A stretch of 64,000 bases of DNA from Leptonemataceae bacterium. Lineage in GTDB: Bacteria; Spirochaetota; Leptospiria; Leptospirales; Leptonemataceae. A program made the position numbers and the translations under genes. Of this stretch, positions 1 through 64,000 are shown piece after piece (position 1 is the stretch's first letter; every line of letters starts with the position of its first letter). The notes below the pieces were generated by a model that did not search any database, was not told the origin of the DNA, and was given only the letters and a program-made list of their open reading frames with translations. The stretch spans positions 2,464,001-2,528,000 of the forward strand of contig OZ245742.1 of the NCBI GenBank assembly GCA_965227295.1. Direction: 5' to 3'.

Positions 1-137
1 AGTCCGGTAGATTGCAGGTGGCTTTGATCAACACGCAGACCGGCGAAACCGTGGAAGAGATCCCGTCCGCGAAGCTGTTGGAGTTCTCGAGCGCGATGCA
101 AGAACTCGGCGGTCTGCTGTTTGAGAAACGCGCTTAA
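1..137 (+). CDS. flaG: flagellar protein FlaG, 3' end (partial)
   Basis: Frame from nt 3 reads SGRLQVALINTQTGETVEEIPSAKLLEFSSAMQELGGLLFEKRA*, matching the FlaG C-terminal pattern (V..D..TGE..R.IP....L.......GLL.D); TAA at 135-137. Confidence 0.75.
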   Translation, partial: SGRLQVALINTQTGETVEEIPSAKLLEFSSAMQELGGLLFEKRA

Positions 138-257
138 GCTTCGTTAAAAATTGCGCGCTGGAAGTTAGCGCACAGGCGTTTGTACGAAACGCGACCGCCG
201 CGGGGGAGAGACCGCGGTGGTCGTGTTTTGTTTCTTGGCGGGCGCTGTCGTCTGCAC

Positions 258-2390
258 CTAATCCTTTTTCTCACCGAAGGTGAAGTTATCGAGGTTGCTC
301 CGAATTTGCGCGCAGGTCGGTTCATTGGTGCCCGGGATGTTGCGTCCGATGATCGGCCCTTCGGGGGTGCCGGTCTGTGTGGGGGAAGATCCTTCCGTAA
401 GGCCGAATTTCGTACGCAGTCCCCGCAGGACACCACGGAGTTCCGAAGTGGTACGTAGATCGTAGCTGGAGGTCGCCCACGGCCCCGGCGCCTGGAACGA
501 AAGGACCTCGCCGCGTTCTTTGCGCCCGGCTTCTCCATGGGGAACCCGGAACCCGAGGAGTTCAAAAAAACCGCGCTTGCCGACATTCAGATTGTTTGCG
601 GCCTGGGTCATGGCCGAGGTCAGGTCCTTGACACTTTCGCCGCCGCGGCCGCCTACGCCGTCAGTCAGTACGATTAATGCGTGATTCTGACGCTCACGAG
701 TATCGCCCTCGGCCGTGGTATTCGCTTCCTTGATGGAATCAAGAATCGCGCTCTTCAGGGGAGTGCCTTCGGTGGCCTCGGCATCCAGGCATTCCAGAAG
801 CCGGGCTGCCAGGCGGGCCCGGGTCAATTCACCGATGTTGGTCACGGACGTATCCGTGTTGAAGCCGGTATCGAAACTAATGAGTCCGCCGGAACTGCCT
901 TGAAAGAAGGCCTTGAAGACAACTCGAATATCCACGCCGGGCGCGAACCTGCGCGGAAGAAGTTCTTCGCGTACGGCCGCCGCGGCGCGCTGATACAATC
1001 GGTTCTCGATCTGCGCGGCATCGGTGCCCGTAGGAATGCGATTCGCCTGGCTCTCGGATTCTTCGCCGGTCTTGACGTCGCGAAACATGCTGCCGCTCAT
1101 ATCGACGAGAACCGTGATTTGATCGATTTGCGTTCGTTCTTCTTTCGGGAACGTGATGGTTTTGATATCGACGCCGGGCACACTATCCGCGCCGCCGGTA
1201 TGTTTGATCACAATGTAATTTGCGCCGCCGGCCCGTGTACTCTCGCCGCCTCGAATGGGTTGCTTCGATGTCGCTTCCGTAATGTTTGCGATGGGGAATG
1301 TGTCGGCCGATGCCGGAGTGTTTCCGGGGGTGACGCCTCGCGCGGCCAGGACGTGATACGTTTCCGACGGATCCTCATCCTGCAAGATAAAGCTCGTGAC
1401 CTGGTTGCCGGTTTGTGCCGGTGGATCGAGCCATATTTCGATCATTCCGAACGAACCGGTCGAGTCGTAGTTGGATGCGTCGGCGAATCGGGACGGCGTG
1501 ATCGTCTCCGTGACGAATTTGCCGCCTTTTTTGTAAGTCCTCTGGGCCCTTACGATTTGCGGTTGTCTGGCGCCCGGGCCGGTCGACACCGCCGGGATCC
1601 GGATGATGCCGGCAGAGGCCGCCGCCGAGGTGCCGTACACCTTGCCCTGCGCATCGAAGGCCTGCACCACGATGCGATCCGTCGGTGCGACGGTGACGTT
1701 CTCGACGCGGCCGCCGGCACCGATTGCATGCGCCGCTTCTGATCCGTCACGGTATTGGTCGTCCTGCTTGAGCACGCGCAGGTTTCCGCGTGCGGCCGGA
1801 GTTCCGCCGATGTGAACCGTGTAACTCTTCGTTTGCAGAGCTGTAGTGCCGCCCGGTTCTTCCTGGCGTTGGATCAACGGCATGCGTGCGACGGTGCTGC
1901 TTTGTTGTATCGTGTGCGCAAGCTCGTGGGCCATCAGGTGTCTGCCGCGGTTTGAGCTCGCATCGTACTGGCCGGCGCCGAAGTAAATGTTGCGGCCGAT
2001 CGTAAACGCGCGTGCGCCGATCCCTTCCGCCGCGCGATGGGCGGCGGCGCCGTCGCGGATGCGCACGTTACTGAAATCGTAGCCCATCCGCGATTCGAAG
2101 AAGTCGCGCTCGTTTCGTTCGAGAGAACGCGAACCGGCCTGGTCGGCCGCGTGGATGTGTGCCTCGGCGTCGGGGCTGATCGGGGAACCACCGGCGCCGG
2201 GTTGTTCCGTGCGCATCAAACGTTTCGATGACTCTCCGTTGACGGCGCGTTCTGCCGCGCGGTCTGCTTCCTGTTCGGTTGCATCACTGGCTTCACTTAC
2301 GCGTAACTTAGCGCGAACGAACTTCGGCGGGCTGGAGTTGCTCGCGGATGCCTTCGGTGCGGTTTGCGGGGCGGCGGTTTTTTGCGACAT
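258..2390 (-). CDS. DUF4157 (eCIS core) domain protein with C-terminal VWA domain
   Basis: [34 protein letters not shown] (DUF4157); VWA MIDAS elements [24 protein letters not shown]. Confidence 0.85.
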
Positions 2391-2413
2391 GTGTTACTCG
2401 ACTCGCGGAGATT

Positions 2414-3163
2414 TCAGCAACCGCACGATCTACGGCCGGTCGGATAACAGCAGCTCGGGCCGCCGCACTTTACGCAGTAGTACAGCTTGTGGACGTAGTC
2501 ATAGTAGGAATTCATACCGCGTCGGGTACAGGAATACGAATCGGCATATCCTTGATACGGGTCACTGTCGACGACGCGACAGGATTGCTGCTTCTCCTTT
2601 TCGTTGTTGGAACCTTTATCATCATCCAACCCGTAAATCGTCTGTCGGTGTATGACGGCGCCGGTGCCCGTGGAAGCGGGGCTGCCGTTTTGCATTGTAT
2701 GGGCGAGTTCGTGGGCCATGAGCCCGCGGTTGCGAGAGGAGTCCGCCTGGTACTCGCCGGCACGTAGAAAGATGTTTTTGCCGATCGTAAAGGCGCGGGC
2801 CTCCAGGCTTTCCGCGGCACGATGGGCTTCGCTTCCGTCGTGGATGCGAACATCACTGAAGTCGTACCCCATGCGTGATTCGTAAAACCGTCGTTCGGTG
2901 CCGCTCAACGCGCGCGAACGGCTGCCGGCCGCGGCGCGAACGCGAGTCTGTGATTCCTCCGTGATCGGACGACCGGCGGAACGGAATCCCGAAGGGCTGC
3001 CGGGACGCCTTCCGTGCATGGCCTGGCTGGCGAGTTGATCAGCTTCTCGCTCGGCAGCATCATTCGCATCACTGACGCGTAACTTTGCGCGAACGAACTT
3101 CGGCAGTTCGGCTGCGGGTTTCGGGCTTTTGCGGCGGACCGCGGATTTTCGGGACATGGACAT
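2414..3163 (-). CDS. DUF4157 domain protein with short 8-Cys C-terminal peptide
   Basis: DUF4157 motifs (MGYDFSDVRIH, ARAFTIG, AHELAHTMQ); about 75-aa tail ending YCVKCGGPSCCYPTGRRSCGC; start may be the second Met (3157). Confidence 0.85.
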   Translation of the reverse strand: MSMSRKSAVRRKSPKPAAELPKFVRAKLRVSDANDAAEREADQLASQAMHGRRPGSPSGFRSAGRPITEESQTRVRAAAGSRSRALSGTERRFYESRMGYDFSDVRIHDGSEAHRAAESLEARAFTIGKNIFLRAGEYQADSSRNRGLMAHELAHTMQNGSPASTGTGAVIHRQTIYGLDDDKGSNNEKEKQQSCRVVDSDPYQGYADSYSCTRRGMNSYYDYVHKLYYCVKCGGPSCCYPTGRRSCGC

Positions 3164-3368
3164 ACCTCCGGAACGTTCTGACTCGATACTATATCCGGAC
3201 CGGGAGGACTGCGAGGACTTCCCCGCGCTGCCGGTGTAAATCGGCGGATTCTGACCGGCGTTTTTTCACATACTTGTGCATCGACAGTGTTTTTTGTAGC
3301 ATTTGCAACGTCCGTCCGCATGACCCCGCCGGCCTTGGTAAAATCTGTGCACGTAAAGTTAGTGCTCC

Positions 3369-4517
3369 TTACTTTATGGGCACGCGTTTGCGCGCCTCCT
3401 CGACGTCCAGCTTCGGTCGTTCCGGTTCCTGATTGCTGACGTCGGCCGGATCCGTGCTGTGGCGATAGCTTTCCCAGGCGCTGAGAACCACGTAGGGGCG
3501 CCCGGGGAAAGTACTACCGATGTACGTCTTAATGTGCCCGCTGATGCTGCGGTTTTTGGCTGAGTTCGGATCGAAGTTATAGTAATCGCGAATCCGTCGT
3601 TCTCCCACAAACGTAAAGTGAAGTCCGTCGAAACTTAGATCCCCACGAAATTCCACCGTGAATTGCCCGAGCGTATTCGGGCTGCGGGCGTAGCCGGGGC
3701 GTTGGGCTTTGATCTTACGCACGGCGGTTTGCCCGGTGCGCCGCTGCTCCTCGACCAGCGGGTCCATGATTGCCACGTATTCCTCGGTCAGGTTTACGTC
3801 TCGAATGATGGGACTTAATCTACGTACGTCGCCTGGCGTCAGAATTAAATCTTCGCCGCTGCCGGCGAGATAGTGACGCAGGAGCTTGCCCCCGATCCGC
3901 GAGAAGAGCAAGGGAAGGCCCTCTCGAATGATCGGATGCGCCTCGCTGCCTTCTTCGGCCTTCTCGTCTTCCACCACGGGTTGCCGCTGTACAAAGGGCG
4001 ACGCCTGTGGGGCCGCTGTTGCGACGCGGTTTTGTTGGATTGTGTGCGTCAGTTCGTGCGCCATGAGATGGCGGCCGTTTTTGGAGTTCGCATTGTACTC
4101 ACCGGATGCGAAGTAGATATTGTTTCCGATCGTGAAGGCCCGCGCACCGATGCTCTTCGCCGCCTGGTTTGCTTCGGAGCTGTGGTGAATGCGAACCTTG
4201 CTGAAATCGTAACCCATGCGCGACTCGTAGAAACCGCGCTCGGCCTGACTCAGCCGGTGCGATCCGCCGGCGTTCGCCCGTCGAACGGATTGTTCGGCTT
4301 GCTCGCTTAAGGGAAGGCCGCTGGAGTCCGGCTGTTCCAGGCGACCGGCGTCGACGGGAGCTTCACCGCGTACGGCCCGTGCGGCCAAGCGATCGGCTTC
4401 TTGCTCGGCGGCATCGCCGCGACCGCCGAGGCGCAGCTTCGCCTGGACGAACTTCGGCGGCGCGGCCTGTGCGAAATTCGATGCGGATCTTCGGCGTGCA
4501 GTGGTCCTTCGAGCCAT
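3369..4517 (-). CDS. DUF4157 domain protein with colicin M-like (lipid II hydrolase) C-terminal domain
   Basis: DUF4157 core, then HYLAGSG...LGQFTVEFRGDL...FTFVGERRIRDYYNFD...NRSISG...GSTFPGRPY, colinear with colicin M catalytic-domain motifs as recalled. Confidence 0.8.
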   Translation of the reverse strand: MARRTTARRRSASNFAQAAPPKFVQAKLRLGGRGDAAEQEADRLAARAVRGEAPVDAGRLEQPDSSGLPLSEQAEQSVRRANAGGSHRLSQAERGFYESRMGYDFSKVRIHHSSEANQAAKSIGARAFTIGNNIYFASGEYNANSKNGRHLMAHELTHTIQQNRVATAAPQASPFVQRQPVVEDEKAEEGSEAHPIIREGLPLLFSRIGGKLLRHYLAGSGEDLILTPGDVRRLSPIIRDVNLTEEYVAIMDPLVEEQRRTGQTAVRKIKAQRPGYARSPNTLGQFTVEFRGDLSFDGLHFTFVGERRIRDYYNFDPNSAKNRSISGHIKTYIGSTFPGRPYVVLSAWESYRHSTDPADVSNQEPERPKLDVEEARKRVPIK

Positions 4518-4730
4518 GGAGCTTTCCTTGTGATGATATCCTCCGATACTGAGCGCGAGCGCACGGAACGCCAGGACTTCCAGGTCCGGCCCGCGACGTA
4601 GGACGGTTTTCGTCGGCCTCGTTGCACATAGTTTTGCATTCGTCGTAACCTCTGCAAGATTTGCAGGGTCCGGGCGTCCGTCCGTATAACCCCGGGCGAC
4701 AGCCGCGGCCCGAGCGGTTACAATCAGCGC

Positions 4731-6275
4731 ATGAAAACGATCCTTTACGTATTGCTCACGATCTTCGGCGGTCTGCTCGCCGCGGCCGGCACAGGTGCCT
4801 GGATGTTATTTCCGCCGGGCCTCGATGTTCCGCCGCGCGAGCGCGTTGTCATTGCCGATGTTACGCTCATCAATCCGGGCCTGGAACGTACGGACGGCGC
4901 GCACGTGCTCATCGCAGACGGGGTGGTGCGTGAAATTCGCAAAGCGCCGCTTAATGTGACGCAGGAAGATGCGCCGCGCACGCGCGTCATTGACGGGCGC
5001 GGCAAGTTTTTGCTGCCCGGCTTAATCGACATGCACGTGCACTTAGCGCCGCGGACCGCGATCGGGAATCCGGAGTTGTTTCAGTTGTTGTTCCTTGCCC
5101 ACGGAGTAACGGCGATCCGGGACATGGGGACGACGGACGGCAACGTCTTTGCGCTGCGCGAGCGTGTAAACGCCGGCGAGATTCCCGGGACGCGGATCTA
5201 TGCGGTGGGGCGTTTGCTCGACGGCACGCCGAAGTCCTGGCCCATTGCGCGCGAGGTCGCCGGCCCGGACGATGCAGCGATTGCCGTTCGCGAGCAGGTG
5301 GAAGCCGGCGCCGACTTCATTAAGGTCTACACGAAGCTGGATGCGCCGTCCCTGCGCGCGATCCACACGGCGGCGCGGGAGATGGATCGCCGGGCGATCG
5401 GCCACATACCCATTGCCGTCCCGTTCGAGCAGTCCGGGGTGAGCGATGCGCAGCATTTCGAAGAAGTGATTCAGTACGACGCGCCCGATGACCGGACCGT
5501 GCGCATTGCGAACAAACAACGCCGCTATCGGAACCTGGGCGAGGCGGAGTATCGTAAGATTGTACAAACATCTCTTGATCAAAACATAGCGCACACGCCG
5601 ACGTTGCTGAACGGTCGTCGTCGGTTGTGGTTGCAGGAATTCGAGCGGGCGCGGCAATCGGAGCCGGCCCTGCTTTTGCCGCGACTCTGGTCGGACGTGG
5701 TGTGGAAACCGTCGGATCGTTACGCGGCCGAGGGCGCGGCGAACGAGATGAATGCCGGGGACGATCATGCACACGACGAAGAGTGGTGGTATCGTTTCGC
5801 GTGTGATATGACCGGCCGCCTGCATCGCGAAGGCGTGCGCATTCACGCGGGCACGGATATTCTGATGCCCTTCGTGGTGCCCGGGGAGAGTCTGATCGGT
5901 GAGATCGAAGAGTTGCATCGTTGTGGTCTTTCTCGCGAAGACGCCCTGGCCGCGGCGACGACGTGGGCGGGGGAGTTTCTGGCAAGCGCCGGCAGTCACG
6001 GCGGCGTGAGCGGGGAGGGCGCGACGTGTTACGGCTCGGTTCCGCCGGGGCGTGTGGTCGTGGGCGCGCCGGCGGATTTGGTGTTGTTTGCTAAGTCACC
6101 GCTGGATGATCTTAGTGCACTTCGGGAACGGGACGTTGTGATTGCCGGTGGGCGCGTGTATGAGCAGGATGTGCTGGATGGGATGGTGGAGCGGTATCGC
6201 GCGCATTTTCGCGGGTGGTGGTATGATGGGATTATGACGGGGGTGGCCGCGTGGTTGAAGGGTGGGTATCAGTGA
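4731..6275 (+). CDS. amidohydrolase family protein (metal-dependent), N-terminal membrane anchor
   Basis: LLPGLIDMHVH, GADFIKVY, HAGTD and GAPADLV motifs. Confidence 0.9.
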   Translation: MKTILYVLLTIFGGLLAAAGTGAWMLFPPGLDVPPRERVVIADVTLINPGLERTDGAHVLIADGVVREIRKAPLNVTQEDAPRTRVIDGRGKFLLPGLIDMHVHLAPRTAIGNPELFQLLFLAHGVTAIRDMGTTDGNVFALRERVNAGEIPGTRIYAVGRLLDGTPKSWPIAREVAGPDDAAIAVREQVEAGADFIKVYTKLDAPSLRAIHTAAREMDRRAIGHIPIAVPFEQSGVSDAQHFEEVIQYDAPDDRTVRIANKQRRYRNLGEAEYRKIVQTSLDQNIAHTPTLLNGRRRLWLQEFERARQSEPALLLPRLWSDVVWKPSDRYAAEGAANEMNAGDDHAHDEEWWYRFACDMTGRLHREGVRIHAGTDILMPFVVPGESLIGEIEELHRCGLSREDALAAATTWAGEFLASAGSHGGVSGEGATCYGSVPPGRVVVGAPADLVLFAKSPLDDLSALRERDVVIAGGRVYEQDVLDGMVERYRAHFRGWWYDGIMTGVAAWLKGGYQ

Positions 6276-6277
6276 GA

Positions 6278-6996
6278 TTAGAACTCGCCGCGTCGGAGCT
6301 CGGCGATGCGCGGTCCAAACAGGCGGAATTGCGGTGGTCGCATCTGCCAGTACAGCATCGTGTAGTAGTCCTCGGCGATCTTGCATTGCTGCTCGCGATT
6401 GAAGTCTCGGAAACGTTTCGTCTCCAGTTCGCTCCAATCGTAGGCATACGAGTTACCGATGGTTTGCAGCATGAACTTGCGGCCGACCGCTTCGTACTGC
6501 GCCACGTGGACGAGCTCGTGGATCATCATGGCCATGGCCAGATTACCCGGCGCCGTATGGATCGGATCGTTGTAGTGAATTGTGTACCCGGTGACCACGC
6601 CGGCTCTGGCTGTCTTGCTTCGTAAATACTGAAGCGGAGCCTGCCAGCTTTTTTTGAAGAAGTATCCGAGTTCGGGGAGGATGCCGTTGGGATTGATGAT
6701 AACCTTTGTAATCAATGCTGTTGCCGAGCACCCTGCGGGCTTCGGCGATTTCGACGGATCTCAGGCCGCGCTGTTCTTCGGTGGCCGGGTTTTCGTTTTG
6801 CCGCTCCGGCTCCGTCTGACGGCGTACCTGCGGCGTGATCGTTTTTGCCTGTTGTATATGAACCAGTTCGTGAGCGAGGAACCGTCGGCCTGCGCTTGTG
6901 CCGGGTTGATACTTGCCGGCTCCGAAGAAGACGTCTTTACCGAGACTCGCCTGCGGCTGTAGACCGATGGAGGCCCTTTGTTTCGTCCCTGGTCAT
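6278..6996 (-). pseudogene. decayed DUF4157 protein with a second HExxH domain
   Basis: RBS+ATG at 6996 stops after 19 codons; another frame gives the DUF4157 tail LGKDVFFGAGKYQPGTSAGRRFLAHELVHIQQ; frameshift near 6705 into KVIINP...MIHELVHVAQYE...EQQ; the N-terminal half of DUF4157 is missing. Confidence 0.75.
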
Positions 6997-7014
6997 GTAA
7001 AAGCTCCCCTTATC

Positions 7015-8169
7015 TGTACTAGCCAACACCCGATCTGACACTCCTGCCTGTCAGGTATAATCAGGCCGATGCCTGATGCTGTTTATCCAGCATCTTTTCA
7101 CGCGCCACAGCGACGGAATCAGCGAACGTTTGCGCCGGCGTCTTGCCGAAGCAGTACTTGCCGCTGTGCGTCCGTTCCTGGTTGTACTCCAGCATCCATT
7201 CATCCAGACCGGCTTGCAGCTCCTCGATGCTTGAGTAGAGTTTCTTGCGAAACGCCACGGCGTAGAATTCTTCCTGGATCGTCTTGTGGAAACGTTCGCA
7301 GACGCCGTTCGTTTGCGGATGCCGCGTTTTGGTTTTCGTATGGTCGATGTCCTCCATCACGAGATACAACTCGTACTCGTGATTCTCCGGCTTGCCGCAG
7401 TACTCCGTGCCGCGATCGGTCAACACCCGCAGCAGCGGGATGTTGTAATCCGCGTAGAAAGGAAGCACACGATCGTTTAGCAAATCGGCCGCCGTCAGCG
7501 CGTTCTTGCGATCGTAAAGTTTCGCAAAACCGACCTTAGCGTACGTATCGATGAACGTTTGCTGGTAGATCCGCCCCACGCCCTTGATATTGCCAACGTA
7601 ATACGTGTCCTGCGAGCCCAGATAGCCGGGGTGATGCGATTCGATCTCGCCGTGCGCTTCTTTGTCCTGACGGCCTTTCTCAAGCGCCGCGACCTGTGCC
7701 TCGGTGAGAATGATCCCCTCTTGCGCGACGCGGGCCTCCAGCGCCTTCAGACGCTTCTTGAACGTCTCCATGTCGTGCCGCAACCAGACCTGACGCACGC
7801 CGCCCGGTGAGATTGAAACGCCGCGCTTGCGCAGCTCATTCGACACACGCAGTTGACCGTGCGCCGGCTTCTCGAACGTGAACTCGATCACCGCGGCTTC
7901 CACATCCGCCGGAATCCGATTCTTCTTGTTCGGTTTGCGCCGCGTGAGATCCTTGAGAGCTTCTTCTCCGCCGGTCTCGTACGCCCGCTCGTAACGGTAA
8001 AACGTATCGCGTGATACGCCCATCACCCGGCAAGCCTCTGCAACGTTACCCAGAGTACGGGCCAGCTTCAAGATACCCACCCGGTGCTTTACGATTTTTT
8101 GTTCTGCTGTCATCTCTTTCCTCCGATACAAATTATATCGGAGTGTCAGATGGAATCTTGACTATCTCA
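7015..8169 (-). mobile_element. IS481 family insertion sequence, complete
   Basis: 30-bp imperfect terminal inverted repeats (7015-7044 TGTACTAGCCAACACCCGATCTGACACTCC; 8140-8169; 22/30 match); 7-bp direct repeat CCTTATC at 7008-7014 and 8170-8176. Confidence 0.92.
7061..8113 (-). CDS. IS481 family transposase
   Basis: N-terminal HTH (GNVAEACRVMGVSRDTFYRY), DDE core (SQDT, LTDRGTEY, PQTNGVCERFH); ATG at 8113 behind GGAGG. Confidence 0.95.
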   Translation of the reverse strand: MTAEQKIVKHRVGILKLARTLGNVAEACRVMGVSRDTFYRYERAYETGGEEALKDLTRRKPNKKNRIPADVEAAVIEFTFEKPAHGQLRVSNELRKRGVSISPGGVRQVWLRHDMETFKKRLKALEARVAQEGIILTEAQVAALEKGRQDKEAHGEIESHHPGYLGSQDTYYVGNIKGVGRIYQQTFIDTYAKVGFAKLYDRKNALTAADLLNDRVLPFYADYNIPLLRVLTDRGTEYCGKPENHEYELYLVMEDIDHTKTKTRHPQTNGVCERFHKTIQEEFYAVAFRKKLYSSIEELQAGLDEWMLEYNQERTHSGKYCFGKTPAQTFADSVAVAREKMLDKQHQASA

Positions 8170-8171
8170 CC

Positions 8172-10133
8172 TTATCCGAAGCGTCTCGGTTTGTATGCGC
8201 TCGCCGCCCATTGATACATCTTAGAGAGTTCCCCGTCAGTTGTGAAATATCCAAATTCAACATCCGCATCATTTGTAAGTCCGATTTTTTCCCACCGCTT
8301 TTCAACCGCCCAACCCGGTTTTCGATATTCCCGAATTCGTGTCTCGCTGAAGTATCCTGATTGTCCTTGAGTGACCGTTCTGTATTGGTACTTAACATCT
8401 GGATTGAGCATCCAATTCCTTACCCATAGGTCTCTCTCTAGGGATACGGCAAGGGCCATCAAGTTGATCACGGGAGGGGTCTTAAGTAGTTTCGAGTCTG
8501 CAATGATTGCCTTCTCGAGCTTACCAAGGTCGCTATCAAGCTTGTTCACTTGCTCAAAATTGTTTGTGGCCTTGAGGAGTTGTTTCCACGGCTTGGTTAA
8601 ATTTCTCTGGCCGGAGATTCTCAGCGCAGTCTGGTGTTGGTGACTGGCAAAACGATGCACGAGCGTGACGGCATCAAGAATTTCGAGCAATGGTTTTTCT
8701 ATCTGATAAACTTCAATGAGGTTTTGATATACACTTGGCAATGCCCCAATCGCTTGTTCTACTTTCATTGCTTCAGGCTCATTCTTCTTGTGTGAAAAAT
8801 GATCAATAAGTTGACTACTGGTTTCACTGAGAATGGCGGCACCCGTGGGTACTACGATATCACTCAGGACAGAATTAAAAAGTTTGGCGGCAGGTGCCGT
8901 TTTCATTAGAATCTCTCTCGCTGCTACGGCAGCAGTGCTTCCAACGAATCCCCAAACGCCAGCAGAAACTACCTGTAGGATCGCAGCATAGAAAGCGTCG
9001 TTTATCTTCTGTTCCTCATAATATGCTTGGATTCCGTCTTTAAAATTCTCATAGGCTATGTGATAGGCGGTAGTATGTAACAACCAATGCGCCCTCCATC
9101 TCGTAGCGCCATTTAAGGCCAACTGATATAGATCTGTGGCGCGACCCATTATTCCAAGCATTTGATCTCGGTACATTGATAGGCCCTCGGGAGCACCTCC
9201 GGACCTTGATTCATTGAAGATCGCCGTTGATGGTTTGCGGCGTATTTTCCTTCCCACCCCACTCGCACCCTGCTGCACGGTATGCGTCAACTCATGCGCC
9301 ATCAACCGCCTGCCGTCGCTCGATCCCGGCGAGTATTCGTTAGAACCAAAGAACACATCCTTACCCACGGTAAACGCCCGAGCATTCAGCGACCGAGAAA
9401 TCTGCTGCGCTTCCGGCCCGGTATGCACACGCACGCCGCTGAAATCATAACCCATCCGCGGCTCAAAGAACGCCCGCTCCGACTCCGGCAACGGTGAACC
9501 ACCACGCGCCCGCACCGAGTTGATCGAAGACTCTACCGAAGAAGAGACCGGCCCGCTCCCATCACCACCATCCCTCTGAATTGCCCCACCGCAACTCACG
9601 CAACGAGACATCATAACGTCCTCATCTTCCCCGCCAATCTCGCGCTGCACACGCGACATCATCACATCTTCTTCTTCCCCGACCGCCTCCCGCTGCACCC
9701 TCATCATCTGCATGCTTTCTTCCTCACACGCCGCGCACTTGCGTTGGAGTCGCTTTAACTGCATCTCATCATCATCTTGCGCGCCACCCATGCGTGAGAT
9801 CTTCACCGGCGAGCGGGACATCATTACGCCCTCATCGTCTTCGCCGGAGACGCCGCCGGGAGCCGGCATGGTCATCACCTGTTCGGCCACACGATCGGCC
9901 TCGTCCTCGAGGGGATCGTTCGCGGCGCCGACTTCCATGGAGCGCTGAATCGGCAGACGACCCGCGGCAGCCATCTCGGCGACGGCGGCGTTGCCGAGGG
10001 CGCGCTGCAAACGCTGGATGTGGCCGAGATGTTCCAGCGGGGCCTGCTCCGGAGCGCGTTGCTGCGTGGCGTTCTGGCGACGGACGGTGGTGGACGTATT
10101 CGATTGCGAAGTTTGCGTGCGTTGTTCGGACAT
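8172..10133 (-). CDS. DUF4157 domain protein with acidic N-terminal repeats and lower-GC helical C-terminal domain
   Basis: LQRALGNAAV leader, repeats EDVMMSRVQRE, DUF4157 (MGYDFSGVRVH..AHELTHTVQQ); C-terminal ~350 aa in visibly AT-richer DNA. Confidence 0.85.
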   Translation of the reverse strand: MSEQRTQTSQSNTSTTVRRQNATQQRAPEQAPLEHLGHIQRLQRALGNAAVAEMAAAGRLPIQRSMEVGAANDPLEDEADRVAEQVMTMPAPGGVSGEDDEGVMMSRSPVKISRMGGAQDDDEMQLKRLQRKCAACEEESMQMMRVQREAVGEEEDVMMSRVQREIGGEDEDVMMSRCVSCGGAIQRDGGDGSGPVSSSVESSINSVRARGGSPLPESERAFFEPRMGYDFSGVRVHTGPEAQQISRSLNARAFTVGKDVFFGSNEYSPGSSDGRRLMAHELTHTVQQGASGVGRKIRRKPSTAIFNESRSGGAPEGLSMYRDQMLGIMGRATDLYQLALNGATRWRAHWLLHTTAYHIAYENFKDGIQAYYEEQKINDAFYAAILQVVSAGVWGFVGSTAAVAAREILMKTAPAAKLFNSVLSDIVVPTGAAILSETSSQLIDHFSHKKNEPEAMKVEQAIGALPSVYQNLIEVYQIEKPLLEILDAVTLVHRFASHQHQTALRISGQRNLTKPWKQLLKATNNFEQVNKLDSDLGKLEKAIIADSKLLKTPPVINLMALAVSLERDLWVRNWMLNPDVKYQYRTVTQGQSGYFSETRIREYRKPGWAVEKRWEKIGLTNDADVEFGYFTTDGELSKMYQWAASAYKPRRFG

Positions 10134-10378
10134 ACCGTGGAATCCTCAATACTTGAAAAATCTTACGATCGAAACGGAGAACAATCGACGTTACGTCGCG
10201 CAGAACGGCCGGTCAATCGTGCGGCGCCGTGGATCGCAAAGATCGAGGAGAATCGTAAAGGATTCTGTAGATATTACAGGGGGCCTGCGTAAGTGTTTAG
10301 GACTTTGAAGTATGCCGCGTTCGCTCGCGGAGACTTCGGCCGCCAGACCCGGCCTTCGAGCGCCGGAGCGGAGCGTCC

Positions 10379-12838
10379 TTAGAGAACGTCGACGTCCGGT
10401 CGCACTTTGCGAAACGCGCGGATTTCCGCGCCGGAAAACGATCCGTGGGCGCGCACGAGATAGAGGTACGGAAGATCCACGAGAGAAAGCAGGCCCGTTA
10501 ACCCAGGGTTACTGAAGATTACCAGCTCTTCCAGGTTCGAGCAGTTCGCCAGCGCCGACACGTCTTTGGCCTGGTTTTCCTGCAGGAACAACTGTCGGAT
10601 CTCCGTCAGTTTTCCGAGCGGTGCGATGTCTTCGATTTCATTGCCGATCAACTCCAGGCGTCTTAGACCGGTGAACCTGGCCAGGGGGGAAACGTCGCCA
10701 ATGCCGTTCCGGGAGAGATCCAGTTGTCGTAGCGTCGGCAGGTCGGGAAGGCCGGAGAGGTCGGCAAGCCGGCATTCATCGAGACCGAGGTAGGCGATTA
10801 CCGGAAGATCGCCCAACGGCTCCAGGTTTTTCAGGGGATTCCGGTGCAGGTTCAATGAGCGCAGGCAGCGCAGAGTGGAAAGATCGGGCAACTCCGCGAT
10901 GCCGTTTTCCGAAACGGAGACGTAGTCCAGACGTTCCAGGCGCGTAAGCGGGGTGATGTCGCTGAGTTCTTTCTGACCGAGAGATAGATGGTTTTCTTTG
11001 CGCAATTCGAAAAAACCTTCCGCCCCGGGGATATTTCCGTCTTCGTCTTCTTCGGTGAGTTCGTCCACCTCATCCGCCAGTGCCTCGCGCCAGACTTCGG
11101 GCAGGCTCTCCCACCAGGCGCGCCAGTGTTTGACTTCGTCCCCGGTCAGCGCGACCGTAAACGGACGGCTCTCCTGCCAGAGCTGCACGCCCTCCGGGGT
11201 GACGGCTTCGTCTCGCCAGTGGGCGTCCAGGTCCTGCAATAACGGAAGCGAACGCAGTTCGAGCGCGGCGCGAATGCTCGTTTTTTCCAGGGGATTACCG
11301 AAGCAGGATATTTCTTTCAACAAACGATTGTTTTTCAGGCAATTCAGGTCCGTGAGTTCGTTGTTGTAGAGTGAAAGCTCGACGAGTGCCGGGAGATCGG
11401 ACAGGGGTTCTACCGACTGGAGCTTGTTTCCGTTCAGGCGAAGTTTGCGTAGATTTTTCAGGCCGGCCAGGGCGGAGACATCCGTCAGGCCGCAGTCGCC
11501 GAGGTCCAGTTTCTCCAGCCGAACCAGGTCTCTCAGAGGCGAAAGATCGTTGATGGGATTCCCGTCCAGCTTGAGTTCCACCAGTCGCTTTAGTTCGGCC
11601 AGAGGGCCGAGGTCTTCGAGCATGTTCCCTTCGAGGGATAACTCGCGCAGGCGCGTAAACCGGGTGAGAAACGAAACGTCCTCCACGTCCAGATGATCCA
11701 GCTTGAGTTCCGTCGCTCGAATGAGAGCGGCCAGGTCTTCCGGCTGCATTGCGTCCGGTTCTCTGTCGAAAACTTCGCCGAGTTTTTTGCGAACCTGTTC
11801 GTTGCCGATAGAAGCCCACCACGTTGTGAGATCTTTTTGCGTCGCTTCGTCCGGTACCAGGACCGGTGGTTCCAGCCAGGCGATGATTTCTTCCGCGCGT
11901 TCCCGGGCTCCGGCGCCTTCGATTTTGCGCAGTTCTTCGAGGGCTTCCGTGACACGCTTCGGTTCCTTCGCGCCGAAACGCGTGACGATGAATCCGAAGA
12001 ACTTCGTCGCCTGGACCATTTCGTCCAGATGGAGATATGCAAGGCCGCGGTACAGAAACGAATAAAACGAGGAGTAATCATCAAAGAGCATGTACATCGA
12101 GCGGGCTTTCGCTTCGGCGTACTCGGCCGCGACCTTCCACTCTTTGCGACTCAGGTAGATTGAGATTATATTCAGGGCGGCGGACTTTGTGCCTTCCTCG
12201 ACGGCCATTTCGAAGAGCGACATGGCCCGGTCTGGGTCGCCGAGATTCTTGTAACACAGCGCGAGTATGTTGCGCAGGTTCCCCGGCAGTCCCCGGTATG
12301 AGTCCAGGATGTCGGCCCGAAATGAACCGGAAGCAGCGAGGCTTTGTTCCACCAGGTCCCGGGCCTCCATGTACTTTTCTTCTTCGAAAAGTGCGAGAGC
12401 TTTCTCCCGGATCTCACTGAGTAGTTCCGCCTGTGTCTTTCCTCCGGGCGGCAACAGAGAGTTCAGAAACTCTTCGAGGGAGTCTGAGTGAGGTTCAAAA
12501 CCGCTTTCGTAGTCGAAGAACAGGACGGGAACGCGGTCCTGGCTCAGGTCGGCGGCCAGGTAGAAACTTCCATCCAATTCCAGAAGGTCGGCCAGAGGCC
12601 ACAGAGTGCTCTTCGATTCCGTGAATGATCCGGCATATTCTTGTTTATCGTCCAGGTCCTCGCGATTCGCGAACGTAATCGGACTGCGCACGTCGCTTCC
12701 GAAATAGGGGAGGTTCGTCACCTGAAAGCCCTCGTACTTTTTCCATTCACTGGAACGAAAGAACTCTCGGAGCCGTTCCGGGAATACTACGCCGGATTCT
12801 TCCTCCAGCGCGGCGGGGTCTATGGGCGTGTGGCTCAT
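10379..12838 (-). CDS. SMI1/KNR4 (SUKH)-TPR-leucine-rich repeat protein
   Basis: Start MSHTPID (12838); SUKH-like ALEEESGVVFPERLREF...PVLFFDYE..SDSLEEFL; TPR-like helices; two blocks of internalin-type LRRs (LxxLxLxxNxIxDLxPL). Confidence 0.8.
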   Translation of the reverse strand: MSHTPIDPAALEEESGVVFPERLREFFRSSEWKKYEGFQVTNLPYFGSDVRSPITFANREDLDDKQEYAGSFTESKSTLWPLADLLELDGSFYLAADLSQDRVPVLFFDYESGFEPHSDSLEEFLNSLLPPGGKTQAELLSEIREKALALFEEEKYMEARDLVEQSLAASGSFRADILDSYRGLPGNLRNILALCYKNLGDPDRAMSLFEMAVEEGTKSAALNIISIYLSRKEWKVAAEYAEAKARSMYMLFDDYSSFYSFLYRGLAYLHLDEMVQATKFFGFIVTRFGAKEPKRVTEALEELRKIEGAGARERAEEIIAWLEPPVLVPDEATQKDLTTWWASIGNEQVRKKLGEVFDREPDAMQPEDLAALIRATELKLDHLDVEDVSFLTRFTRLRELSLEGNMLEDLGPLAELKRLVELKLDGNPINDLSPLRDLVRLEKLDLGDCGLTDVSALAGLKNLRKLRLNGNKLQSVEPLSDLPALVELSLYNNELTDLNCLKNNRLLKEISCFGNPLEKTSIRAALELRSLPLLQDLDAHWRDEAVTPEGVQLWQESRPFTVALTGDEVKHWRAWWESLPEVWREALADEVDELTEEDEDGNIPGAEGFFELRKENHLSLGQKELSDITPLTRLERLDYVSVSENGIAELPDLSTLRCLRSLNLHRNPLKNLEPLGDLPVIAYLGLDECRLADLSGLPDLPTLRQLDLSRNGIGDVSPLARFTGLRRLELIGNEIEDIAPLGKLTEIRQLFLQENQAKDVSALANCSNLEELVIFSNPGLTGLLSLVDLPYLYLVRAHGSFSGAEIRAFRKVRPDVDVL

Positions 12839-13008
12839 GGGCAGAACACCTTTTACTATAGTATGTGGGTGTACTCTGCGCGGGCGCTTTCGGAGAGCAA
12901 GGCTGAATCTCAGCAGCGGGCCCGTGGGCTCCCGTTTCCGCGAGTGTGAAAGGAAACGGAGGCCGCAAAGAGGAGAGATCGGGGGGCCGGCCACCCGCCG
13001 TTTTTCCC

Positions 13009-13035
13009 TAAAGTCCGCCGCGATAGTACCGATCA
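13009..13035 (+). promoter_or_regulatory. sigma28 (FliA)-like promoter, distal
   Basis: TAAA-N15-ACCGATCA versus consensus TAAA-N15-GCCGATAA. Confidence 0.5.
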
Positions 13036-13191
13036 TAACACCACAGAGCCGGCGAGATCACCGGCCAACGCGAATGAGATGATCTAATGAAACCACAGCA
13101 TCCACCGCCGTTGCGGTCGGAAGCCGAAAAGCAACCCGGCCGGGATCCGCACTTTTTTTGTGTGGCCGGCTTTTTTTTGCTCAAGTCCTGT

Positions 13192-13218
13192 TAAGTACCC
13201 TCCGCTGACCCCCGATCT
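13192..13218 (+). promoter_or_regulatory. sigma28-like promoter upstream of first flaB
   Basis: TAAG-N15-CCCGATCT upstream of a flagellin gene. Confidence 0.5.
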
Positions 13219-13245
13219 TCTTCAGTAATAAACCAGGGCGGTTTG

Positions 13246-13265
13246 TGTTCGAATGGATTCGGACA
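13246..13265 (+). promoter_or_regulatory. putative CsrA-binding hairpin in flaB leader
   Basis: TGTTCGAA-TGGA-TTCGGACA stem with GGA in the loop; further GGA motifs near the SD. Confidence 0.45.
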
Positions 13266-13442
13266 TAGTCGAACCTGAATACTATACAAATATAACCCGT
13301 TTCGGCGGGTGAATGACGACCTGTTCGAAAGAAGCGGGCGGTAAGTACCGCTTCCTGAAAACAGACAACGCTACATAAGTCCGTATGCGGAGATGTTAGC
13401 GCTGAGAGGATTTATCGGTCACGTATCAAGGAGGATACGCGA

Positions 13443-14288
13443 ATGATCATCAACAATAACCTGCCCGCGATCAACTCCCATCGCGTGCTGAAGTTCCAGC
13501 ATGAGGAAGTCTCCAAGAACATGGAGAAACTTTCTTCAGGCATGCGGATCAACCGTGCCGGTGACGATGCCTCCGGTCTGGCTGTATCTGAAAAGATGCG
13601 CTCGCAGATTAACGGTCTGCGCCAGGCGGAACGCAACGCCCAGGACGGCATGAGCATGATTCAAACGGCCGAGGGTTACATCGGCTCGCTGAACGACGTG
13701 CTCCAACGCATCCGCGTGCTTTCGGTGCAAGCGGCGAACGGGGTTTACACCGCCAACGATCGGCAAATGATTCAGGTGGAAGTCTCCCAACTCGTCGACG
13801 AAGTCGATCGCATCGCTTCGCAAGCGGAGTTCAACAAACAGGCTCTGCTGCTCGGCGATTTCGCCCGCGGCTCTCGGGCCGCTTCGATGTGGTTTCACAT
13901 CGGCGCGAACCAGCACCAGCGTGAACGCGTGTTCATCGGTACCATGACGTCTCAGGCTCTCAGCCTGCGCCGGGTGGACAATACCATGATCTCGCTTTCG
14001 ACGATGGCTCTGGCGAACGACACCATCGGTGTCATCGACGAAGCGCTGCACCGTGTGAACAAAGAACGCGCCAATCTCGGTGCCTACTACAACCGTCTCG
14101 AACATGCCGCTCAGGGCCTTATGACCGCGTATGAAAATACGCAGGCCTCCGAGTCTCGCATTCGCGATACGGACATGGCCGAGGAAAGCGTGGCGTTCAC
14201 GAAGAACCAGATCCTTGTTCAAAGCGGCACGGCGATGCTCGCCCAGGCGAACATTCGTCCGCAGTCGGTTCTCCAGCTCCTGCGTTAA
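13443..14288 (+). CDS. flaB: flagellar filament core protein FlaB
   Basis: [50 protein letters not shown]; 281 aa, spirochete-type. Confidence 0.97.
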
Positions 14289-14411
14289 TTCGCTGAGTTT
14301 CGGAGAACGAATGTTAGCGGTGCCGGCTTTTCAAGTTAAGCCGGCGGCCGCATAGTACGGAGGTTTCTAACGAAACAAAATTGCACTGATTGAACGTGTA
14401 TCCTGCGCTTT

Positions 14412-14463
14412 TTGCGTTCTCTCTCCGTCCGGTGGCCGGTCGCCGGACGGGGGGAGAACGCAA
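14412..14463. terminator. long GC-rich hairpin between the flaB genes
   Basis: TTGCGTTCTCTCTCCGTCCGG / CCGGACGGGGGGAGAACGCAA, about 21-bp stem. Confidence 0.5.
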
Positions 14464-14536
14464 CGCTCGTTGCGACGAGTCGCGCGTCTCCTTTTAGAAG
14501 CTACCCGCATCGCACTCCGATGCGGGTGGTCGCGTT

Positions 14537-14550
14537 CGGCAGGGATGCCG
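14537..14550 (+). promoter_or_regulatory. putative CsrA site in second flaB leader
   Basis: CGGCA-GGGA-TGCCG hairpin, with a second GGA inside the SD (AAGGAG). Confidence 0.55.
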
Positions 14551-14581
14551 GGCGTAAGAAAGAAGGCAAAAGGAGTGCAGG

Positions 14582-15427
14582 ATGATTATCAATCACAACA
14601 TGAGCGCGGTGAATGCTCACCGGGTTCTAAAGTTCAATCAGCGCGAAGTGGACAGCTCCATGGCGAAGTTGTCCTCCGGCATGCGTATCAACACAGCCGG
14701 AGACGACCCGTCAGGTCTGGCCGTTTCGGAAAAAATGCGCACGCAGGTGAACGGCCTGCGCCAGGCGGAACGTAACACCCAGGATGGTCTGTCCATGATT
14801 CAGACCACCGAGGGTTTTCTGGCGCAGACTTCGGATATCATTCAACGCATCCGCGTTTTAGCGGTACAGGCGTCGAACGGTATCTATTCGGCCGAAGACC
14901 GGCAGTTGATACAGACGGAAGTTTCGCAACTCGTCGACGAAGTCGATCGGGTGGCGTCTCAGGCCGAGTTCAACAAGTATCAACTGTTGTTGGGTCAGTT
15001 CAGCCGGAGTTCTCAGGCGGGATCCATGTGGTTTCACATGGGACCGAACGCGAATCAGCGGGAACGGGTGTACATCGGAACGATGACCTCGGCCGCGTTG
15101 AAGCTGCGTCCCGCCGCCGATCGCATTGTGAGCGTATCGTCGCCCGGACAGGCGAACGAAACGATCGGTCGTGCCGACGAGGCGTTGCAGATCATTATGA
15201 AGCAACGCGCAGATCTCGGTGGCTACGCCAATCGTATGGAGCATGCGTCTCGGGGATTAATGAACGCCTATGAGAACGTTATGGCTTCGGAGTCGCGTAT
15301 TCGGGATACCGATATGGCCGAGGAGATGGTGCATCTAACGACGCATCAGATTCTGTCGCAGACGAGCATTGCGATGCTCGCTCAGGCAGGAGTTCGTCCG
15401 CAGGGGGTTCTGCACTTATTGCGATGA
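14582..15427 (+). CDS. flaB: flagellar filament core protein FlaB (paralog)
   Basis: [31 protein letters not shown]; 281 aa. Confidence 0.97.
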
Positions 15428-15527
15428 GCCGCGCATACGGCTCAGTAAAATGAGTGAACGAATCCCACCGGCGATAAAAAGAAGGCTTTTGCGGAGTTCG
15501 CGAAAGACCTCAAAAATTTGAGACGAC

Positions 15528-15557
15528 ATCCCGGGGCTCCGCCCCGGGATTTTTTTT
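15528..15557 (+). terminator. intrinsic terminator after second flaB
   Basis: ATCCCGGGGC-TCC-GCCCCGGGAT followed by T7. Confidence 0.8.
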
Positions 15558-15789
15558 GCCGGCAGGATCCGTTCTAAATGATCATCGGTCGTCCGGGAAT
15601 GATTCAGCATGATTTTTTTCCCGGTACCGTTCATACCTGCTGATATATTCGTCGGCGAAACACGCGAAAGCTTTATAGTTGCGGGAAGAATTCGAAGGCG
15701 GGAGGCCAGGGTGGCGTGCCCCGGGCCTTCAAAAAGAACTTGTCCTGAAATGTGCATCCTGAGGAGCATTGAAGACTCCATCGACGCTG

Positions 15790-17160
15790 ATGTTATTCAC
15801 CACGTTTGCATTCCTGTTCTTTCTCGTCGGCACGTACCTGGTGTACTGGTATCTTCCCGCGCGTTTGCGCAAGTACTGCCTGCTTGTCGCCTCGGCCGTC
15901 TTCTATCTATATTTCAGCGTCGCGTTCTTTCTGCACTTCGCCGCCGTCGTCGTCCTGAACTACGCGGCGTTCCGTGCCGTGCGTCCCGGCCGGCGCGCGC
16001 TGCTCGCTTTGATCGTCACGCTGAACCTCGGGAACCTGGTCTTCTTCAAGTACGGCCCCGTGCTCGCGGAGATTTTCCTGGCGTCCATGGGCACGCCCGT
16101 GCAGGGGCCGGGTCTCAGTCCTGGCTGGGTGTTGCCGCTGGCCATCAGTTTCTATACGTTCCAGATCCTCGCGCTTCAGGTCGACGCCTATCGCGATCAG
16201 ATCGATCCACGCTCGGTCGGCTTCTTCGATTTCGCATTGTTCATCTTCTTTTTTCCGCAGCTCGTCGCCGGGCCCATCATGCGCTACAGCGATTTCTTTC
16301 ACCAAATCGCGAACGTCCGTTTCGACGCGGACCGTTTGCTCGGCGGATTGTATCTCATCGGCTTCGGTTTGTTTAAAAAGATTCTCATCGCCGACGCCAT
16401 CACGCGCATCATCGATCCGGTCTGGGCCGAGCCGAAGGCCTACTCCTCCGCCGCCGTACTCGTGGCCGTGGTCGGTTTTCCGATTCAAGTTTACGCCGAC
16501 TTCTCCGGTTACACGGACATTGCCCGCGGCCTGGCCCGCCTGTTCGGCTACGAGATCCCTGAAAACTTTTTCGCTCCGTTTCAGTCGAGTAGCTTCCGTG
16601 AGTTCTGGCGGCGCTGGCACGTAACCCTGTCCACCTGGTTGCGCGACTACCTCTACGTTCCGCTGGGCGGCAGCCGGCAGGGTCCGTGGCGATTGTACCT
16701 GAGTTTGATCGCCACCATGACCCTGGGCGGTCTCTGGCACGGTCACGACGTAACATATTTTTTCTGGGGGCTCTTTCACGGCATCGTCCTCGCGCTGGAG
16801 CGCCTGGTGGGCTGGAATCCGCAGACCAGGCCGGCCCGCATCGTCGGCATGTTGGGTCTGTGGGTGATCTGGACCTTTTCCATGGCAATCTTCCGTTCTC
16901 CGGATCTCGCCACATTCCAGGCTGTCGGCGAAGCCCTGCTCGCCGCGGGCGTCAGCGAAGTACCGGACGGTTATCACGGATTTCCGCGCTTGCTGTTCTA
17001 CGCGGTCGTCGTCCATCTCTTACAGTACTACCGGCAACCCGTGGGTCAATTTATGCAGGCTCGCCGTCGGATTTTGATTCCCGCGTGCAGTCTGGTGTTG
17101 TTCTACTTGTTGTGCCGCATTCCCCACGCCGGGCAAACCTTCGTTTACTTTCAGTTTTGA
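15790..17160 (+). CDS. MBOAT family O-acyltransferase (AlgI/DltB-like)
   Basis: LPLAISFYTFQ, FFPQLVAGPI, YADFSGYTD, FWRRWHVTLS, GLWHG, terminal FVYFQF. Confidence 0.95.
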   Translation: MLFTTFAFLFFLVGTYLVYWYLPARLRKYCLLVASAVFYLYFSVAFFLHFAAVVVLNYAAFRAVRPGRRALLALIVTLNLGNLVFFKYGPVLAEIFLASMGTPVQGPGLSPGWVLPLAISFYTFQILALQVDAYRDQIDPRSVGFFDFALFIFFFPQLVAGPIMRYSDFFHQIANVRFDADRLLGGLYLIGFGLFKKILIADAITRIIDPVWAEPKAYSSAAVLVAVVGFPIQVYADFSGYTDIARGLARLFGYEIPENFFAPFQSSSFREFWRRWHVTLSTWLRDYLYVPLGGSRQGPWRLYLSLIATMTLGGLWHGHDVTYFFWGLFHGIVLALERLVGWNPQTRPARIVGMLGLWVIWTFSMAIFRSPDLATFQAVGEALLAAGVSEVPDGYHGFPRLLFYAVVVHLLQYYRQPVGQFMQARRRILIPACSLVLFYLLCRIPHAGQTFVYFQF

Positions 17161-17168
17161 TTGCCGCT

Positions 17169-18317
17169 ATGATCATGAAAACCGCCGCTCCATCCAGACG
17201 TTACCTTCTGTATCCCATCGGGTTGCTGCTGTTCCTCTTGCTCGTCGACAAACTTGCGTTCATTCCAGGTTTGCGGGAGGCCGGTCGGGTGGACGCGGCG
17301 CCCAACGAAGTTCGCCAGGCCGTGCTCCGGCAGAGTTGTGATGAACTGGCGCTCCTGCGCAAGAACGAACCGGAGCGGAAGGTCGTCTTCGTCTTCGGCT
17401 CGTCGCGCTCGGATCCGTTTTACTTTACTGGTCCGGAAGAAATCCAGGCGTCGCCGTACCTGAGCGCTTCGGAAAAACTTCGCATGAGTGAGTACTACTT
17501 CGACGCCCGGGCCCAGGTCGACGGCGGCGATTTGTTGATGCAACTCGCACTCTTGAATACGCTCATCCAGACACAGGATTGCCGCCCGGACGTGATCTTT
17601 CTGGAAGTCTCGCCGTTCATGTTTTCCACGGCGCTCAATCGCGAACGCTGGTACGAGTACGTCTCGGATCGAGATCTCATCCGCCAGGGGCTCGCTTATC
17701 TACCGGGAGAATTACGATGGGACGGCCTTGCGCAGTTGCTGTTCGAATCGTATCGTTTGCAGTGGAAACCGGAAAAGGCGGTGGCGAACATCGTCGGCAA
17801 TCGTCACGCGAAGAGCGCCGCGGAAGAGGCCGCGCTGCTCGCCATGTTTACTCCCGTGCATCGTCGGTTGCCGCCGGACTACGTCGACTATCCGCCGCGG
17901 GCGGAGGGCATTCCCGCGGATGTCTACGCCGTGCAATTCGAAAAGTACGCGCGGTTGAACGTCGTGCTCAGCGTGTACCGCGACTTCGAGGCGAACCCGG
18001 CTTACCGTGCGCTGTTTCGGCTGATGATGATCGTGAGCCGGGAGCGCGACCTGCCGATTCTACTGTGGACGCCGAAGGTGCATCCGACGTTCGTCGAACT
18101 CGTACAGGACCACTATGACTTTGAACGTACCTACTGGCCGGAGCACTACGCCCTCATTGAAGCCGCCGGATTTCCGCACTTCGACGCCCGCCGACGAGAG
18201 TTACGCTGTGAGCGTTTTTTTGATTCTTCGCACCTGGGCAATCAGTGCGGCCTGCCGCTGGCCTATGAGATGATCGACTTCTACGAACAAAGCCGGCAAA
18301 GCCGGCAGAGTCCGTAA
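17169..18317 (+). CDS. DUF1574-like SGNH-type partner of MBOAT
   Basis: N-terminal TM, VFGSSRS, FFDSSHL; directly downstream of MBOAT. Confidence 0.7.
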   Translation: MIMKTAAPSRRYLLYPIGLLLFLLLVDKLAFIPGLREAGRVDAAPNEVRQAVLRQSCDELALLRKNEPERKVVFVFGSSRSDPFYFTGPEEIQASPYLSASEKLRMSEYYFDARAQVDGGDLLMQLALLNTLIQTQDCRPDVIFLEVSPFMFSTALNRERWYEYVSDRDLIRQGLAYLPGELRWDGLAQLLFESYRLQWKPEKAVANIVGNRHAKSAAEEAALLAMFTPVHRRLPPDYVDYPPRAEGIPADVYAVQFEKYARLNVVLSVYRDFEANPAYRALFRLMMIVSRERDLPILLWTPKVHPTFVELVQDHYDFERTYWPEHYALIEAAGFPHFDARRRELRCERFFDSSHLGNQCGLPLAYEMIDFYEQSRQSRQSP

Positions 18318-18329
18318 GTCGCAGTTCGA

Positions 18330-19778
18330 TTACTGTAGCATCTTGAGTTCGTCCCGCAGTGCCTGTTCGTTGCGCGGCATCCAGTTGGGACCGTAGAGTT
18401 TTCGAAGCATATCGAGGGCCTCTGCGCGAGATTGCCCGGTGTTTTTTTCGTGGCGCTTCCAGAATTGATCCCACCAGTCCGGCGGCTGGACCTTGCTGCC
18501 GTCGTATTCGGTGGGACGATCCGTTTCGTCGCCGACGACCAGGCTGCCGACGTAATCTCCATCCGCGTAAACTTTCGACAATTGCTTGTTAATGTCGGCC
18601 ACGTCTTCCGCGGAGACAATGCCGTTCGACGTGGCCTTGTAGAATTGCACCGTAACCCGCACGGGGAAATTCGGATCGCGTTCGATTTCCAGGCCGTCGA
18701 TTTCCGTGAACGGCCCTTCGACGGGGCCGTGACCGATGACGGCGGCCTCGACGTCGCTTTGCATCGCACGATCGGCGCTCATGGCCATCATCGGTACGCC
18801 GTCCGCTTCCATCGTGCCGTACCCGCCGCCGGCCTTAAAACGCATGGGGTTCTTTTGTTTGAGGGGCACCTGGATCAACAGCACCATGTTCAGGCCTTCC
18901 TCGCCGGCGACTTCCACGGAGGCAGCGTCGGAATTTCCGCCGTTGGTTTTGAAATCGCTCAGGCGTTCCGCTGTAAGCGCGGCGCGTTCGCCGTCTTTGT
19001 TAAAAAAGAGGCGTTGGCCCCAGGTCGGCCCGGCCGCGAAGCCGTCGCGTTTGTTGTCGATGACGGTGACGCTCGTGCCTTCGCGCGTGGCGAGGATCGT
19101 CAGTACTGCCGGGTCGCCCTCGTAGCTCTGGTAGTTGAACAGCACGGGATTGAACACGGCCCGGCCCTGTTTCGGTACCGGGAGGAAACACGCCTGCGCG
19201 CTCACCAGCACGTGGCTGTCGCGTTCGGCCAGCAGCGATTCGCGCTGTCCTTTCCAGGAGGAGCCGTCGTGTAAGTAACGACGAATGTTACTTAAGAATT
19301 CTTTGAGGTTCACGCGTTTCAGCTCGCGGCCGTTCTGGTTGCCGACAAGGATGTGAAAACGATCCAGGCGAAGATCGGCCGTTTTATCGCTGAAGTTCGG
19401 ATGGCGAATCACCGGCATGAGGTGCAGGCCGTAGTCGTCGCGTTGCGGATCCTTGTGTTCCACCTGGATCGTCATGTCGCTGATGTTCGGCCCCACCGTG
19501 GAGCCTTTGTAGCGTCCGGTATCCTCCCAGGTGACGTTGAGAATTTGCAGTCCGTACTGTGCGGCCAGGCGCCGGGCCTCGCCGTCGCTTACCATGGCAA
19601 TGGTCCTGCGGATTGCGGCGCCGTAGTTCGCGGCTTCGCGCGCGTTCATTGCTTCGTCAGTCGGTGATGATTTGCTGTTGCCGGATGCGGCGACGGGCAG
19701 GGGATCGTGGAGATACGCGGCGCCGGCGGTGATCAGGCCGATCACGAATGCAGTGCGCAGGCTGGTGGGGGCGTTCAT
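18330..19778 (-). CDS. conserved hypothetical secreted protein
   Basis: Signal-like N-terminus from MNAPTS (19778); typical codon bias; motifs WEDTGRYKGSTVGPNISDMT, SAQACFLP, RVTVQFY. Confidence 0.75.
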   Translation of the reverse strand: MNAPTSLRTAFVIGLITAGAAYLHDPLPVAASGNSKSSPTDEAMNAREAANYGAAIRRTIAMVSDGEARRLAAQYGLQILNVTWEDTGRYKGSTVGPNISDMTIQVEHKDPQRDDYGLHLMPVIRHPNFSDKTADLRLDRFHILVGNQNGRELKRVNLKEFLSNIRRYLHDGSSWKGQRESLLAERDSHVLVSAQACFLPVPKQGRAVFNPVLFNYQSYEGDPAVLTILATREGTSVTVIDNKRDGFAAGPTWGQRLFFNKDGERAALTAERLSDFKTNGGNSDAASVEVAGEEGLNMVLLIQVPLKQKNPMRFKAGGGYGTMEADGVPMMAMSADRAMQSDVEAAVIGHGPVEGPFTEIDGLEIERDPNFPVRVTVQFYKATSNGIVSAEDVADINKQLSKVYADGDYVGSLVVGDETDRPTEYDGSKVQPPDWWDQFWKRHEKNTGQSRAEALDMLRKLYGPNWMPRNEQALRDELKMLQ

Positions 19779-20119
19779 GGGATGCCTCAGTAATTCGAAA
19801 AATGGTACGACCGGGTGCGGGCGCTCCGGCATTGGACGAAACGGTCCCCGCCCCGGTTCACAGTCTTCGCGCGAGATATACGCGCTTCGGTCCTCCGCTA
19901 CGCTCCGGACTCGCGGCTGCGCCGCGACCCTTCCAATCCCTGGCGCGAAGAGCTGCAAGTTCACAGGCATCACTTTTTGATAACGACGTCGTCATCCGCG
20001 ACTTTTTAGTCAGCTCCGCATCCATGTCGAATTTCCGCCGTGCCGTTCGTCGCTTTCATGAACCGGAAAGCGGACGACAGGCCGCGGCCCGGCGAATACT
20101 CAGACACAAGGAGAAACGC

Positions 20120-20551
20120 ATGAAAGTCATCGTCATGGTGAAAGCCACAAAAGAGAGCGAGGCGGGTGAAATTCCCGAGGAACAACTGCTCAGCGACATG
20201 ATGCAATACAACGAGGAACTCGTGAAGGCCGGCATCATGGTGGCCGGGGAGGGACTGCAACCCAGCGCGAAGGGCGCTCGCGTCCGCTTTGAAGGCGAAA
20301 AACGTACGGTCATCGACGGGCCGTTCGCGGAAACCAAAGAACTCGTGGCCGGTTTCTGGATCTGGCAGGTCAAGTCGATGGACGAGGCGATCGAGTGGGT
20401 GAAGCGCTGCCCGAATCCCATGATGAGCGATTCGGAAATCGAAATCCGCCCGGTCTTTGAGATAGAGGACTTCGGCGAAGAGATGACGCCGGAATTGCGC
20501 GCGAAAGAAGAAGAGCTGCGCACCAGAATCGAGAACAGCCGCGGGCAATGA
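20120..20551 (+). CDS. YciI/DGPF domain protein
   Basis: DGPFAETKELVAGFW, IEIRP; RBS AAGGAG before ATG 20120. Confidence 0.92.
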   Translation: MKVIVMVKATKESEAGEIPEEQLLSDMMQYNEELVKAGIMVAGEGLQPSAKGARVRFEGEKRTVIDGPFAETKELVAGFWIWQVKSMDEAIEWVKRCPNPMMSDSEIEIRPVFEIEDFGEEMTPELRAKEEELRTRIENSRGQ

Positions 20552-21526
20552 ACCGCACACCGCAGAGCACGATCGAAACGGTGTGGCGCATGGAGGCCCC
20601 GCGTCTCATGGCGGGGCTCATGCGCATGGTGCGCGATCTGGAGCTGGCCGAGGACCTGGCGCAGGACGCCCTGGTCCGCGCGCTGGAAACGTGGCCGGCG
20701 AGCGGCGTGCCGAACAATCCCGGCGCGTGGAGAGGCGACGATTGGCCAACGCATCACACGCGCCAAACGTGCACTGGCCGAGGCCGGCGTACCCTTCGAA
20801 ACACCGCCTCCCGGGGAACGCGCGTCGCGCCTCGCTTCGGTCCTCGACGTCATCTACCTTATCTTCAACGAAGGTTACGCCGCCACCGCCGGCGATGCCT
20901 GGATGCGGCCGGCGCTCTGCGAAGACGCCCTGCGTCTCGGTCGCGTGCTGGCCGAACTGATGCCCGGCGAAACCGAGGTGCACGGTCTCGTCGCGTTGAT
21001 GGAGTTGCAGGCGTCGCGTCTGCGCACACGTTGCACGCCGGACGGTGAACCGATCCGGCTGCTTGATCAGGATCGCTCACGCTGGGACGGCCTGTTGATC
21101 CGGCGCGGCCTGGCGGCCCTGGAAAGCGCGCGCGAGACCGCAAGGCCTCTCAGCGCGTACGCCCTGCAGGCGTCCATCGCCGCGTGCCATGCGCGAGCCC
21201 GGCGCGCCGAAGATACGGAGTGGTCTCGCATCGTCGCCTTGTACGATGCGCTGTTCGGTCTCACCGGTTCGCCGGTAGTGGAACTGAACCGCGCCATGGC
21301 TGTCGCCATGGCCTTCGGTCCGGAGCAGGGGCTCGCACTGGTCGACGAATTGTACGATGAGCCGGCGCTGAAGGACTATCATCTGCTTCCGGCGGTGCGC
21401 GGCGATTTGTTGCAGAAGCTCGGCCGTTATACCGAGGCGCGCGATGAATTCGAACGCGCGGCCATGATGACGGCGAACGTACGTGAGCGGGAGCTATTGC
21501 TGAAGCGTGCCGCAGACACTGAGTAA
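20548..21526 (+). pseudogene. ECF sigma factor with C-terminal TPR-like extension (YciI-associated type), internal deletion plus frameshift
   Basis: Region 2 start (DLELAEDLAQDA..GVPNNPGAW) joins out of frame at ~20731 to EATIGQRITRAKR..YLIFNEGY; most of regions 2 to 4 missing. Confidence 0.8.
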
Positions 21527-21539
21527 CGCGCAGTAGAAG

Positions 21540-21944
21540 TTAGTTCTCCGCCCAGTTCTCCAGTTTCAACCCCGGCACACGGTCAAACTCGCGCACGTTA
21601 TTGCTGACCAACGCCACGCCGTAGCGCATGGCCTGGGCTGCAATCTGTAGGTCGTACGGGCCGATGGTTTTGCCCTGCGCTTCGAGGTCCGCGCGCATGA
21701 GGCCGTAGGTCATGGCGTCCGTGGTGTCGAAGTCCAGGATACGAAAGGGAATGAGAAACTTCAGCAGCGCCGCACGGTTCTGCATGGGTCGGCTGCTTTT
21801 CGAGACGCCGTACTCCAGCTCCGCGACCGTAACTCCGGAGATGGCGATGGACTCGGCCTGTGCGCGACGAAACCGTGTCAGAACGTTCACGGGTTTCTCT
21901 TTGATGATGTAGATGCAGATGTTCGTATCGAGGAGATACTTCAT
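21540..21944 (-). CDS. vapC: type II TA toxin VapC (PIN domain)
   Basis: YLLDTNICI, AELEYG, GPYDLQIAAQA, VSNNVREF. Confidence 0.95.
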   Translation of the reverse strand: MKYLLDTNICIYIIKEKPVNVLTRFRRAQAESIAISGVTVAELEYGVSKSSRPMQNRAALLKFLIPFRILDFDTTDAMTYGLMRADLEAQGKTIGPYDLQIAAQAMRYGVALVSNNVREFDRVPGLKLENWAEN

Positions 21945-21945
21945 C

Positions 21946-22179
21946 TCAAAGCCCCGCGCGTTTTTGCGGGGCGGGCTGTTCGCGTTCGGACAGGAAGTCG
22001 TCGGAGAATTCGTCGAGGCTCTCGGCGAAGGACTTCCATTGTTTGCCCACGGGAATGAGCATGACCACGTCGTTGAGTTTTTTGATGTAGACTTCGGTCC
22101 CCTCGAAGCGGAACTCTTTAGGCAGACGGACGGCCTGGCTACGACCGTTTTCGAACAGTTTGGCGGTTTGCATGATCAT
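21946..22179 (-). CDS. vapB: type II TA antitoxin VapB (AbrB/SpoVT type)
   Basis: TAKLFENGRSQAVRLPKEFRF; GGAGG before ATG 22179. Confidence 0.93.
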   Translation of the reverse strand: MIMQTAKLFENGRSQAVRLPKEFRFEGTEVYIKKLNDVVMLIPVGKQWKSFAESLDEFSDDFLSEREQPAPQKRAGL

Positions 22180-22186
22180 GGCGAGC

Positions 22187-22216
22187 CTCCGGTATATACC
22201 CGAGTATATACCGGAG
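22187..22216. promoter_or_regulatory. putative vapBC autoregulatory operator
   Basis: Perfect 13-bp inverted repeat CTCCGGTATATAC-CCGA-GTATATACCGGAG containing two GTATATAC palindromes, overlapping the RBS. Confidence 0.7.
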
Positions 22217-22294
22217 TGAACCCTGGTCAACCCTTTTTGAGATTTTGCACGCATCGGCCTGCGTGAATGTAACAGGCCGGTCCCGGTTCCCGCC

Positions 22295-23023
22295 TCACGT
22301 TCCCGCGTGTTTCGCGCCGCCGTCTGCCGACGTAACTTTGCCGTCCGGGTAGATTCGCCGGTTCACGCAGCCGCACGCCTGAAACAGGAACTCCATGAAC
22401 CGCCAGAAGCGGATGCGATCCAGGATGGGATTCATCCACCCGCAGGAGATGCAGTAGTGCGAATCGTGGGGGGCGTTGTGGTGACGCTGGTGATGCCCGG
22501 GGTCCAGGATGAGGCCCGTACGCTGAAGGAAGCGGAGCAGGACGTTCGAGTCTTCCGGCGGGAGATGCGACCACTTGTGAACCTGGTTAGCCAGGATGCT
22601 GAACGTCGCCATGAAGATGAAGAAGATGCCGAAGGCCGGCGCGAGGATATCGCCGGCTTTGCTGAATGCCATGACGATGATCATGGGTACGAGCAGTGCG
22701 ACTCCGAGCAGGAAGGCGTTGCCGTTGGTTTCAATGAAGTCGTGGTCGCAGATGCCGCGCGGCGTGGTGTGGTGTTCGCGGAACGGCTGGATGATGGATT
22801 GGCCGAACACGGGCATGCTTTCGTCGCCGTAGGTGTCGCAGAGCCAGTGGACGAAGCCCGTGATCCAGTCACCGGCCAACCAGCCGAGGAAGAACATGGG
22901 AAACACGAGCCACAACGTTTCCGCCGCAACCAGCAGAGAAACGGACTGGTACAAAAAGAAAATGAAGAGCGGTGGGAATAAGAGAACCGCGGAGAGCTCG
23001 AGTTTGCGGTGAGCGTGGGCCAT
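22295..23023 (-). CDS. CarF/TMEM189 (PEDS1)-family lipid desaturase
   Basis: His boxes HWLCDTYG, FREHH, HDFIETNG, NQVHKWSH, HHQRHH, YCISCGWMN. Confidence 0.88.
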   Translation of the reverse strand: MAHAHRKLELSAVLLFPPLFIFFLYQSVSLLVAAETLWLVFPMFFLGWLAGDWITGFVHWLCDTYGDESMPVFGQSIIQPFREHHTTPRGICDHDFIETNGNAFLLGVALLVPMIIVMAFSKAGDILAPAFGIFFIFMATFSILANQVHKWSHLPPEDSNVLLRFLQRTGLILDPGHHQRHHNAPHDSHYCISCGWMNPILDRIRFWRFMEFLFQACGCVNRRIYPDGKVTSADGGAKHAGT

Positions 23024-23188
23024 GGCGAACACCTTGATGTGACAATAAAATTTAGATGAGAAGAAGAAATTATTACTGAATAGACGTTGGTATCACGCCC
23101 AACCATCACTGCAAGTTAAAACACCGCGGTGGGCCCGGGACACGCAAATAATTGCGCGAATTGAGATGGTTCACATTTGACCGTTCGG

Positions 23189-25357
23189 TTATTTGGACGT
23201 TAGCGACAGCGCGCCGTCCCAGTTGGCCGGCGCGCCGTTGATTTGAAAGTCCCGACAACGCCCGACAAACATTCCAGCTGTGGGATCGCCGGCGGCCGTG
23301 AGTTCACCGAAGATTCGTTCCGCCGCCGAAAAATCACCCTGGACGTAGGCGGCGAAGGCTTCTTCGTACCGAGGAGTCGCCTGCATGCGCGCGTCCCGTT
23401 CTTCCGGGGGCAGGCCGTCCAGTACCTCGTAGAGTTCCACCGGTTCCATCTTGCCTTTGACCCGCACTCGATCCAGGAAGCGCATAGAGAAAGTGTCGCT
23501 GCGGGTCATGGACATACGCACGTCGCCGGTGACCAGCAGCCCGGTGCGATAAAACTTCGTCAGCCCTTCCACCCGGGCGGCCAGGTTCACCGCGTCCGAG
23601 ATGACCGTGCCTTCCATGCGTTCGTTCTCGCCGATGGTCCCGAGCATGAGCAGGCCGCGGTGAATGCCCACGCCGATGTCGATGGCATTGTAACCGTACT
23701 TCACGCGGCCCGCGTTCCACTTCACGAGCGAGCGTTGCATGCCCACCGCGGATTCAATCGCGTCCTCCGCGCTCCGATCAAAGAGCGCCATGATCGCGTC
23801 GCCGATGTACTTGTCGATGAAGCCGTGGTTCTCGCGGATGATCGGCCCCATGCGACGCAGGTACGAGTTGATGAAGTCGAAGTTTTCCCGCGGCGACATG
23901 TTCTCCGAAAGAGTCGTGAACGAGCGGATGTCCGAAAAGAGAATCGTCATCTCCTTCTGCACCTGGTCGCCCAGTTCCACGTCCACGATGTCGTCGTGAT
24001 CCAGGAACTGCAAAAACTCGAAGGGGACGAAGCGCCGGGACGCCGCGTTGTATTTTTCCAGGCGCACGTTCAGGCGTTCCGTCTCGTTGTTCAGTCGCAC
24101 GAAACGGTTCGCCAGGATCAGCGCCATACTGATGACGAAAAACGTGAACGCGTACGTGACCAGGGTGGGCAGGTTGATGATGGCGCGGCCGGTCAGCACG
24201 TCCAGGACGATGGCCACGACGAGAATCATGACACTGATCAACATGGTCAGCGCGTCCAGATCGCCGCGGATCAATTCCCGCGCGAGCAAGAGGGCGATGG
24301 CCAGGAAGTAGAGGATCCAGCCCGGCTGGGCGACGCCGTTGAGTACGGCCTGCCAGGTGCTGGTCTCGTCGAAGATGAGAATGATCGTGATGGCGATGAG
24401 CGGCGCAACATGGGCCGCGTAACCGATGTAACTGCCGATGCGGCTGAGCCAGTCGTACCAGCGTTCGATCCGCGCCGGGGCCGGGAAGTAGTTTCGGAGA
24501 AAAAGATAGAATAACGGAAAGGTTGCGATGACCGAAATCGTTTGAATGCGTTTCCAGAAGTGCAGTTCCAGGCCGAGCTCGTACTTGAACTGCGTACGCA
24601 ATACGGAGTAGATTACGAGGCTGAACAAAAACAACGCAAAGTAGAGGTTTTCCTGCTCCTGGCGCCGGCGTACGAAGAACAGCAGAAAGTATAAACCGAA
24701 CGTTACGTAGATCATGAGCGTGAGAATTTCGCCCACATTCTCTAAGTAAAACTCACGGAACATTAGCCGTGCCGGGCCTAGTTCCGCGCGCCCGCGATAG
24801 ATGCCCAGTTCTTCGGCGAAGTAGCCGCGCACGTGAATGTGCACGACGTTCTTTCCGCCGTGCAAGAGGTTCGGCGGGAGCTCGTACAGGCGCACGGCGT
24901 CGTAGGCCTGGGGTTTCGCTGCATCCCACTCGCCCGTGGAACCAATGCGCACGCCGTTGACGAACGTCACATCACGGTCACTGATCTCGCCCAGGCGTAG
25001 CGCCGCCGGGTCCGCGGGGTGCAGCGGATCTTCCGGCAGCGTAAAAACCAGACGATACCAGATCGTTTGTTTTGCGCCGGGTTCGACGCCCTGAGCGATG
25101 AGTTCTCCCGGTGTCGTGACCGTTTGCCACTCACCGTCGGCCGCGTCGTTGTCGAGGACGGCGGCGGCGTCCGTCCGCGGATCGATGCTGCTGCTGGTAA
25201 CCTGCCACTGTGTGTCCTGGAGGTCGTTGCTGTTCAACGAGACGATGCCGTTGTCCTCGATTTGGCCGCCGCACGATGCGAGCACGACGAACAACGCCGG
25301 CGAAGCAAAAAGCGCGGCCAGGCGAGACCGGCGTAGATGGAATGTAAAGCAACGCAT
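23189..25357 (-). CDS. class III adenylate/guanylate cyclase with jelly-roll sensor and 7TM region
   Basis: Lipobox-like VLASC, sugar-binding-like domain, 7 TM segments, LFSDIRSFT, DKYIGDAIMA, SDAVNLAARVE. Confidence 0.92.
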   Translation of the reverse strand: MRCFTFHLRRSRLAALFASPALFVVLASCGGQIEDNGIVSLNSNDLQDTQWQVTSSSIDPRTDAAAVLDNDAADGEWQTVTTPGELIAQGVEPGAKQTIWYRLVFTLPEDPLHPADPAALRLGEISDRDVTFVNGVRIGSTGEWDAAKPQAYDAVRLYELPPNLLHGGKNVVHIHVRGYFAEELGIYRGRAELGPARLMFREFYLENVGEILTLMIYVTFGLYFLLFFVRRRQEQENLYFALFLFSLVIYSVLRTQFKYELGLELHFWKRIQTISVIATFPLFYLFLRNYFPAPARIERWYDWLSRIGSYIGYAAHVAPLIAITIILIFDETSTWQAVLNGVAQPGWILYFLAIALLLARELIRGDLDALTMLISVMILVVAIVLDVLTGRAIINLPTLVTYAFTFFVISMALILANRFVRLNNETERLNVRLEKYNAASRRFVPFEFLQFLDHDDIVDVELGDQVQKEMTILFSDIRSFTTLSENMSPRENFDFINSYLRRMGPIIRENHGFIDKYIGDAIMALFDRSAEDAIESAVGMQRSLVKWNAGRVKYGYNAIDIGVGIHRGLLMLGTIGENERMEGTVISDAVNLAARVEGLTKFYRTGLLVTGDVRMSMTRSDTFSMRFLDRVRVKGKMEPVELYEVLDGLPPEERDARMQATPRYEEAFAAYVQGDFSAAERIFGELTAAGDPTAGMFVGRCRDFQINGAPANWDGALSLTSK

Positions 25358-25371
25358 CGTAGTTCCTGCAA

Positions 25372-26221
25372 CTATTCCAGGCGGCGGCCCAGGCCTTCGA
25401 AAAAATCCACGGTCGCCGCGGTGACCGCGTCTTCTTTGTCCAGGTTCAGGACAATGTCGGCGTGATCATAGCCGTCGATTTCCACATACTTGCACCGGGG
25501 CTGTGCGGCCTGGCGTCGGCCCTGATCGAGGATGAAGTCGTAGTCCAGCGAGCCGGCAACGACGAGCATGGGCGGGCTGCTGCGGCCGCGCAGTTGGGCC
25601 GGTGAGTAGGCCTGCCGGGCCTCCGCATTCTCACCGAAGACGGCGTCGACCTGCACGTGATCGAAGTCCGGCGGATCGCGCCGGGCCAGGTCGTTGATGT
25701 CCAGGATCGGTGAGAGGGCCGCAATCCCGCGTACGTTCAGTTGTTGATCGAGGCCTGTCAGAGCGGCCAGGTGCCCGCCGGCGCTGTGGCCCATCATATG
25801 AAAGCGTTCCGGATCGCCGCCGTAGGCGTGGGCGTGCTTGCTTAACCACTGCGCGGCAGAAGTTACGTCTTCGATCTGACCGTCGATCCGCGTTTCCGGA
25901 AAGAGGCGGTACGATGTGACGGCCGTGACATAGCCGCGTTGGGCGAAGGCGTAACCGATGTTCCAGTACAGCCCCGTGAGTGGACGATAGTAGCGCCGGT
26001 CCTGGTTTTTCCAGAAACCGCCGTGAACGAAGAGGATGATCGGGCGCAGGTTTTCCGGGGACGCATTCCGGGGGACGAAGAGATCCAGGCGGTGCTTCGG
26101 GTGGCTGCTGCCTGCGACGTAGATGAGATCGCTGTAGGTTTCGACGACGTCCGCGAGGCGCCAGGGCTGGGTGAGCGCACAACCGGCGCAGAAGAGCATG
26201 CCGGCAAAACCCGCGATCATG
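25372..26221 (-). CDS. alpha/beta hydrolase (HSL-like esterase)
   Basis: HGG oxyanion motif, GHSAG nucleophile; start codon uncertain. Confidence 0.85.
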
Positions 26222-26320
26222 CGGGCGGCGCGGCGTAGAGACGACGGGTTCACTGACAGAAACTTACGCACCGGAACGATTTGTGCAACAGCTTTTTCGG
26301 CGATGCGGTCTGTGTACGAC

Positions 26321-27130
26321 TCAGCGAATCTTACGAAAGTCGCCGTCGAAGTACGCCCGCGCTCCGCGATAGTACTCGCAGCCCGTCGCTTTCACGGACA
26401 CCGTGGGGCGGCGGGAAGCGAACGCAAATTCAATGCGACAGCACGGAGATTCGCTGTCGCCGGCGGGTCGCACGTCGCCGGCGCACTCCGATCTTTCCGC
26501 GTAGACGGCTTTCTGCCCGCCGGCCGGCACGTCGATCACGCCGCCGATCTCACCGATGTGATGCGTCGGTCCCCGAACGACTTCCAGTTTGAATAAGAGC
26601 CGGCGCTCGGTTTTTTCGTCTTTTTCAAGATGCAGCGTGCCGCCGAAGGAATCGGCATAGGTTCCGGAAATGCCGGGAGAAACACCTTCACCGCCGAAAG
26701 CCCGGCGCAGGTACTCGCTGCGGGAGACGGTGTAATCGTGCAGGCAGTCGTAGTAGCTCGCTTCGTACTCCAGGCGTTGTTTGCGTTGGGCGGCGTTCTC
26801 CGTGCTGTTCTCTGTTTTCGGCGGCGAGTAGTTGTGAGTCATCTCGGCCTGGAAGCCGCACTGGTACTCTTTGTAGCGAATCCAGTTGCGAGAATCGTCG
26901 CGCATCTCTTTCGTTAGGCCGTCGTCCAGGGAGGCCTTGAGTTTTTTATAAACGGCATTGAGTTCCCGGTCGGCGGATTCATAGCGCTTTTGGTAACAGG
27001 AAGCGCGAGCGGATAGGCCCGCGATGTCCTTGCAGGTGTCCGTGTCCTGCGGAGTGACACTGCCCGGGGCTGCCAGCAACAGCGGAGCCGACAACAGTGT
27101 GAAGATCAAGATGCGATAACGATCATGCAT
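26321..27130 (-). CDS. LprI (DUF1311) family lysozyme-inhibitor-like secreted protein
   Basis: Signal peptide; C..ADRELNAVYKKL..WIRYKEYQC pattern. Confidence 0.7.
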   Translation of the reverse strand: MHDRYRILIFTLLSAPLLLAAPGSVTPQDTDTCKDIAGLSARASCYQKRYESADRELNAVYKKLKASLDDGLTKEMRDDSRNWIRYKEYQCGFQAEMTHNYSPPKTENSTENAAQRKQRLEYEASYYDCLHDYTVSRSEYLRRAFGGEGVSPGISGTYADSFGGTLHLEKDEKTERRLLFKLEVVRGPTHHIGEIGGVIDVPAGGQKAVYAERSECAGDVRPAGDSESPCCRIEFAFASRRPTVSVKATGCEYYRGARAYFDGDFRKIR

Positions 27131-27141
27131 GGCGCAGGCAA

Positions 27142-28800
27142 CTACGGGAGCCGGTAATCGTCAAGCGCTCGTCTGGCCGCGTGACGTCCGAAGTGAAAGG
27201 CGTACCACGGATGTTCGTCGGGTTTTTCGTAGGTCTGGTAGCGCACCAGGAGGTGCCCGGAGATGATCAACTTCGGACTGTCCGGCGACGCATCTTCGAG
27301 TTTGTTGTAGACCCGCACGAGGGCGGGCAGGGCGTCGTCGGAGAGAGTCGTAAGATAATCCGCATCGAGGGCGGCCGGCCCGCCCTCGGCGAGGTCGCGT
27401 TCGTAGCGCGCGAAGTTGCGTTCCACGATGAGCTCGTCCGGGTTAATGAGATTCAACGTGCCGGCGAAGATTGCCGCCCCGACGATGAGGCCGGCACCGA
27501 AAGCGTTTTCGAAGGCGCGCAGCCAGAGCGTGAGCGTAAAGAAGAGCAGCACGAAGGCCAGGGCACCCATGAATACAAAGACGATCAGCCGGAGTTCCGT
27601 GTAGCCGTAGGCTTCTTCGTAGTGGCGCATGCGATTGTAGGCCGAGAGCAACATCACCAGGACCAGGGCGATCGTAAGCGAGCACAACGCCGCGAAGATA
27701 TGCGACTGCCGCGTTTGTTCCCGTCGCGTGGACCAGCGCAGGGCCGTGAGCATGATCAACGAAAGGATCGCCGCGGTGAGCAGTTCCCAGAAACCGCTGC
27801 GCCCGTACTCCGCGTAGGTGAAGTCCGCTTTTTCTGCTAACATCTTTTCAACGTAAGCTTCACCGCCGAAGAAGTGCTGGATCTGAATGGCCACAAAGAC
27901 CAGGAACAGAAAGTTGACCAGGGCGAGCACCGTGGCGCCTTCGATGAAGCCGGTGTAAACGATCTTCGAGAGGCCGCCCAGCTCTCGCTCCACCGGCGAT
28001 TCGTCCGGGGCGTGGGGCCGGCGCAGAATCGCGTAGGCGATAGCGCCGCAGATGAAAAAGCCGATCACCAGGACACGCAGCCCGCGTCCCAGATTCTTAA
28101 AGAACCATTCAATCAATTCCACGCTGAACACGCGGCCCAGTACGTCCGCGAATACGGCGTCCGCGGAAGACAACAACAGACCGAAGACCAGCAGGGCCGG
28201 CACCGCGAGCAGCACGCCGCGCATGACCGGTGCGGCATACGACGGCCGGGGCGGATTACTAACATCATTCGAATCATTCTTAGCCTGCTCCCGGCTGCGC
28301 TTGCGTTCCAGGTAGAATGCGCGCAGCACCGGCGCGCCCAGGATCATCGTATTGATGCCGGCCCGCACCGGGATGAGGGCAAGGGTCGGCAGTTTCGCCC
28401 CGGTCCATACCGAGCCGGCGGCGAAATAGAAAATCGTGAGTGCGCCCAGGCCGAGGATCGCGAGGATGTTGAAGGCCAGCAATGTTTCACTGGTGCGCAC
28501 GGCGGCCATGACCGCGAAGAAGAGCATCAGGAGCGGCAGCCAGGCGTTTTGCAGCCGCGGCGGAGTACCGGCCAGAGTGGCGAGCACGCCAAGGGCGAGT
28601 ACAAAGGCGGTGAGGAAGATCGGCCAGCCGATGCCCACTGCGCCGGTGAACAGCCATTCGAACAGCAGGGCGAGGATCAGAGACGCTCCGAGAAAGAGAG
28701 CCGGTCGTCGGACTCCGGCCGGCAGGGTGAGCGGCATGGGCTCGCGTTCGGGAGCGGCGAGGGATGGTTCAGCGGTTTCGGTGCTGGTGGTTTCGGTCAT
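27142..28800 (-). CDS. DUF4153/DUF4173 family membrane protein
   Basis: Multi-TM; LLSSADAVF, YAEYGRSGFWEL, YGYTELR, YLTTLSDDALP. Confidence 0.85.
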   Translation of the reverse strand: MTETTSTETAEPSLAAPEREPMPLTLPAGVRRPALFLGASLILALLFEWLFTGAVGIGWPIFLTAFVLALGVLATLAGTPPRLQNAWLPLLMLFFAVMAAVRTSETLLAFNILAILGLGALTIFYFAAGSVWTGAKLPTLALIPVRAGINTMILGAPVLRAFYLERKRSREQAKNDSNDVSNPPRPSYAAPVMRGVLLAVPALLVFGLLLSSADAVFADVLGRVFSVELIEWFFKNLGRGLRVLVIGFFICGAIAYAILRRPHAPDESPVERELGGLSKIVYTGFIEGATVLALVNFLFLVFVAIQIQHFFGGEAYVEKMLAEKADFTYAEYGRSGFWELLTAAILSLIMLTALRWSTRREQTRQSHIFAALCSLTIALVLVMLLSAYNRMRHYEEAYGYTELRLIVFVFMGALAFVLLFFTLTLWLRAFENAFGAGLIVGAAIFAGTLNLINPDELIVERNFARYERDLAEGGPAALDADYLTTLSDDALPALVRVYNKLEDASPDSPKLIISGHLLVRYQTYEKPDEHPWYAFHFGRHAARRALDDYRLP

Positions 28801-28936
28801 GCGGCGGTGTACCTGGCGTGTGGAATCGTGTGATCAGACGACACACGATAGCACGGCGTTCACCGCGATGCAGGCACCCGGGTTCGCACGGCGGCGGCAC
28901 CCGGGTGTGCGCGAACAAGCGCGCTCGCAGAATTGT

Positions 28937-29527
28937 TCAGGAGGGTTTTGCCAGTTGCCGCGGGGCGTGCGGTACTTTCGCCGTGGGGCCGAGCGCCGGC
29001 GCGGCCAGAATGGCCTTTTCCCGGCTGTGCGGGGCTACGAAGGCAAACTCGGTGAGGGCCGTGACCGCCCGGGCAATGCTCATGCTCGCGCCCTCAACAC
29101 GTTCACTGACCTGCTGCTTCTGTCCCTTGCGAAAATGAATCCATTTGAGGATTTCCGCGTTGGGAGCGGTGACGTGTTCGGAGACGAAACCCGCGACCTT
29201 GCGCGCGGACTCCAGCGCCGCCTCGTCCCGGGCCTGGCGCAACTCCTCGTCGTGGGCCGCCAGCAGCGCCTTTTTTTTACGCTGCCACTCGAAGTAAACG
29301 GCCAGAAAGAAGATACCCTGCCCGATGAGCAGCGGAAGTACATAAGAAGAAAACATGCCCGCCAGAACGCCCTCGGAAACGGAGAGCGGGAGCGAGTAGT
29401 AGAACACGAGGACCTTTTTGACCACCACGGCGAGGTAGACGATCAGGCTCCCGCCAAGGATGGTATAGATGAACCGACTGGTGCGTGACAACACGCGGGA
29501 AACGGACTGCTTGCGGTTGGAGTCCAT
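28937..29527 (-). CDS. hypothetical membrane protein (2 TM plus coiled coil)
   Basis: RBS GGAGG before ATG 29527; two hydrophobic segments followed by a helical region. Confidence 0.6.
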   Translation of the reverse strand: MDSNRKQSVSRVLSRTSRFIYTILGGSLIVYLAVVVKKVLVFYYSLPLSVSEGVLAGMFSSYVLPLLIGQGIFFLAVYFEWQRKKKALLAAHDEELRQARDEAALESARKVAGFVSEHVTAPNAEILKWIHFRKGQKQQVSERVEGASMSIARAVTALTEFAFVAPHSREKAILAAPALGPTAKVPHAPRQLAKPS

Positions 29528-29650
29528 GCGGTAAAACCTCCTGTCAGGCGTACTCACACGAAGGGAAACATCCCGCCGGATGGCTGTCAAGATGATTGTT
29601 CAGAAAAAGTAAGTTATGTCGCAGTGCACTACGCCAGGGAGAGTTCACCA

Positions 29651-29761
29651 GGGATTTTTGGGTGTGATGGAGCCGGCCGGAGGCGCGCGCCCTCCGTGGC
29701 GCGAGCCTCCGGACACTGCGCATCCGTGCTGCGTTCCGGCCCCATCACACCCAAAAATCCC
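29651..29761. repeat. nested palindromic element (MITE/REPIN-like)
   Basis: 26-bp terminal inverted repeats GGGATTTTTGGGTGTGATGGAGCCGG (25/26) enclosing a 15-bp hairpin. Confidence 0.75.
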
Positions 29762-29937
29762 CTCGCGAATCACCCGTGCTTTGAGGTGCTCCCTGCCGAC
29801 GACGGCCGGGAACGCCGCGCAGCTTTGAAATTCGTCAGCGCTTAGCAGACATAAGATTTTTGTTTCGCATGATTGAATTCATCTCCCACTCCGCTAAAAA
29901 AGCTTTCCAGAAAATTCCGCCAGGCGGATGCTGGGTC

Positions 29938-30267
29938 ATGCCCAGGGGAAATTTGAATCAAATCGGCGGCACGTTGCATGTGCACAGCAATCAGGTTATT
30001 TCCGACACGCACCTTATCATCGACGGGGACGTGGTTACGGACAAGATCATCGCCGAGGGCAAGTCCATCATCATCAGCCTGGGTACGAAAGTGCAGGGCG
30101 ACGTAGAGTGCGCCATGCTCCAGGTCATCGGTGAACTGCACGGCAACGTTAAGGCCACGGATCGCATCCAGCTGGAGGACACGGCCGTGCTCATCGGCGA
30201 CATCGTCGCACCGAAGATCGACATCGCGTACCGCGCCCGCTTCTCGGGGCACATGAGCTACTCGTAA
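29938..30267 (+). CDS. bactofilin (polymer-forming cytoskeletal protein)
   Basis: Beta-helix repeats LIIDGDV..VQGDV..VIGELHGNV..LIGDI..FSG; start uncertain. Confidence 0.85.
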   Translation: MPRGNLNQIGGTLHVHSNQVISDTHLIIDGDVVTDKIIAEGKSIIISLGTKVQGDVECAMLQVIGELHGNVKATDRIQLEDTAVLIGDIVAPKIDIAYRARFSGHMSYS

Positions 30268-30275
30268 GCCCGCGT

Positions 30276-31097
30276 TTATTTAAACTCCGGCCGGCGCTTC
30301 TCTCCGAACGCCTGGAACATTTCCCGCAAATCGTCGCTGTCCAGAAAGGCCGCGTTCCAGGCGGCCACGTACTTCAGGCCGTCGTCCAGGCCGTGGTCGC
30401 CGACGTAGTTCAGCACCTGCTTCGTGCCCCGCACCGCAATCGACGGGTTCGCCGCAATTTCTTGCGCTAACTTCTGTGCACCTTCCATTAGTGCTTCTCT
30501 GGATTCGTAGACCGTTTCCACCAGGCCCATCGCTTTGCACTCATCCGCCGAGAAGTCGCGACCCGTGTAGGCCATGAGCCGGGTGTAACCCATGCCGATG
30601 ATGCGCGGCAGGCGATTGAGGCTGCCCATATCCGCAACGATGGCGACCTTTGCCTCGCGCAGCGAGATCGAAGCGTCCTGCGCGGCCAGGCGGAGATCGC
30701 AGGCGGCCATGAGGTCGAGCGCGCCGCCGATGCAATGCCGGTGCACGGCGGCGATGTAGACGTTCTGCCCCTCGGCCATGCGATTGAAGCCGGACTGCAT
30801 TTGTAAGATGAGCCGGTACAATTGTTCGCGCCCGTCCGCGGTCTGCGATTGCACGATGTGCTTGAACTGTTCGAAGAAATCCACCAGGTCCAGACCGGTG
30901 CTGAACGATTTGCCCCGGGCCGCCACGATCACGACGCGGACCTCCGGATCCTCTTCCAGTTCGGAGACGACCAGGGGCAGGTCGCGCCAGAACGGCCAGT
31001 TCATGGCATTGCGCGCCGCCGGCCGGTTAAGGTACAGGATCGCCGTCTTCGCCGCGGGGTCTTTTTCGACTTCGAAGAATTCGTAGGAGTATGCCAT
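30276..31097 (-). CDS. crotonase/enoyl-CoA hydratase family (dienoyl-CoA isomerase-like)
   Basis: LNRPAARNAM, FSTGLDL, CIGGALDL, EAKVAIVADMG. Confidence 0.93.
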   Translation of the reverse strand: MAYSYEFFEVEKDPAAKTAILYLNRPAARNAMNWPFWRDLPLVVSELEEDPEVRVVIVAARGKSFSTGLDLVDFFEQFKHIVQSQTADGREQLYRLILQMQSGFNRMAEGQNVYIAAVHRHCIGGALDLMAACDLRLAAQDASISLREAKVAIVADMGSLNRLPRIIGMGYTRLMAYTGRDFSADECKAMGLVETVYESREALMEGAQKLAQEIAANPSIAVRGTKQVLNYVGDHGLDDGLKYVAAWNAAFLDSDDLREMFQAFGEKRRPEFK

Positions 31098-31140
31098 GGG
31101 TGTACTCTGAGGATTGCTGCTGCGCTGTTAATCTTTTTTT

Positions 31141-31252
31141 ACTCCGAGGACCGAGAGACCGAGGAGAAGAAATCGGAGGGCCTGCATACGCTTCCCGCGT
31201 GCGGGCTAAGACCACCTTTGTTCTTAAAGCTCGGTCCCTCGGTCCTCGGAGT
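31141..31252. repeat. MITE/REPIN-like element with 23-bp terminal inverted repeats
   Basis: ACTCCGAGGACCGAGAGACCGAG / CTCGGTCCCTCGGTCCTCGGAGT (22/23); a further end copy at ~37904-37928. Confidence 0.75.
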
Positions 31253-31311
31253 GAATCCTCCTCACCGAAAATGTGTTGCCATCGATTGAATGGAAACGAT
31301 GCTGCCTCGCG

Positions 31312-31911
31312 ATGTCCGATCTCGTGCGTGCGCATATTCAGCGCAGTATCGATACCAAACAGAAGATCCTCGTGGACGAGCAGCTCGTCGCCGCCATCCA
31401 GCGTGCCGGGGAACTCTTCACCGAAGCCCTCCGCTCCGGCAATAAGCTGTTAATGTGCGGCAACGGCGGTTCCGCCTCCGACGCCCAGCACATCGCCACC
31501 GAGTTCCTCGTGCGCTATCGCGCGAAGCCGGAGCGCCCCTCGCTGCCGGCGTTGAACCTGGCGGCGGACTCCAGCGCCCTGACGGCCGGCGGCAACGATT
31601 TCGGCTACGACAACGTTTTCTCCCGCCAGGTCGAAGGCCTGGGCCGGGCAGGCGACGGACTGCTGGGCATCAGCACCTCGGGCAATTCCGAGAACGTCAT
31701 TCGCGCCCTCGCCGCCGCAAAAGAACGCGGGATGACGACGGTCCTGTTTACCGGCGGCAACGGCGGCCGGGCCCTGGCCGAACACGCCGGCCTGGTGGAC
31801 GTGCCCATCGTGGTACCGGCGACGGAGACGGCCCGCATCCAGGAATGCCACATCATGATCGGTCAGATTCTGTGCGCCATTGTTGAGAAAGAACTCTACG
31901 GTTTCGACTGA
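31312..31911 (+). CDS. gmhA: D-sedoheptulose 7-phosphate isomerase
   Basis: CGNGGSASDAQH, ND.GYD.VFSRQVE, ISTSGNS, TARIQECH. Confidence 0.95.
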   Translation: MSDLVRAHIQRSIDTKQKILVDEQLVAAIQRAGELFTEALRSGNKLLMCGNGGSASDAQHIATEFLVRYRAKPERPSLPALNLAADSSALTAGGNDFGYDNVFSRQVEGLGRAGDGLLGISTSGNSENVIRALAAAKERGMTTVLFTGGNGGRALAEHAGLVDVPIVVPATETARIQECHIMIGQILCAIVEKELYGFD

Positions 31912-31944
31912 GCGCAGACGCGCAGGCCACCGCGGCGATTTTTT

Positions 31945-32940
31945 ATGGCGGATGACAAACAAGCGTATCTGGGCGTCGATCTGGGCGGCAGTAACATTTA
32001 CTCCTGCGCATTTAACGCCGTCGGCGACGTCGTTGCCGAAAGCAAGATCGATACCGAGGCCCGCGGCGGTTACGCCCACGTCCTGGATCGCATCCGGGGG
32101 GAGATTGTTGCCGTTCGCAAAGAGTTAGTCGAGAAAGGTTACGAGTTGAAAGGTGTCGGTCTGTGCGTGCCCGGTGTGGTGGTGGCCGACCAGGGGCGGG
32201 TGAAGATCGCGCCGAACCTGGAATGGGAGGACGAGCAGCCGGCCGAAGACCTTCGCAACGGGGACCTGGCGGGCCTGCCCATTGTTCTCGCCAACGATGT
32301 GAACGCCGGGCTGATCGGCGAACTGTCGGCGCACGAACATCCGCCGGAGAACGTCGTCGCGTACTTTTGCGGGACGGGCATCGGCGGTGCCGTGGTATTG
32401 AACGGAAAGCTGATTACCGGTCGCCTGGGCGGGGCCGGCGAGGTCGGCCACATGGTGGTTCGCCTGGGCGGTCGCAAGATCCAGGACGGGGGCATTCGCG
32501 GTTCCCTGGAATCCTACATTGGAAAATGGGCGTTGAATCATAAGATCCGGCGTCGCCTGGACTCCGGCAAGAAGACCGCGTTGCGCAAGATCATCGACTA
32601 CGACTTAAACAAGACCCCCGTCAAATCATCCTCGCTCAAAAAAGCCTACACCGCCGGCGATAAGTTCACCGTCGATCTTATGGAAGGTTACTATTGTAAG
32701 TATCTCGGCGCCGGCATCGCCCAGACGACGAACCTGCTGGAGCCGGAGCTGATCGTTCTCGGCGGCGGCATCATGGAAGCCCTGGGCCTCAGCCTCATTC
32801 CTCACATTATGAAATACCTGGATAAGTACTGCGTGGCCCACATCCCGGAACTGCGCCTGGCGCATATGGGCGACCTGGCCGGACCGGCCGGGGCCGCGCG
32901 CCTTGCCCGGGAAGCTCAAGAGGCCGGCGCAGAGCGATAG
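31945..32940 (+). CDS. ROK family sugar kinase
   Basis: GVDLGGS, LANDVNA, GTGIGG, AGEVGHM. Confidence 0.92.
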   Translation: MADDKQAYLGVDLGGSNIYSCAFNAVGDVVAESKIDTEARGGYAHVLDRIRGEIVAVRKELVEKGYELKGVGLCVPGVVVADQGRVKIAPNLEWEDEQPAEDLRNGDLAGLPIVLANDVNAGLIGELSAHEHPPENVVAYFCGTGIGGAVVLNGKLITGRLGGAGEVGHMVVRLGGRKIQDGGIRGSLESYIGKWALNHKIRRRLDSGKKTALRKIIDYDLNKTPVKSSSLKKAYTAGDKFTVDLMEGYYCKYLGAGIAQTTNLLEPELIVLGGGIMEALGLSLIPHIMKYLDKYCVAHIPELRLAHMGDLAGPAGAARLAREAQEAGAER

Positions 32941-32959
32941 TTTCGCTAAGTATAATTCA

Positions 32960-33205
32960 ATGTACGTTTACATCATCCTCTACGCACTCATCGGCCTGGC
33001 CTGCCTGGCCCTCTCCACGGGCCTCGTTTACCGGCGTTGGTGGGAGAGCGTGGACGAGTTCTCCCGGCCCAGCGTACGCATGGCGATGATTCTGCTCGCC
33101 GCGGGTTTCCTCGGTCTGGCCATGTACAACTGGTATCGTTACGAAGCTATCCAGGTCCAGCGCATGCAGTACCTCAACGAACAAAAAGAGCCGTCGCAAG
33201 AGTAA
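32960..33205 (+). CDS. small hypothetical membrane protein
   Basis: Two TM helices, in operon orientation. Confidence 0.6.
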   Translation: MYVYIILYALIGLACLALSTGLVYRRWWESVDEFSRPSVRMAMILLAAGFLGLAMYNWYRYEAIQVQRMQYLNEQKEPSQE

Positions 33206-33250
33206 CCGGGGCGGATCTTAAGTTTCTGTGAGTATTGCCGTTACACAGGT

Positions 33251-35422
33251 ATGCTCGCGTTTCGCATTGTGTTCGTAATCGCCGCCTGTCTACCGTCGGC
33301 TCTCGCCGCGCAAGCATACCTCGACGCCCGCCTGGGCAACGCGGCGCTGAACGGCCAGCTCGATCGCCTGGATCGACTCATCAAAGCCGGCGCAAACGTG
33401 AACGCTAAGATCCCGGCGCGTTTTCATACCGGCGAAACCCCGTTGCATCTCGCCGTGCGGACGAATCAGCGGCAGGTCGTCGCGCGCTTGATGGCCGCCG
33501 GTGCGAACGTGGACGCCCGCGACGATCGCGGCGAGACGCCGCTCATAACCGCGGTGTACTTCGAACACACGGAACTGGCGCGCGAACTGCTGCGCGAGCA
33601 CGGCGCCGATCCGAACGTTGCCATGCTGAACGGGCTCCGCCCGCTGCACGTCGCCGCCGACCGCGGCTTGAATGAACTCGCGCGACTGTTGCTGGAGCAC
33701 GATGCGGCCGTCGATGCGCGGACGGGGAGCGGCATTACGCCGTTGATGGTGGCGGCGAAACGGCATGCGGCCATCGTCCGATTGTTGCTCGATGCCGGCG
33801 CGAATCCGCGGGCGACCACGAAGCAGGGGACGACGCCGTTGATGTACGCGGCGCACGCGGCCGCGACGAACATCGTGCGGATGTTGCTCGCCGCCGGGGC
33901 GGACGTGCAAACGAAACGCGGTGACGGCAGCGACGCATTCGATTTTGTGTTATCGCCGCACTATATCTCTTTTGATTTGCCCGGCAGCATCGAACTCTTC
34001 GCGCAGCGCGGCGTGGATGTGTGTCGTCGCGGCGGCAAAGAACAAACTCCGTCGATCATGTACCGGGGATTGCGCCGGGACATCGCGGCTCTGGAAACGA
34101 TCTTGCGGCACGGCTGCGACCCGCGCGCCGTGGATGCGAACGGCCGGTCGATTTATGATCTGCATCTGACGAACGAGGAGCAAACGCTCATCGATGCGCA
34201 TACCTCCTCATCGGAGGAAGAGCCGCAGGAAGAAGAGATACGAATCGAAGAACTGCGGCGGGAAGATCGGCCTGAAGAGCGCCGCACCTTTGCGGAACAG
34301 GCCCGGGAAACCGCATGCACGCCGGCGTTGTACGAGTACCTGAACAACGGCGGCGATCCCAATGCCGGCCCGGACTACTCTCCACCATTGATCCAATACG
34401 TCTTGCAGTGTTCCGATGCACTGCAACGCGTGCGTACCCTGGTGAATGCCGGCGCGCGTTCGCGCTGGAACAGCACGTCTCTGTTCGAAGCCGCCATCAG
34501 CAACGATGTGCTCGATGATGAAATGTTTGCGCTGCTTCGCAAGGCCGGCGCCGTTCCGCACGAGGCCGACGGAACCAACGCGCTGTGTTTCGCCGTTCGC
34601 ACCGGACGATTGCGCGCGCTGCGGACCCTGCTGCGTCATGCCGCGCCGGCGCGTTGTCATGATTTCGCGTTTACGTTGATTCCCGCCGATCTTTATGCGC
34701 GCCGGAACGCACCGAAAGAACAGCTTGCGGCAATCATCGCCGCGTTGCCGGTTTCGACGGAAGCTCGCCTGGAAGATGCGCTTGTCGCCGGTAAAAGCGA
34801 AGCCGCGGCCAGCATTCTACGCGAGCATCCCGCTCTGAATACGAGCGTCGTCACGGTGCAGCTCGCCCTGAGAAACGGCGACGAAGCCCTGGCCGATCTC
34901 TGCCTCGATCGCCTGGTCGGTGTGACGCATCCGACGCTGGCGGCTTTCTTCAAGGCTCAGGCTCAGGCTCTGGTCGATGTCCCGGACGACGGCGCGTTCG
35001 TGCAGTACCTGTTTCGCCACGGAGTGGATGTCCGCGCTGTCGATTACCCCGGTCGGCAATCGCATCTCATTACGACTGCCGGAAACCGGCCGCGTATGAC
35101 CGCGGCGTTGTTGCATCTACCCGTGGACTGGTCGCCGCAAGATCTGGATGGTGCCCTGTTCGAGGCTGTCTATGGTGATCAGTACGAGACCGCGGTGTTG
35201 CTGGTGGAGGCCGGGGCGAACGTTCGTCGAGAGAACAGCGGAACTTTGTTGCGGCTGGCCCGTAAGAATCCTCGCATGCATCGTTTCTTGCGCGCCCAGG
35301 GATTGTACGTTCGGTCCGGTGATGAAGCCCTGGAAGTGCCGCTGGAGGTTGAGCCCCCCGGCGGCAGGCGCGTGGAGGAAATCCAGAAAAGGCTGGAACC
35401 GCTGAACCCCGCGAAGCCCTGA
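33251..35422 (+). CDS. secreted ankyrin repeat protein
   Basis: Signal peptide; repeated G.TPLH.A..G....V..LL..GA.V.A ankyrin units. Confidence 0.9.
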   Translation: MLAFRIVFVIAACLPSALAAQAYLDARLGNAALNGQLDRLDRLIKAGANVNAKIPARFHTGETPLHLAVRTNQRQVVARLMAAGANVDARDDRGETPLITAVYFEHTELARELLREHGADPNVAMLNGLRPLHVAADRGLNELARLLLEHDAAVDARTGSGITPLMVAAKRHAAIVRLLLDAGANPRATTKQGTTPLMYAAHAAATNIVRMLLAAGADVQTKRGDGSDAFDFVLSPHYISFDLPGSIELFAQRGVDVCRRGGKEQTPSIMYRGLRRDIAALETILRHGCDPRAVDANGRSIYDLHLTNEEQTLIDAHTSSSEEEPQEEEIRIEELRREDRPEERRTFAEQARETACTPALYEYLNNGGDPNAGPDYSPPLIQYVLQCSDALQRVRTLVNAGARSRWNSTSLFEAAISNDVLDDEMFALLRKAGAVPHEADGTNALCFAVRTGRLRALRTLLRHAAPARCHDFAFTLIPADLYARRNAPKEQLAAIIAALPVSTEARLEDALVAGKSEAAASILREHPALNTSVVTVQLALRNGDEALADLCLDRLVGVTHPTLAAFFKAQAQALVDVPDDGAFVQYLFRHGVDVRAVDYPGRQSHLITTAGNRPRMTAALLHLPVDWSPQDLDGALFEAVYGDQYETAVLLVEAGANVRRENSGTLLRLARKNPRMHRFLRAQGLYVRSGDEALEVPLEVEPPGGRRVEEIQKRLEPLNPAKP

Positions 35423-35428
35423 AATCCA

Positions 35429-37180
35429 ATGCAGAATCCCCGCCGGGGCGCCGATAATGAAGAGACTATGTCTCCGCGCTCCGCCAGGTTACTGCGTACG
35501 GCCCTTGCCGCCGTCCTCGGCGTGGTAGTGCTCTGTTGCCCGGCCGTGGATGCGAGCGCCGAACCCGGCACCCGGGGGCGGCCCATCGTAGAGTTTCGTT
35601 CAGTAGAACTTAGCGAGTATCCCCTGGTGCGCGTGCGGTTCCAGGCGGCGTCGCCGTATCCGCACTTCGTCGAGCAGGACGAGCAACCGCACTTTCATCT
35701 CGTCGAAGTCATGGACGATCACGAGTGGGTGACGACGCCGGAGAAACTCACGGTCCTGAAAGATACCGCCGATCGTCTGAACCTCGTCATGATCCTGGAC
35801 TCCACGAAGTCCATGTCCCCCGCGGCCTTTAAGAGCGCCGTATCCTCGGCGAAGCGTCTGGTGGCCGGTCTGGGAGCGAAAGATCGGGCGGCGCTGTACA
35901 CCCTGGAAAAAAAAGGCGATCCCGGATTGCTTACGGGATTCACCGGCAGCCAGGAAAAGCTCGCGTCGTTATTGAAGAAAGTCCGCCGCGAGGGGCGCGT
36001 CACGCGCTTGTATGATACTTTATACAGCGGCATCTACACGGCCCAGGGCGCCCTCGGCAGCGCCGAAGCCTCGGAAGAACCCGGGGAATCGCGGACGCTG
36101 GTCCTGTTGCTCACCGACGGCCGGGAAGAGGACTCGTTCTTAACCGACGACGATTGTTTCGAACTGAGTGAACTCGGCCGACGTTTCAGCATTCCGGTGT
36201 ACGTCGCGCTCTACGGCAAAACGAAACAGTCCGGCGAAAGCAGCGCCATGCGTCTGCTCAAACGGCTCACGCTAAAGACCGGCGGGCGTTTGTTAAGCAG
36301 CGCGCGCCCGGACCAGGTGGCCGATCTGCTCGCGGAGTTTCGGCGTCTGCCGCGCCCGTTCTACGAAATGAGCTATCGCAGCCCGGCCGCGCCGGATGTC
36401 TGGCCGGGCTCCCTCGTAAGCCAGCGCCTGGTCATGCAATCCAACGGCGCCGAATATGCCGATCGCCGGGACTACCGGGTCCCGTTCTTAACCTTCCTCG
36501 CGGCAAAATTAGCAAACCCGCTCTGGTTGCTCGCCGCCGTGGTGCTGATGATTTTGATCGTCCTGTTGCTGTTCTTGCTCGCGTATTTGCGTTCGCGGCG
36601 CAAGCGCGAAGACGAACAGCGCTCCCTGGCCACGATCCCGCCGGTGCCGCCCGTGGTGGCCGTCGCCGAAGGCGAGGACGGTGCCGAGATCGCCGGTTAC
36701 GAGGATGATCTGCCGGATATTGCGCCGTACGTCATCAGCGATGATGACGTGATGCCCGGGGAAGTTCGGCGTCCCGTGGCCGCGGCCCAGGCCGGCGTGT
36801 TGATGGACGGCGAACGTACGCTCTACATGCGCGAGTATACCTATCGCGTGACGCAGATGGCCCTGCGCCAGGCGCGGGCGTATCGCCGTGCGTCGTTGAT
36901 CCTGGACAGTCGCCAGCGCGCGTCCCGGGAGTACGACCTCTTTCTGGATAACACGGTCATCGGCAGCGGGCGCTGGGCGAATATTCCGGTGCGCGACGAA
37001 GCGGTGTCTCCCGTACACGCGAAGATTAAAAAGATCGACAACCGCTTCGTGGTCTACGATCTTCTCAGTGCGTCCGGGGTGTATCTGAACGGTCGTCGTT
37101 TGCTCCGGCCCCGCGGCCTGAACGACGGCGACGAACTGCGGATCGGACGCACGCGATTCATTTTTCGCGGCCTGCCGTGA
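35429..37180 (+). CDS. VWA-TM-FHA domain protein
   Basis: ILDSTKSM, TRLYD, LLTDG (VWA); a TM helix; VSPVHA..SGVYLNG..LNDGDELRIG (FHA). Confidence 0.88.
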   Translation: MQNPRRGADNEETMSPRSARLLRTALAAVLGVVVLCCPAVDASAEPGTRGRPIVEFRSVELSEYPLVRVRFQAASPYPHFVEQDEQPHFHLVEVMDDHEWVTTPEKLTVLKDTADRLNLVMILDSTKSMSPAAFKSAVSSAKRLVAGLGAKDRAALYTLEKKGDPGLLTGFTGSQEKLASLLKKVRREGRVTRLYDTLYSGIYTAQGALGSAEASEEPGESRTLVLLLTDGREEDSFLTDDDCFELSELGRRFSIPVYVALYGKTKQSGESSAMRLLKRLTLKTGGRLLSSARPDQVADLLAEFRRLPRPFYEMSYRSPAAPDVWPGSLVSQRLVMQSNGAEYADRRDYRVPFLTFLAAKLANPLWLLAAVVLMILIVLLLFLLAYLRSRRKREDEQRSLATIPPVPPVVAVAEGEDGAEIAGYEDDLPDIAPYVISDDDVMPGEVRRPVAAAQAGVLMDGERTLYMREYTYRVTQMALRQARAYRRASLILDSRQRASREYDLFLDNTVIGSGRWANIPVRDEAVSPVHAKIKKIDNRFVVYDLLSASGVYLNGRRLLRPRGLNDGDELRIGRTRFIFRGLP

Positions 37181-37914
37181 CCATGTCGAAGCCGGATCTC
37201 ACGCTAACCCTTTCGAAAATCATCTTAGTCATCTCCGGGCCGCTGTGCGGTGCGGCCTGTTCTTCGACGCCGGCCTGGATTCACGCGTTACCGGAGGGCG
37301 CGCCGTCCGCGAGCCTCGCCGTGCTGTCGGGCATCTGGGAGCGGCCGGTGAAGTCCCGCTACGGCGTGGGCAACGACGAGGCGCATTCCGTGGGCCGGGA
37401 GACGCTCGCGATCGACGCGAACACCGGCGGCATTTCCGGCCGCGGGCGCTACGAAAAACTGCACGTGTATCGGGAGCTCGTCGGCGGCATGCGGCGCACG
37501 CGTTTTTACCGGGAGACGGGCAGCCTGGAACGGCGCGGCGTGTGGGTGCTCACAAAACCGGAGGCGGCCTGGTTTTTCGAGGAGGAGACCGAGTCCGCGA
37601 TGCCGGCGTTAAACATCCAGATACCGAATGTTAGAAATCTTGCCGCGCAGGCCGAGGAGGCTTTCGCGCCCGGGGCGTTGCTCTTTCACTACGAGGCCCC
37701 ACGCGAGGATCCCGCTCCACACTACGAGAATCTGGAGCCGCTCCCCGCACGGCTTACGCCGCTCACGTACGATCACTTCGGCGTGTTGTACGAGCAGGGT
37801 TTGTATGAGGGCGCCGAGGATGCGTACGACGGGGCGTCCGAGAACTTTCGCAACGCGCTGATCGTGTGGAACGAGAAGCGGTTTCATTCGCATGGGTACT
37901 TGAAGAAGGATTGA
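37177..37914 (+). CDS. hypothetical lipoprotein
   Basis: GAAC-SS lipobox-like; GTGA overlap with the upstream gene. Confidence 0.65.
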   Translation: MTMSKPDLTLTLSKIILVISGPLCGAACSSTPAWIHALPEGAPSASLAVLSGIWERPVKSRYGVGNDEAHSVGRETLAIDANTGGISGRGRYEKLHVYRELVGGMRRTRFYRETGSLERRGVWVLTKPEAAWFFEEETESAMPALNIQIPNVRNLAAQAEEAFAPGALLFHYEAPREDPAPHYENLEPLPARLTPLTYDHFGVLYEQGLYEGAEDAYDGASENFRNALIVWNEKRFHSHGYLKKD

Positions 37915-37989
37915 CTCCGAGGACCGAGGTAGCGAGGTTTTTGGGAGTGCGAACCTGCCGGGATGGTTGGTTTGCGTATGAGTAACTCT

Positions 37990-38125
37990 GCTCTTGCGTG
38001 AGGGATGCGCAGGGTTGCGCGCAGCGCAATTCCGTAGTGAGCGAAGCGAACGCAGGAACGAGCGCGAATGCGCGAGCCCGGAGCAGCCCGACCCACCGCG
38101 CGAAGCGCGGAGGGGCACGCCCAAA
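37990..38125. repeat. intergenic palindromic repeat element
   Basis: Short nested hairpins with GAGCGAAGCGAAC, CCGCGCGAAGCGCGG and a terminal GGGGCACGCCCAA, between convergent genes. Confidence 0.5.
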
Positions 38126-38136
38126 GAAAGCGTACC

Positions 38137-39234
38137 TTATTTTCTTCTTCGGCTTCTGCGCGGCTTCGATTCGCTGTCTCGCCAGTTCATCATCCAATCC
38201 AGCACGCGGTAATCCATCCATCTACGATCCGGGAAGAACGGGTGCTTCTTTGCGATCCAGCCGACGTGGCCGCCGTGGCGCGTCTCGTGGGCCGTGATGT
38301 GCGGTAAGGAATCCCACGGCGTTTCGTCCCAGCCCGCGGGATGGATGAGCGGATCGTCCCGGGCGTGCAGGACCAAACCGGGCACGTCGATGTTCGCGAT
38401 GTAGTGCCGCGCACTGGCGTGCATGTAGTATTCGATGGCGCCGCGGTAACCCCCGGCCGGCGCGACGAAGCGATGATCGAAGTCGAAGAACGATTCGATC
38501 TCGGCCAGCTCGCGTTCTAACGGCAGTTCCGAGGTGTGCGGAAATTTTCCCAGGCGCGCACGATTTTTGATGTCCGTTAAGAAGCTGCGGCGATACAGGC
38601 GGCACTGCGGCGCGTCGAGCAGCTCACACGAGCGATACAAATCCAGCGGCGGGCTGATGGCCACGAAGGCGTCGGCCGGCGGCCGCGCGCGTCGGCGTTT
38701 GCGCGAGCCGCCCCAGAGCAAACGCTGGCGATTGCGTTCTTCATCGTCCTCGCCGAGCAGTTTCAACGTAAGGTTCGCGCCGAGGGATATGCCCATCATC
38801 ACCACGCGTTCGGCGACGTGTTTGCGCGCGTAATCGCAGACGGTTTCCAGATCGATGGTGAGCCCGGCGTTGTAGGCGTGACCGGCCAGGTGCAGACCGC
38901 GGCCGCACGTGCGCAGGTTCATGCGGACCACGTGAAAGCCGGCGTTCAGTAACTTGCGCGAGAGCTGCATGTTGTAGGTGGAATCGGCGTCGCCCTCCAG
39001 GCCGTGGACGAGTACGCAGACCGGCGCGTCGTGATGGGCGCGATCGGTGAAGCGATGGATGGAGACGAGCAGGCGATCGCCGGTGCCGTCCTGGGTCGGC
39101 AGAATCGCCGTTTCGTGCAGCAGGCCCACGTGCCGGATACGCCGGCCCGGCAGGCGCGGCAGAAAGTACCCGGCCAGGGTCTGGGCGTGGTTGTTGCGCA
39201 GAAAAGGAGCCGGCTGGAACGGGATCAGGGACAT
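38137..39234 (-). CDS. YheT family alpha/beta hydrolase
   Basis: NNHAQTL, VHGLEG, GISLG, HARDDP, GGHVGW. Confidence 0.9.
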   Translation of the reverse strand: MSLIPFQPAPFLRNNHAQTLAGYFLPRLPGRRIRHVGLLHETAILPTQDGTGDRLLVSIHRFTDRAHHDAPVCVLVHGLEGDADSTYNMQLSRKLLNAGFHVVRMNLRTCGRGLHLAGHAYNAGLTIDLETVCDYARKHVAERVVMMGISLGANLTLKLLGEDDEERNRQRLLWGGSRKRRRARPPADAFVAISPPLDLYRSCELLDAPQCRLYRRSFLTDIKNRARLGKFPHTSELPLERELAEIESFFDFDHRFVAPAGGYRGAIEYYMHASARHYIANIDVPGLVLHARDDPLIHPAGWDETPWDSLPHITAHETRHGGHVGWIAKKHPFFPDRRWMDYRVLDWMMNWRDSESKPRRSRRRK

Positions 39235-39327
39235 CGTGACTTGTAGGAACTCTTACGTGCAGAACGTCCGGCCGTGCGACAAGTAGAAATCGGCTGACAG
39301 CGCATCCGCGACGGCCAGTGTGGATGT

Positions 39328-40131
39328 GTGGAAGATCCGCTGATCATTGCCGGGCGCGCGTTTCGCTCGCGGCTCTTCGTCGGCACGGGTAAGTTCTCGT
39401 CGTCGGCAAAGATGCGCGCCGCGGTGGACGCGTCGGAGTCGGAGATGGTGACCGTGGCGCTGCGACGCATCGAACTCAAGGGCGATGTCAAAGACCAGGA
39501 CATGATCGCCGCCCTGGATCTTTCAAAGATCCAGCTCCTGCCCAACACCAGCGGCGCCCGGGACGCCGCCGAGGCCGTGCGCCTGGCAAAGTTGGCCCGG
39601 GAACTGGGCGGTGGGAACTGGGTCAAACTCGAGGTGACACCGGATCCGCGTTATCTTTTGCCCGATCCGGTGGAGACCCTGCGCGCCGCCGAAGAACTTG
39701 TGAACAACGGCTTCATCGTCCTCCCATACATGCACGCCGATCCCGTGCTCGCTCTGCGTTTGCAAGATGCCGGCTGTGCCACCGTGATGCCGCTCGGTTC
39801 GCCCATCGGTTCGAACCAGGGCATTCGTACGGCGGAGAGCATTCGGATCATCATTGAACAGGCGCGCGTGCCGGTGGTGGTGGATGCGGGCCTCGGTGCT
39901 CCTTCCCACGCGGCCGAGGCCATGGAGATGGGGGCGGATGCGGTGCTCGTAAACACCGCCCTGGCGATCGCCCGCGATCCTGCCCGCACGGCGCGGGCTT
40001 TCGCGCTCGCAGTCATTGCCGGGCGCGAGGCGTTTTTATACGGAGTCGACGGGGCCGGAGATCCGGGGCAGTGGAACCAGGCGCGGGCGTCCAGTCCGTT
40101 GACGGGGTTTCTGGATGAGGAGTCGCGGTAG
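39328..40131 (+). CDS. thiG: thiazole synthase
   Basis: [42 protein letters not shown]. Confidence 0.97.
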
Positions 40132-40153
40132 GGCATCCTTTCGGAATTGTAAG

Positions 40154-41221
40154 ATGATTAAAAAAGTATTCGCGCTAACTTTTGCCGGCATTGCCTTTGT
40201 CGGAGCCACCTTCGTACTGTATGCGAACCGTGAGTTCACCGCGCCCATTCGCGGCGAACATGCCATCGCCCGGATGGACAGAGTGGAACTGGGCGGCCTG
40301 GAGCAGTTCGTGTTGATTCGCGGCGTGGACGTGCGCAATCCGTTGCTCCTGATCGTGCACGGCGGACCCGGCGCGGCCGAGACGCCGCTGGTGCGCGAGC
40401 ACCTGGCTTCTCTTGAGAAACACTTTACGGTCGTCAACTGGGATCAGCGCGGGGCGGGCAAATCCTACTCGCCGGACATCGATCCGAAAACCATGAACCG
40501 CGAGCAATTCGTCGCCGATGCGATCGAGTTGATTGAGCATCTTACGAAGCGCTTCGAGCGCGAGCGAGTGTATTTACTCGGCCACTCCTGGGGTTCGTTG
40601 ATCGGCGTGAGCGTGGCGCAAAAACGGCCGGACCTCCTGCACGCTTACATCGGCACGGGGCAGATCGCGCGCATGTCGGAAACGGAGCCGATGTCGTACC
40701 ACTGGACCCTGGCGCAGGCCCGGGAGCGGGGTGACGCGAGCGCCGTGGCCGAACTGGAAGCGATCGGCCCGCCGCCGTACGGCGACGAACCCGAGGACAT
40801 TCAGAAGCTTTTGACGCAGCGGCAGTATCTCTTCGGTTACGGCGGCAGCGTGCACGGTGTTACCAGCGTAACGGCGATCCTGCTGCCGCTCTTTTGGAAC
40901 GACGAGTACAATCTGGGCGAAAAACTCGCTTACGTCGATGCCATGATGTTTTCGACGCCGCTGCTCTGGCCGGAACTCCGCGACGCGGATTTGTTTCGTG
41001 AAGTTCCGGCGCTGGACGTGCCGGTGTACCTGGCCCAGGGTCGTCACGATCGTGTCGCCGATTCCGGCGTGGCGAAGCGCTGGTTCGATGCGTTGCGGGC
41101 GCCGCGCAAGGACTTTCAGTGGTTCGAACACTCGGCGCATTCCCCGGCTTTCGAGGAGCCCGAGGCGTTCACGCAGTGGATGGAGTCCTTAATTCAGGAC
41201 GGCCGTCACTTACGCGAATGA
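40154..41221 (+). CDS. alpha/beta hydrolase (proline iminopeptidase-like)
   Basis: HGGPG, WDQRGAGKS, GHSWG, SAHSP. Confidence 0.88.
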   Translation: MIKKVFALTFAGIAFVGATFVLYANREFTAPIRGEHAIARMDRVELGGLEQFVLIRGVDVRNPLLLIVHGGPGAAETPLVREHLASLEKHFTVVNWDQRGAGKSYSPDIDPKTMNREQFVADAIELIEHLTKRFERERVYLLGHSWGSLIGVSVAQKRPDLLHAYIGTGQIARMSETEPMSYHWTLAQARERGDASAVAELEAIGPPPYGDEPEDIQKLLTQRQYLFGYGGSVHGVTSVTAILLPLFWNDEYNLGEKLAYVDAMMFSTPLLWPELRDADLFREVPALDVPVYLAQGRHDRVADSGVAKRWFDALRAPRKDFQWFEHSAHSPAFEEPEAFTQWMESLIQDGRHLRE

Positions 41222-41261
41222 ATCTTGCTTTACAATCAGAAGCTGCGGTCGATCTTACAGC

Positions 41262-41861
41262 ATGCACCGTCCTGGTTTCATTGTAACACTGATTTTCATC
41301 GCGTGCGCCGTTCTGTTTTCACATTGCGGCGATGCCTCGCAAGAATCGGAACCGGAAATGGAAGGGCAAAGCGGCGACACCGTCGAAGCCGGCGCGTGCA
41401 ACGTCAACGCTTACGTCATCGATCCGGACCCGGCCGGTTTGAACGTACGTACGAAGCCGGAGAACGGGGACGTATTCCTGCAACTTCCGCCGGAGAGTCT
41501 GCTCACGGTGGTGGACGCGGAAGAAGGCTGGTTGCGCCTGGCCCGGGCGGAAAGCATCGAAGGCGATGTGCTTTACGATCAAACGAAAGATAAACGCCCG
41601 GCCTGGGCTTTTGCGAAGTTGATCGGAACCAGCACTCGTACGGAAATCAGCACCGAGTCGTTCGCCGGCGCGAAGATCTACGCCGAACCGAACATCAACG
41701 CAAAGATCCTGAGTCGCGCCCTTTCTGAAACCGGCGGTGAGTTGTTGGATTGCAGCGGCTCGTGGGTCAAAGTCCGCATCGGCGACGAACACGAGGACAC
41801 TGTCGAAGGCTGGCTGGCCCCGGACGGCCAGTGCCCCAATCCGGTGACGACCTGCCCGTAA
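41262..41861 (+). CDS. SH3 domain lipoprotein
   Basis: LFSHC lipobox; LNVR.KP..GW, W.KV..EGW SH3b-like repeats; terminal CPNPVTTCP. Confidence 0.7.
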   Translation: MHRPGFIVTLIFIACAVLFSHCGDASQESEPEMEGQSGDTVEAGACNVNAYVIDPDPAGLNVRTKPENGDVFLQLPPESLLTVVDAEEGWLRLARAESIEGDVLYDQTKDKRPAWAFAKLIGTSTRTEISTESFAGAKIYAEPNINAKILSRALSETGGELLDCSGSWVKVRIGDEHEDTVEGWLAPDGQCPNPVTTCP

Positions 41862-41900
41862 GCGCGTGCCGCCGCGGGGCGGCGTGCCTTCTTTGTAACT

Positions 41901-43058
41901 ATGAAAGATCCGATCACGCCGGGCGACTTCAGTGAATTTATGGCCGGTCAGGACTTCGCGTCGACAGCGCGCAGGATTGCAGGAGCACCGGAGGATGCCG
42001 AAGAAATCCGGGCGCGCGTGCGTGGTGTGCTCGCGCGGGCGGAGCAGGACGTCGAACCGGGGCCGGAGGATCTCGCGGCGTTGCTCTCGCCGGCGGCGGA
42101 TGCCTGTCTCGAAGAAATGGCCGTGACGGCGCAACGCATTACGCGCAAACGCTTCGGACGTACGGTGCAGATGTACGCGCCGATGTATCTTTCCAACCAC
42201 TGCTCGTCCACGTGCACGTACTGCGGCTTCAGTTTCGGTAACAAAGATGTGCGACGATTGACGCTCACGCCGGAGCAGGCCGTGGCGGAGGCGGATCTAT
42301 TACACGAGCGCGGAATCCGGCACATCCTGCTGCTCACCGGTGAGGCCTACAAAGAGACGCCCGTCGAATACTTAGAAGAAGTCTGCGCGCGCCTGGCGCC
42401 GAAGTTTCCGTCCATCAGCATCGAGGTGTATCCGTTGTTAGAAGACGACTACCGGCGGCTGCGCGAAAGCGGAGTGGACGGACTCGCGGTCTATCAGGAA
42501 ACCTACGACCCGTTAAGATACTCTGAGTTACATTTAGGCGGCATGAAGAAACGCATGAACTTTCGCCTGGACTGTCCGGACCGGGGCGGCCGGGCGGGGT
42601 TGCGCCGCATTGCCCTGGGAGCGCTCCTGGGTCTGAGCGATCCCGCGGCGGATGCGTACTTCGTAGCGTTGCATGCGCGGCATGTGCTCAAGCGTTACTG
42701 GCGGACCCAGGTGTCGCTTTCGTTGCCGCGGCTGCGGCCGGCCAGCGGTGTCGGAGAGTTGCCGGTAGTCGGCGACCGCGAGTACGCGCGCTACCTGTTC
42801 GCGCTGCGCATCTTTTTGCACGACGCCGGCCTGAATCTTTCGACGCGGGAACCGGCGCACCTGCGGGATCACCTGGCGGAGTTGTGCATCACACACATGA
42901 GCGCGGGGTCGAAGACGGAACCCGGCGGTTATTCCGGGGCGGAGAGCACGGAGCAGTTCGAGATCGAAGACCGGCGCAGTGTGGCGGAAATCCGCGCCAT
43001 GCTCGAAAGCCGTGACCTGGAGCCGGTGTTTACGGACTGGAGCCAGGTATTAAAGTAG
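41901..43058 (+). CDS. thiH: 2-iminoacetate synthase (radical SAM tyrosine lyase)
   Basis: PMYLSNHCSSTCTYCGF, YQETY, LSTRE, SAGSKTEPGGY, QFEIED.R. Confidence 0.95.
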   Translation: MKDPITPGDFSEFMAGQDFASTARRIAGAPEDAEEIRARVRGVLARAEQDVEPGPEDLAALLSPAADACLEEMAVTAQRITRKRFGRTVQMYAPMYLSNHCSSTCTYCGFSFGNKDVRRLTLTPEQAVAEADLLHERGIRHILLLTGEAYKETPVEYLEEVCARLAPKFPSISIEVYPLLEDDYRRLRESGVDGLAVYQETYDPLRYSELHLGGMKKRMNFRLDCPDRGGRAGLRRIALGALLGLSDPAADAYFVALHARHVLKRYWRTQVSLSLPRLRPASGVGELPVVGDREYARYLFALRIFLHDAGLNLSTREPAHLRDHLAELCITHMSAGSKTEPGGYSGAESTEQFEIEDRRSVAEIRAMLESRDLEPVFTDWSQVLK

Positions 43059-43075
43059 GTCCAGCGTAAGTTAGC

Positions 43076-43489
43076 ATGATTCTGCACCGCGTATCCGTAT
43101 CGGCGATCCTGTTTAACGAGGCCGGGCGCATTCTGTTGCTCTCCCCGGACGGGCGAGGGGAGTGGCAATGCGTCGCGGGCCGGTTGGAGGATGAGAGCGT
43201 GGACGACGGAATGCTGCGCGAGATTCGTGAGGAACTGGGGACGGTCTGCGAGGTACGCGTGGTGGACACCATTGACGCGCATACGTTCGAAGCGGGCGGT
43301 GAGCGTTATGTGTCGTTGTATTTCCTGGCGCGGTACGTCGGCGGCGACATCGTACCCGGCGACGATCTCAGGGGTTTCGGCTACGGCTGGTTTACGAAAG
43401 ACGAGGTCGCGCAGATGCAGGTGAGCCGGCCGGCGCAGCCGTACATCATTCACCGCGCGTTCGCGATGATGGCGAAGTACTTGAAATGA
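43076..43489 (+). CDS. NUDIX hydrolase
   Basis: GRLEDES....REIREELG nudix box. Confidence 0.85.
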   Translation: MILHRVSVSAILFNEAGRILLLSPDGRGEWQCVAGRLEDESVDDGMLREIREELGTVCEVRVVDTIDAHTFEAGGERYVSLYFLARYVGGDIVPGDDLRGFGYGWFTKDEVAQMQVSRPAQPYIIHRAFAMMAKYLK

Positions 43490-43995
43490 TGCAGCGCAAC
43501 CTCGGACCGCTTACGTATCTCTGGATGATCTTCATCGTGGCGTTCGCGAAGATCTCGTTGCCGCTGTACTTTTTCGTCGCCGGTTATCTCGGCGAAGCGA
43601 ACATGCCCGTGCTCATCTGGGCGCTGTTCGGAATCTTTGCGGTGCCCGGCATCGTATTATTGCTGCGCCGACCGCGCCAGGTTTTGTTCGTCGCCGCCGC
43701 GTTTGTTGTGGGCATTTTCGTGGCGTTGACACCGCTTTTCGAAACCCACGGGGAACGCATTCATCTGCTATTGTTCGGAGTGCTGGGCGTAATGATCAGC
43801 CGTGACCTTCGGGAGCGCGGTCCGTGGACGGCGTTGATCGTAGTTTTGATTGCGTGTACGTTAGTGGCGAGCATCGACGAGATCGTGCAGGCTTACACGC
43901 CGCGGAGGATGGGCCAGGCGAAGGACGTGCTGCTGGGCGTGCTCGGCGGGATCTGGGGTTGGTTGATGTGGCGGGCGTACGCGCGCCATGGATGA
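43486..43995 (+). CDS. VanZ family membrane protein
   Basis: ERIHLLLFG, DEIVQAYTPRR...DV. Confidence 0.8.
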   Translation: MMQRNLGPLTYLWMIFIVAFAKISLPLYFFVAGYLGEANMPVLIWALFGIFAVPGIVLLLRRPRQVLFVAAAFVVGIFVALTPLFETHGERIHLLLFGVLGVMISRDLRERGPWTALIVVLIACTLVASIDEIVQAYTPRRMGQAKDVLLGVLGGIWGWLMWRAYARHG

Positions 43996-44008
43996 TCGGT
44001 TGGAACAA

Positions 44009-44039
44009 CAAAAAAACCGGCGTTCCCGCCGGTTTTCTT
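44009..44039 (-). terminator. intrinsic terminator of lipase gene (possibly bidirectional)
   Basis: AAAAAAACCGGCG-TTCC-CGCCGGTTTT; a second 15-bp stem at 44049-44106. Confidence 0.75.
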
Positions 44040-44108
44040 AACGCACAAGCAAGAGGGGTGACCGGAGCGGGCGCTCTCCTCGCGCCCCGTAGGTCACCCC
44101 TCTTGCGG

Positions 44109-45047
44109 TTATTGGTTGTTCTTCGCGTTCTTCGCCATCGTGAGGAAGAAACCTTCCACATCGAACCAGGCCTGGCCGCTGTAGAGAGCGTTTACGATCT
44201 GCAGATGGTCGATGCCGCTGACGTAGAAGTTCCAGGAGGGCTCGCCTTTGTAGGTCCCCCACTTCGCGGATTGAACCGGAACGAGGCCGTCGTTGGAACC
44301 GCCGAGTCCTTTGACCAGGCCGCCGACGTAGCAGGCGGGTTGCAGTAAGAACATGAGCGGATGCTGGATCGGATCGGCCCAGGTCATGTGCGACGTCCAG
44401 CTGTAGTACTTCACACCCGAGGCGTTCGGGGTGTAGCTGTTGAACGCGTTCATGCCGTCGGTGGTCAGCGATTCCAGTGCGGACAGCGCATCCTGCTCGC
44501 CGCCGTAGACGAGGCCGGCGAGCGAGCCGAGAACGTCGGCGACGAAAGGCTCCAGCCAGTCCGGGATAACGCCTTTGACGATATCCGCGACGGGGCTGCC
44601 GCGGTGCGGCGAGCTGATGGTGGTCAGCGTGGATACCTTCGACTTCATGCCCAGATTCGAGGTCATGTACCGGGAGTCGAGGCCGCCCTGGGAGTGACCG
44701 AAGACGTGGACTTTGGAGTAACCGTTGGCGGCCATCCAGTAATTGATCTTGTCTTTCAGTTGTTGTCCGCGCGCTTCGTTGGAAGCCGCCGCCGTTTTCG
44801 TCGGCGCGTAGACCGCTACGCCCTGGGAGCGTAGATAAGAGTCCATGCCGCCCCAGTATTCGGCGATGTTGATGATGCCGTTGGAGTCTTCGCCCCAGCC
44901 GAACAGGCCGTGGGACAGAACGATGGGGTAGCTGCCTTCGAGGGGCTTCGGTGAAGATCCGCCGCCGCCGGCGAACAGGGCGGACGTGGATCCGAGGAAA
45001 AAGATAGAAATAGCCGTGACGGCCGAGAAAAATCTCAGTCGCTTCAT
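44109..45047 (-). CDS. secreted triacylglycerol lipase (family I-like)
   Basis: Signal peptide, YPIVLSHG, GHSQG, SPHRGS, NDGLV, DH. Confidence 0.92.
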   Translation of the reverse strand: MKRLRFFSAVTAISIFFLGSTSALFAGGGGSSPKPLEGSYPIVLSHGLFGWGEDSNGIINIAEYWGGMDSYLRSQGVAVYAPTKTAAASNEARGQQLKDKINYWMAANGYSKVHVFGHSQGGLDSRYMTSNLGMKSKVSTLTTISSPHRGSPVADIVKGVIPDWLEPFVADVLGSLAGLVYGGEQDALSALESLTTDGMNAFNSYTPNASGVKYYSWTSHMTWADPIQHPLMFLLQPACYVGGLVKGLGGSNDGLVPVQSAKWGTYKGEPSWNFYVSGIDHLQIVNALYSGQAWFDVEGFFLTMAKNAKNNQ

Positions 45048-45219
45048 ATTGAACACTCTCCTAAAATTTGTGCGGACTTCGTCTCGCGCGAAGTCCTGTT
45101 TTCGATCGTTTATATTTTTTATATTTTAGAACGACCGTTCCGCCATCATGACATGTCGTCATTGATTTTGCAATCAATAATTTGGAGAACCCGGTGGCGG
45201 TGGCCGGCTCCGCCGGGGA

Positions 45220-46875
45220 ATGTCTCGACACCTGCCGCATTCCGTTTCACACGACGGGGTGCACGCGCTTCGCCTGGTTTCCCTGGTCCTCTTTCCTGTG
45301 GCGGCGTTGTTCGCCTTCCTGCGTTCGTTGCATTTCGACTTCGCCCGATCTTACGCCCTCTTTAACTCGGACGCGTTCTACCCGTACGCCTTCGCGCGGG
45401 ATTTGCTCGACGGCGCACGTATGAGCGGCTGGTCGGTGCCGCCGGCGCCGGCCTGGGTACCGGATTTGATCCTGGCTTTCTGGGGCGTAGCGTTGACGGA
45501 CGCGCTCGGCCTCTCTCCGTTCTATGCCATCTACATCACCGGCGCGCTGTCGGCCGCGCTGTTGGTGTTCGTTTACGTCGCGTTCTTCGCGGCCCTGCGA
45601 TCCGTAGAACCGACGGCGCCCGCTCCCGGGCCGGCCGCTCTGTGGCCCGCGGGTTGGATCTTTCTGGCCGGCGCGACGGTTTTCGACGGCTCGCTCTTTC
45701 CGTGGTTGCTCGTGCCGTCCTTTCATGTCGGGGCCTTCCTGTTCTGGCCGGTGCTCGGCGCGCTCTCTGTGCGGTTGCTGTCGCGGTTGGAGGACGGCGA
45801 GATCTTAAGTGCACGCGGGCGAATGTTACTGATTACGCTCGGACTGACGGGCTTCGCGGGTACGCTGTCGGATTTATTCTTTTTATTGTATGCCTGGTTG
45901 CCGCTCGCCCTGGCGGTGCCGCTGTGTTGGGGCGGTAAGCGCGGGTGGCGCGTGAGCCTGGCGTGGTTCGGCGGGGCGTTGCTCGTGGTCTTTGCGGCGC
46001 TCGTGTTCGAGAGCGTTTTCGTGGATCGGTGGCTGGTGCTGGCCCAGGCGCAACCGAACTTCAAGGGGGCCGTGTCCACGCGGGGTTTGCTCGCGTTCTT
46101 CGAGTACGTGAGTGCGTTCTTCGCCGGGGTGCCGCCCCATCTCGGTGTTCTCTTCGCCGCGGCGTGTCTGCTCGCGGGCCTCGTTGCCTGGCGCGGCTCC
46201 GGCGTCTTAAGATTCTTTGCGATGATGTTTGTCTTTCAGGCGGGGTTCGTACTCGCCGGCAGTTTTCTCGCGAACTATACCCGCGGCGTGGAGACGACGT
46301 TGTATCGTTATCTCGTGTATCTTTTTCCCGCGGCGTTATTCTTTTTATGGTACTGTGCGATCCATGCCTGGCGCTTCGTCGAACGGGCCGTGCCGGTACT
46401 GTGCGGCCTCGGGGCGGCGCTGGTGATCGTTCTGGAGTTATTCGTGCTGCCGCGGCCGGCCGGCGTAAGGCCCGCGCATCTTCAGTTAGCGCAGTGCCTG
46501 GACTCGAATCGTGAGCGCCTGGGCGCGACCGGTGACGCACCGGTCTACGGCCTCGCCGATTACTGGCAGGCGAAGAACGTGAGCTTCTTGAGCGAACGCG
46601 ACGTTCGACTGCGGCAGGTGACGTTCAATCTGGCGATTGCACACTGGAATTCGAACTTCTGGTGGTACGATTTACCGGACGGCGCGGGTTATACGTTTGT
46701 GTTACCGAAGGACCTCGATCGCGCCGGCCTGGCACGGGAATACGGCGAAGCGGTGGACACGTTTGATTGCGCGGGTTTTGAAGTGTTGGTGTATGATCGG
46801 ACGAACCGATTGTTCGAGACCTTTCCGAAACATTTGCTCGCCCCGTGGCTGCGGGCTACCGGGCGGGAGCGGTGA
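45220..46875 (+). CDS. polytopic membrane protein, possible GT-C glycosyltransferase
   Basis: About 12 TM segments; NSD in the first loop, RY motif, C-terminal soluble domain with ADYW. Confidence 0.55.
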   Translation: MSRHLPHSVSHDGVHALRLVSLVLFPVAALFAFLRSLHFDFARSYALFNSDAFYPYAFARDLLDGARMSGWSVPPAPAWVPDLILAFWGVALTDALGLSPFYAIYITGALSAALLVFVYVAFFAALRSVEPTAPAPGPAALWPAGWIFLAGATVFDGSLFPWLLVPSFHVGAFLFWPVLGALSVRLLSRLEDGEILSARGRMLLITLGLTGFAGTLSDLFFLLYAWLPLALAVPLCWGGKRGWRVSLAWFGGALLVVFAALVFESVFVDRWLVLAQAQPNFKGAVSTRGLLAFFEYVSAFFAGVPPHLGVLFAAACLLAGLVAWRGSGVLRFFAMMFVFQAGFVLAGSFLANYTRGVETTLYRYLVYLFPAALFFLWYCAIHAWRFVERAVPVLCGLGAALVIVLELFVLPRPAGVRPAHLQLAQCLDSNRERLGATGDAPVYGLADYWQAKNVSFLSERDVRLRQVTFNLAIAHWNSNFWWYDLPDGAGYTFVLPKDLDRAGLAREYGEAVDTFDCAGFEVLVYDRTNRLFETFPKHLLAPWLRATGRER

Positions 46876-46945
46876 GAGGTAGATCGTCGATGCGTTGGCG
46901 GCAATCACTTGACCGTCCTCCGGACTGTATCACACTTACTTTGCC

Positions 46946-48157
46946 ATGCCCCGCCCCGCGCGTCCCAACCTGCTCGATCCCGCTGCGATTCCCGATCCGT
47001 ATCCCATTTACGCGGAGATGCGCCAGGCGGGGCCCGTGTTTCGGTCGCCGCAGTTTCGCGCGCACTTAATACTCGGCCATGCGGAAGTTTCGGCCGGCCT
47101 CAAAGATCGACGGTTTTCCGCAAAGCGGGCGGACGGCGTCATTCAGGCGATTCGCAGCGAAGACAAAAACGAGTTCGCGAACCTGGCCGATGCGATTCGA
47201 CGCTGGCTGCTGTTTCGTGACGGGCCGGAGCATGCGCAACGACGGCGATTGTTGATGCAAGGTTTTACGCCGCGAGTGTTAGGCAAACTGCGCGGGCCGA
47301 TTAAGAGCAGCGCGCATGAGCTGTGCGATCGCCTGGCTGCACAGCATGCGCCCGATGCCGCCGCGCACTTTGCGAATCCGTTGCCGGTGGTCGTCATCGC
47401 GAACATGCTGCACGTTCCGCCCGCGGATCATGCCAGGGTCTTTCGCTGGTCCGAGGACCTGGCGCGTTTCTTCGGTGCGCTGAGCATCGACGCGGAGACG
47501 GCACGTTCGGCCGCGCAAACGAATACGGAGATGTTCGAGTACATGGGCGCGATCGTGCGGCGCCTGCGTTCGGAACCGGGGGATGATTTTTTGAGCGCGC
47601 TGGTCACCGCGGAAGACGACGGCGCTGTCTGGGACGACGAGGAGCTGTGCTTGAATCTGGTGGCGCTGTTGTTTGCCGGCAATGAAACCACGCGGCATCT
47701 TATTGCGCACGGCATTCATCTTTTGCTGACGCATCCCGATCAACGCGCGCTGGTCCGCGAGAGTCCCGATCTATGGCCGCGGGCCGTCGAAGAAGTGCTG
47801 CGTTTTGCGGCCCCGGTGCAGATGATTTCGCGGGTGGCCGCGGAGGACCTGGAACTCGGCGGGCAGCGGATTCGCGCGGGGCAGCGCGTGTTCTTTTGCC
47901 TGGCCGCCGCCAATCGCGATCCGAATGTCTTCGATGAGCCGGATCGTTTTGATGTTACGCGCACGGAAAACCGGCACGTGAGTTTCGGTCAGGGCTCGCA
48001 CTATTGCGCGGGCGCGGGCCTGGCGCGCCTGGAAGCGGAGGTGGCGTTGCGCGTGTTGTTCGAGCGTTTTTCTGAGATCGAGCTGGAACCGGCACGGTTG
48101 AAGTGGGGGTTAACTTTAATTTTGCGCGGCTTTGCGGAATTGGGGGTGCGGTTGTGA
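46946..48157 (+). CDS. cytochrome P450
   Basis: AGNETT, EEVLR, FGQGSHYCAG heme motif. Confidence 0.96.
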   Translation: MPRPARPNLLDPAAIPDPYPIYAEMRQAGPVFRSPQFRAHLILGHAEVSAGLKDRRFSAKRADGVIQAIRSEDKNEFANLADAIRRWLLFRDGPEHAQRRRLLMQGFTPRVLGKLRGPIKSSAHELCDRLAAQHAPDAAAHFANPLPVVVIANMLHVPPADHARVFRWSEDLARFFGALSIDAETARSAAQTNTEMFEYMGAIVRRLRSEPGDDFLSALVTAEDDGAVWDDEELCLNLVALLFAGNETTRHLIAHGIHLLLTHPDQRALVRESPDLWPRAVEEVLRFAAPVQMISRVAAEDLELGGQRIRAGQRVFFCLAAANRDPNVFDEPDRFDVTRTENRHVSFGQGSHYCAGAGLARLEAEVALRVLFERFSEIELEPARLKWGLTLILRGFAELGVRL

Positions 48158-48708
48158 AGCGAGGCAAACGAATCGCGTCTTACGCGAGCGCGGATTACGT
48201 TCGCCCGTTTTAGCACCCGGGTATCATCTTCGTTGCGCCACCAGTGAATCTGCGATTCCGTGATCTCAAACGAGCCCGACCAACCTTCCGGTTCGAACAT
48301 GGATACGTCAAAGAACAGCCGGCCCTCTTCGGAAATGCCGTAACCGTACCGGCACTGCGGGCGATACCGGCAAAGATCCAGCGGCTCGTCGGATTCGATC
48401 ACTGCCTCTCCGTCCGGCGACAGGCGGATCAGCATGCCGTGTCCGCGATACGCACGCTCTGATTCGGTCCAGCGCGTCTCCGGGCGAACGAACAGAAAGA
48501 CGCTGTAGGTGAATAACGTATATCCGGCGTAGATGGCCGTGGCCAGGGCGCCGGCCCCGCTGCTGTATGCGGCCCCGGCGATTGCAGCATCGCCGGCAAA
48601 GGCCGCGGTCGTGGCCAGGGTATTTTTCGGACCGAGATCGCGCTTTACGTTTGTGACCAGGCATTGGCCGTACAAGACGAGCGTGAATATGACGACGACG
48701 TACTTCAT
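48001..48708 (-). CDS. hypothetical protein
   Basis: Hydrophobic N-terminus with Cys, follows the LRR gene; the 3' 157 nt overlap the P450, so the C-terminus is doubtful. Confidence 0.45.
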   Translation of the reverse strand: MKYVVVIFTLVLYGQCLVTNVKRDLGPKNTLATTAAFAGDAAIAGAAYSSGAGALATAIYAGYTLFTYSVFLFVRPETRWTESERAYRGHGMLIRLSPDGEAVIESDEPLDLCRYRPQCRYGYGISEEGRLFFDVSMFEPEGWSGSFEITESQIHWWRNEDDTRVLKRANVIRARVRRDSFASLHNRTPNSAKPRKIKVNPHFNRAGSSSISEKRSNNTRNATSASRRARPAPAQ

Positions 48709-48734
48709 CTTACGTTCGTTCAGAAGGGTAAAGT

Positions 48735-49676
48735 TCATTCGAACCCAGACCAGGCAATCACCGTGATGCCGCGGTCTTCGAGTTGTTTGCGTTGATGTTC
48801 GTCGACGCGACAGCCGACCAGGTTCACAAGTTTCAGAGCGGGCAGGGTAAACAGGGCGGTGACGTCCTCAATCTCGTTGAACGAAAGATCGAGTTCTTCC
48901 AGGCTGTCGAGCCCCGTCAGGCCGTCAATCGCGGTGATGTGATTGTTCGATAAATACAGGCTCCGCAGGCGGCTTAAGTTCGCAAGCGGATCGACGGACT
49001 CGATGCTGTTGTCTTCCAGGTGGATGCCGTAAAGATTTATGCAGGCTTCGATGCCGGACAGGTCGTCGATGTCGTATCCGGAAAGATTCAAATCGCCTTC
49101 GAGACCGGCGAGCAGTGAATCGGTCAGCACCTCGTGTTCCAGGCCCGGCTCTTCGAGAACCAGGGCCTCGAGGAAATTCCTGCTCACCGCGTACTCCCGG
49201 TCGTCATCGGAATCCGCATCTTCTTCCTGGTACGGATGCAGAACCTCGTCAAAGTCGGCGTCCACATCGTAAGCCCAGTCAGTGCTATCGTAGTAACGAT
49301 CCACGTCCTCCTCCACGTCGGGTTCTCGGGCGCGCGGTTTCGGCCGTGGCGTGCTGCGCCGCTTCAGCATGGCGTCGATGACTCCGGCCAACGTTTCGAG
49401 CCCCGCGGGATTGCCGCCCTGCGAAGCGCCGTCGATCGTGTTCAGGTACTTTTGCAGACGATCCGGATGGAACGTCTTGATGAGAGTCAGGAACGCCTTG
49501 CCGGGTGCGTCGTTGAAATCACCGTGCAGTTCGGCGGTGTAGGCCCGCCGGTAAATTTCCTGAATTTCGGCGTAGTGTTTGTTGCGGTAGAGTTCAATGA
49601 GTCGAACGGATATGCGTTCGAGGTTTTCCCGGGTGAAGCGTTTTCGGAGGCGGTCTACGAGTTCGGGTAGAGTCAT
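48735..49676 (-). CDS. leucine-rich repeat protein with HPD-containing (J-like) N-terminal domain
   Basis: LIKTFHPDRL, acidic linker, about 5 LRR units. Confidence 0.8.
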   Translation of the reverse strand: MTLPELVDRLRKRFTRENLERISVRLIELYRNKHYAEIQEIYRRAYTAELHGDFNDAPGKAFLTLIKTFHPDRLQKYLNTIDGASQGGNPAGLETLAGVIDAMLKRRSTPRPKPRAREPDVEEDVDRYYDSTDWAYDVDADFDEVLHPYQEEDADSDDDREYAVSRNFLEALVLEEPGLEHEVLTDSLLAGLEGDLNLSGYDIDDLSGIEACINLYGIHLEDNSIESVDPLANLSRLRSLYLSNNHITAIDGLTGLDSLEELDLSFNEIEDVTALFTLPALKLVNLVGCRVDEHQRKQLEDRGITVIAWSGFE

Positions 49677-50546
49677 CTACTTCGAGCTTTTTCCTTTCTT
49701 TCCGGCCGTCGCTTTTTTTCCGCCGCCTTTCTTCTTCCGCGACGCCTTCTTCTTTTGCGGGGGTGCCTCTTTCTTCGTGGCGCGTTTCGCCCGCGGCCGC
49801 CGGGGCCGGCGTTCGAGTAACGCGGCGACATCATCCTGCAAACGCTGCGTGAGATTCTTAATGTTCTCTTTCGAAACCTTAGCGTCCGGCGCCTGGAAGT
49901 CCCGGGGGTCGATGACCTCTCCCACCCGATAAATGATCGAGCGCGACGACTTCTGGCGATCGCTGATCCAGCGATTGAGATCCGAAAAACCGAAGGCTCC
50001 GGAAATGGCCGTGGGCACGATGCGAACGCCGGTTTGGAGCGCGATGCGTGCCGCCAGGCCGCGGAAGCGCTGGAGTTTGCCGTTCTGAGAACGGCTGCCC
50101 TCCGGATAGATGACCACCGCCTCGCCGCGTTCGAGCAGTTCCGTGACTTTCTGTACGACCTCGTCGTAGTACTTTATGCTGCCGGCCGCGTCGCCGCTGC
50201 GGTAGGCGCGCACCACCGGCAGTAACCTCGCATCAGCGAACATTTGCGAGATGAGGGCCGTGAGTTCTTCGAGAACGTCCATGAGAATCGTCGGGGCACC
50301 GGCACGCCGGGCGCGCTCCAGAAATCGGCGGATGCGTCGCTCGGGATTGTCGCCGAAGAGTTCGGCCTTCGCGAGATAACACAAGCCGCGGCCGGAGTAC
50401 ATGCCCTGGATGACGGGATCGATGAGATCGCTATGATTGCAGACGATGAGTAACGGACCGTTTTTCGGGATGCGTTCGGTATCCTCCGTGCGTACGGAGA
50501 CCACCGAGTTCAGCAGCGAGTGCAGTAGTAAGGTACGTTGGTCCAT
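49677..50546 (-). CDS. lysophospholipid acyltransferase (PlsC family) with Lys-rich tail
   Basis: NHSDLID, LAKAELF, YPEGSRS. Confidence 0.9.
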   Translation of the reverse strand: MDQRTLLLHSLLNSVVSVRTEDTERIPKNGPLLIVCNHSDLIDPVIQGMYSGRGLCYLAKAELFGDNPERRIRRFLERARRAGAPTILMDVLEELTALISQMFADARLLPVVRAYRSGDAAGSIKYYDEVVQKVTELLERGEAVVIYPEGSRSQNGKLQRFRGLAARIALQTGVRIVPTAISGAFGFSDLNRWISDRQKSSRSIIYRVGEVIDPRDFQAPDAKVSKENIKNLTQRLQDDVAALLERRPRRPRAKRATKKEAPPQKKKASRKKKGGGKKATAGKKGKSSK

Positions 50547-50598
50547 CGTTCGTAGAGGCCCCGCGCCGCGGAATCACGGTGCGCCCGGGCGCACCGCT

Positions 50599-52239
50599 TC
50601 ACAGTTGCGCGACGATTTCATCCGGCGAAAGTTTCGCTTCGCCGTTGAATCGAAAATCTTTGATCATCCGCACGACGTCGTCGCGCTTCAGAATCTCTTC
50701 CTGGTAGACGCCGCCCTCCGCGCCCTGGAGAATCTTAAACAACGCCGGCTGATCGACAATGCCGGCTTCGAACGCGGCCAGGCCGAAACCGATGCCCGCA
50801 CGGCACGGCCGGGGCCGGGCCACGCGATCGTCGTCGACGTACTTCGGGCCGAGCCCTCCCGGCAACGCCGCCGCGATGAGCTTCTCCATTTCTTCGAAGG
50901 CCGGCTCGTTGCGCGACAGGTTGATCCAGACGTGCTCCACGGAATTTACCGGGCCGTGGACTTCCAGGTTGCGCTCCACCAATCGTGCAATGCGCTTCGC
51001 GGCGTCCCGGGTCAGCGCTTCGCGGTCCAGAAAATTGAGACGGTACAGGTAGTTCTCCAGCGCGGATCCCGTGAGTTCACCGAGCAGCAGATACTGGTAG
51101 AGCGTGAAGATGAAGAAGTCGCTCTCCTTGTTGTCGCCCATCAGAATCTCCCGCGTGTTCGTGGGCTGCATGAGCCGATTTTCGAGCAGGGTGGTGAGCT
51201 TGTATGAGATGTGATCGAACAAAGAGGCCAGGCTGGAGCCCAGAAACTTGAGCGTGCGTTCCAGGCTCGTCGACACGCCCTGACTGAGGACGTCGTTGAG
51301 ATTGAGAATGCTGCTGGTGATTTTCTTGAGGATGTTATCAAAAGTGCTGAGCAGGTACTTTAAGTGCAGTCCCGAGAATTCGATGTCGTGATGATCGAAG
51401 ACCGCCGAGAGGGTGCGCCGGAAAAAGTGCGGCGACGCCGAAATGAACAACAGCGGGATTTCTTGCTGCGCCTGGCGATAGAACTCCGGCAGGCCGGTGA
51501 TGGGCGTCTTCTCCTTCGGCGTTTCGAAGAGCGTATCCATTAGGCCCTGGGTGGAGTGGATCGGCGTGTTGAGAAACGTCTGGTCGATGTCCGAAGTGAG
51601 CAGGCGCCCGTCGTACTCGTTCGGCAGGATGCGCAGGCGACCGTAGCCGATGGGCATGTCCTGTTTTAGTATGAGGCTGTCGCTGTTGCCGATGTAGGCG
51701 AGGTCCGCGACGCTCTGGCGCACGCTATGGATGCCGCGCAGAATGACCCGCGTGACGTAATCGCCCGGTGCCAACCGTTCCGCCGCCGCGGAGGGATCCA
51801 CCTCGAAGAAACCTTCGTCCCCGGCGATGATTTCACCGGACGACCAGATGACACGATCGCCGTGGTCTTCGCCGTCCGCGTCCACGGTGTCCGCGTCGGC
51901 ATCTTCGCCGGCGATGTTCTGGTAGCGCTTCGGCGTGGCGGTGAGAATTTCTATTTGCAGTCTCGGCCGCCGCACGCTCATCATGCTAAAGTCCTGGATG
52001 GGGCGGATGAGTTCGCGCAGGGAGCGCGGAAGATTGTGGAGGATATCCCACTCTTCGTCGATCTGGCTGCGGGTAATGGGGATGTCCACGATCTGGCCGG
52101 CGATGCGCACGCGATCGGCCTGGCCGCAGGCCCCGTTCAAAAGGGCCACCCGCTTTTTATCGTAGGGGGCCTCGGTCGAGGCGTCCTCGATGTTGCCCGG
52201 CGCGGCGGGTTCGTCGGTCTGGCGGGACTCGTCGGTCAT
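50599..52239 (-). CDS. APP1-like phosphatidate phosphatase domain protein (DUF2183)
   Basis: HAD motif SDIDQT, FISASP, LMGDNKESD. Confidence 0.75.
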   Translation of the reverse strand: MTDESRQTDEPAAPGNIEDASTEAPYDKKRVALLNGACGQADRVRIAGQIVDIPITRSQIDEEWDILHNLPRSLRELIRPIQDFSMMSVRRPRLQIEILTATPKRYQNIAGEDADADTVDADGEDHGDRVIWSSGEIIAGDEGFFEVDPSAAAERLAPGDYVTRVILRGIHSVRQSVADLAYIGNSDSLILKQDMPIGYGRLRILPNEYDGRLLTSDIDQTFLNTPIHSTQGLMDTLFETPKEKTPITGLPEFYRQAQQEIPLLFISASPHFFRRTLSAVFDHHDIEFSGLHLKYLLSTFDNILKKITSSILNLNDVLSQGVSTSLERTLKFLGSSLASLFDHISYKLTTLLENRLMQPTNTREILMGDNKESDFFIFTLYQYLLLGELTGSALENYLYRLNFLDREALTRDAAKRIARLVERNLEVHGPVNSVEHVWINLSRNEPAFEEMEKLIAAALPGGLGPKYVDDDRVARPRPCRAGIGFGLAAFEAGIVDQPALFKILQGAEGGVYQEEILKRDDVVRMIKDFRFNGEAKLSPDEIVAQL

Positions 52240-52317
52240 GACTTCCTGCAAGGGAAGGTCCGGGCGACGGAACTGTCACTTAAAAAATAGCATACTTTTA
52301 CCAGCACCTCCTCGTTC

Positions 52318-53223
52318 ATGAAAGATACATTGCCTCCGCCGCCGGCCTTCTGTTACTCCGGGGATTACAACATCGATCTCGGTCAGCACGTTTTCCCGGC
52401 GGTAAAGTTTCGCCACATCCAACAACGCCTCGCGAAGGACGGGCGCTTTCGCAAACATCGTTTCATCCAGCCGGAGCCCGTCACCGTGGACCAGGCCGGG
52501 CTCGTCCACAGCCGGGCCTATCTGCGGGACCTGGTCTCCCTCCAGGTAACGCCGCGTACGCATCGCAGCGAACTGCCGCTCATTGAGGAGGTGGTGCGCG
52601 GATTTTTCCTGGCCACGGGCGGGACCGTGGAGGCGGGGCGCCAGGCCCTGGAATGCGGTCGCGGGGTGAACCTGGGCGGCGGCTTTCATCACGCCTTTCG
52701 CGATCATGCCGAGGGATTCTGTTATCTCAACGACGTCGCCATCGCCGTGCGCGTGTTGCAGCAGGAAAAAAAGATCAAACGCGCGCTGATCATCGACCTG
52801 GATGTCCACCAGGGCAACGGTACGTCGCGCATCTTTCTGTGGGACTGGAACGTCTACACGTTCTCCATGCACGAAGAGAACAACTATCCCCTGAAGCAAA
52901 AGTCCTCGTACGACATCGGCCTGGAAACCGGCATCGGCGACGAAGAGTACTTAAAGACCCTGGGCGAGGCACTCGAGGTCATGCGACGCAAGTTCGAGCC
53001 GGATATGATCTTCTACGTCGCCGGAGTGGACGTCTATCAACGGGACCGCCTGGGCGGACTGTCGCTATCGAAAGAAGGCGTCCGCGAGCGGGATCGCATG
53101 ATTCGCGACTACCGTCCGGATGTCCCCCTGGTAACGGTGCTGGCCGGCGGTTACGCCGTGAACGATTCCGACACCGTGGATCTGCACATCGGCACCTGTG
53201 AAGTGATGGCGGATCTTGCGTAA
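52318..53223 (+). CDS. histone deacetylase family protein
   Basis: HVFP..K, GGFHHA, GFCYLND, DLDVHQGNGT, AGVD, GGY. Confidence 0.95.
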   Translation: MKDTLPPPPAFCYSGDYNIDLGQHVFPAVKFRHIQQRLAKDGRFRKHRFIQPEPVTVDQAGLVHSRAYLRDLVSLQVTPRTHRSELPLIEEVVRGFFLATGGTVEAGRQALECGRGVNLGGGFHHAFRDHAEGFCYLNDVAIAVRVLQQEKKIKRALIIDLDVHQGNGTSRIFLWDWNVYTFSMHEENNYPLKQKSSYDIGLETGIGDEEYLKTLGEALEVMRRKFEPDMIFYVAGVDVYQRDRLGGLSLSKEGVRERDRMIRDYRPDVPLVTVLAGGYAVNDSDTVDLHIGTCEVMADLA

Positions 53224-53259
53224 CTTTAGGTGAATTACACTTAATCAGCACGAATTCAC

Positions 53260-54186
53260 ATGGGATTTTTCAGCGACTCGGACAAATGGGGCAAGAAACG
53301 CGCCCGGGAAGTGGGGGACGAGCCGCCGTCTCTCGAAGACGAGGTGCGCGCGACACCGAAGAGCGACAAGAGTTCGGACAAGGCCTTTCCCCAGAACATC
53401 GAACTCTGGGACGACCTGGAAGCCGAGGCGCTGGAAGAGGATCTGCGCGGTTCCGCCCTGGGCGCGCCGCCGGCGGACGGTCAGGTCCGCATGTTCGGCA
53501 AGTTCAGCCGGGAAGACATTGAAAAACAGATGGAGTGGTCCGGCATTACGTCGGCGTTGAAAGAGAAGGGCTACGAAAACACGGAGATGGAGCTGAACTA
53601 TCTCTCGGAGCTGGACCAGCGCATCTTCGTGCGTCAGGACGAGCAGGTGCTGATCCACATTCGGCTGAAGCTCTCGCACTTTCGCTTTCGATTGCACCCG
53701 GAAACCCCGCGCATCAAACTGCTTTACATCGACTGGCTGCTCACCCAGCATCCGCACTCGCGAAACATCCGCGAGGAGCGGCTTTTTCCCGGTCAGGACC
53801 TGCCCGGCCTCGGCATTTTTCCGCAGCTAACCACATTTTTGCGAAACTTAGCGCTGGGCGTGGGCGCCCGGGGGGCCTTTAATATTCCCGAGTACTTTCA
53901 CGACGCGATGTTGTTTCATCGTCAGTTTAACTTTTACGATCCGTTGCGCGAGGCGTTCTTTCGCGGCATCATTCGGGATCTGCGTCGTTACGGGGCGCGG
54001 GAAATCTCCCATGCGTTCGGCGAGAACCGCATCCTCGATCAGAACGGAGACGCGCTGGACTGGAAGCCGGGCGAGATGATCTCGATTCTCTCTCCGGATC
54101 TCGCGGATCGCATCTGGTCGCCGGAGTACTACACGCGGGTGGTGCGCGAATTGAAACGGATTCGGTTTCAACTCGTGGAGAAGTGA
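53260..54186 (+). CDS. conserved hypothetical protein downstream of HDAC
   Basis: Good codon usage; LYIDWLLTQHP, LFPGQDLPGLG, PEYFHDA. Confidence 0.8.
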   Translation: MGFFSDSDKWGKKRAREVGDEPPSLEDEVRATPKSDKSSDKAFPQNIELWDDLEAEALEEDLRGSALGAPPADGQVRMFGKFSREDIEKQMEWSGITSALKEKGYENTEMELNYLSELDQRIFVRQDEQVLIHIRLKLSHFRFRLHPETPRIKLLYIDWLLTQHPHSRNIREERLFPGQDLPGLGIFPQLTTFLRNLALGVGARGAFNIPEYFHDAMLFHRQFNFYDPLREAFFRGIIRDLRRYGAREISHAFGENRILDQNGDALDWKPGEMISILSPDLADRIWSPEYYTRVVRELKRIRFQLVEK

Positions 54187-54205
54187 GGGCGGCGCGCGGG
54201 GAGTC

Positions 54206-54919
54206 GTGGCGGAGAAGATCTACAGAATTCCCACGGTGCCGCCCGGGGAGGATCATGCGCTCAGTGTCGTTCTTCTTTATATATCGGTGCCGGCGTTTAT
54301 TGCCACCGTTGCCCTGGCGAAAGCTTTTGGGACGGTGGTATTGTCGATTCTGCTGCCTCTGGCTATGGTCGGCATCCTGGTCTATCTTGCTGCGTATCAG
54401 GGATGGGTATCAAAGATCGCGCCGAAGAAGCTGAGTGCCGTTCGTGTAACCGACAGCGATGTTATCTTAGAGTTCGACAACGGCGCGCCGGACGAGCGCA
54501 TCGCCCTGGCTGATCTGCAGCACGTAGAACTGGACCTGCGTTCCGCTGCGGACGGCACTCTGACTCTCGACGCCGCCTCCGGAGAGATCAGCGTACACTC
54601 CGGCGATGCCGGCGTGCTCTGGTCCTTGCGTAAACATCTGGAGACTGAAATCTACGCGCGGAAGGTTACACCGCGGCCGCCGCCGATTGTGCCGGCTCCG
54701 GAGCCGCCGTCCCGGCCCCGGTCGCCGGCGGCGCAGCTCGGGCGTATGTCGCATACGCGGACGCGACGGGTGCAGAGTTCGGAAGCGGAAGCGGAAACGC
54801 AAAGCGTAGAGGAAGAAGTGTCGACCGAGAGCGTGGAGCCGCCCCGGCCATCGCTGGAACTGAAGCCGGAAGAAGCGGGTGAGGCCGAAGACGAAGCACA
54901 ACGCTGGCGGTCGATCTAA
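54206..54919 (+). CDS. RWRSI-tail membrane protein, paralog 1 (type A)
   Basis: 2 TM, beta-rich domain, Pro/acidic linker, ends EDEAQRWRSI. Confidence 0.8.
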   Translation: MAEKIYRIPTVPPGEDHALSVVLLYISVPAFIATVALAKAFGTVVLSILLPLAMVGILVYLAAYQGWVSKIAPKKLSAVRVTDSDVILEFDNGAPDERIALADLQHVELDLRSAADGTLTLDAASGEISVHSGDAGVLWSLRKHLETEIYARKVTPRPPPIVPAPEPPSRPRSPAAQLGRMSHTRTRRVQSSEAEAETQSVEEEVSTESVEPPRPSLELKPEEAGEAEDEAQRWRSI

Positions 54920-54922
54920 CAT

Positions 54923-55618
54923 ATGCCGAAGAGAACTTACATAATGCAGGCGTCGCCGCGCACACCCTTCGTCACAGGTCTTACCTCTGTGCTCGTCCTT
55001 GTCGCGGTCTCCTTGATGCTCTTTTTCGTATTGCTCGCCGTCTTTCCGAAGGCTGGTTTCCATGTGATCCTTCTGTTTCTCGCGCTCGGGATCCCCGGCT
55101 TGCGTTTCATAAAGAAAGTTGCGCCGCGGGCGCGAAATGCACCGACGAAGGATGCGCACACGGTTCAGCTAACGGAGGAAAGCTTGTTGTTCGAGTCCGG
55201 CACCACAAGGACGAAGGCGCAACTGGCACTCGATGAAATCCGCCGAACTGTCTTAAAAGTCTCGTCATCGAAATCCGGCAAGCTCAGCATCTACGCGCGC
55301 GGCCGGAACCTCGTCATTCGCGCGGCGGATCCCGCGGCGCTGGCCGAGTTGCACGCGGATCTCGAAGACGAAATTCGCAAACGCAAGTTCGCATCCGCCC
55401 ATCCTGCACAGTCGCATTCCGGCCCGAAAACGGCTCCGATCCCGCCCTCGCGACTGAGGTTGCGGACACAGGGGAGTGGAGTCGCGGAGCCGTCGACAGC
55501 CGGAGTGGGGGATGCTAATGCTGCAACAGAGAAAGTTAAAGAGGCTCTGAAGGCCGTGCACGAGGGAGGCGCAGCGGAGATCCAGGAAGACGAGCAGGGT
55601 CGCTGGCGGTCTATCTAA
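54923..55618 (+). CDS. RWRSI-tail membrane protein, paralog 2 (type B)
   Basis: Same architecture, ends EDEQGRWRSI. Confidence 0.8.
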   Translation: MPKRTYIMQASPRTPFVTGLTSVLVLVAVSLMLFFVLLAVFPKAGFHVILLFLALGIPGLRFIKKVAPRARNAPTKDAHTVQLTEESLLFESGTTRTKAQLALDEIRRTVLKVSSSKSGKLSIYARGRNLVIRAADPAALAELHADLEDEIRKRKFASAHPAQSHSGPKTAPIPPSRLRLRTQGSGVAEPSTAGVGDANAATEKVKEALKAVHEGGAAEIQEDEQGRWRSI

Positions 55619-56356
55619 ATGGCGGAGAAAACTTATAAAATCCGGGCGCCGATCGATTCGCAGCGAATCGGATTGATCGGCCCCGCGTTCTGGGCGCTGA
55701 TCTTGTTGCCGCTGGTGTTGACCGACGGCGGAGTTCTATCCGCGACCGTTTTTCTGGTGACGATTCCGGTGTTCATCGGCTTTGTCGTGTGGTTGTTTCA
55801 ATGGGCGCGCAAGGGATCGGGAGTGCGGGCCGTGCGATTAACAGACGATGAATTACACTTAGAGCGAGTCGCCCGCCGGCCGGTGCCGCCGTTTTCGCTG
55901 GATGATCTGCGCCTGGTCGAGCTGAAGATGGAAGCCGCAAACAGCGCGACCATTCGCATCGTCTTCACGAATCGTTGCCTGGAGATCGAATCCAACGACT
56001 CGGGTACGCTCTGGGCCCTGCGCAAACATCTGGAAAACGAGATCCAGGCCCGGCGCGCTTCCAGCCCGGCTTCGCCCGTTTCGGCGCCGCCCGTGAATCC
56101 CGGACCAGGCTTGCGACTTCGGCGCCGCACGCATGTGCGCCCGCGGTTGCGATCGACGCTCGGCGAGGCGCCGGAGGAATCGCAAGAGGCTTCGCAAGAA
56201 GATGTGAGTACGCACGAGGAATCGCGCGAAGATCATAACAAGCCGGAGCCGCCGCCCGCGCTGGAACTGAAACCGGAAGCCGTGTCCGAAGAACCGCCGC
56301 CTGTCGAGGAAGCGGACGAGACGGATGACGAAGAACAGCGCTGGCGGTCGATTTAA
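55619..56356 (+). CDS. RWRSI-tail membrane protein, paralog 3 (type A)
   Basis: Same architecture, ends DDEEQRWRSI. Confidence 0.8.
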   Translation: MAEKTYKIRAPIDSQRIGLIGPAFWALILLPLVLTDGGVLSATVFLVTIPVFIGFVVWLFQWARKGSGVRAVRLTDDELHLERVARRPVPPFSLDDLRLVELKMEAANSATIRIVFTNRCLEIESNDSGTLWALRKHLENEIQARRASSPASPVSAPPVNPGPGLRLRRRTHVRPRLRSTLGEAPEESQEASQEDVSTHEESREDHNKPEPPPALELKPEAVSEEPPPVEEADETDDEEQRWRSI

Positions 56357-56375
56357 TTCGCAGCGCGCATAAATC

Positions 56376-57092
56376 ATGGCCGAAAAGATACACAACATAC
56401 CCGCGCTGCCGCGGCCCGAAGGCTTCGACTGGACCGAGATCGGCTGGCGTCTGATCGTAATTGCTGCGGCGGTGATGATCCTGCTTCTTTTTGCCGCGGT
56501 GGCGTTGTCCTACAGCCAAATCACTCTCGTCGGAATAATGATTTTTTTGGCAGTACGCTTTATACTCTATGTGATGGACAGCGAGGACAGAGCGTGGCCC
56601 GCCCCGGCCCAACCGACGCCCGCGCCGATTCATCTGCGCAAACAGGCAAGCCACACGGTTCGATTAACCGAAGATGAAATCATCTTTGAATACGGAGCGA
56701 ACGGCCGGAGCATGCGCCTGCGTCTCGACGACGTTCGTCGCGTGGGAAAAAACGTACGCTCCGTGGATGAGGCTAAGTTGATCATCCATGCCCGGCGCCG
56801 CAACCTGGTGATCCGTACGAATCAACCGCACATGCTCATGGATTTGTACGCACACCTGGAGGACGAGGTCCGGAAACGCAAACTGCCGACAACGCCGCGG
56901 GCGCGGCGGCGCGCGGGTCCGAAGACGGCTCCGATTCCACCTTCGCGATTGAAGCTACAGAGTGCGCCCGCGCAGAAGCCCGCGGAGGATGCCGGGGCGG
57001 CGAAAGAGAACGTCAAAGAAACCCTGAAGGCCGCGCACGAAAAGGCCGCCGATACCGAAGACGATGAACAAAGCCGCTGGCGTTCGATCTAA
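56376..57092 (+). CDS. RWRSI-tail membrane protein, paralog 4 (type B)
   Basis: Same architecture, ends DDEQSRWRSI. Confidence 0.8.
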   Translation: MAEKIHNIPALPRPEGFDWTEIGWRLIVIAAAVMILLLFAAVALSYSQITLVGIMIFLAVRFILYVMDSEDRAWPAPAQPTPAPIHLRKQASHTVRLTEDEIIFEYGANGRSMRLRLDDVRRVGKNVRSVDEAKLIIHARRRNLVIRTNQPHMLMDLYAHLEDEVRKRKLPTTPRARRRAGPKTAPIPPSRLKLQSAPAQKPAEDAGAAKENVKETLKAAHEKAADTEDDEQSRWRSI

Positions 57093-57095
57093 TAC

Positions 57096-57438
57096 ATGGC
57101 GAGAAGAAGTTACAAGCCACGCAGTCTGTGGCGACCGAAGACGGCGACGAACGAGAAGGTATATAAGGTCCGGCGCCCGCTGAAGCCAGGCGCGGGTCGC
57201 CGCCGAGATTCGTAATCTGCGGTCTCTCGGCGACCAATTGAACGCGGAGTTGCGCAAGCGCGGTCGCGCGGGAACGCAAACGAACATTGCGAAAGATGCG
57301 TTCGCGAAAGGTGCAACGGACGATGCGTCGGCGCAGCGCGAGTGCGCCGTGCAAGAAGATGCACCCGGCAACGCGGCGCCGGAAAAAGATGCGCGGGACG
57401 GCACCGAAAGCGAAGAAGATCGATGGATGTCGATCTGA
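57096..57438 (+). pseudogene. RWRSI-tail paralog 5, internally deleted
   Basis: MARRSYKP.. start stops early; a second frame gives LGDQLNAELRKR...SEEDRWMSI*; TM and core domains absent. Confidence 0.65.
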
Positions 57439-57488
57439 ACGAAATAATCTCCGGCGAGCACTAACCGGCACGCCGGAGATGTTAGTGC

Positions 57489-57728
57489 TTAATCCGGATA
57501 CTTCGCGAAGGTATTCGGGCAAATCTTCTTGATGCCGGCGTCATCTTCGGTTTCGATGATTTCCACCAGCTTGTTCTGAAAATCTTCGTCTTCGATGTCG
57601 ATGCCGTTTTCGTAGGCTTCGGTAAGGCATTCTTCCAGGATCTGTTCGCCGTCTTCTTCGGCGAAGGCCGGCACCGCAAAAGCAACGGTCAGCAAGGCCG
57701 TAAGCAGAGCGAGGATCAACTTTTTCAT
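57489..57728 (-). CDS. small secreted acidic protein
   Basis: RBS AAGGAG, signal peptide ending AFA, two Cys. Confidence 0.75.
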   Translation of the reverse strand: MKKLILALLTALLTVAFAVPAFAEEDGEQILEECLTEAYENGIDIEDEDFQNKLVEIIETEDDAGIKKICPNTFAKYPD

Positions 57729-57886
57729 GGATGTACTCCTTGGAGTGTCAGGGGATATTCCGGAGAACCGGTCGACGGCGCGTGGCCGTCAGGGATTCGA
57801 CGGATGCGCCGAGAGTCCGATCGTACGAAAAACGCGGCAAGGCAAAAAATTTGCAGCGGCCCGAACATCTTACTGACCACGATTGC

Positions 57887-57917
57887 TTGACAGCTTTCCC
57901 GCGCACGGAGGCATACT
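57887..57917 (+). promoter_or_regulatory. possible sigma70-type promoter with long spacer
   Basis: TTGACA-N19-CATACT upstream of the tRNA-like element; imperfect palindrome overlapping the -35. Confidence 0.35.
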
Positions 57918-57989
57918 GCCCTGCTTCGTCCCGGGGTCAGGATGTTGCCGTCCGGCGGTGCCCGAGCCTGAGATCGGCGAGGGTATTTC

Positions 57990-58092
57990 GGCGAAGCGCA
58001 AAAAAATCTGGAGGTCAGTGGTTCGAATCCACTACGGGGCGCCAATCAGTCCCGTTAGCTCAGCCGGTTAGAGCGCCCGACTGTAACTCGGT
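57990..58092 (+). ncRNA. circularly permuted tRNA-like RNA, YrlA-type Y RNA candidate
   Basis: T arm AGTGG-TTCGAAT-CCACT, then ACGGGGC-GCCA-ATCA-GTCCCGT acceptor hairpin, then D arm GCTC-AGCCGGTTA-GAGC; GGCGAAG at 57990; exact ends uncertain. Confidence 0.7.
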
Positions 58093-58374
58093 AAGGCCCG
58101 CAGGAGCCTATCCTGCACCCCCGGAGGCGCGGGACGTCTCAGCGCCGGGAACGGAACGCGGGCTGCGGCCTGCGGGAAATTCCCGGCGCACCGGAACATC
58201 GGCCAGCAGGTCGCGGATACCGATCCGTGCCGCCGCTTCGCAACCGCGCGCCGCCCGTATTCGGTCGGTGCAAGGTCCCGAGGCAGCGTGCGCGCATCTC
58301 AAGCAGACCTCCGCCGTTGCGAAGGGAGGCGTTCCGCGTCTTCATTTTCGTAACTTTTTTTGAGAAGTAGTTAG

Positions 58375-59487
58375 ATGATTCACATTAAGAAACATGAACG
58401 TGGATTGATGTATCGCCACGGAGATTTCGTGCGCTTGATCAGCAAACCAGGGCCGGTGCGGGTCTGGAGTTTCGCCGGCTATCATCTTGAAATCCTGAGC
58501 GCCGGTGCTCCCTTTACCCCGGACCACGACGCGGGTCTTTATCTCGAGGACCCCGACTTCGCCGCCGCGACGGACGTCTTCGACGTCGCCGATCACGAGC
58601 GCGGTTTGCACTACGTGGACGGTCACTTAAAAGAACTGCTGCATCCCGGCCGTTACATCTACTTCAAGTCCCACGTGCGTCGAGAGGTCCGCAAGTTCGA
58701 CGTGCGGTTGCCCGAAATTCCCGCGGACGTCGTGCCGGCGCTGCTCCGATTGCCGCAGTGGAATCTTTTCATGAGCCGTGAACAGGTACAGAAACACGAG
58801 GCGGGTCTGCTTTTTTTTAACGGCGTGTTGCAGCGGACCCTCGAAGCCGGCGCATACTACTTCTGGCAGGGCCCCATGAACGTCCAGGTGCAACGCGTGG
58901 ACCTTCGCCGCCGGCAGATCGATATGGCCGGCCAGGACATCATGACGGACGACAAGATCACGCTGCGGCTGAACTTCGTGTTCCAGTACAGAATCGTCGA
59001 TCCCGTGAAGGTCGGCACGGGCATCGAAGATTTTGCGAATCAACTCTACGTTTTGTTGCAATTGATCTTAAGGGAGTACGTCGGAACGTTAAAGCTCGAT
59101 GAGCTGTTGCAGAAAAAAGAAGAAGTGGATCAGTACGTCCTGGGCAAGCTCAAAGCAAAGGCCGACGAATACGGCGTGGAGTTCCTGTACGCCGGCGTGA
59201 AGGACGTCATCCTGCCCGGCGAAATCAAGGACATCCTCAATCTGGTGCTGACCGCGGAGAAGCAGGCCCAGGCGAGCATCGTCACTCGCCGCGAAGAAAC
59301 CGCGTCCACGCGCAGTTTGTTGAACACGGCGAAGCTCATGGACGAGAACCCCACGTTGTATCGCTTAAAAGAGCTTGAGTATCTTGAACGCATCAGCGCC
59401 AGGGTGGATAGCATTTCGGTGATGGGCGGCGGATCGGTGTTGGAACATTTGAACGCGGCGTTGTTGCGCGAACGCGGGAAAGAGTAG
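58375..59487 (+). CDS. slipin family SPFH/band 7 protein
   Basis: Repeated ERGL/EAGL units, GQDIMTDDKITLRLN, VKDVILPGEIK, RREETASTRSLLNTAKLM.ENP. Confidence 0.92.
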   Translation: MIHIKKHERGLMYRHGDFVRLISKPGPVRVWSFAGYHLEILSAGAPFTPDHDAGLYLEDPDFAAATDVFDVADHERGLHYVDGHLKELLHPGRYIYFKSHVRREVRKFDVRLPEIPADVVPALLRLPQWNLFMSREQVQKHEAGLLFFNGVLQRTLEAGAYYFWQGPMNVQVQRVDLRRRQIDMAGQDIMTDDKITLRLNFVFQYRIVDPVKVGTGIEDFANQLYVLLQLILREYVGTLKLDELLQKKEEVDQYVLGKLKAKADEYGVEFLYAGVKDVILPGEIKDILNLVLTAEKQAQASIVTRREETASTRSLLNTAKLMDENPTLYRLKELEYLERISARVDSISVMGGGSVLEHLNAALLRERGKE

Positions 59488-59510
59488 GGGCGATCGGCAG
59501 GCGGCGAAAT

Positions 59511-60242
59511 TCAAGATGCTTTCGAGTGGGAATCGGACAGGACGGTCAGCCCGGGCATTGCGTTGTGTTCGCGACCCTGCAAGAGCCGCCCGTTTTTTTT
59601 CTTATTCGTGCCGCCCCATTGTTTGAAGAAAAAGGGTACGCCCTGTTTTTTGCACAGATCCCGCACTTCAATCACCCAATCTGTTTGCATCAGTCGCGCC
59701 CGTCTACCTGACTCGCCGCCGACGATCACCCAATCGATTCCGCTCAGGTTCATGCCGCGAACACTGGAGAGGAGGGGCTCCACGGATAAGAATTTCACCC
59801 GGGCCGGAACCCGGCGTAGATCGTCGATACGTTGATAGACTTGCGCGTTTTCGATCGAAACCCCCATCCAGATATTCGGCGACCAGTTGAGATGCGAACT
59901 CAGTTGCGCTAATCTTTGGGAACGCTTTGTTAGTATTTGAAATGTGTGGTGCGGACATCGGCGCATCACGTCGAAAACTCGCTGAATAAAGGATTCCGGA
60001 ACGTCGTCATGGAAGAGGTCGCTCATTGAGTTGACGAAATAGATCGTCGGCTTCCGGCGCCTCAGGGGAATTGCCAGGCGATGCTCATGTATTTTAACCT
60101 CGTTGAATTGCCCCCATTGCGTTTCGAAGCGCCGGGTGAGGGCTTCGGCATAGCAGTATTTGCAGCCGGAGCTGACTTTGGTGCAACCGGTTGTCGGATT
60201 CCAGGTTGCTTCGGTCCATTCAATGGAAGATTGTACGGCCAT
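59511..60242 (-). CDS. DUF5131 (phage Gp37/Gp68-like, three-Cys motif) protein
   Basis: [53 protein letters not shown]. Confidence 0.93.
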
Positions 60243-60244
60243 GT

Positions 60245-61075
60245 TCAGTCTCTATACCTGTCGAAGATTTCGGACACGATTTTGGCGCCTGTTGCATTCG
60301 GTGATGCGAAAAGGACGTAGTACACTACGGCCCCGCGGGAATTTTTCATCGGCAACGGGTCTGCGACGTATTGGAACCCTGCAACGTTTTTGAGGCGCTG
60401 GCGAAACCCTTCGGCGATAGTTTCATTGTCGGTTTTTTCGGAGACAGGCCCGAAGAGATCTTGTTGAACATTGTAGGCAATGGATCTCCATGATTCATCT
60501 CCCCAAAAGCGGTTCATACGCTCGACATTTGCTGCGGAAACGGAATCCTGATTCTTTCGGAAGACGTTGCGGTTCATATCCATAATCGGGAAGTTCAAAA
60601 AGATCTCAATACGGCCACTCAGTCCCGCGGTTTGGAGGATTTGCCAGTCCAATTGTAAGCCGTAAGGGTCCAGAATACACAGGCAGCGCATGTAGCGGTC
60701 CCTCAGTAACTGCGGAAAAACCTGTTTCAAGAGGATATCGTTGCAGTCGCCCTCATAATACCTGGCGTCCGGGTGATCGCCGGCCTTTTGACGAAGGTGT
60801 TGAATCTTGGCGGAATTCATATCAATGAAATGATATCCGCGAAACGGTGGCCGGGTGCGCAAAGCGATAATCGGGCTGCCTTCGATTGGCCTGCGGCCTT
60901 CTTTTGATAGGTGCAGTCCGGCCCCCGAAAAAGCGTCCACATAGTGATGACGAAAGTATCCCTGTGCGCTCAAGATTCTGGAATAAGCGGAGGCATACTT
61001 GCGGATGACCTCAAGTTTTATTTCAGACCACGGTCCGATTTCGTCCGGATCGAACTGTAATTCCTCGTCTGACAT
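60245..61075 (-). CDS. tcmP: three-Cys-motif partner protein TcmP (methyltransferase-like)
   Basis: [31 protein letters not shown]; directly upstream of DUF5131. Confidence 0.88.
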
Positions 61076-61272
61076 CACCGATCCCCCTTTTGATCGGCAG
61101 TATACCAGAGGGGTGTGACATTTTTTGATTCGAGGCGCAGACATTCTCAACCGGCTTCCCCCCGCCAATCGCACCGCTGCTCATTTCCCGTGACCTTCCC
61201 GATACCCCCGCGTCTCAAGTTTCGCGTGACGTACCCACCCCACCTTCTTAACCTGGATTCGGACATCCCTGC

Positions 61273-64000
61273 ATGAAAAACGCCATCTCCTATTTTGTCC
61301 GGAATCCGCTCTTTGCCTGGCTGGCCATCACCTTTCTGTTCCTCGCGGGCGGTCTGGCCGTCGTTTCCATGCGCAGCGCCGCGTTCCCCGACGTGGATTT
61401 CCAGCAGGCGAAGATTACCACCGTCTTCCCCGGCGCGCCACCGGCGGACGTCGAACAACTCGTCACCATACCAATAGAAGAAAAGATCAAAGAAGTCGAC
61501 GGACTGGAAGAGGTGCAGTCCGTTTCGCGGCAGTCCGTGAGCGAGATCACGGTCAAAGTCGATCTGGAAGAGGATGATCCGGCCGAGGTCCTGGAAGAGG
61601 TTCGCCGCGCCATAGATCAGGTGAACGATCTGCCGGCGCAGGTTACGGATCGGCCGCTCTTCGAAGAGCGCAAGTCCGGCAGTTTTCCGATCCTGGAGTT
61701 CGCGGTCTACGGCGACGTCAGCGAAATCGAACTCTATGAATCGGCGAAACTCCTCGAACGCGAACTGGAAAAGGTCGAGGGCGTGGCCCGGGTGGATCTC
61801 TTCGGCTCCCGGGATCGCGAATGGCACGTCCTCGTAAACCCGGACGCCCTGGAACGCAACTTCCTCTCGCTCTCGGAAGTGAATCGATCGATTGCCATGC
61901 GCAACGTCAACATCCCCGGCGGCACCCTGGCCCGGGGCAAGGCCCGAAACATTCGCACCACCGGCGAGTTCGAAAACGCCGACGAAATCCTGTCTTTGCC
62001 CGTTCGTTCCAACGACATCGGCGGAATGATTCGCGTGCGCAGTTTCGCCACCGTGAGCGATACCTTCGAACGCCCGGAGTTCCTCGCGTCCGTTGAAGGC
62101 AAACCCGCGATCAACCTGCTGGTCCTCAAGAAAGTCAAGGCGGACATCCTGCGCACGGCGGCGCGGGTGAACACGGCCATCGAAGCGGCCGAGGGCAAAG
62201 CGGCCGCGAACGGAGCAGAGGCCGTCGAGGGTTATCTGCCGGATGCCGTGAGTACGCTCATCATCAACGACGAGTCGAAGCGCACGGCCCACCGCCTGGA
62301 CGTGGTGCAATCCAACGCGCTGTTGGGTTTCGCGTTGGTCGTGTTGATCCTCATGGCCTTCTTAACCGTCCGCGATGCAGTGTTAACGTCCCTGTCTCTG
62401 CCGTTTACGCTGCTCGGCACTCTGTTCGTCTTTCCGGCCTACGACATCACCTTCAACCTGGTGTCCATGCTCGGCATCATCATTTCGTTGGGCATGCTGG
62501 TGGACAACAGCATTGTAATTTCGGAAAACATCTATCGCTATCGTGAAGAGGGGCTCGATCCCGAGGAGGCCTCGGCCCGGGGCGCCTCGGAACTCGTGGT
62601 CCCCATCATCGGCACGTACCTCACGACCATTGCCGCCTTCGCTCCCATGCTCGTCATGTCCGGGCTCATGGGCAAATTCGTGTGGCAGATCCCCTTCGTG
62701 GTCATCTGCACGCTCAGCGTAAGTTTGATTGAATCGTTCTTTCTGTTGCCGGCCCGGGTGGCGCGCTTCGGCAAATCGCTGCAAACGGACGCACAGCCGC
62801 GCAGGCACGTCATTCGCAACGCCTTCGATACCGGCTTCACTGCGATTCGAAACGGCTTTGAATGGTTCGTCGCGTTGATGGTGCGTCGGCGTTACATCTC
62901 TTTCGGCGGCATCATCGGTCTTCTGATTCTCGCGATCTTTTTACAAACGCAGATGAAGTTCAACCTGTTCCCTCGTGAGGGCGTGGAAGCCTTCATCGTC
63001 AAGGTGGAGTTCGAGCCCGGCGTGCGAGTCCAGGATACCATGCAACGCATGGAGTACGTCGAAAATCTCATTCGGCGGATTCCCGACGACGAGCTGGAAA
63101 GCTACACGGTGAAGGCCGGCATTCAGCAGCAGGATTCTCAGGACATATTAACTCGCGTCGGCGAGCACTTAGGCATGGTGCAGGTGTTTCTCACGCCGGA
63201 GTTGCAACGGGATCGCCTGGCCAAAGACATCATCGCGGGCTTCGAGGACGAGCTGAATCAAATCCCCGACGCCGTAAACGTTTTCGTCGAAGAGGTGGTG
63301 CCGTCGCCGCCCATCGGCGCGGCGGTGACCCTGGCAGTGGAGGGCGACGACTACGATACGCTCCAGAAGATCGCCGACGACGTTAAGGCCTTTTTGCGTA
63401 ACGATCTGGACGGGGTGCGGAACATCGCCGACGACTACAACCCCGGCCGCGAAGAGTACGTCATCCGCCTGGATGAAGGCGTGGCCGCCCGGGCCGGCGT
63501 GGATACACTCCAGGCCGCGCAGTTGATCCGCACGGCCTACGAGGGCAACGAGGTCGCCACCATTCGCCGGGGCACGGACGAAATCACCATCCGGGTCCTC
63601 TACGACGACGCCCATCGCGGCGACGTGGACGCCCTGGGCGCCGTCCGCCTGGTGAACCGCAGCGGCCTGCATACGGAGCTGCGCACCATTTCCCGTACCG
63701 AGGTCCGGACCGGGCCGGAGTCTTTGCGGCACTTCGACTTCGAGCGCGCGGTCACCGTCACGGCGGACGTGGACGATGCTAAAATTACATCGGTAGAAGC
63801 TAACGCGGCAGTCTTTGAGAAGTTCGCGAACATCTCCACGGAATATCCCGGCTACGCCATTCGTTTTCGCGGCGAGCAGAAGAGCACCGAAAAGAGCATG
63901 GCCAGTCTCGCCCGGGCCGGCGTGGTCGCCTTCTTCGCGATCTATGCCATTCTGGCCGTCATCTTCAAGAGCGCCCTCAAGCCGCTCATCATTTCGCTCA
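61273..64000 (+). CDS. RND efflux transporter permease (AcrB/AcrD/AcrF family), 3' partial
   Basis: Open frame from ATG 61273: FPDVD..PGAPPADVEQLVT.PIEE..GMLVDNSIVISENI; runs off the window end. Confidence 0.92.
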   Translation, partial: MKNAISYFVRNPLFAWLAITFLFLAGGLAVVSMRSAAFPDVDFQQAKITTVFPGAPPADVEQLVTIPIEEKIKEVDGLEEVQSVSRQSVSEITVKVDLEEDDPAEVLEEVRRAIDQVNDLPAQVTDRPLFEERKSGSFPILEFAVYGDVSEIELYESAKLLERELEKVEGVARVDLFGSRDREWHVLVNPDALERNFLSLSEVNRSIAMRNVNIPGGTLARGKARNIRTTGEFENADEILSLPVRSNDIGGMIRVRSFATVSDTFERPEFLASVEGKPAINLLVLKKVKADILRTAARVNTAIEAAEGKAAANGAEAVEGYLPDAVSTLIINDESKRTAHRLDVVQSNALLGFALVVLILMAFLTVRDAVLTSLSLPFTLLGTLFVFPAYDITFNLVSMLGIIISLGMLVDNSIVISENIYRYREEGLDPEEASARGASELVVPIIGTYLTTIAAFAPMLVMSGLMGKFVWQIPFVVICTLSVSLIESFFLLPARVARFGKSLQTDAQPRRHVIRNAFDTGFTAIRNGFEWFVALMVRRRYISFGGIIGLLILAIFLQTQMKFNLFPREGVEAFIVKVEFEPGVRVQDTMQRMEYVENLIRRIPDDELESYTVKAGIQQQDSQDILTRVGEHLGMVQVFLTPELQRDRLAKDIIAGFEDELNQIPDAVNVFVEEVVPSPPIGAAVTLAVEGDDYDTLQKIADDVKAFLRNDLDGVRNIADDYNPGREEYVIRLDEGVAARAGVDTLQAAQLIRTAYEGNEVATIRRGTDEITIRVLYDDAHRGDVDALGAVRLVNRSGLHTELRTISRTEVRTGPESLRHFDFERAVTVTADVDDAKITSVEANAAVFEKFANISTEYPGYAIRFRGEQKSTEKSMASLARAGVVAFFAIYAILAVIFKSALKPLIISL

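Follow-up and report, generated by a model that had tools for sequence, protein, structure and literature searches.

Polymorphic toxins of the PVC-metallopeptidase type combine a constant module with variable toxin domains, with several genes per genome and frequently without adjacent immunity genes (Zhang 2012, Biol Direct 7:18, PMC3482391). An N-terminal DUF4157 domain followed by a C-terminal toxin is likewise described for the eCIS-associated toxins of eCIS-positive genomes, which may carry up to 18 predicted toxins, many of them without an immunity gene (Geller 2021, PMC8213781; Danov 2024, PMC11297309). The DUF4157 proteins Cgo1 and Cgo2 were found to fill the tube lumen of the particle (Xu 2022, PMC8894135), and a disordered N-terminal domain is reported to be required for loading (bioRxiv 10.64898/2026.05.27.728243). 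In AlgoCIS, loading is reported to be possible without DUF4157, and Cgo1 to be toxic without its HExxH motif. The gene island described here fits the published PVC-metallopeptidase and eCIS-associated toxin model, and going by the published descriptions of Cgo1 and Cgo2 it also shares with them the tandem genes and the order of disordered N-terminus, DUF4157 domain and differing C-terminal domain (CTD). It differs from the PVC-metallopeptidase toxins in being an array far from any injection-system operon, and while Cgo1 and Cgo2 are encoded within their operon and have been seen in the tube, the island proteins are encoded outside such operons. The host is a spirochete, and the list of phyla given for the domain by Zhang (2012) does not include Spirochaetes.

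The window analyzed is a 64,000 nt stretch of the Leptonemataceae bacterium assembly GCA_965227295.1 (contig OZ245742.1, positions 2,464,001–2,528,000, forward strand), and gene coordinates refer to positions within it. Four intact DUF4157 genes, A (258–2390, 710 aa), B (2414–3163, 249 aa), C (3369–4517, 382 aa) and E (8172–10133, 653 aa), lie on the minus strand, and a fifth gene on the same strand, D (6278 to about 6962), is broken by a 5' truncation and a frameshift. In HMM searches with PF13699 (DUF4157, now named eCIS_core; curated cut-off 22 bits), the intact genes scored E 3.5e-28 (A, 98 bits), 5.2e-28 (B, 97.5 bits), 1.5e-28 (C, 99.2 bits) and 2.6e-32 (E, 111.3 bits), and D gave a partial match to profile positions 36–76 (E 8.9e-11, 44.5 bits; window 6843–6962). 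The sequence-only reading of four intact genes and one decayed gene was thus confirmed. All five encode the zinc-binding helix HExxH(xxQ), as HELAH in A and B, HELTH in C and E, and HELVH in D, each followed by xxQ. Proteins A, B and C are 62–63% identical to each other over the domain, and this similarity collapses just past HTIQQ. That reading had also described a tandem array; the genes do share one strand, but the series is interrupted by an insertion sequence (IS) and by an opposite-strand amidohydrolase gene (4731–6275, plus strand; Amidohydro_1, E 1.8e-13) whose product has a hydrophobic N-terminus (KD19 1.9). No hydrophobic segment was found at the N-termini of A, B, C and E (maximum KD19 below 0.8 within the first 60 aa), in agreement with the earlier statement that signal peptides are lacking. 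These N-termini are non-Sec, and disorder is predicted from the model of C, where aa 1–25 have a pLDDT of about 50. A terminator-like hairpin (8 pairs, then a run of T) lies at 152–174 on the minus strand, 84 nt downstream of the stop codon of gene A; across the region such sites are not in excess (17, compared with 13.4 ± 3.6 in shuffled sequences).

The island is flanked by flaG and flaB, which enclose an interval of 13.3 kb in this genome. In a congener, G001, the interval is about 9.4 kb and holds one DUF4157 gene with a different cargo, and in G002 it is about 2.3 kb and gave no PF13699 match. The island is strain-variable, and its content differs between congeners, the opposite of a conserved cargo order.

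All the motifs noted earlier are present: the leader helix E.EAD..A..(A/V), the sequence PKFV(R/Q)AKLR in A, B and C, and a short motif after the core (the QR motif), which reads IQRQ, IHRQ, VQRQ, VRRQ and IRRK in A to E, respectively. When E is aligned with the protein encoded at the same site in G001, homology stops exactly at this motif (GVGRKIRRK in E, GVGKGLQRQ in G001), and the GC3 of gene E falls from 0.697 before aa 300 to 0.456 after it. The QR motif is therefore a module boundary, as had been proposed from the window. A QR motif was also found 8–43 aa past HExxH in 16 of 52 foreign DUF4157 proteins, compared with 0 of 316 control windows. Both the QR motif and the leader helix are features of the whole family and are not specific to the array. 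Across the family the helix occupies one of two places, about 26–31 aa after HExxH, which is canonical, or 99 aa or more ahead of it, the permuted arrangement seen in A, B, C and E; among 79 proteins it precedes HExxH in 40 and follows it in 8, and none has both. The N-terminal version carries an invariant E-x-[ED]-A-D. The predicted structure of C shows no helix after the HExxH helix and models the QR strand as a confident beta-strand. One possible, if rather doubtful, joint reading of these features is that the leader helix is the gluzincin Glu helix, supplying the third zinc ligand through E-x-x-x-D (E38 and D42 in C) and not a targeting signal, and that the QR strand is a site of cis-docking or self-cleavage. 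The constant module would then be a complete self-processing protease, and its cut point would double as the boundary for cassette exchange.

The AF2 model of C (mean pLDDT 84.9) places the leader helix at aa 36–49, ahead of the DUF4157 core, a VQRQ beta-strand at 175–180, a disordered linker at 183–198 and a ColM-like domain at about 200–378. A profile of the CTD family matched colicin M in the PDB (E 2.4e-12), as well as pectocin M2, PaeM and syringacin M (range 2.4e-12 to 1.9e-7). The top 13 Foldseek matches listed for the model were all of the ColM class with probability 1.00 (PaeM, E 2.4e-6), and VIA gave Z 8.0 for pectocin M1, followed by 6.5, 6.3 and 6.0 for ColM-class domains. By profile and predicted fold, the cargo is a ColM-like domain with predicted lipid II phosphatase activity, which upholds the earlier assignment. 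The catalytic segment of ColM is D-x-Y-D-x5-H-R. In C, D311, Y313 and R323 are present, and N314 and N322 stand in place of D229 and H235, two important residues of ColM. Among 63 members of the CTD family, D311 and R323 are invariant (63/63), position 314 is Asp in 52 and Asn in 10, and there is no conservation at the His position. The domain partners in this family (eCIS_core in 15, Colicin_M matches in 13, WXG100 in 2, DUF637 in 2 and RHS in 1) have the pattern expected of a shared polymorphic-toxin cassette. No Cmi-like immunity gene was found downstream of C; on the coding strand, the 205 nt gap to B holds only ORFs of 28 and 39 aa. The C cargo therefore resembles the ColM-class bacteriocins (ColM, PaeM, syringacin M, pectocins M1 and M2) in profile, predicted fold and the invariant Asp, Arg and aromatic residue of the catalytic segment, but differs in the two Asn residues and in having no Cmi-like gene following. 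The bacteriocins are also delivered by a TonB-dependent receptor-binding and translocation domain, in place of which C has a DUF4157 module. A search of 300,000 characters of Zhang (2012, PMC3482391) yielded no mention of 'Colicin M' or 'ColM'.

Protein A has a predicted disordered N-terminus, the leader helix, a DUF4157 core at aa 90–166, IQRQ at 173–176, a beta-rich middle and a CTD that is probably a VWA domain. The matches were all below threshold, with 15.2 bits to Pfam VWA (E 0.027; cut-off 23.8), E of about 1 to TRAP VWA, and VWA clusters as the best 5 of 30 Atlas matches (score 0.81–0.83). The AF2 model (mean pLDDT 40) was too poor for a fold search. The VWA MIDAS motif is DxSxS...T...D, and MIDAS-type residues (DMSGS, TPL and TDG) occur in the CTD of A. 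An A homolog in G001 is 33% identical and likewise fused to DUF4157. Of the three sequences aligned (A, the G001 homolog and a fragment from G008), all retain TPL and TDG; DMSGS is shared by A and the G001 homolog, the G008 fragment not spanning it. The VWA cargo named from the window is thus favored by residue conservation, while the profile and Atlas matches stay sub-threshold, and a VWA domain does not readily suggest a toxin. In B, the leader is followed by a DUF4157 core at aa 86–161, IHRQ at 171–174 and a 75 aa tail; translation gives the expected 8 Cys, and a search of five genomes turned up nothing related to the tail. Protein E has a long N-terminal domain bearing the leader (aa 72–83), a CAAC pair and acidic MMSR/VQRE repeats, then a DUF4157 core at 214–290, IRRK at 297–300 and a 353 aa CTD of low GC for which homolog searches gave no detectable relative.

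What remains of D is the 3' half of the DUF4157 core, with HELVH and VRRQ in one frame, followed after a frameshift near 6700 by an ORF (6278–6715) encoding a second zincin (HELVH..NREQQ), the second HExxH cargo anticipated from the window. The lost 5' half adjoins a 1145 bp IS on the minus strand (7020–8164), situated between the stop codon of E and the D remnant, with 25 nt inverted repeats (7020–7044 and 8140–8164) and a transposase ORF at 7061–8131 (rve_3, HTH_29). The genome holds this IS six times, and the remaining five copies are 94.3–94.5% identical to that in the island. The best PDB match of the D CTD was 6h56 (VgrG2b; E 0.44), with HExxH, YAY and NxEQQ in register, and hhalign against a DUF4157 profile gave a probability of 39% (E 3.2e-4), so that by sequence the domain is a second zincin resembling both the VgrG2b effector domain and DUF4157. 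VgrG2b is a T6SS-delivered spike extension (Wood et al. 2019, PMC6899460), and D retains its HExxH and the NxEQQ Glu, the aligned counterpart of E983, the third zinc ligand. The VgrG2b CTD is also the best structural match of the modeled DUF4157 core of C (Z 6.5, rmsd 3.5, 98 aligned); it has a Glu helix after the HExxH helix, whereas A, B, C and E are predicted to lack a helix there. A second peptidase copy as C-terminal toxin is described among PVC-metallopeptidase toxins (PMC3482391), and Cgo1 is described as carrying a second HExxH in its CTD (PMC8894135; bioRxiv 10.64898/2026.05.27.728243), both comparable to D.

Elsewhere in the genome are three complete-looking eCIS loci, each encoding sheath, T4_gp19 tube, gp25, Baseplate_J and an AAA-WHD ATPase, with PAAR in eCIS-1, Pvc16_N and CIS_tube in eCIS-2, and CIS_tube in eCIS-3. 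The sequence-only reading had proposed an orphan effector arsenal served by an injection system encoded elsewhere or by an unknown export route; the injection system elsewhere was borne out, but the arsenal is not an orphan within its genome. PF13699 has 17 matches in all, with 14 intact carrier genes, and three DUF4157 genes lie within eCIS-2 and one within eCIS-3; since two of the three loci hold such genes, there is no need to invoke an unknown export route. In their cores, A, B, C and E share 45–53% identity with the eCIS-3 core protein, compared with 30–39% for the four DUF4157 genes within or beside eCIS-2. The N-terminal domain and core of E align with the eCIS-3 protein over aa 62–289 (E 2e-36), of which E is a paralogue.

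We consider it likely that the island is a strain-variable set of PVC-metallopeptidase-type polymorphic toxin genes whose products are loaded by an eCIS encoded elsewhere and injected into other cells. In each protein a short, disordered N-terminus would precede the constant zincin-like module, followed by a boundary strand (hydrophobic-Q/H/R-R-K/Q) and an exchangeable C-terminal cargo; the proteins would be synthesized in the cytoplasm and have no Sec signal. One of the three particles would probably take them up into its tube by recognition of the disordered N-terminus, helped by the AAA+ ATPase, and the loaded particles would then inject their cargo into other cells. That of C, at least, would be antibacterial, a ColM-like enzyme cutting the cell-wall precursor lipid II, and new cargoes would be gained by recombination at the boundary. 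We infer that the cargoes are toxic, and any proteolytic release from the constant module would be a further step.

Distance weighs against loading by an eCIS: the array ends at genome position 2,474,133 and the nearest eCIS locus starts at 2,793,954, about 320 kb away, while 88% of known eCIS-associated toxins sit within ten genes of an operon (Danov 2024, PMC11297309). Together with the dispensability of DUF4157 for AlgoCIS loading and with the VWA-type and Cys-rich tails, which are not classical intracellular toxins, this might suggest that the island proteins act without a contractile particle, being released by lysis or serving as a protease or regulator inside the producer, and that the eCIS loci use only their adjacent DUF4157 genes. 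The two Asn residues in the ColM motif of C and the dispensability of HExxH for Cgo1 toxicity also count against the favored explanation. We nevertheless regard action without a particle as improbable, as PF13699 genes sit inside eCIS operons of this same genome, E is a paralogue of the eCIS-3 core protein, and a ColM-like cargo needs access to the envelope of another cell; among 30 other genomes, PF13699 occurs only in four, all of them relatives with several copies.

Still less probable, in our view, is that the island is a decaying remnant of once eCIS-linked genes, eroded by IS activity and without function. The truncated and frameshifted D lies beside an IS, two further PF13699 matches elsewhere in the genome contain stop codons, and the island is absent from G002, but the ORFs of A, B, C and E run uninterrupted for 249–710 aa, with intact HExxH, conserved motif residues and host-like GC3 in their modules.

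On the favored reading of injected toxins, eCIS and DUF4157 toxin arsenals extend to a lineage of spirochetes that has three injection loci and in which 14 carrier genes are intact, and the ColM-type domain, predicted to degrade lipid II, is a recurrent DUF4157 cargo (15 of 63 relatives). Gene E and its same-site counterpart in G001 provide a clean natural case in which the cargo has been exchanged precisely at the QR motif. If the reading of a permuted Glu helix and self-cleavage were true, it would offer a testable mechanism for the long-unexplained DUF4157 domain and would define a grafting point for heterologous cargo.

Four uninterrupted DUF4157 genes, designated A (positions 258–2390, 710 aa), B (2414–3163, 249 aa), C (3369–4517, 382 aa) and E (8172–10133, 653 aa), are present on the minus strand, and the assignment of their products to this family is borne out by matches to PF13699 (eCIS_core, the present name of DUF4157) with E-values of 1.5e-28 to 2.6e-32, all scoring well over the 22-bit cut-off. 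The fifth gene, D, has decayed: LGKDVFFGAGKYQPGTSAGRRFLAHELVHIQQ...VRRQ is read in one frame, a frameshift occurs near 6700 and is followed by an ORF at 6278–6715, and PF13699 is matched over profile positions 36–76 only (6843–6962). The 5' half of D is missing, and the gap adjoins an insertion sequence (IS; 7020–8164, 1145 bp) that is bounded by 25-nt inverted repeats, encodes a transposase of the rve/HTH type and is present in six copies in the genome. The genes of the tandem array of five described in the sequence-only reading are real, but the array is not strictly contiguous, because it is interrupted by this IS and by an amidohydrolase gene with a hydrophobic N-terminus (4731–6275, plus strand) that lies mid-array on the opposite strand. 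The stretch is covered by two sequencing runs of one study (X1 and X2). The sequencing depth of the IS contig is about 5x that of its flanks, and the copy in the array is 94.3–94.5% identical to all five other genomic copies (~5.5% different).

The motifs reported for the array were all recovered: PKFV(R/Q)AKLR in A, B and C; the N-terminal leader helix, E.EAD..A..(A/V), in A, B, C and E; and the QR motif in its five forms (IQRQ, IHRQ, VQRQ, VRRQ and IRRK) 10–20 residues past HExxH. Within the core, A, B and C share 62–63% identity, and their similarity collapses directly past HTIQQ, where the QR motif alone remains. The DNA repeats among these three genes are just 68–83% identical, so that recent recombination among the paralogues leaves no readable trace. 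A hydrophobic N-terminal segment is absent from all four intact proteins, in agreement with the claimed lack of signal peptides. Neither promoter-like sites (5, versus 3.7 ± 2.5 in shuffles) nor terminator-like sites (17 versus 13.4 ± 3.6) exceed chance. C and B lie 205 nt apart, and the only coding-strand ORFs in between are of 28 and 39 aa. Directly upstream of E, within the variable island (the interval between flaG and flaB), an ORF at 10379–13036 (minus strand) specifies 885 aa with a sub-threshold SUKH-1 N-terminal region, TPR and two leucine-rich repeat blocks. The immunity role known for SUKH domains was not adopted as a reading of this ORF, given that the SMI1_KNR4 score (22.8 bits) is below the 25.4 cut-off and that the gene lies upstream, not downstream, of E.

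For the C-terminal domain (CTD) of C, a single-sequence search of the PDB returned colicin M only (E ~0.35), aligned on the catalytic segment, and the Atlas suggested a Colicin_M cluster (score 0.93). A search for homologues by word index, among near-length proteins only, returned just the query; HMMER, run over all 1.84 billion representatives, retrieved 65 remote relatives. A profile built from 62 of these, with the three longest left out, matched colicin M in the PDB at 2.4e-12, as well as pectocin M2, PaeM, syringacin M and pectocin M1. An AF2 model of full-length C (107-row alignment, mean pLDDT 84.9) gave ColM-class proteins as the best 13 matches listed by Foldseek, and VIA comparison with ColM-class structures gave Z scores of 8.0, 6.5, 6.3 and 6.0. 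The ColM-like identity proposed for this cargo is thereby upheld by both profile and fold. At the positions of ColM D226 and R236, every family member (63/63) has Asp and Arg, and C keeps both, but at the D229 position it has Asn, as do 10/63 members. Domains found in the family include eCIS_core (15/63), Colicin_M (13/63), WXG100 (2/63), DUF637 (2/63), RHS (1/63) and PPE (1/63), and by this distribution the CTD is a cassette common to several delivery systems.

The VWA domain proposed for A has the expected DMSGS, TPL and TDG residues, but every VWA match is below threshold. TPL and TDG are kept in both aligned relatives and DMSGS in the homologue from G001 (a congener), which covers the whole CTD (33% identity), is encoded at another locus and is likewise fused to DUF4157. 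An AF2 model of this CTD from a 3-sequence alignment had a mean pLDDT of 40.3, and phmmer found nothing for it in the PDB. The CTD of B does contain the 8 Cys described, all within its last 55 residues; no relative of it, or of the CTD of E, was found in G000, in the two congeners (G001 and G002), or in G008 and G009. For the CTD of E, phmmer against the PDB gave chance-level rows only, and the word-index search among near-length proteins returned the query alone. In the PDB, the CTD of D is best matched by the effector domain of VgrG2b (E 0.44), in an alignment through HExxH, YAY and NxEQQ, and hhalign found this CTD colinear with a DUF4157 profile across 64 columns, at a probability of 39% (E 3.2e-4). 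This arrangement is that of the 'second PVC-metallopeptidase as toxin' in Zhang 2012 (PMC3482391).

The proposal that the QR motif marks a recombination boundary finds its strongest support in E. Residues 2–300 of this protein are homologous (E 1e-73) to the 519-aa DUF4157 protein encoded in the corresponding interval of G001; the match ends exactly at GVGRKIRRK/GVGKGLQRQ, and the CTDs beyond are unrelated. GC3 in E falls at the same point, from 0.697 before aa 300 to 0.456 after it (genome GC, 0.598). Given this coincidence of homology stop and composition break, the cargo of E looks recently imported, with the QR motif as the junction. No such break is seen in A, B or C.

With the N-terminal part and core of C as query, 55 foreign proteins were retrieved, of which 54 have HExxH. 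The pattern E.[ED]AD..[AS] precedes HExxH in 25 and follows it in four, and a strict QR motif (hydrophobic-[QHR]-R-[KQ]) is present 8–43 aa past HExxH in 16/52 foreign proteins but in 0/316 control 35-aa windows from their CTDs. With a relaxed leader pattern, 79 foreign and own-genome proteins were divided into 40 with the helix before only, eight with it after only (26–31 aa past the first His of HExxH), none with both and 31 with neither. By these counts, leader and QR motif are features of the whole family. A role of the leader helix as a strictly universal zinc ligand is weakened by the 31/79 proteins without the relaxed pattern, some of which are pattern misses, and which include a Bacteroidota-type subgroup with KKEEEK repeats where the helix is absent.

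AF2 confidently models the leader of C as a helix (aa 36–49, pLDDT 86–95) and the QR motif as a beta-strand (175–180), which a disordered linker (183–198) follows; past the HExxH helix the model has no further helix. By VIA, the core of C is best matched by the VgrG2b domain (Z 6.5), ahead of HtpX (Z 4.0) and the abylysin zymogen (Z 3.5). According to Wood 2019 (PMC6899460), VgrG2b belongs to the gluzincins and has its third zinc ligand, E983, on a later helix, outside the ~80-residue Pfam core. From the leader position counts, the C model and the E983 helix we propose, strictly as hypotheses, that the E-x-x-x-D helix of the leader might be the permuted Glu helix of a gluzincin, and that the QR strand might dock in or beside the cleft.

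The island is bounded by flaG, which ends at position 137, and by two flaB genes (13443–14288 and 14582–15427), and lies downstream of flhF and flhG. The spirochete assignment is consistent with the flagellar genes: FlaA (PF04620), typical of spirochetes, is matched four times in the genome, and the window encodes two flagellins of the FlaB type. PF13699 was found in 4/30 other genomes searched: two congeners, with nine and five copies, and two same-family genomes of other genera, with 16 and three; in the sister family none was found (0/12 genomes). Array content differs among relatives. The corresponding interval in G001 is ~9.4 kb and carries a GNAT gene, one 519-aa DUF4157 gene, an M35 aspzincin gene and a large ORF, while that of G002 is ~2.3 kb and has no PF13699 match. 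No counterpart of the amidohydrolase gene (4731–6275) was seen in the G001 island. There, L032:6018-7862 (minus strand) specifies a 614-aa protein with Aspzincin_M35 (HEGMH), a second, HEISH region and no PF13699 match; a VIRRQP-bearing segment lies between the two zincin-type regions, a QR-like motif beside a different zincin. Elsewhere in the window, at 33251–37180 (plus strand), a eukaryote-like 723-aa ankyrin-repeat protein and, directly after it, a 583-aa protein that ends in an FHA domain form a free-standing pair.

The genome is a single 5.94-Mb contig, in which the window spans 2,464,001–2,528,000, and has 17 PF13699 matches, 14 in intact ORFs and three partial or with stops. A weak partial match (36 bits, one internal TAG) at G000:C1:1012282-1012449 (minus strand), where an open frame resembling Lon protease has its 3' end, is probably a remnant. 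The array had been read as an orphan arsenal served by an injection system encoded elsewhere or by an unknown export route. The off-site location holds, there being three eCIS-type loci elsewhere, but the array is not orphan within its genome. eCIS-1 (~1.572–1.594 Mb) encodes an AAA-WHD ATPase, sheath, two T4_gp19 tubes, Phage_base_V, PAAR, gp25, Baseplate_J, Tail_P2_I and a Collar fibre, with no adjacent DUF4157 gene. eCIS-2 (~2.794–2.818 Mb), ~320 kb from the array, has an ATPase, Pvc16_N, sheath, two tubes, CIS_tube, gp25, Baseplate_J and Tail_P2_I, with three DUF4157 genes interleaved and one intact and one broken copy nearby. eCIS-3 (~5.706–5.727 Mb) has a sheath, tube, ATPase, CIS_tube, gp25 and Baseplate_J with WD40, and one DUF4157 gene whose 246-aa product ends directly past HExxH. 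Its 1316-aa Baseplate_J protein (L030:3682-7632, minus strand) carries the WD40 beta-propeller as an insert at aa ~340–550, an unusual decoration for a baseplate wedge protein. The eCIS-3 core protein aligns with E from leader to core end (aa 62–289, E 2e-36) and has a CAAC pair and acidic repeats in common with it. Core identity to this protein is 45–53% for A, B, C and E, versus only 30–39% to the four DUF4157 genes in or beside eCIS-2. The E alignment and these identities weakly favour eCIS-3, or eCIS-1, as the partner locus.

Zhang 2012 (PMC3482391) describes a constant N-terminal PVC-metallopeptidase with toxin C-termini that recombination has made variable, a predicted release by autoproteolysis, multiple copies per genome, frequent absence of immunity genes and cases where the peptidase itself is the C-terminal toxin, which is exactly the architecture of the array. 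DUF4157 as a marker of eCIS-associated toxins, with immunity genes missing, is likewise found in Geller 2021 (PMC8213781) and Danov 2024 (PMC11297309), and work on AlgoCIS (Xu 2022, PMC8894135; bioRxiv 10.64898/2026.05.27.728243) places two DUF4157 proteins, encoded in tandem, inside the lumen of the tube, their loading requiring the disordered N-terminal part and not DUF4157. The array therefore belongs to a known kind of toxin. Spirochaetes do not appear in the phylum list for the domain in Zhang 2012, nor the term 'spirochaet' in the main texts of Geller 2021 and a 2025 metagenome survey, and of the papers found that join colicin M with contractile injection systems, none is visibly about eCIS cargo. 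The array itself is confirmed, and its interpretation in the sequence-only reading is supported, processing at the QR motif apart. What is particular to it is the spirochete host lineage, the off-site location, the ColM-type cargo and a clean example of the boundary.

Follow-up and report, generated by a model that had tools for sequence, protein, structure and literature searches.

A permuted tRNA-like element within a conserved structured RNA of about 420 nt upstream of a slipin gene in a Leptonemataceae bacterium

The locus and its tRNA-like core

The window analysed here is a stretch of 64,000 nt from the genome of a Leptonemataceae bacterium (GenBank assembly GCA_965227295.1, contig OZ245742.1, positions 2,464,001 to 2,528,000), which consists of one contig of 5.94 Mb and is 93.55% complete; coordinates below refer to the window unless a contig is named. 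On its forward strand, a gene coding for a slipin of 370 aa from the SPFH/Band-7 proteins (58375-59487) is preceded by a tRNA mimic that is the core of a conserved structured RNA of approximately 420 nt (about 57925-58345, forward strand throughout). Convergent with the slipin gene, the reverse strand carries a DUF5131 gene and a gene for the three-Cys-motif partner TcmP (59511-61174), the stop codon of the former lying about 25 nt from that of the slipin gene. On the other side, an acidic open reading frame of 79 aa with a signal-peptide-like start (57492-57728, reverse strand) diverges from the RNA, and four or five similar genes for small membrane proteins, each with a QRWRSI-like terminal peptide, are located at 54206-57436; a search with one of these proteins gave no Pfam or NCBIfam match.

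In agreement with the original prediction, the core reads as the 3' half of a tRNA followed by a 5' half, and every element was found at the position previously assigned to it. The 3' half comprises a strand TCTGG (58007-58011), which in the manner of YrlA RNAs can form four of five anticodon-stem pairs with 58076-58080, the variable loop AGGTC (58012-58016), and a T arm of 5 bp with the loop TTCGAAT (58017-58033) that is supported by an Rfam match, its sequence and covariation. It is followed by an acceptor-like hairpin of 7 bp (58034-58055), to which the predicted fold, a count of comparable junctions and covariation all point. Within this hairpin the strand ACGGGGC (58034-58040) pairs over its full length with GTCCCGT (58049-58055) through the predicted six Watson-Crick pairs and one G-U pair, and the closing loop GCCAATCA contains G73-CCA (58041-58044). 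The 5' half continues with a D arm of 4 bp (58058-58074), supported by an Rfam match and covariation, and with the segment CCCGA-CTGTAAC (58076-58087). While this last segment had been read correctly, it had been overlooked that it can also close locally, as CCGA (58077-58080) pairs with TCGG (58088-58091) around CTGTAAC to give an anticodon stem-loop with four of five pairs and the anticodon GTA (58076-58092). In the window copy, the anticodon stem therefore has two alternative pairings, one with the upstream strand and one local. A further T-arm-shaped hairpin with a non-canonical loop, GCAGG-AGCCTAT-CCTGC (58100-58116), gives a weak tRNA match and is nearly unchanged in both copies from the same genus.

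Both the YrlA and the tRNA model of Rfam match the element, the former at 58010-58077 with 29.3 bits, which falls below the gathering score of 69, and the latter with 28.7 bits. ARAGORN calls no tRNA in the window as it stands; a call appears once the element is circularised or re-ordered by script (runs with introns allowed produced noise). Across the genome, T arms are followed by D arms at seven junctions, six of which are junctions between tandem tRNAs with 0-1 cross pairs, and the junction described here is the only one where the acceptor strands cross-pair, with 7 pairs. No T-then-D junction occurred in five shuffled genomes, and the cross-paired arrangement is more than a product of chance; the local fold energy is by itself unremarkable (z = -1.7). 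Contigs from two public sequencing runs, which belong to one study and are possibly the source of this very DNA, show zero letter differences, and among the sequencing runs listed as containing the sequence none was of RNA. An origin as integration-site remnant was rejected because each half matches genomic tRNAs over no more than 19-32 nt of the D arm, and a two-piece tmRNA because the genome has a normal tmRNA and the element keeps its full D stem.

Flanking domains and distribution of the RNA

The extent initially given to the feature (57990-58092) placed the core correctly and missed the much larger remainder of the RNA. Upstream of it, a candidate promoter can be recognised from the sequence (57887-57917), with TTGACA (57887-57892) and CATACT (57912-57917) separated by a spacer of 19 nt, owing to which a consensus promoter scan passes over the pair; TTGACA precedes the RNA at several related loci as well. 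The 5' domain (57940-57990) consists of a GGATG/CGTCC hairpin (57940-57953) and a bulged helix with a variable capping hairpin, in which GCGGTGC (57955-57961) pairs with GTATTTCG (57983-57990) leaving a bulge of 2 nt. On the other side of the core, a long irregular helix with a variable apical hairpin, hereafter the 3' rod (58123-58343), is suggested by alignment A2 and the fold of the window copy; it includes a conserved internal loop, GGATACCG (58215-58222) opposite CTCAAG (58298-58303), and a GGC..G/CCG motif.

In alignment A1 of the 5' domain (48 rows, T arm included), 13 of the 20 pairs change on both sides, a number equalled in none of 500 shuffles, as do 21 of the 23 pairs of the 3' rod in A2 (46 rows), where 0-1 of 500 shuffles reached as high a value; the two structures were derived from these same alignments, and kinship inflates the covariation scores. 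Pairing in A1 amounts to 94%, compared with 32-55% in slid controls. Since the rows of A2 were chosen by a pattern for the two loop motifs (70 of 97 passed), the invariance of the motifs is partly built in, whereas the covariation of the helices is unaffected. Conserved unpaired bases are present in both flanks, namely in the bulged GTG.C/GTAT helix of the 5' domain and in the GGATACCG/CTNAA loop of the rod. The rod is followed by a U-rich tract (58344-58361) that is likely to be the 3' end or a terminator-like site, and it stops about 20 nt ahead of the ribosome-binding site of the slipin gene, which is left uncovered.

No Rfam family matches the 5' or the 3' flank. An interdigitated double T-loop as in T-box RNAs and RNase P, with the consensus AGNNA ... 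UGNNA (PMC3664808), was rejected for the rod, where 43 of 46 rows have GGATA as the first strand and only three of the 46 carry a G as second base of the other strand. Group I and group II introns, HDV-like ribozymes and riboswitches were likewise dismissed, there being no Rfam match and nothing recognisable by eye. A loose pattern for the 3' domain matched 41 of 61 related genomes and is uninformative.

With respect to homologues, a close slipin orthologue (41-68% identity) was found in 16 of 60 relatives, and in 14 of these 16 a permuted tRNA-like unit lies approximately 300-500 nt upstream, as detected by sub-threshold Rfam YrlA matches in 12 cases and by eye and model in two (L008 and L015). 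R1, a model built from the 5' domain together with the T arm, matches upstream of the slipin gene at 60 of 65 held-out metagenome loci, i.e., those of 80 loci that had enough upstream DNA, none of which was used in building the model. The association with an SPFH gene first noticed in the window is thus borne out. A T loop occupies the equivalent position in 77 of the best 80 GTDB loci, which are mostly from Paenibacillus. In the 61 related genomes, R1 gives 11 matches above 30 bits, all at slipin loci and nine of them training rows; near 31 bits it also matches ordinary tRNA pairs, and of the 11 genomes matched among 151 in a scan of the phylum seven contain ordinary tRNA-Lys/Glu pairs. The model is also insensitive, scoring two stand-alone RNAs (see below) with just 13-16 bits, so that its silence in 44 non-carrier relatives does not equal absence. 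No relative of the slipin was found in viruses, and none of 80 viral pattern loci, out of at least 120, matched R1.

Comparison of the regions upstream of slipin genes, which had been suggested as a check, revealed that all five shared pairs of the acceptor stem covary and that 96.7% of the cells are paired in 24 rows hand-picked for a clear D arm; the element therefore does not represent two decaying tRNA genes, the outcome that would have spoken against the original prediction. Other tRNA-like traits vary considerably. Of 93 leaders, 61 have a local anticodon stem-loop, in which the anticodon varies and tends to be rich in U (TTT in 17, TCC in 11, TTC in 10, GTT in 8), and 32 have no recognisable one; to judge from these sequences, the shape of the loop is kept and its identity is not. 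CCA lies within the closing loop of only six of 87 units, and the acceptor stem has 7 bp in nine of 87. Two types of unit can be distinguished, one in which the strand after the D arm pairs upstream of the T arm, as in YrlA, and one with a local stem closing an anticodon loop of 7 nt; both occur in tandem at three loci (L009, L013, L071), and the two-way pairing of the window copy is not general in the family. In many Paenibacillus copies the D arm has decayed, and a Burkholderia locus has a tRNA-like unit in canonical order behind a first T arm. The family thus offers natural variants of the RNA with one or two tRNA units, an open or closed anticodon arm, and stand-alone copies. A separate T-before-D unit (L137; G008:C304:1865-2153) adjoins a tRNA-Gly-like gene, with no slipin or rsr neighbour within 5 kb.

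By the sequence GGCGAAG (57990-57996), which fits the motif GNCGAAN0-1G of YrlA RNAs, the element had originally been regarded as YrlA-like. The fit is present but most likely due to chance: the motif is unconserved, occurring in two of 88 parsed leaders (97 in total, nine unparsable), it is expected in 3.6% of draws of 66 nt, and the covarying 5'-domain helix ends on its first G.

The slipin and the RNA-repair genes

The product of the gene downstream of the RNA is a Band-7 protein by profile and a slipin by database name. With a cut-off of E<=1e-30, its subfamily numbers no fewer than 7,861 protein clusters, some of which may be more distant SPFH types. Its predicted structure (pLDDT 85.9) contains three beta repeats, the SPFH domain and a long C-terminal helix. 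The best structural match is stomatin over residues ~109-350 (Z about 16), from which the slipin differs in having no membrane segment, no 19-residue window in the hydropathy scan exceeding 1.04. Among the matches listed, only chains of the major vault protein (residues 323-721) span residues 1 to 354 of the slipin (Z 10-12, rmsd 7-10). The alignment thus covers the whole length; however, the major vault protein has about 800 aa and nine repeats, as compared with 370 aa and three repeats in the slipin. In the vault protein, the tandem repeats, an SPFH shoulder and a cap helix assemble into a cage. Modelled alone (pLDDT 94.5), the repeats match the first SPFH subdomain with Z about 5.5 and the major vault protein with Z 4.3-4.8, values that are weak and within the range of common arrangements. 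The vault-like layout suggested by these models should be taken as a lead and not as a result; if true, a soluble RNA-bearing slipin cage would be a bacterial counterpart of the vault in simple form.

In two genomes of the same genus (G001 and G002) RNA and slipin gene are separated. No RNA leader precedes the slipin gene, which instead has TTGACA 74-77 nt upstream, and a complete RNA is found elsewhere in the genome, in G001 with a convergent next gene and in G002 followed by an unrelated gene, in both cases finishing with the rod and a U run. Both RNA and slipin have thus been kept after their separation. In a further genome (G155), a similar copy of the RNA lacks a slipin gene within 1.5 kb. 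These copies favour a discrete trans-acting RNA that is usually co-transcribed with slipin. The slipin reading frames of G001 and G002 (L007 and L006, respectively) are longer, with 419-428 codons and an insertion of ~30-50 residues after the second repeat.

The original prediction had also stressed that neither Ro60 nor RtcB is encoded nearby, and this can be extended to the genome for Ro60. No Ro60/Rsr gene was found there with PF05731, PF25045 (vWA_Ro60) or tblastn using two Rsr proteins, the additional Rsr searches having been run because the TROVE profile PF05731 missed the Rsr genes of two relatives (G005 and G024); it is insensitive, with hits in one of 61 related genomes as compared with four of 61 for an Rsr query. 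The single rtcB gene is located 1.48 Mb from the RNA, and rtcA at yet another place. Elsewhere, the 4-kb flanks of the 80 GTDB loci include an rtcB gene in 34 cases, and the 3-kb flanks of 60 metagenome loci in 26, whereas two Rsr queries gave no match in either set. Among the relatives, rtcB is present in 15 of 17 carrier genomes vs 13 of 44 others, although kin are not independent; it adjoins the RNA neither here nor in the 15 carriers having it, and was not found in the carriers G039 and G048 (99% complete; 21 kb and 48 kb, respectively, outside the search).

An Rsr gene is present in two of the 17 carriers, G005 and G024, within a separate rsr-RNA-rtcB-rtcA operon the RNAs of which differ from the present family and reach 15-16 bits at most when scored with R1. 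With the Rfam YrlA model, RNAs linked to Rsr in relatives likewise attain only 29-43 bits. These two operons (L136 and L135) have the order rsr, a Y-RNA-like RNA, a tRNA-like RNA with an expanded arm, rtcB and rtcA, and their Rsr proteins lie below the Pfam TROVE cut-off.

In a Citrobacter record, rtcR is followed by a weak, reduced match to the RNA (18.3 bits), a slipin gene and a nucleotidyltransferase gene. A TGGCAC box in this record resembles a sigma-54 promoter. RtcR is described as being activated by tRNA fragments, and in the same study Salmonella YrlA was uncut by the anticodon nuclease investigated (PMC7790460). The Anabaena slipin alr0740 is reported to be de-repressed together with rtcB and the trn operon of spare tRNAs, with TrcR as the repressor (PMC10272220; PMC9938897), and deletion of the SPFH gene in the rtc locus of P. 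aeruginosa to be without phenotype in the reported tests (PMC13086221); either protein may belong to a different subfamily from the present slipin. Some 26 and 15 divergent tRNA genes, respectively, were called in two large arrays in inverted orientation (G000:C1:4547528-4559530), which resemble a spare or mobile tRNA set, with no tRNA-Tyr called among them; an Anabaena array of such a kind is described as co-regulated with rtcB and a slipin (PMC10272220). What bacterial RtcB repairs, and the role of its tRNA-like companion RNAs, is stated to be an open question (bioRxiv 10.1101/312249).

Relation to known RNAs and possible function

The pairing with a Band-7 gene has been reported before: a tRNA-like RNA encoded next to RtcB and a protein of the Band-7 type ('b7a-tRNA') was predicted in 2016 by Burroughs and Aravind, as cited by Wang et al. 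(bioRxiv 10.1101/312249), who give it as experimentally unvalidated as of 2018 and also mention that YrlA occasionally adjoins a Band-7 gene. The likeness consists in a tRNA-like RNA adjoining an SPFH/Band-7 gene, often with rtcB. However, b7a-tRNA is described there, second-hand, as strongly resembling authentic tRNA, whereas the present copy is permuted and embedded in a covarying structure of ~420 nt; also, rtcB is remote from the RNA in this genome. The canonical-order unit of Burkholderia is perhaps the form first given that name; no b7a-tRNA family was among the Rfam matches.

YrlA RNAs (RF02553) share with the element the T-before-D order, the closed acceptor hairpin, conserved elbow bases and a link to RNA repair. 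What defines them is the motif near the 5' end, a Ro60/Rsr gene close by (within about 4 kb, same strand) and binding of the RNA by Rsr in vivo (Chen et al. 2014, PMC4201824), whereas here the motif is unconserved, Ro60 is found neither nearby nor in the genome, the score is far below the gathering score, and the RNA is three to four times longer. Moreover, YrlA is without an anticodon loop and has a terminal stem made from its two ends, whereas most members of the present family keep a local anticodon stem-loop; the window copy can adopt either pairing. The element hence resembles a YrlA-type tRNA mimic in its working and, on motif and Ro60, falls outside YrlA, so that its original identification as a YrlA Y RNA was not upheld. 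It is most suitably classed with the predicted tRNA-like RNA of Band-7 loci, as a permuted version of far greater length. Possible novelties are the long domains on either side of the core, the retention of an anticodon loop, the existence of stand-alone copies and the vault-like architecture suggested for a soluble protein, no description of the long RNA having been found in the accessible literature on b7a, slipin/SPFH/RtcB, Y RNA/Band-7 and vaults (most subscription papers and the bioRxiv supplements lay outside this scope). The lack of an Rfam family for a structured RNA of this size, located before so widespread a slipin subfamily, would amount to a sizeable gap, and the predicted RtcB companion now has defined ends and three covarying domains, which opens it to expression, probing and pull-down.

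With somewhat better than an even chance, the RNA acts as the trans-acting partner of a soluble slipin in RNA repair of the 'Band-7 + b7a-tRNA' kind without Ro60. This reading builds on the covarying structure, the linkage to slipin, the frequent linkage to rtcB and the two stand-alone copies; the Citrobacter gene order, the joint regulation in Anabaena and the kept shape of the anticodon loops are in line with it. The RNA would be transcribed under translation stress and would end, or be cut, at the U tract past the 3' rod; a ring or cage of slipin might grip it via its 5' and 3' domains, by analogy with Ro60 and the Y RNA stem, leaving the tRNA elbow and the U-rich anticodon loop exposed, which could attract tRNA-handling enzymes. 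It may thereby serve as a decoy for anticodon nucleases, one of the options first put forward, and offer a docking site to the RtcB ligase, here encoded elsewhere. Several points count against a trans-acting partner. Not every copy retains a complete tRNA shape, the local loop being missing in about a third of the leaders (32/93) and D arms having decayed; rtcB does not adjoin the RNA here or in the carrier relatives and was not found in two of them; Salmonella YrlA was uncut by the nuclease mentioned above; the P. aeruginosa deletion gave no phenotype in the reported tests; and the GTDB loci come mostly from one genus. A more elaborate version, in which a miniature vault-like slipin cage carries the ~420-nt RNA, the permuted tRNA with its live anticodon loop traps anticodon nucleases and stages RtcB repair, and the whole is a widespread replacement for Ro60-Y RNA, is doubtful.

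Alternatively, the RNA might be a cis-acting leader that detects damaged tRNA, or an enzyme that cuts tRNA, and governs read-through beyond the U tract to the slipin gene. The fixed position and spacing before slipin at most loci, the terminator-like rod and U tract between RNA and gene, and the two possible anticodon-stem pairings of the window copy would be in line with this; however, the two-way pairing is confined to some copies, the rod stops short of the ribosome-binding site, and the whole RNA has been kept without a downstream slipin gene in G001, G002 and apparently G155, which makes a leader rather unlikely. It is improbable that the flanks form a self-processing or catalytic RNA that excises or circularises the tRNA-like core, alone or together with RtcB. 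The conserved unpaired bases exceed the needs of a plain stem, and ~420 nt is within the size range of large ribozymes, but the flanks gave no Rfam match, inspection by eye revealed no core resembling those of group I or group II introns or of HDV ribozymes, and the loop invariance in A2 partly reflects the row-picking pattern.

Even less can be said for an orphan YrlA RNA with a lost or missed Ro60 partner, which we consider quite improbable. YrlA is the best Rfam match here, the same model matches below threshold at 12 of 16 related loci, the order of T arm, acceptor stem and D arm is the same, and Ro60 can be overlooked, given the TROVE failures in G005 and G024 and the genome completeness. 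Against this stand the rarity of the motif (2/88), the lack of Rsr hits in this genome with two profiles and two proteins, the restriction of Rsr to a separate operon with dissimilar RNAs in two of 17 carriers, and the length of the RNA, Y RNAs having 80-147 nt (PMC4201824).

Processing of the permuted gene into a working tRNA, as also considered in the original prediction, is very improbable. The window copy does have a 7-bp acceptor stem and N73-CCA in place and yields an ARAGORN call after re-ordering, but CCA and the 7-bp stem are rare in the family (6/87 and 9/87), and the genome already has a normal tRNA-Tyr(GTA) at C1:1845732. Furthermore, bacterial tRNA-Tyr has identity features at odds with G73 and with a variable loop this short. 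The M. smegmatis YrlA RNA with a stem of the same length is described as being cut by RNase P and gaining CCA (PMC4201824), and RNase P could nick the window copy without making a tRNA. Likewise, permuted tRNA genes of algae and archaea (bioRxiv 10.1101/312249) share the order with the 3' half first and a loop-closed acceptor stem; in the present family, by contrast, CCA, the 7-bp stem and anticodon identity are unconserved, large flanking domains are present, and the genome has its normal tRNA-Tyr. Finally, a functionless remnant of two tandem tRNA genes is hardly credible: the parts are tRNA-derived, and tandem units as well as one unit in canonical order exist in the family, but ordinary tandem junctions pair 0-1 bases, the flanks are conserved across phyla, and the acceptor-stem covariation (5/5) largely refutes this origin.

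At the end of the contig, ARAGORN calls repeat at an offset of 29 kb (5897894 and 5927021), which suggests a duplicated stretch or an assembly overlap.
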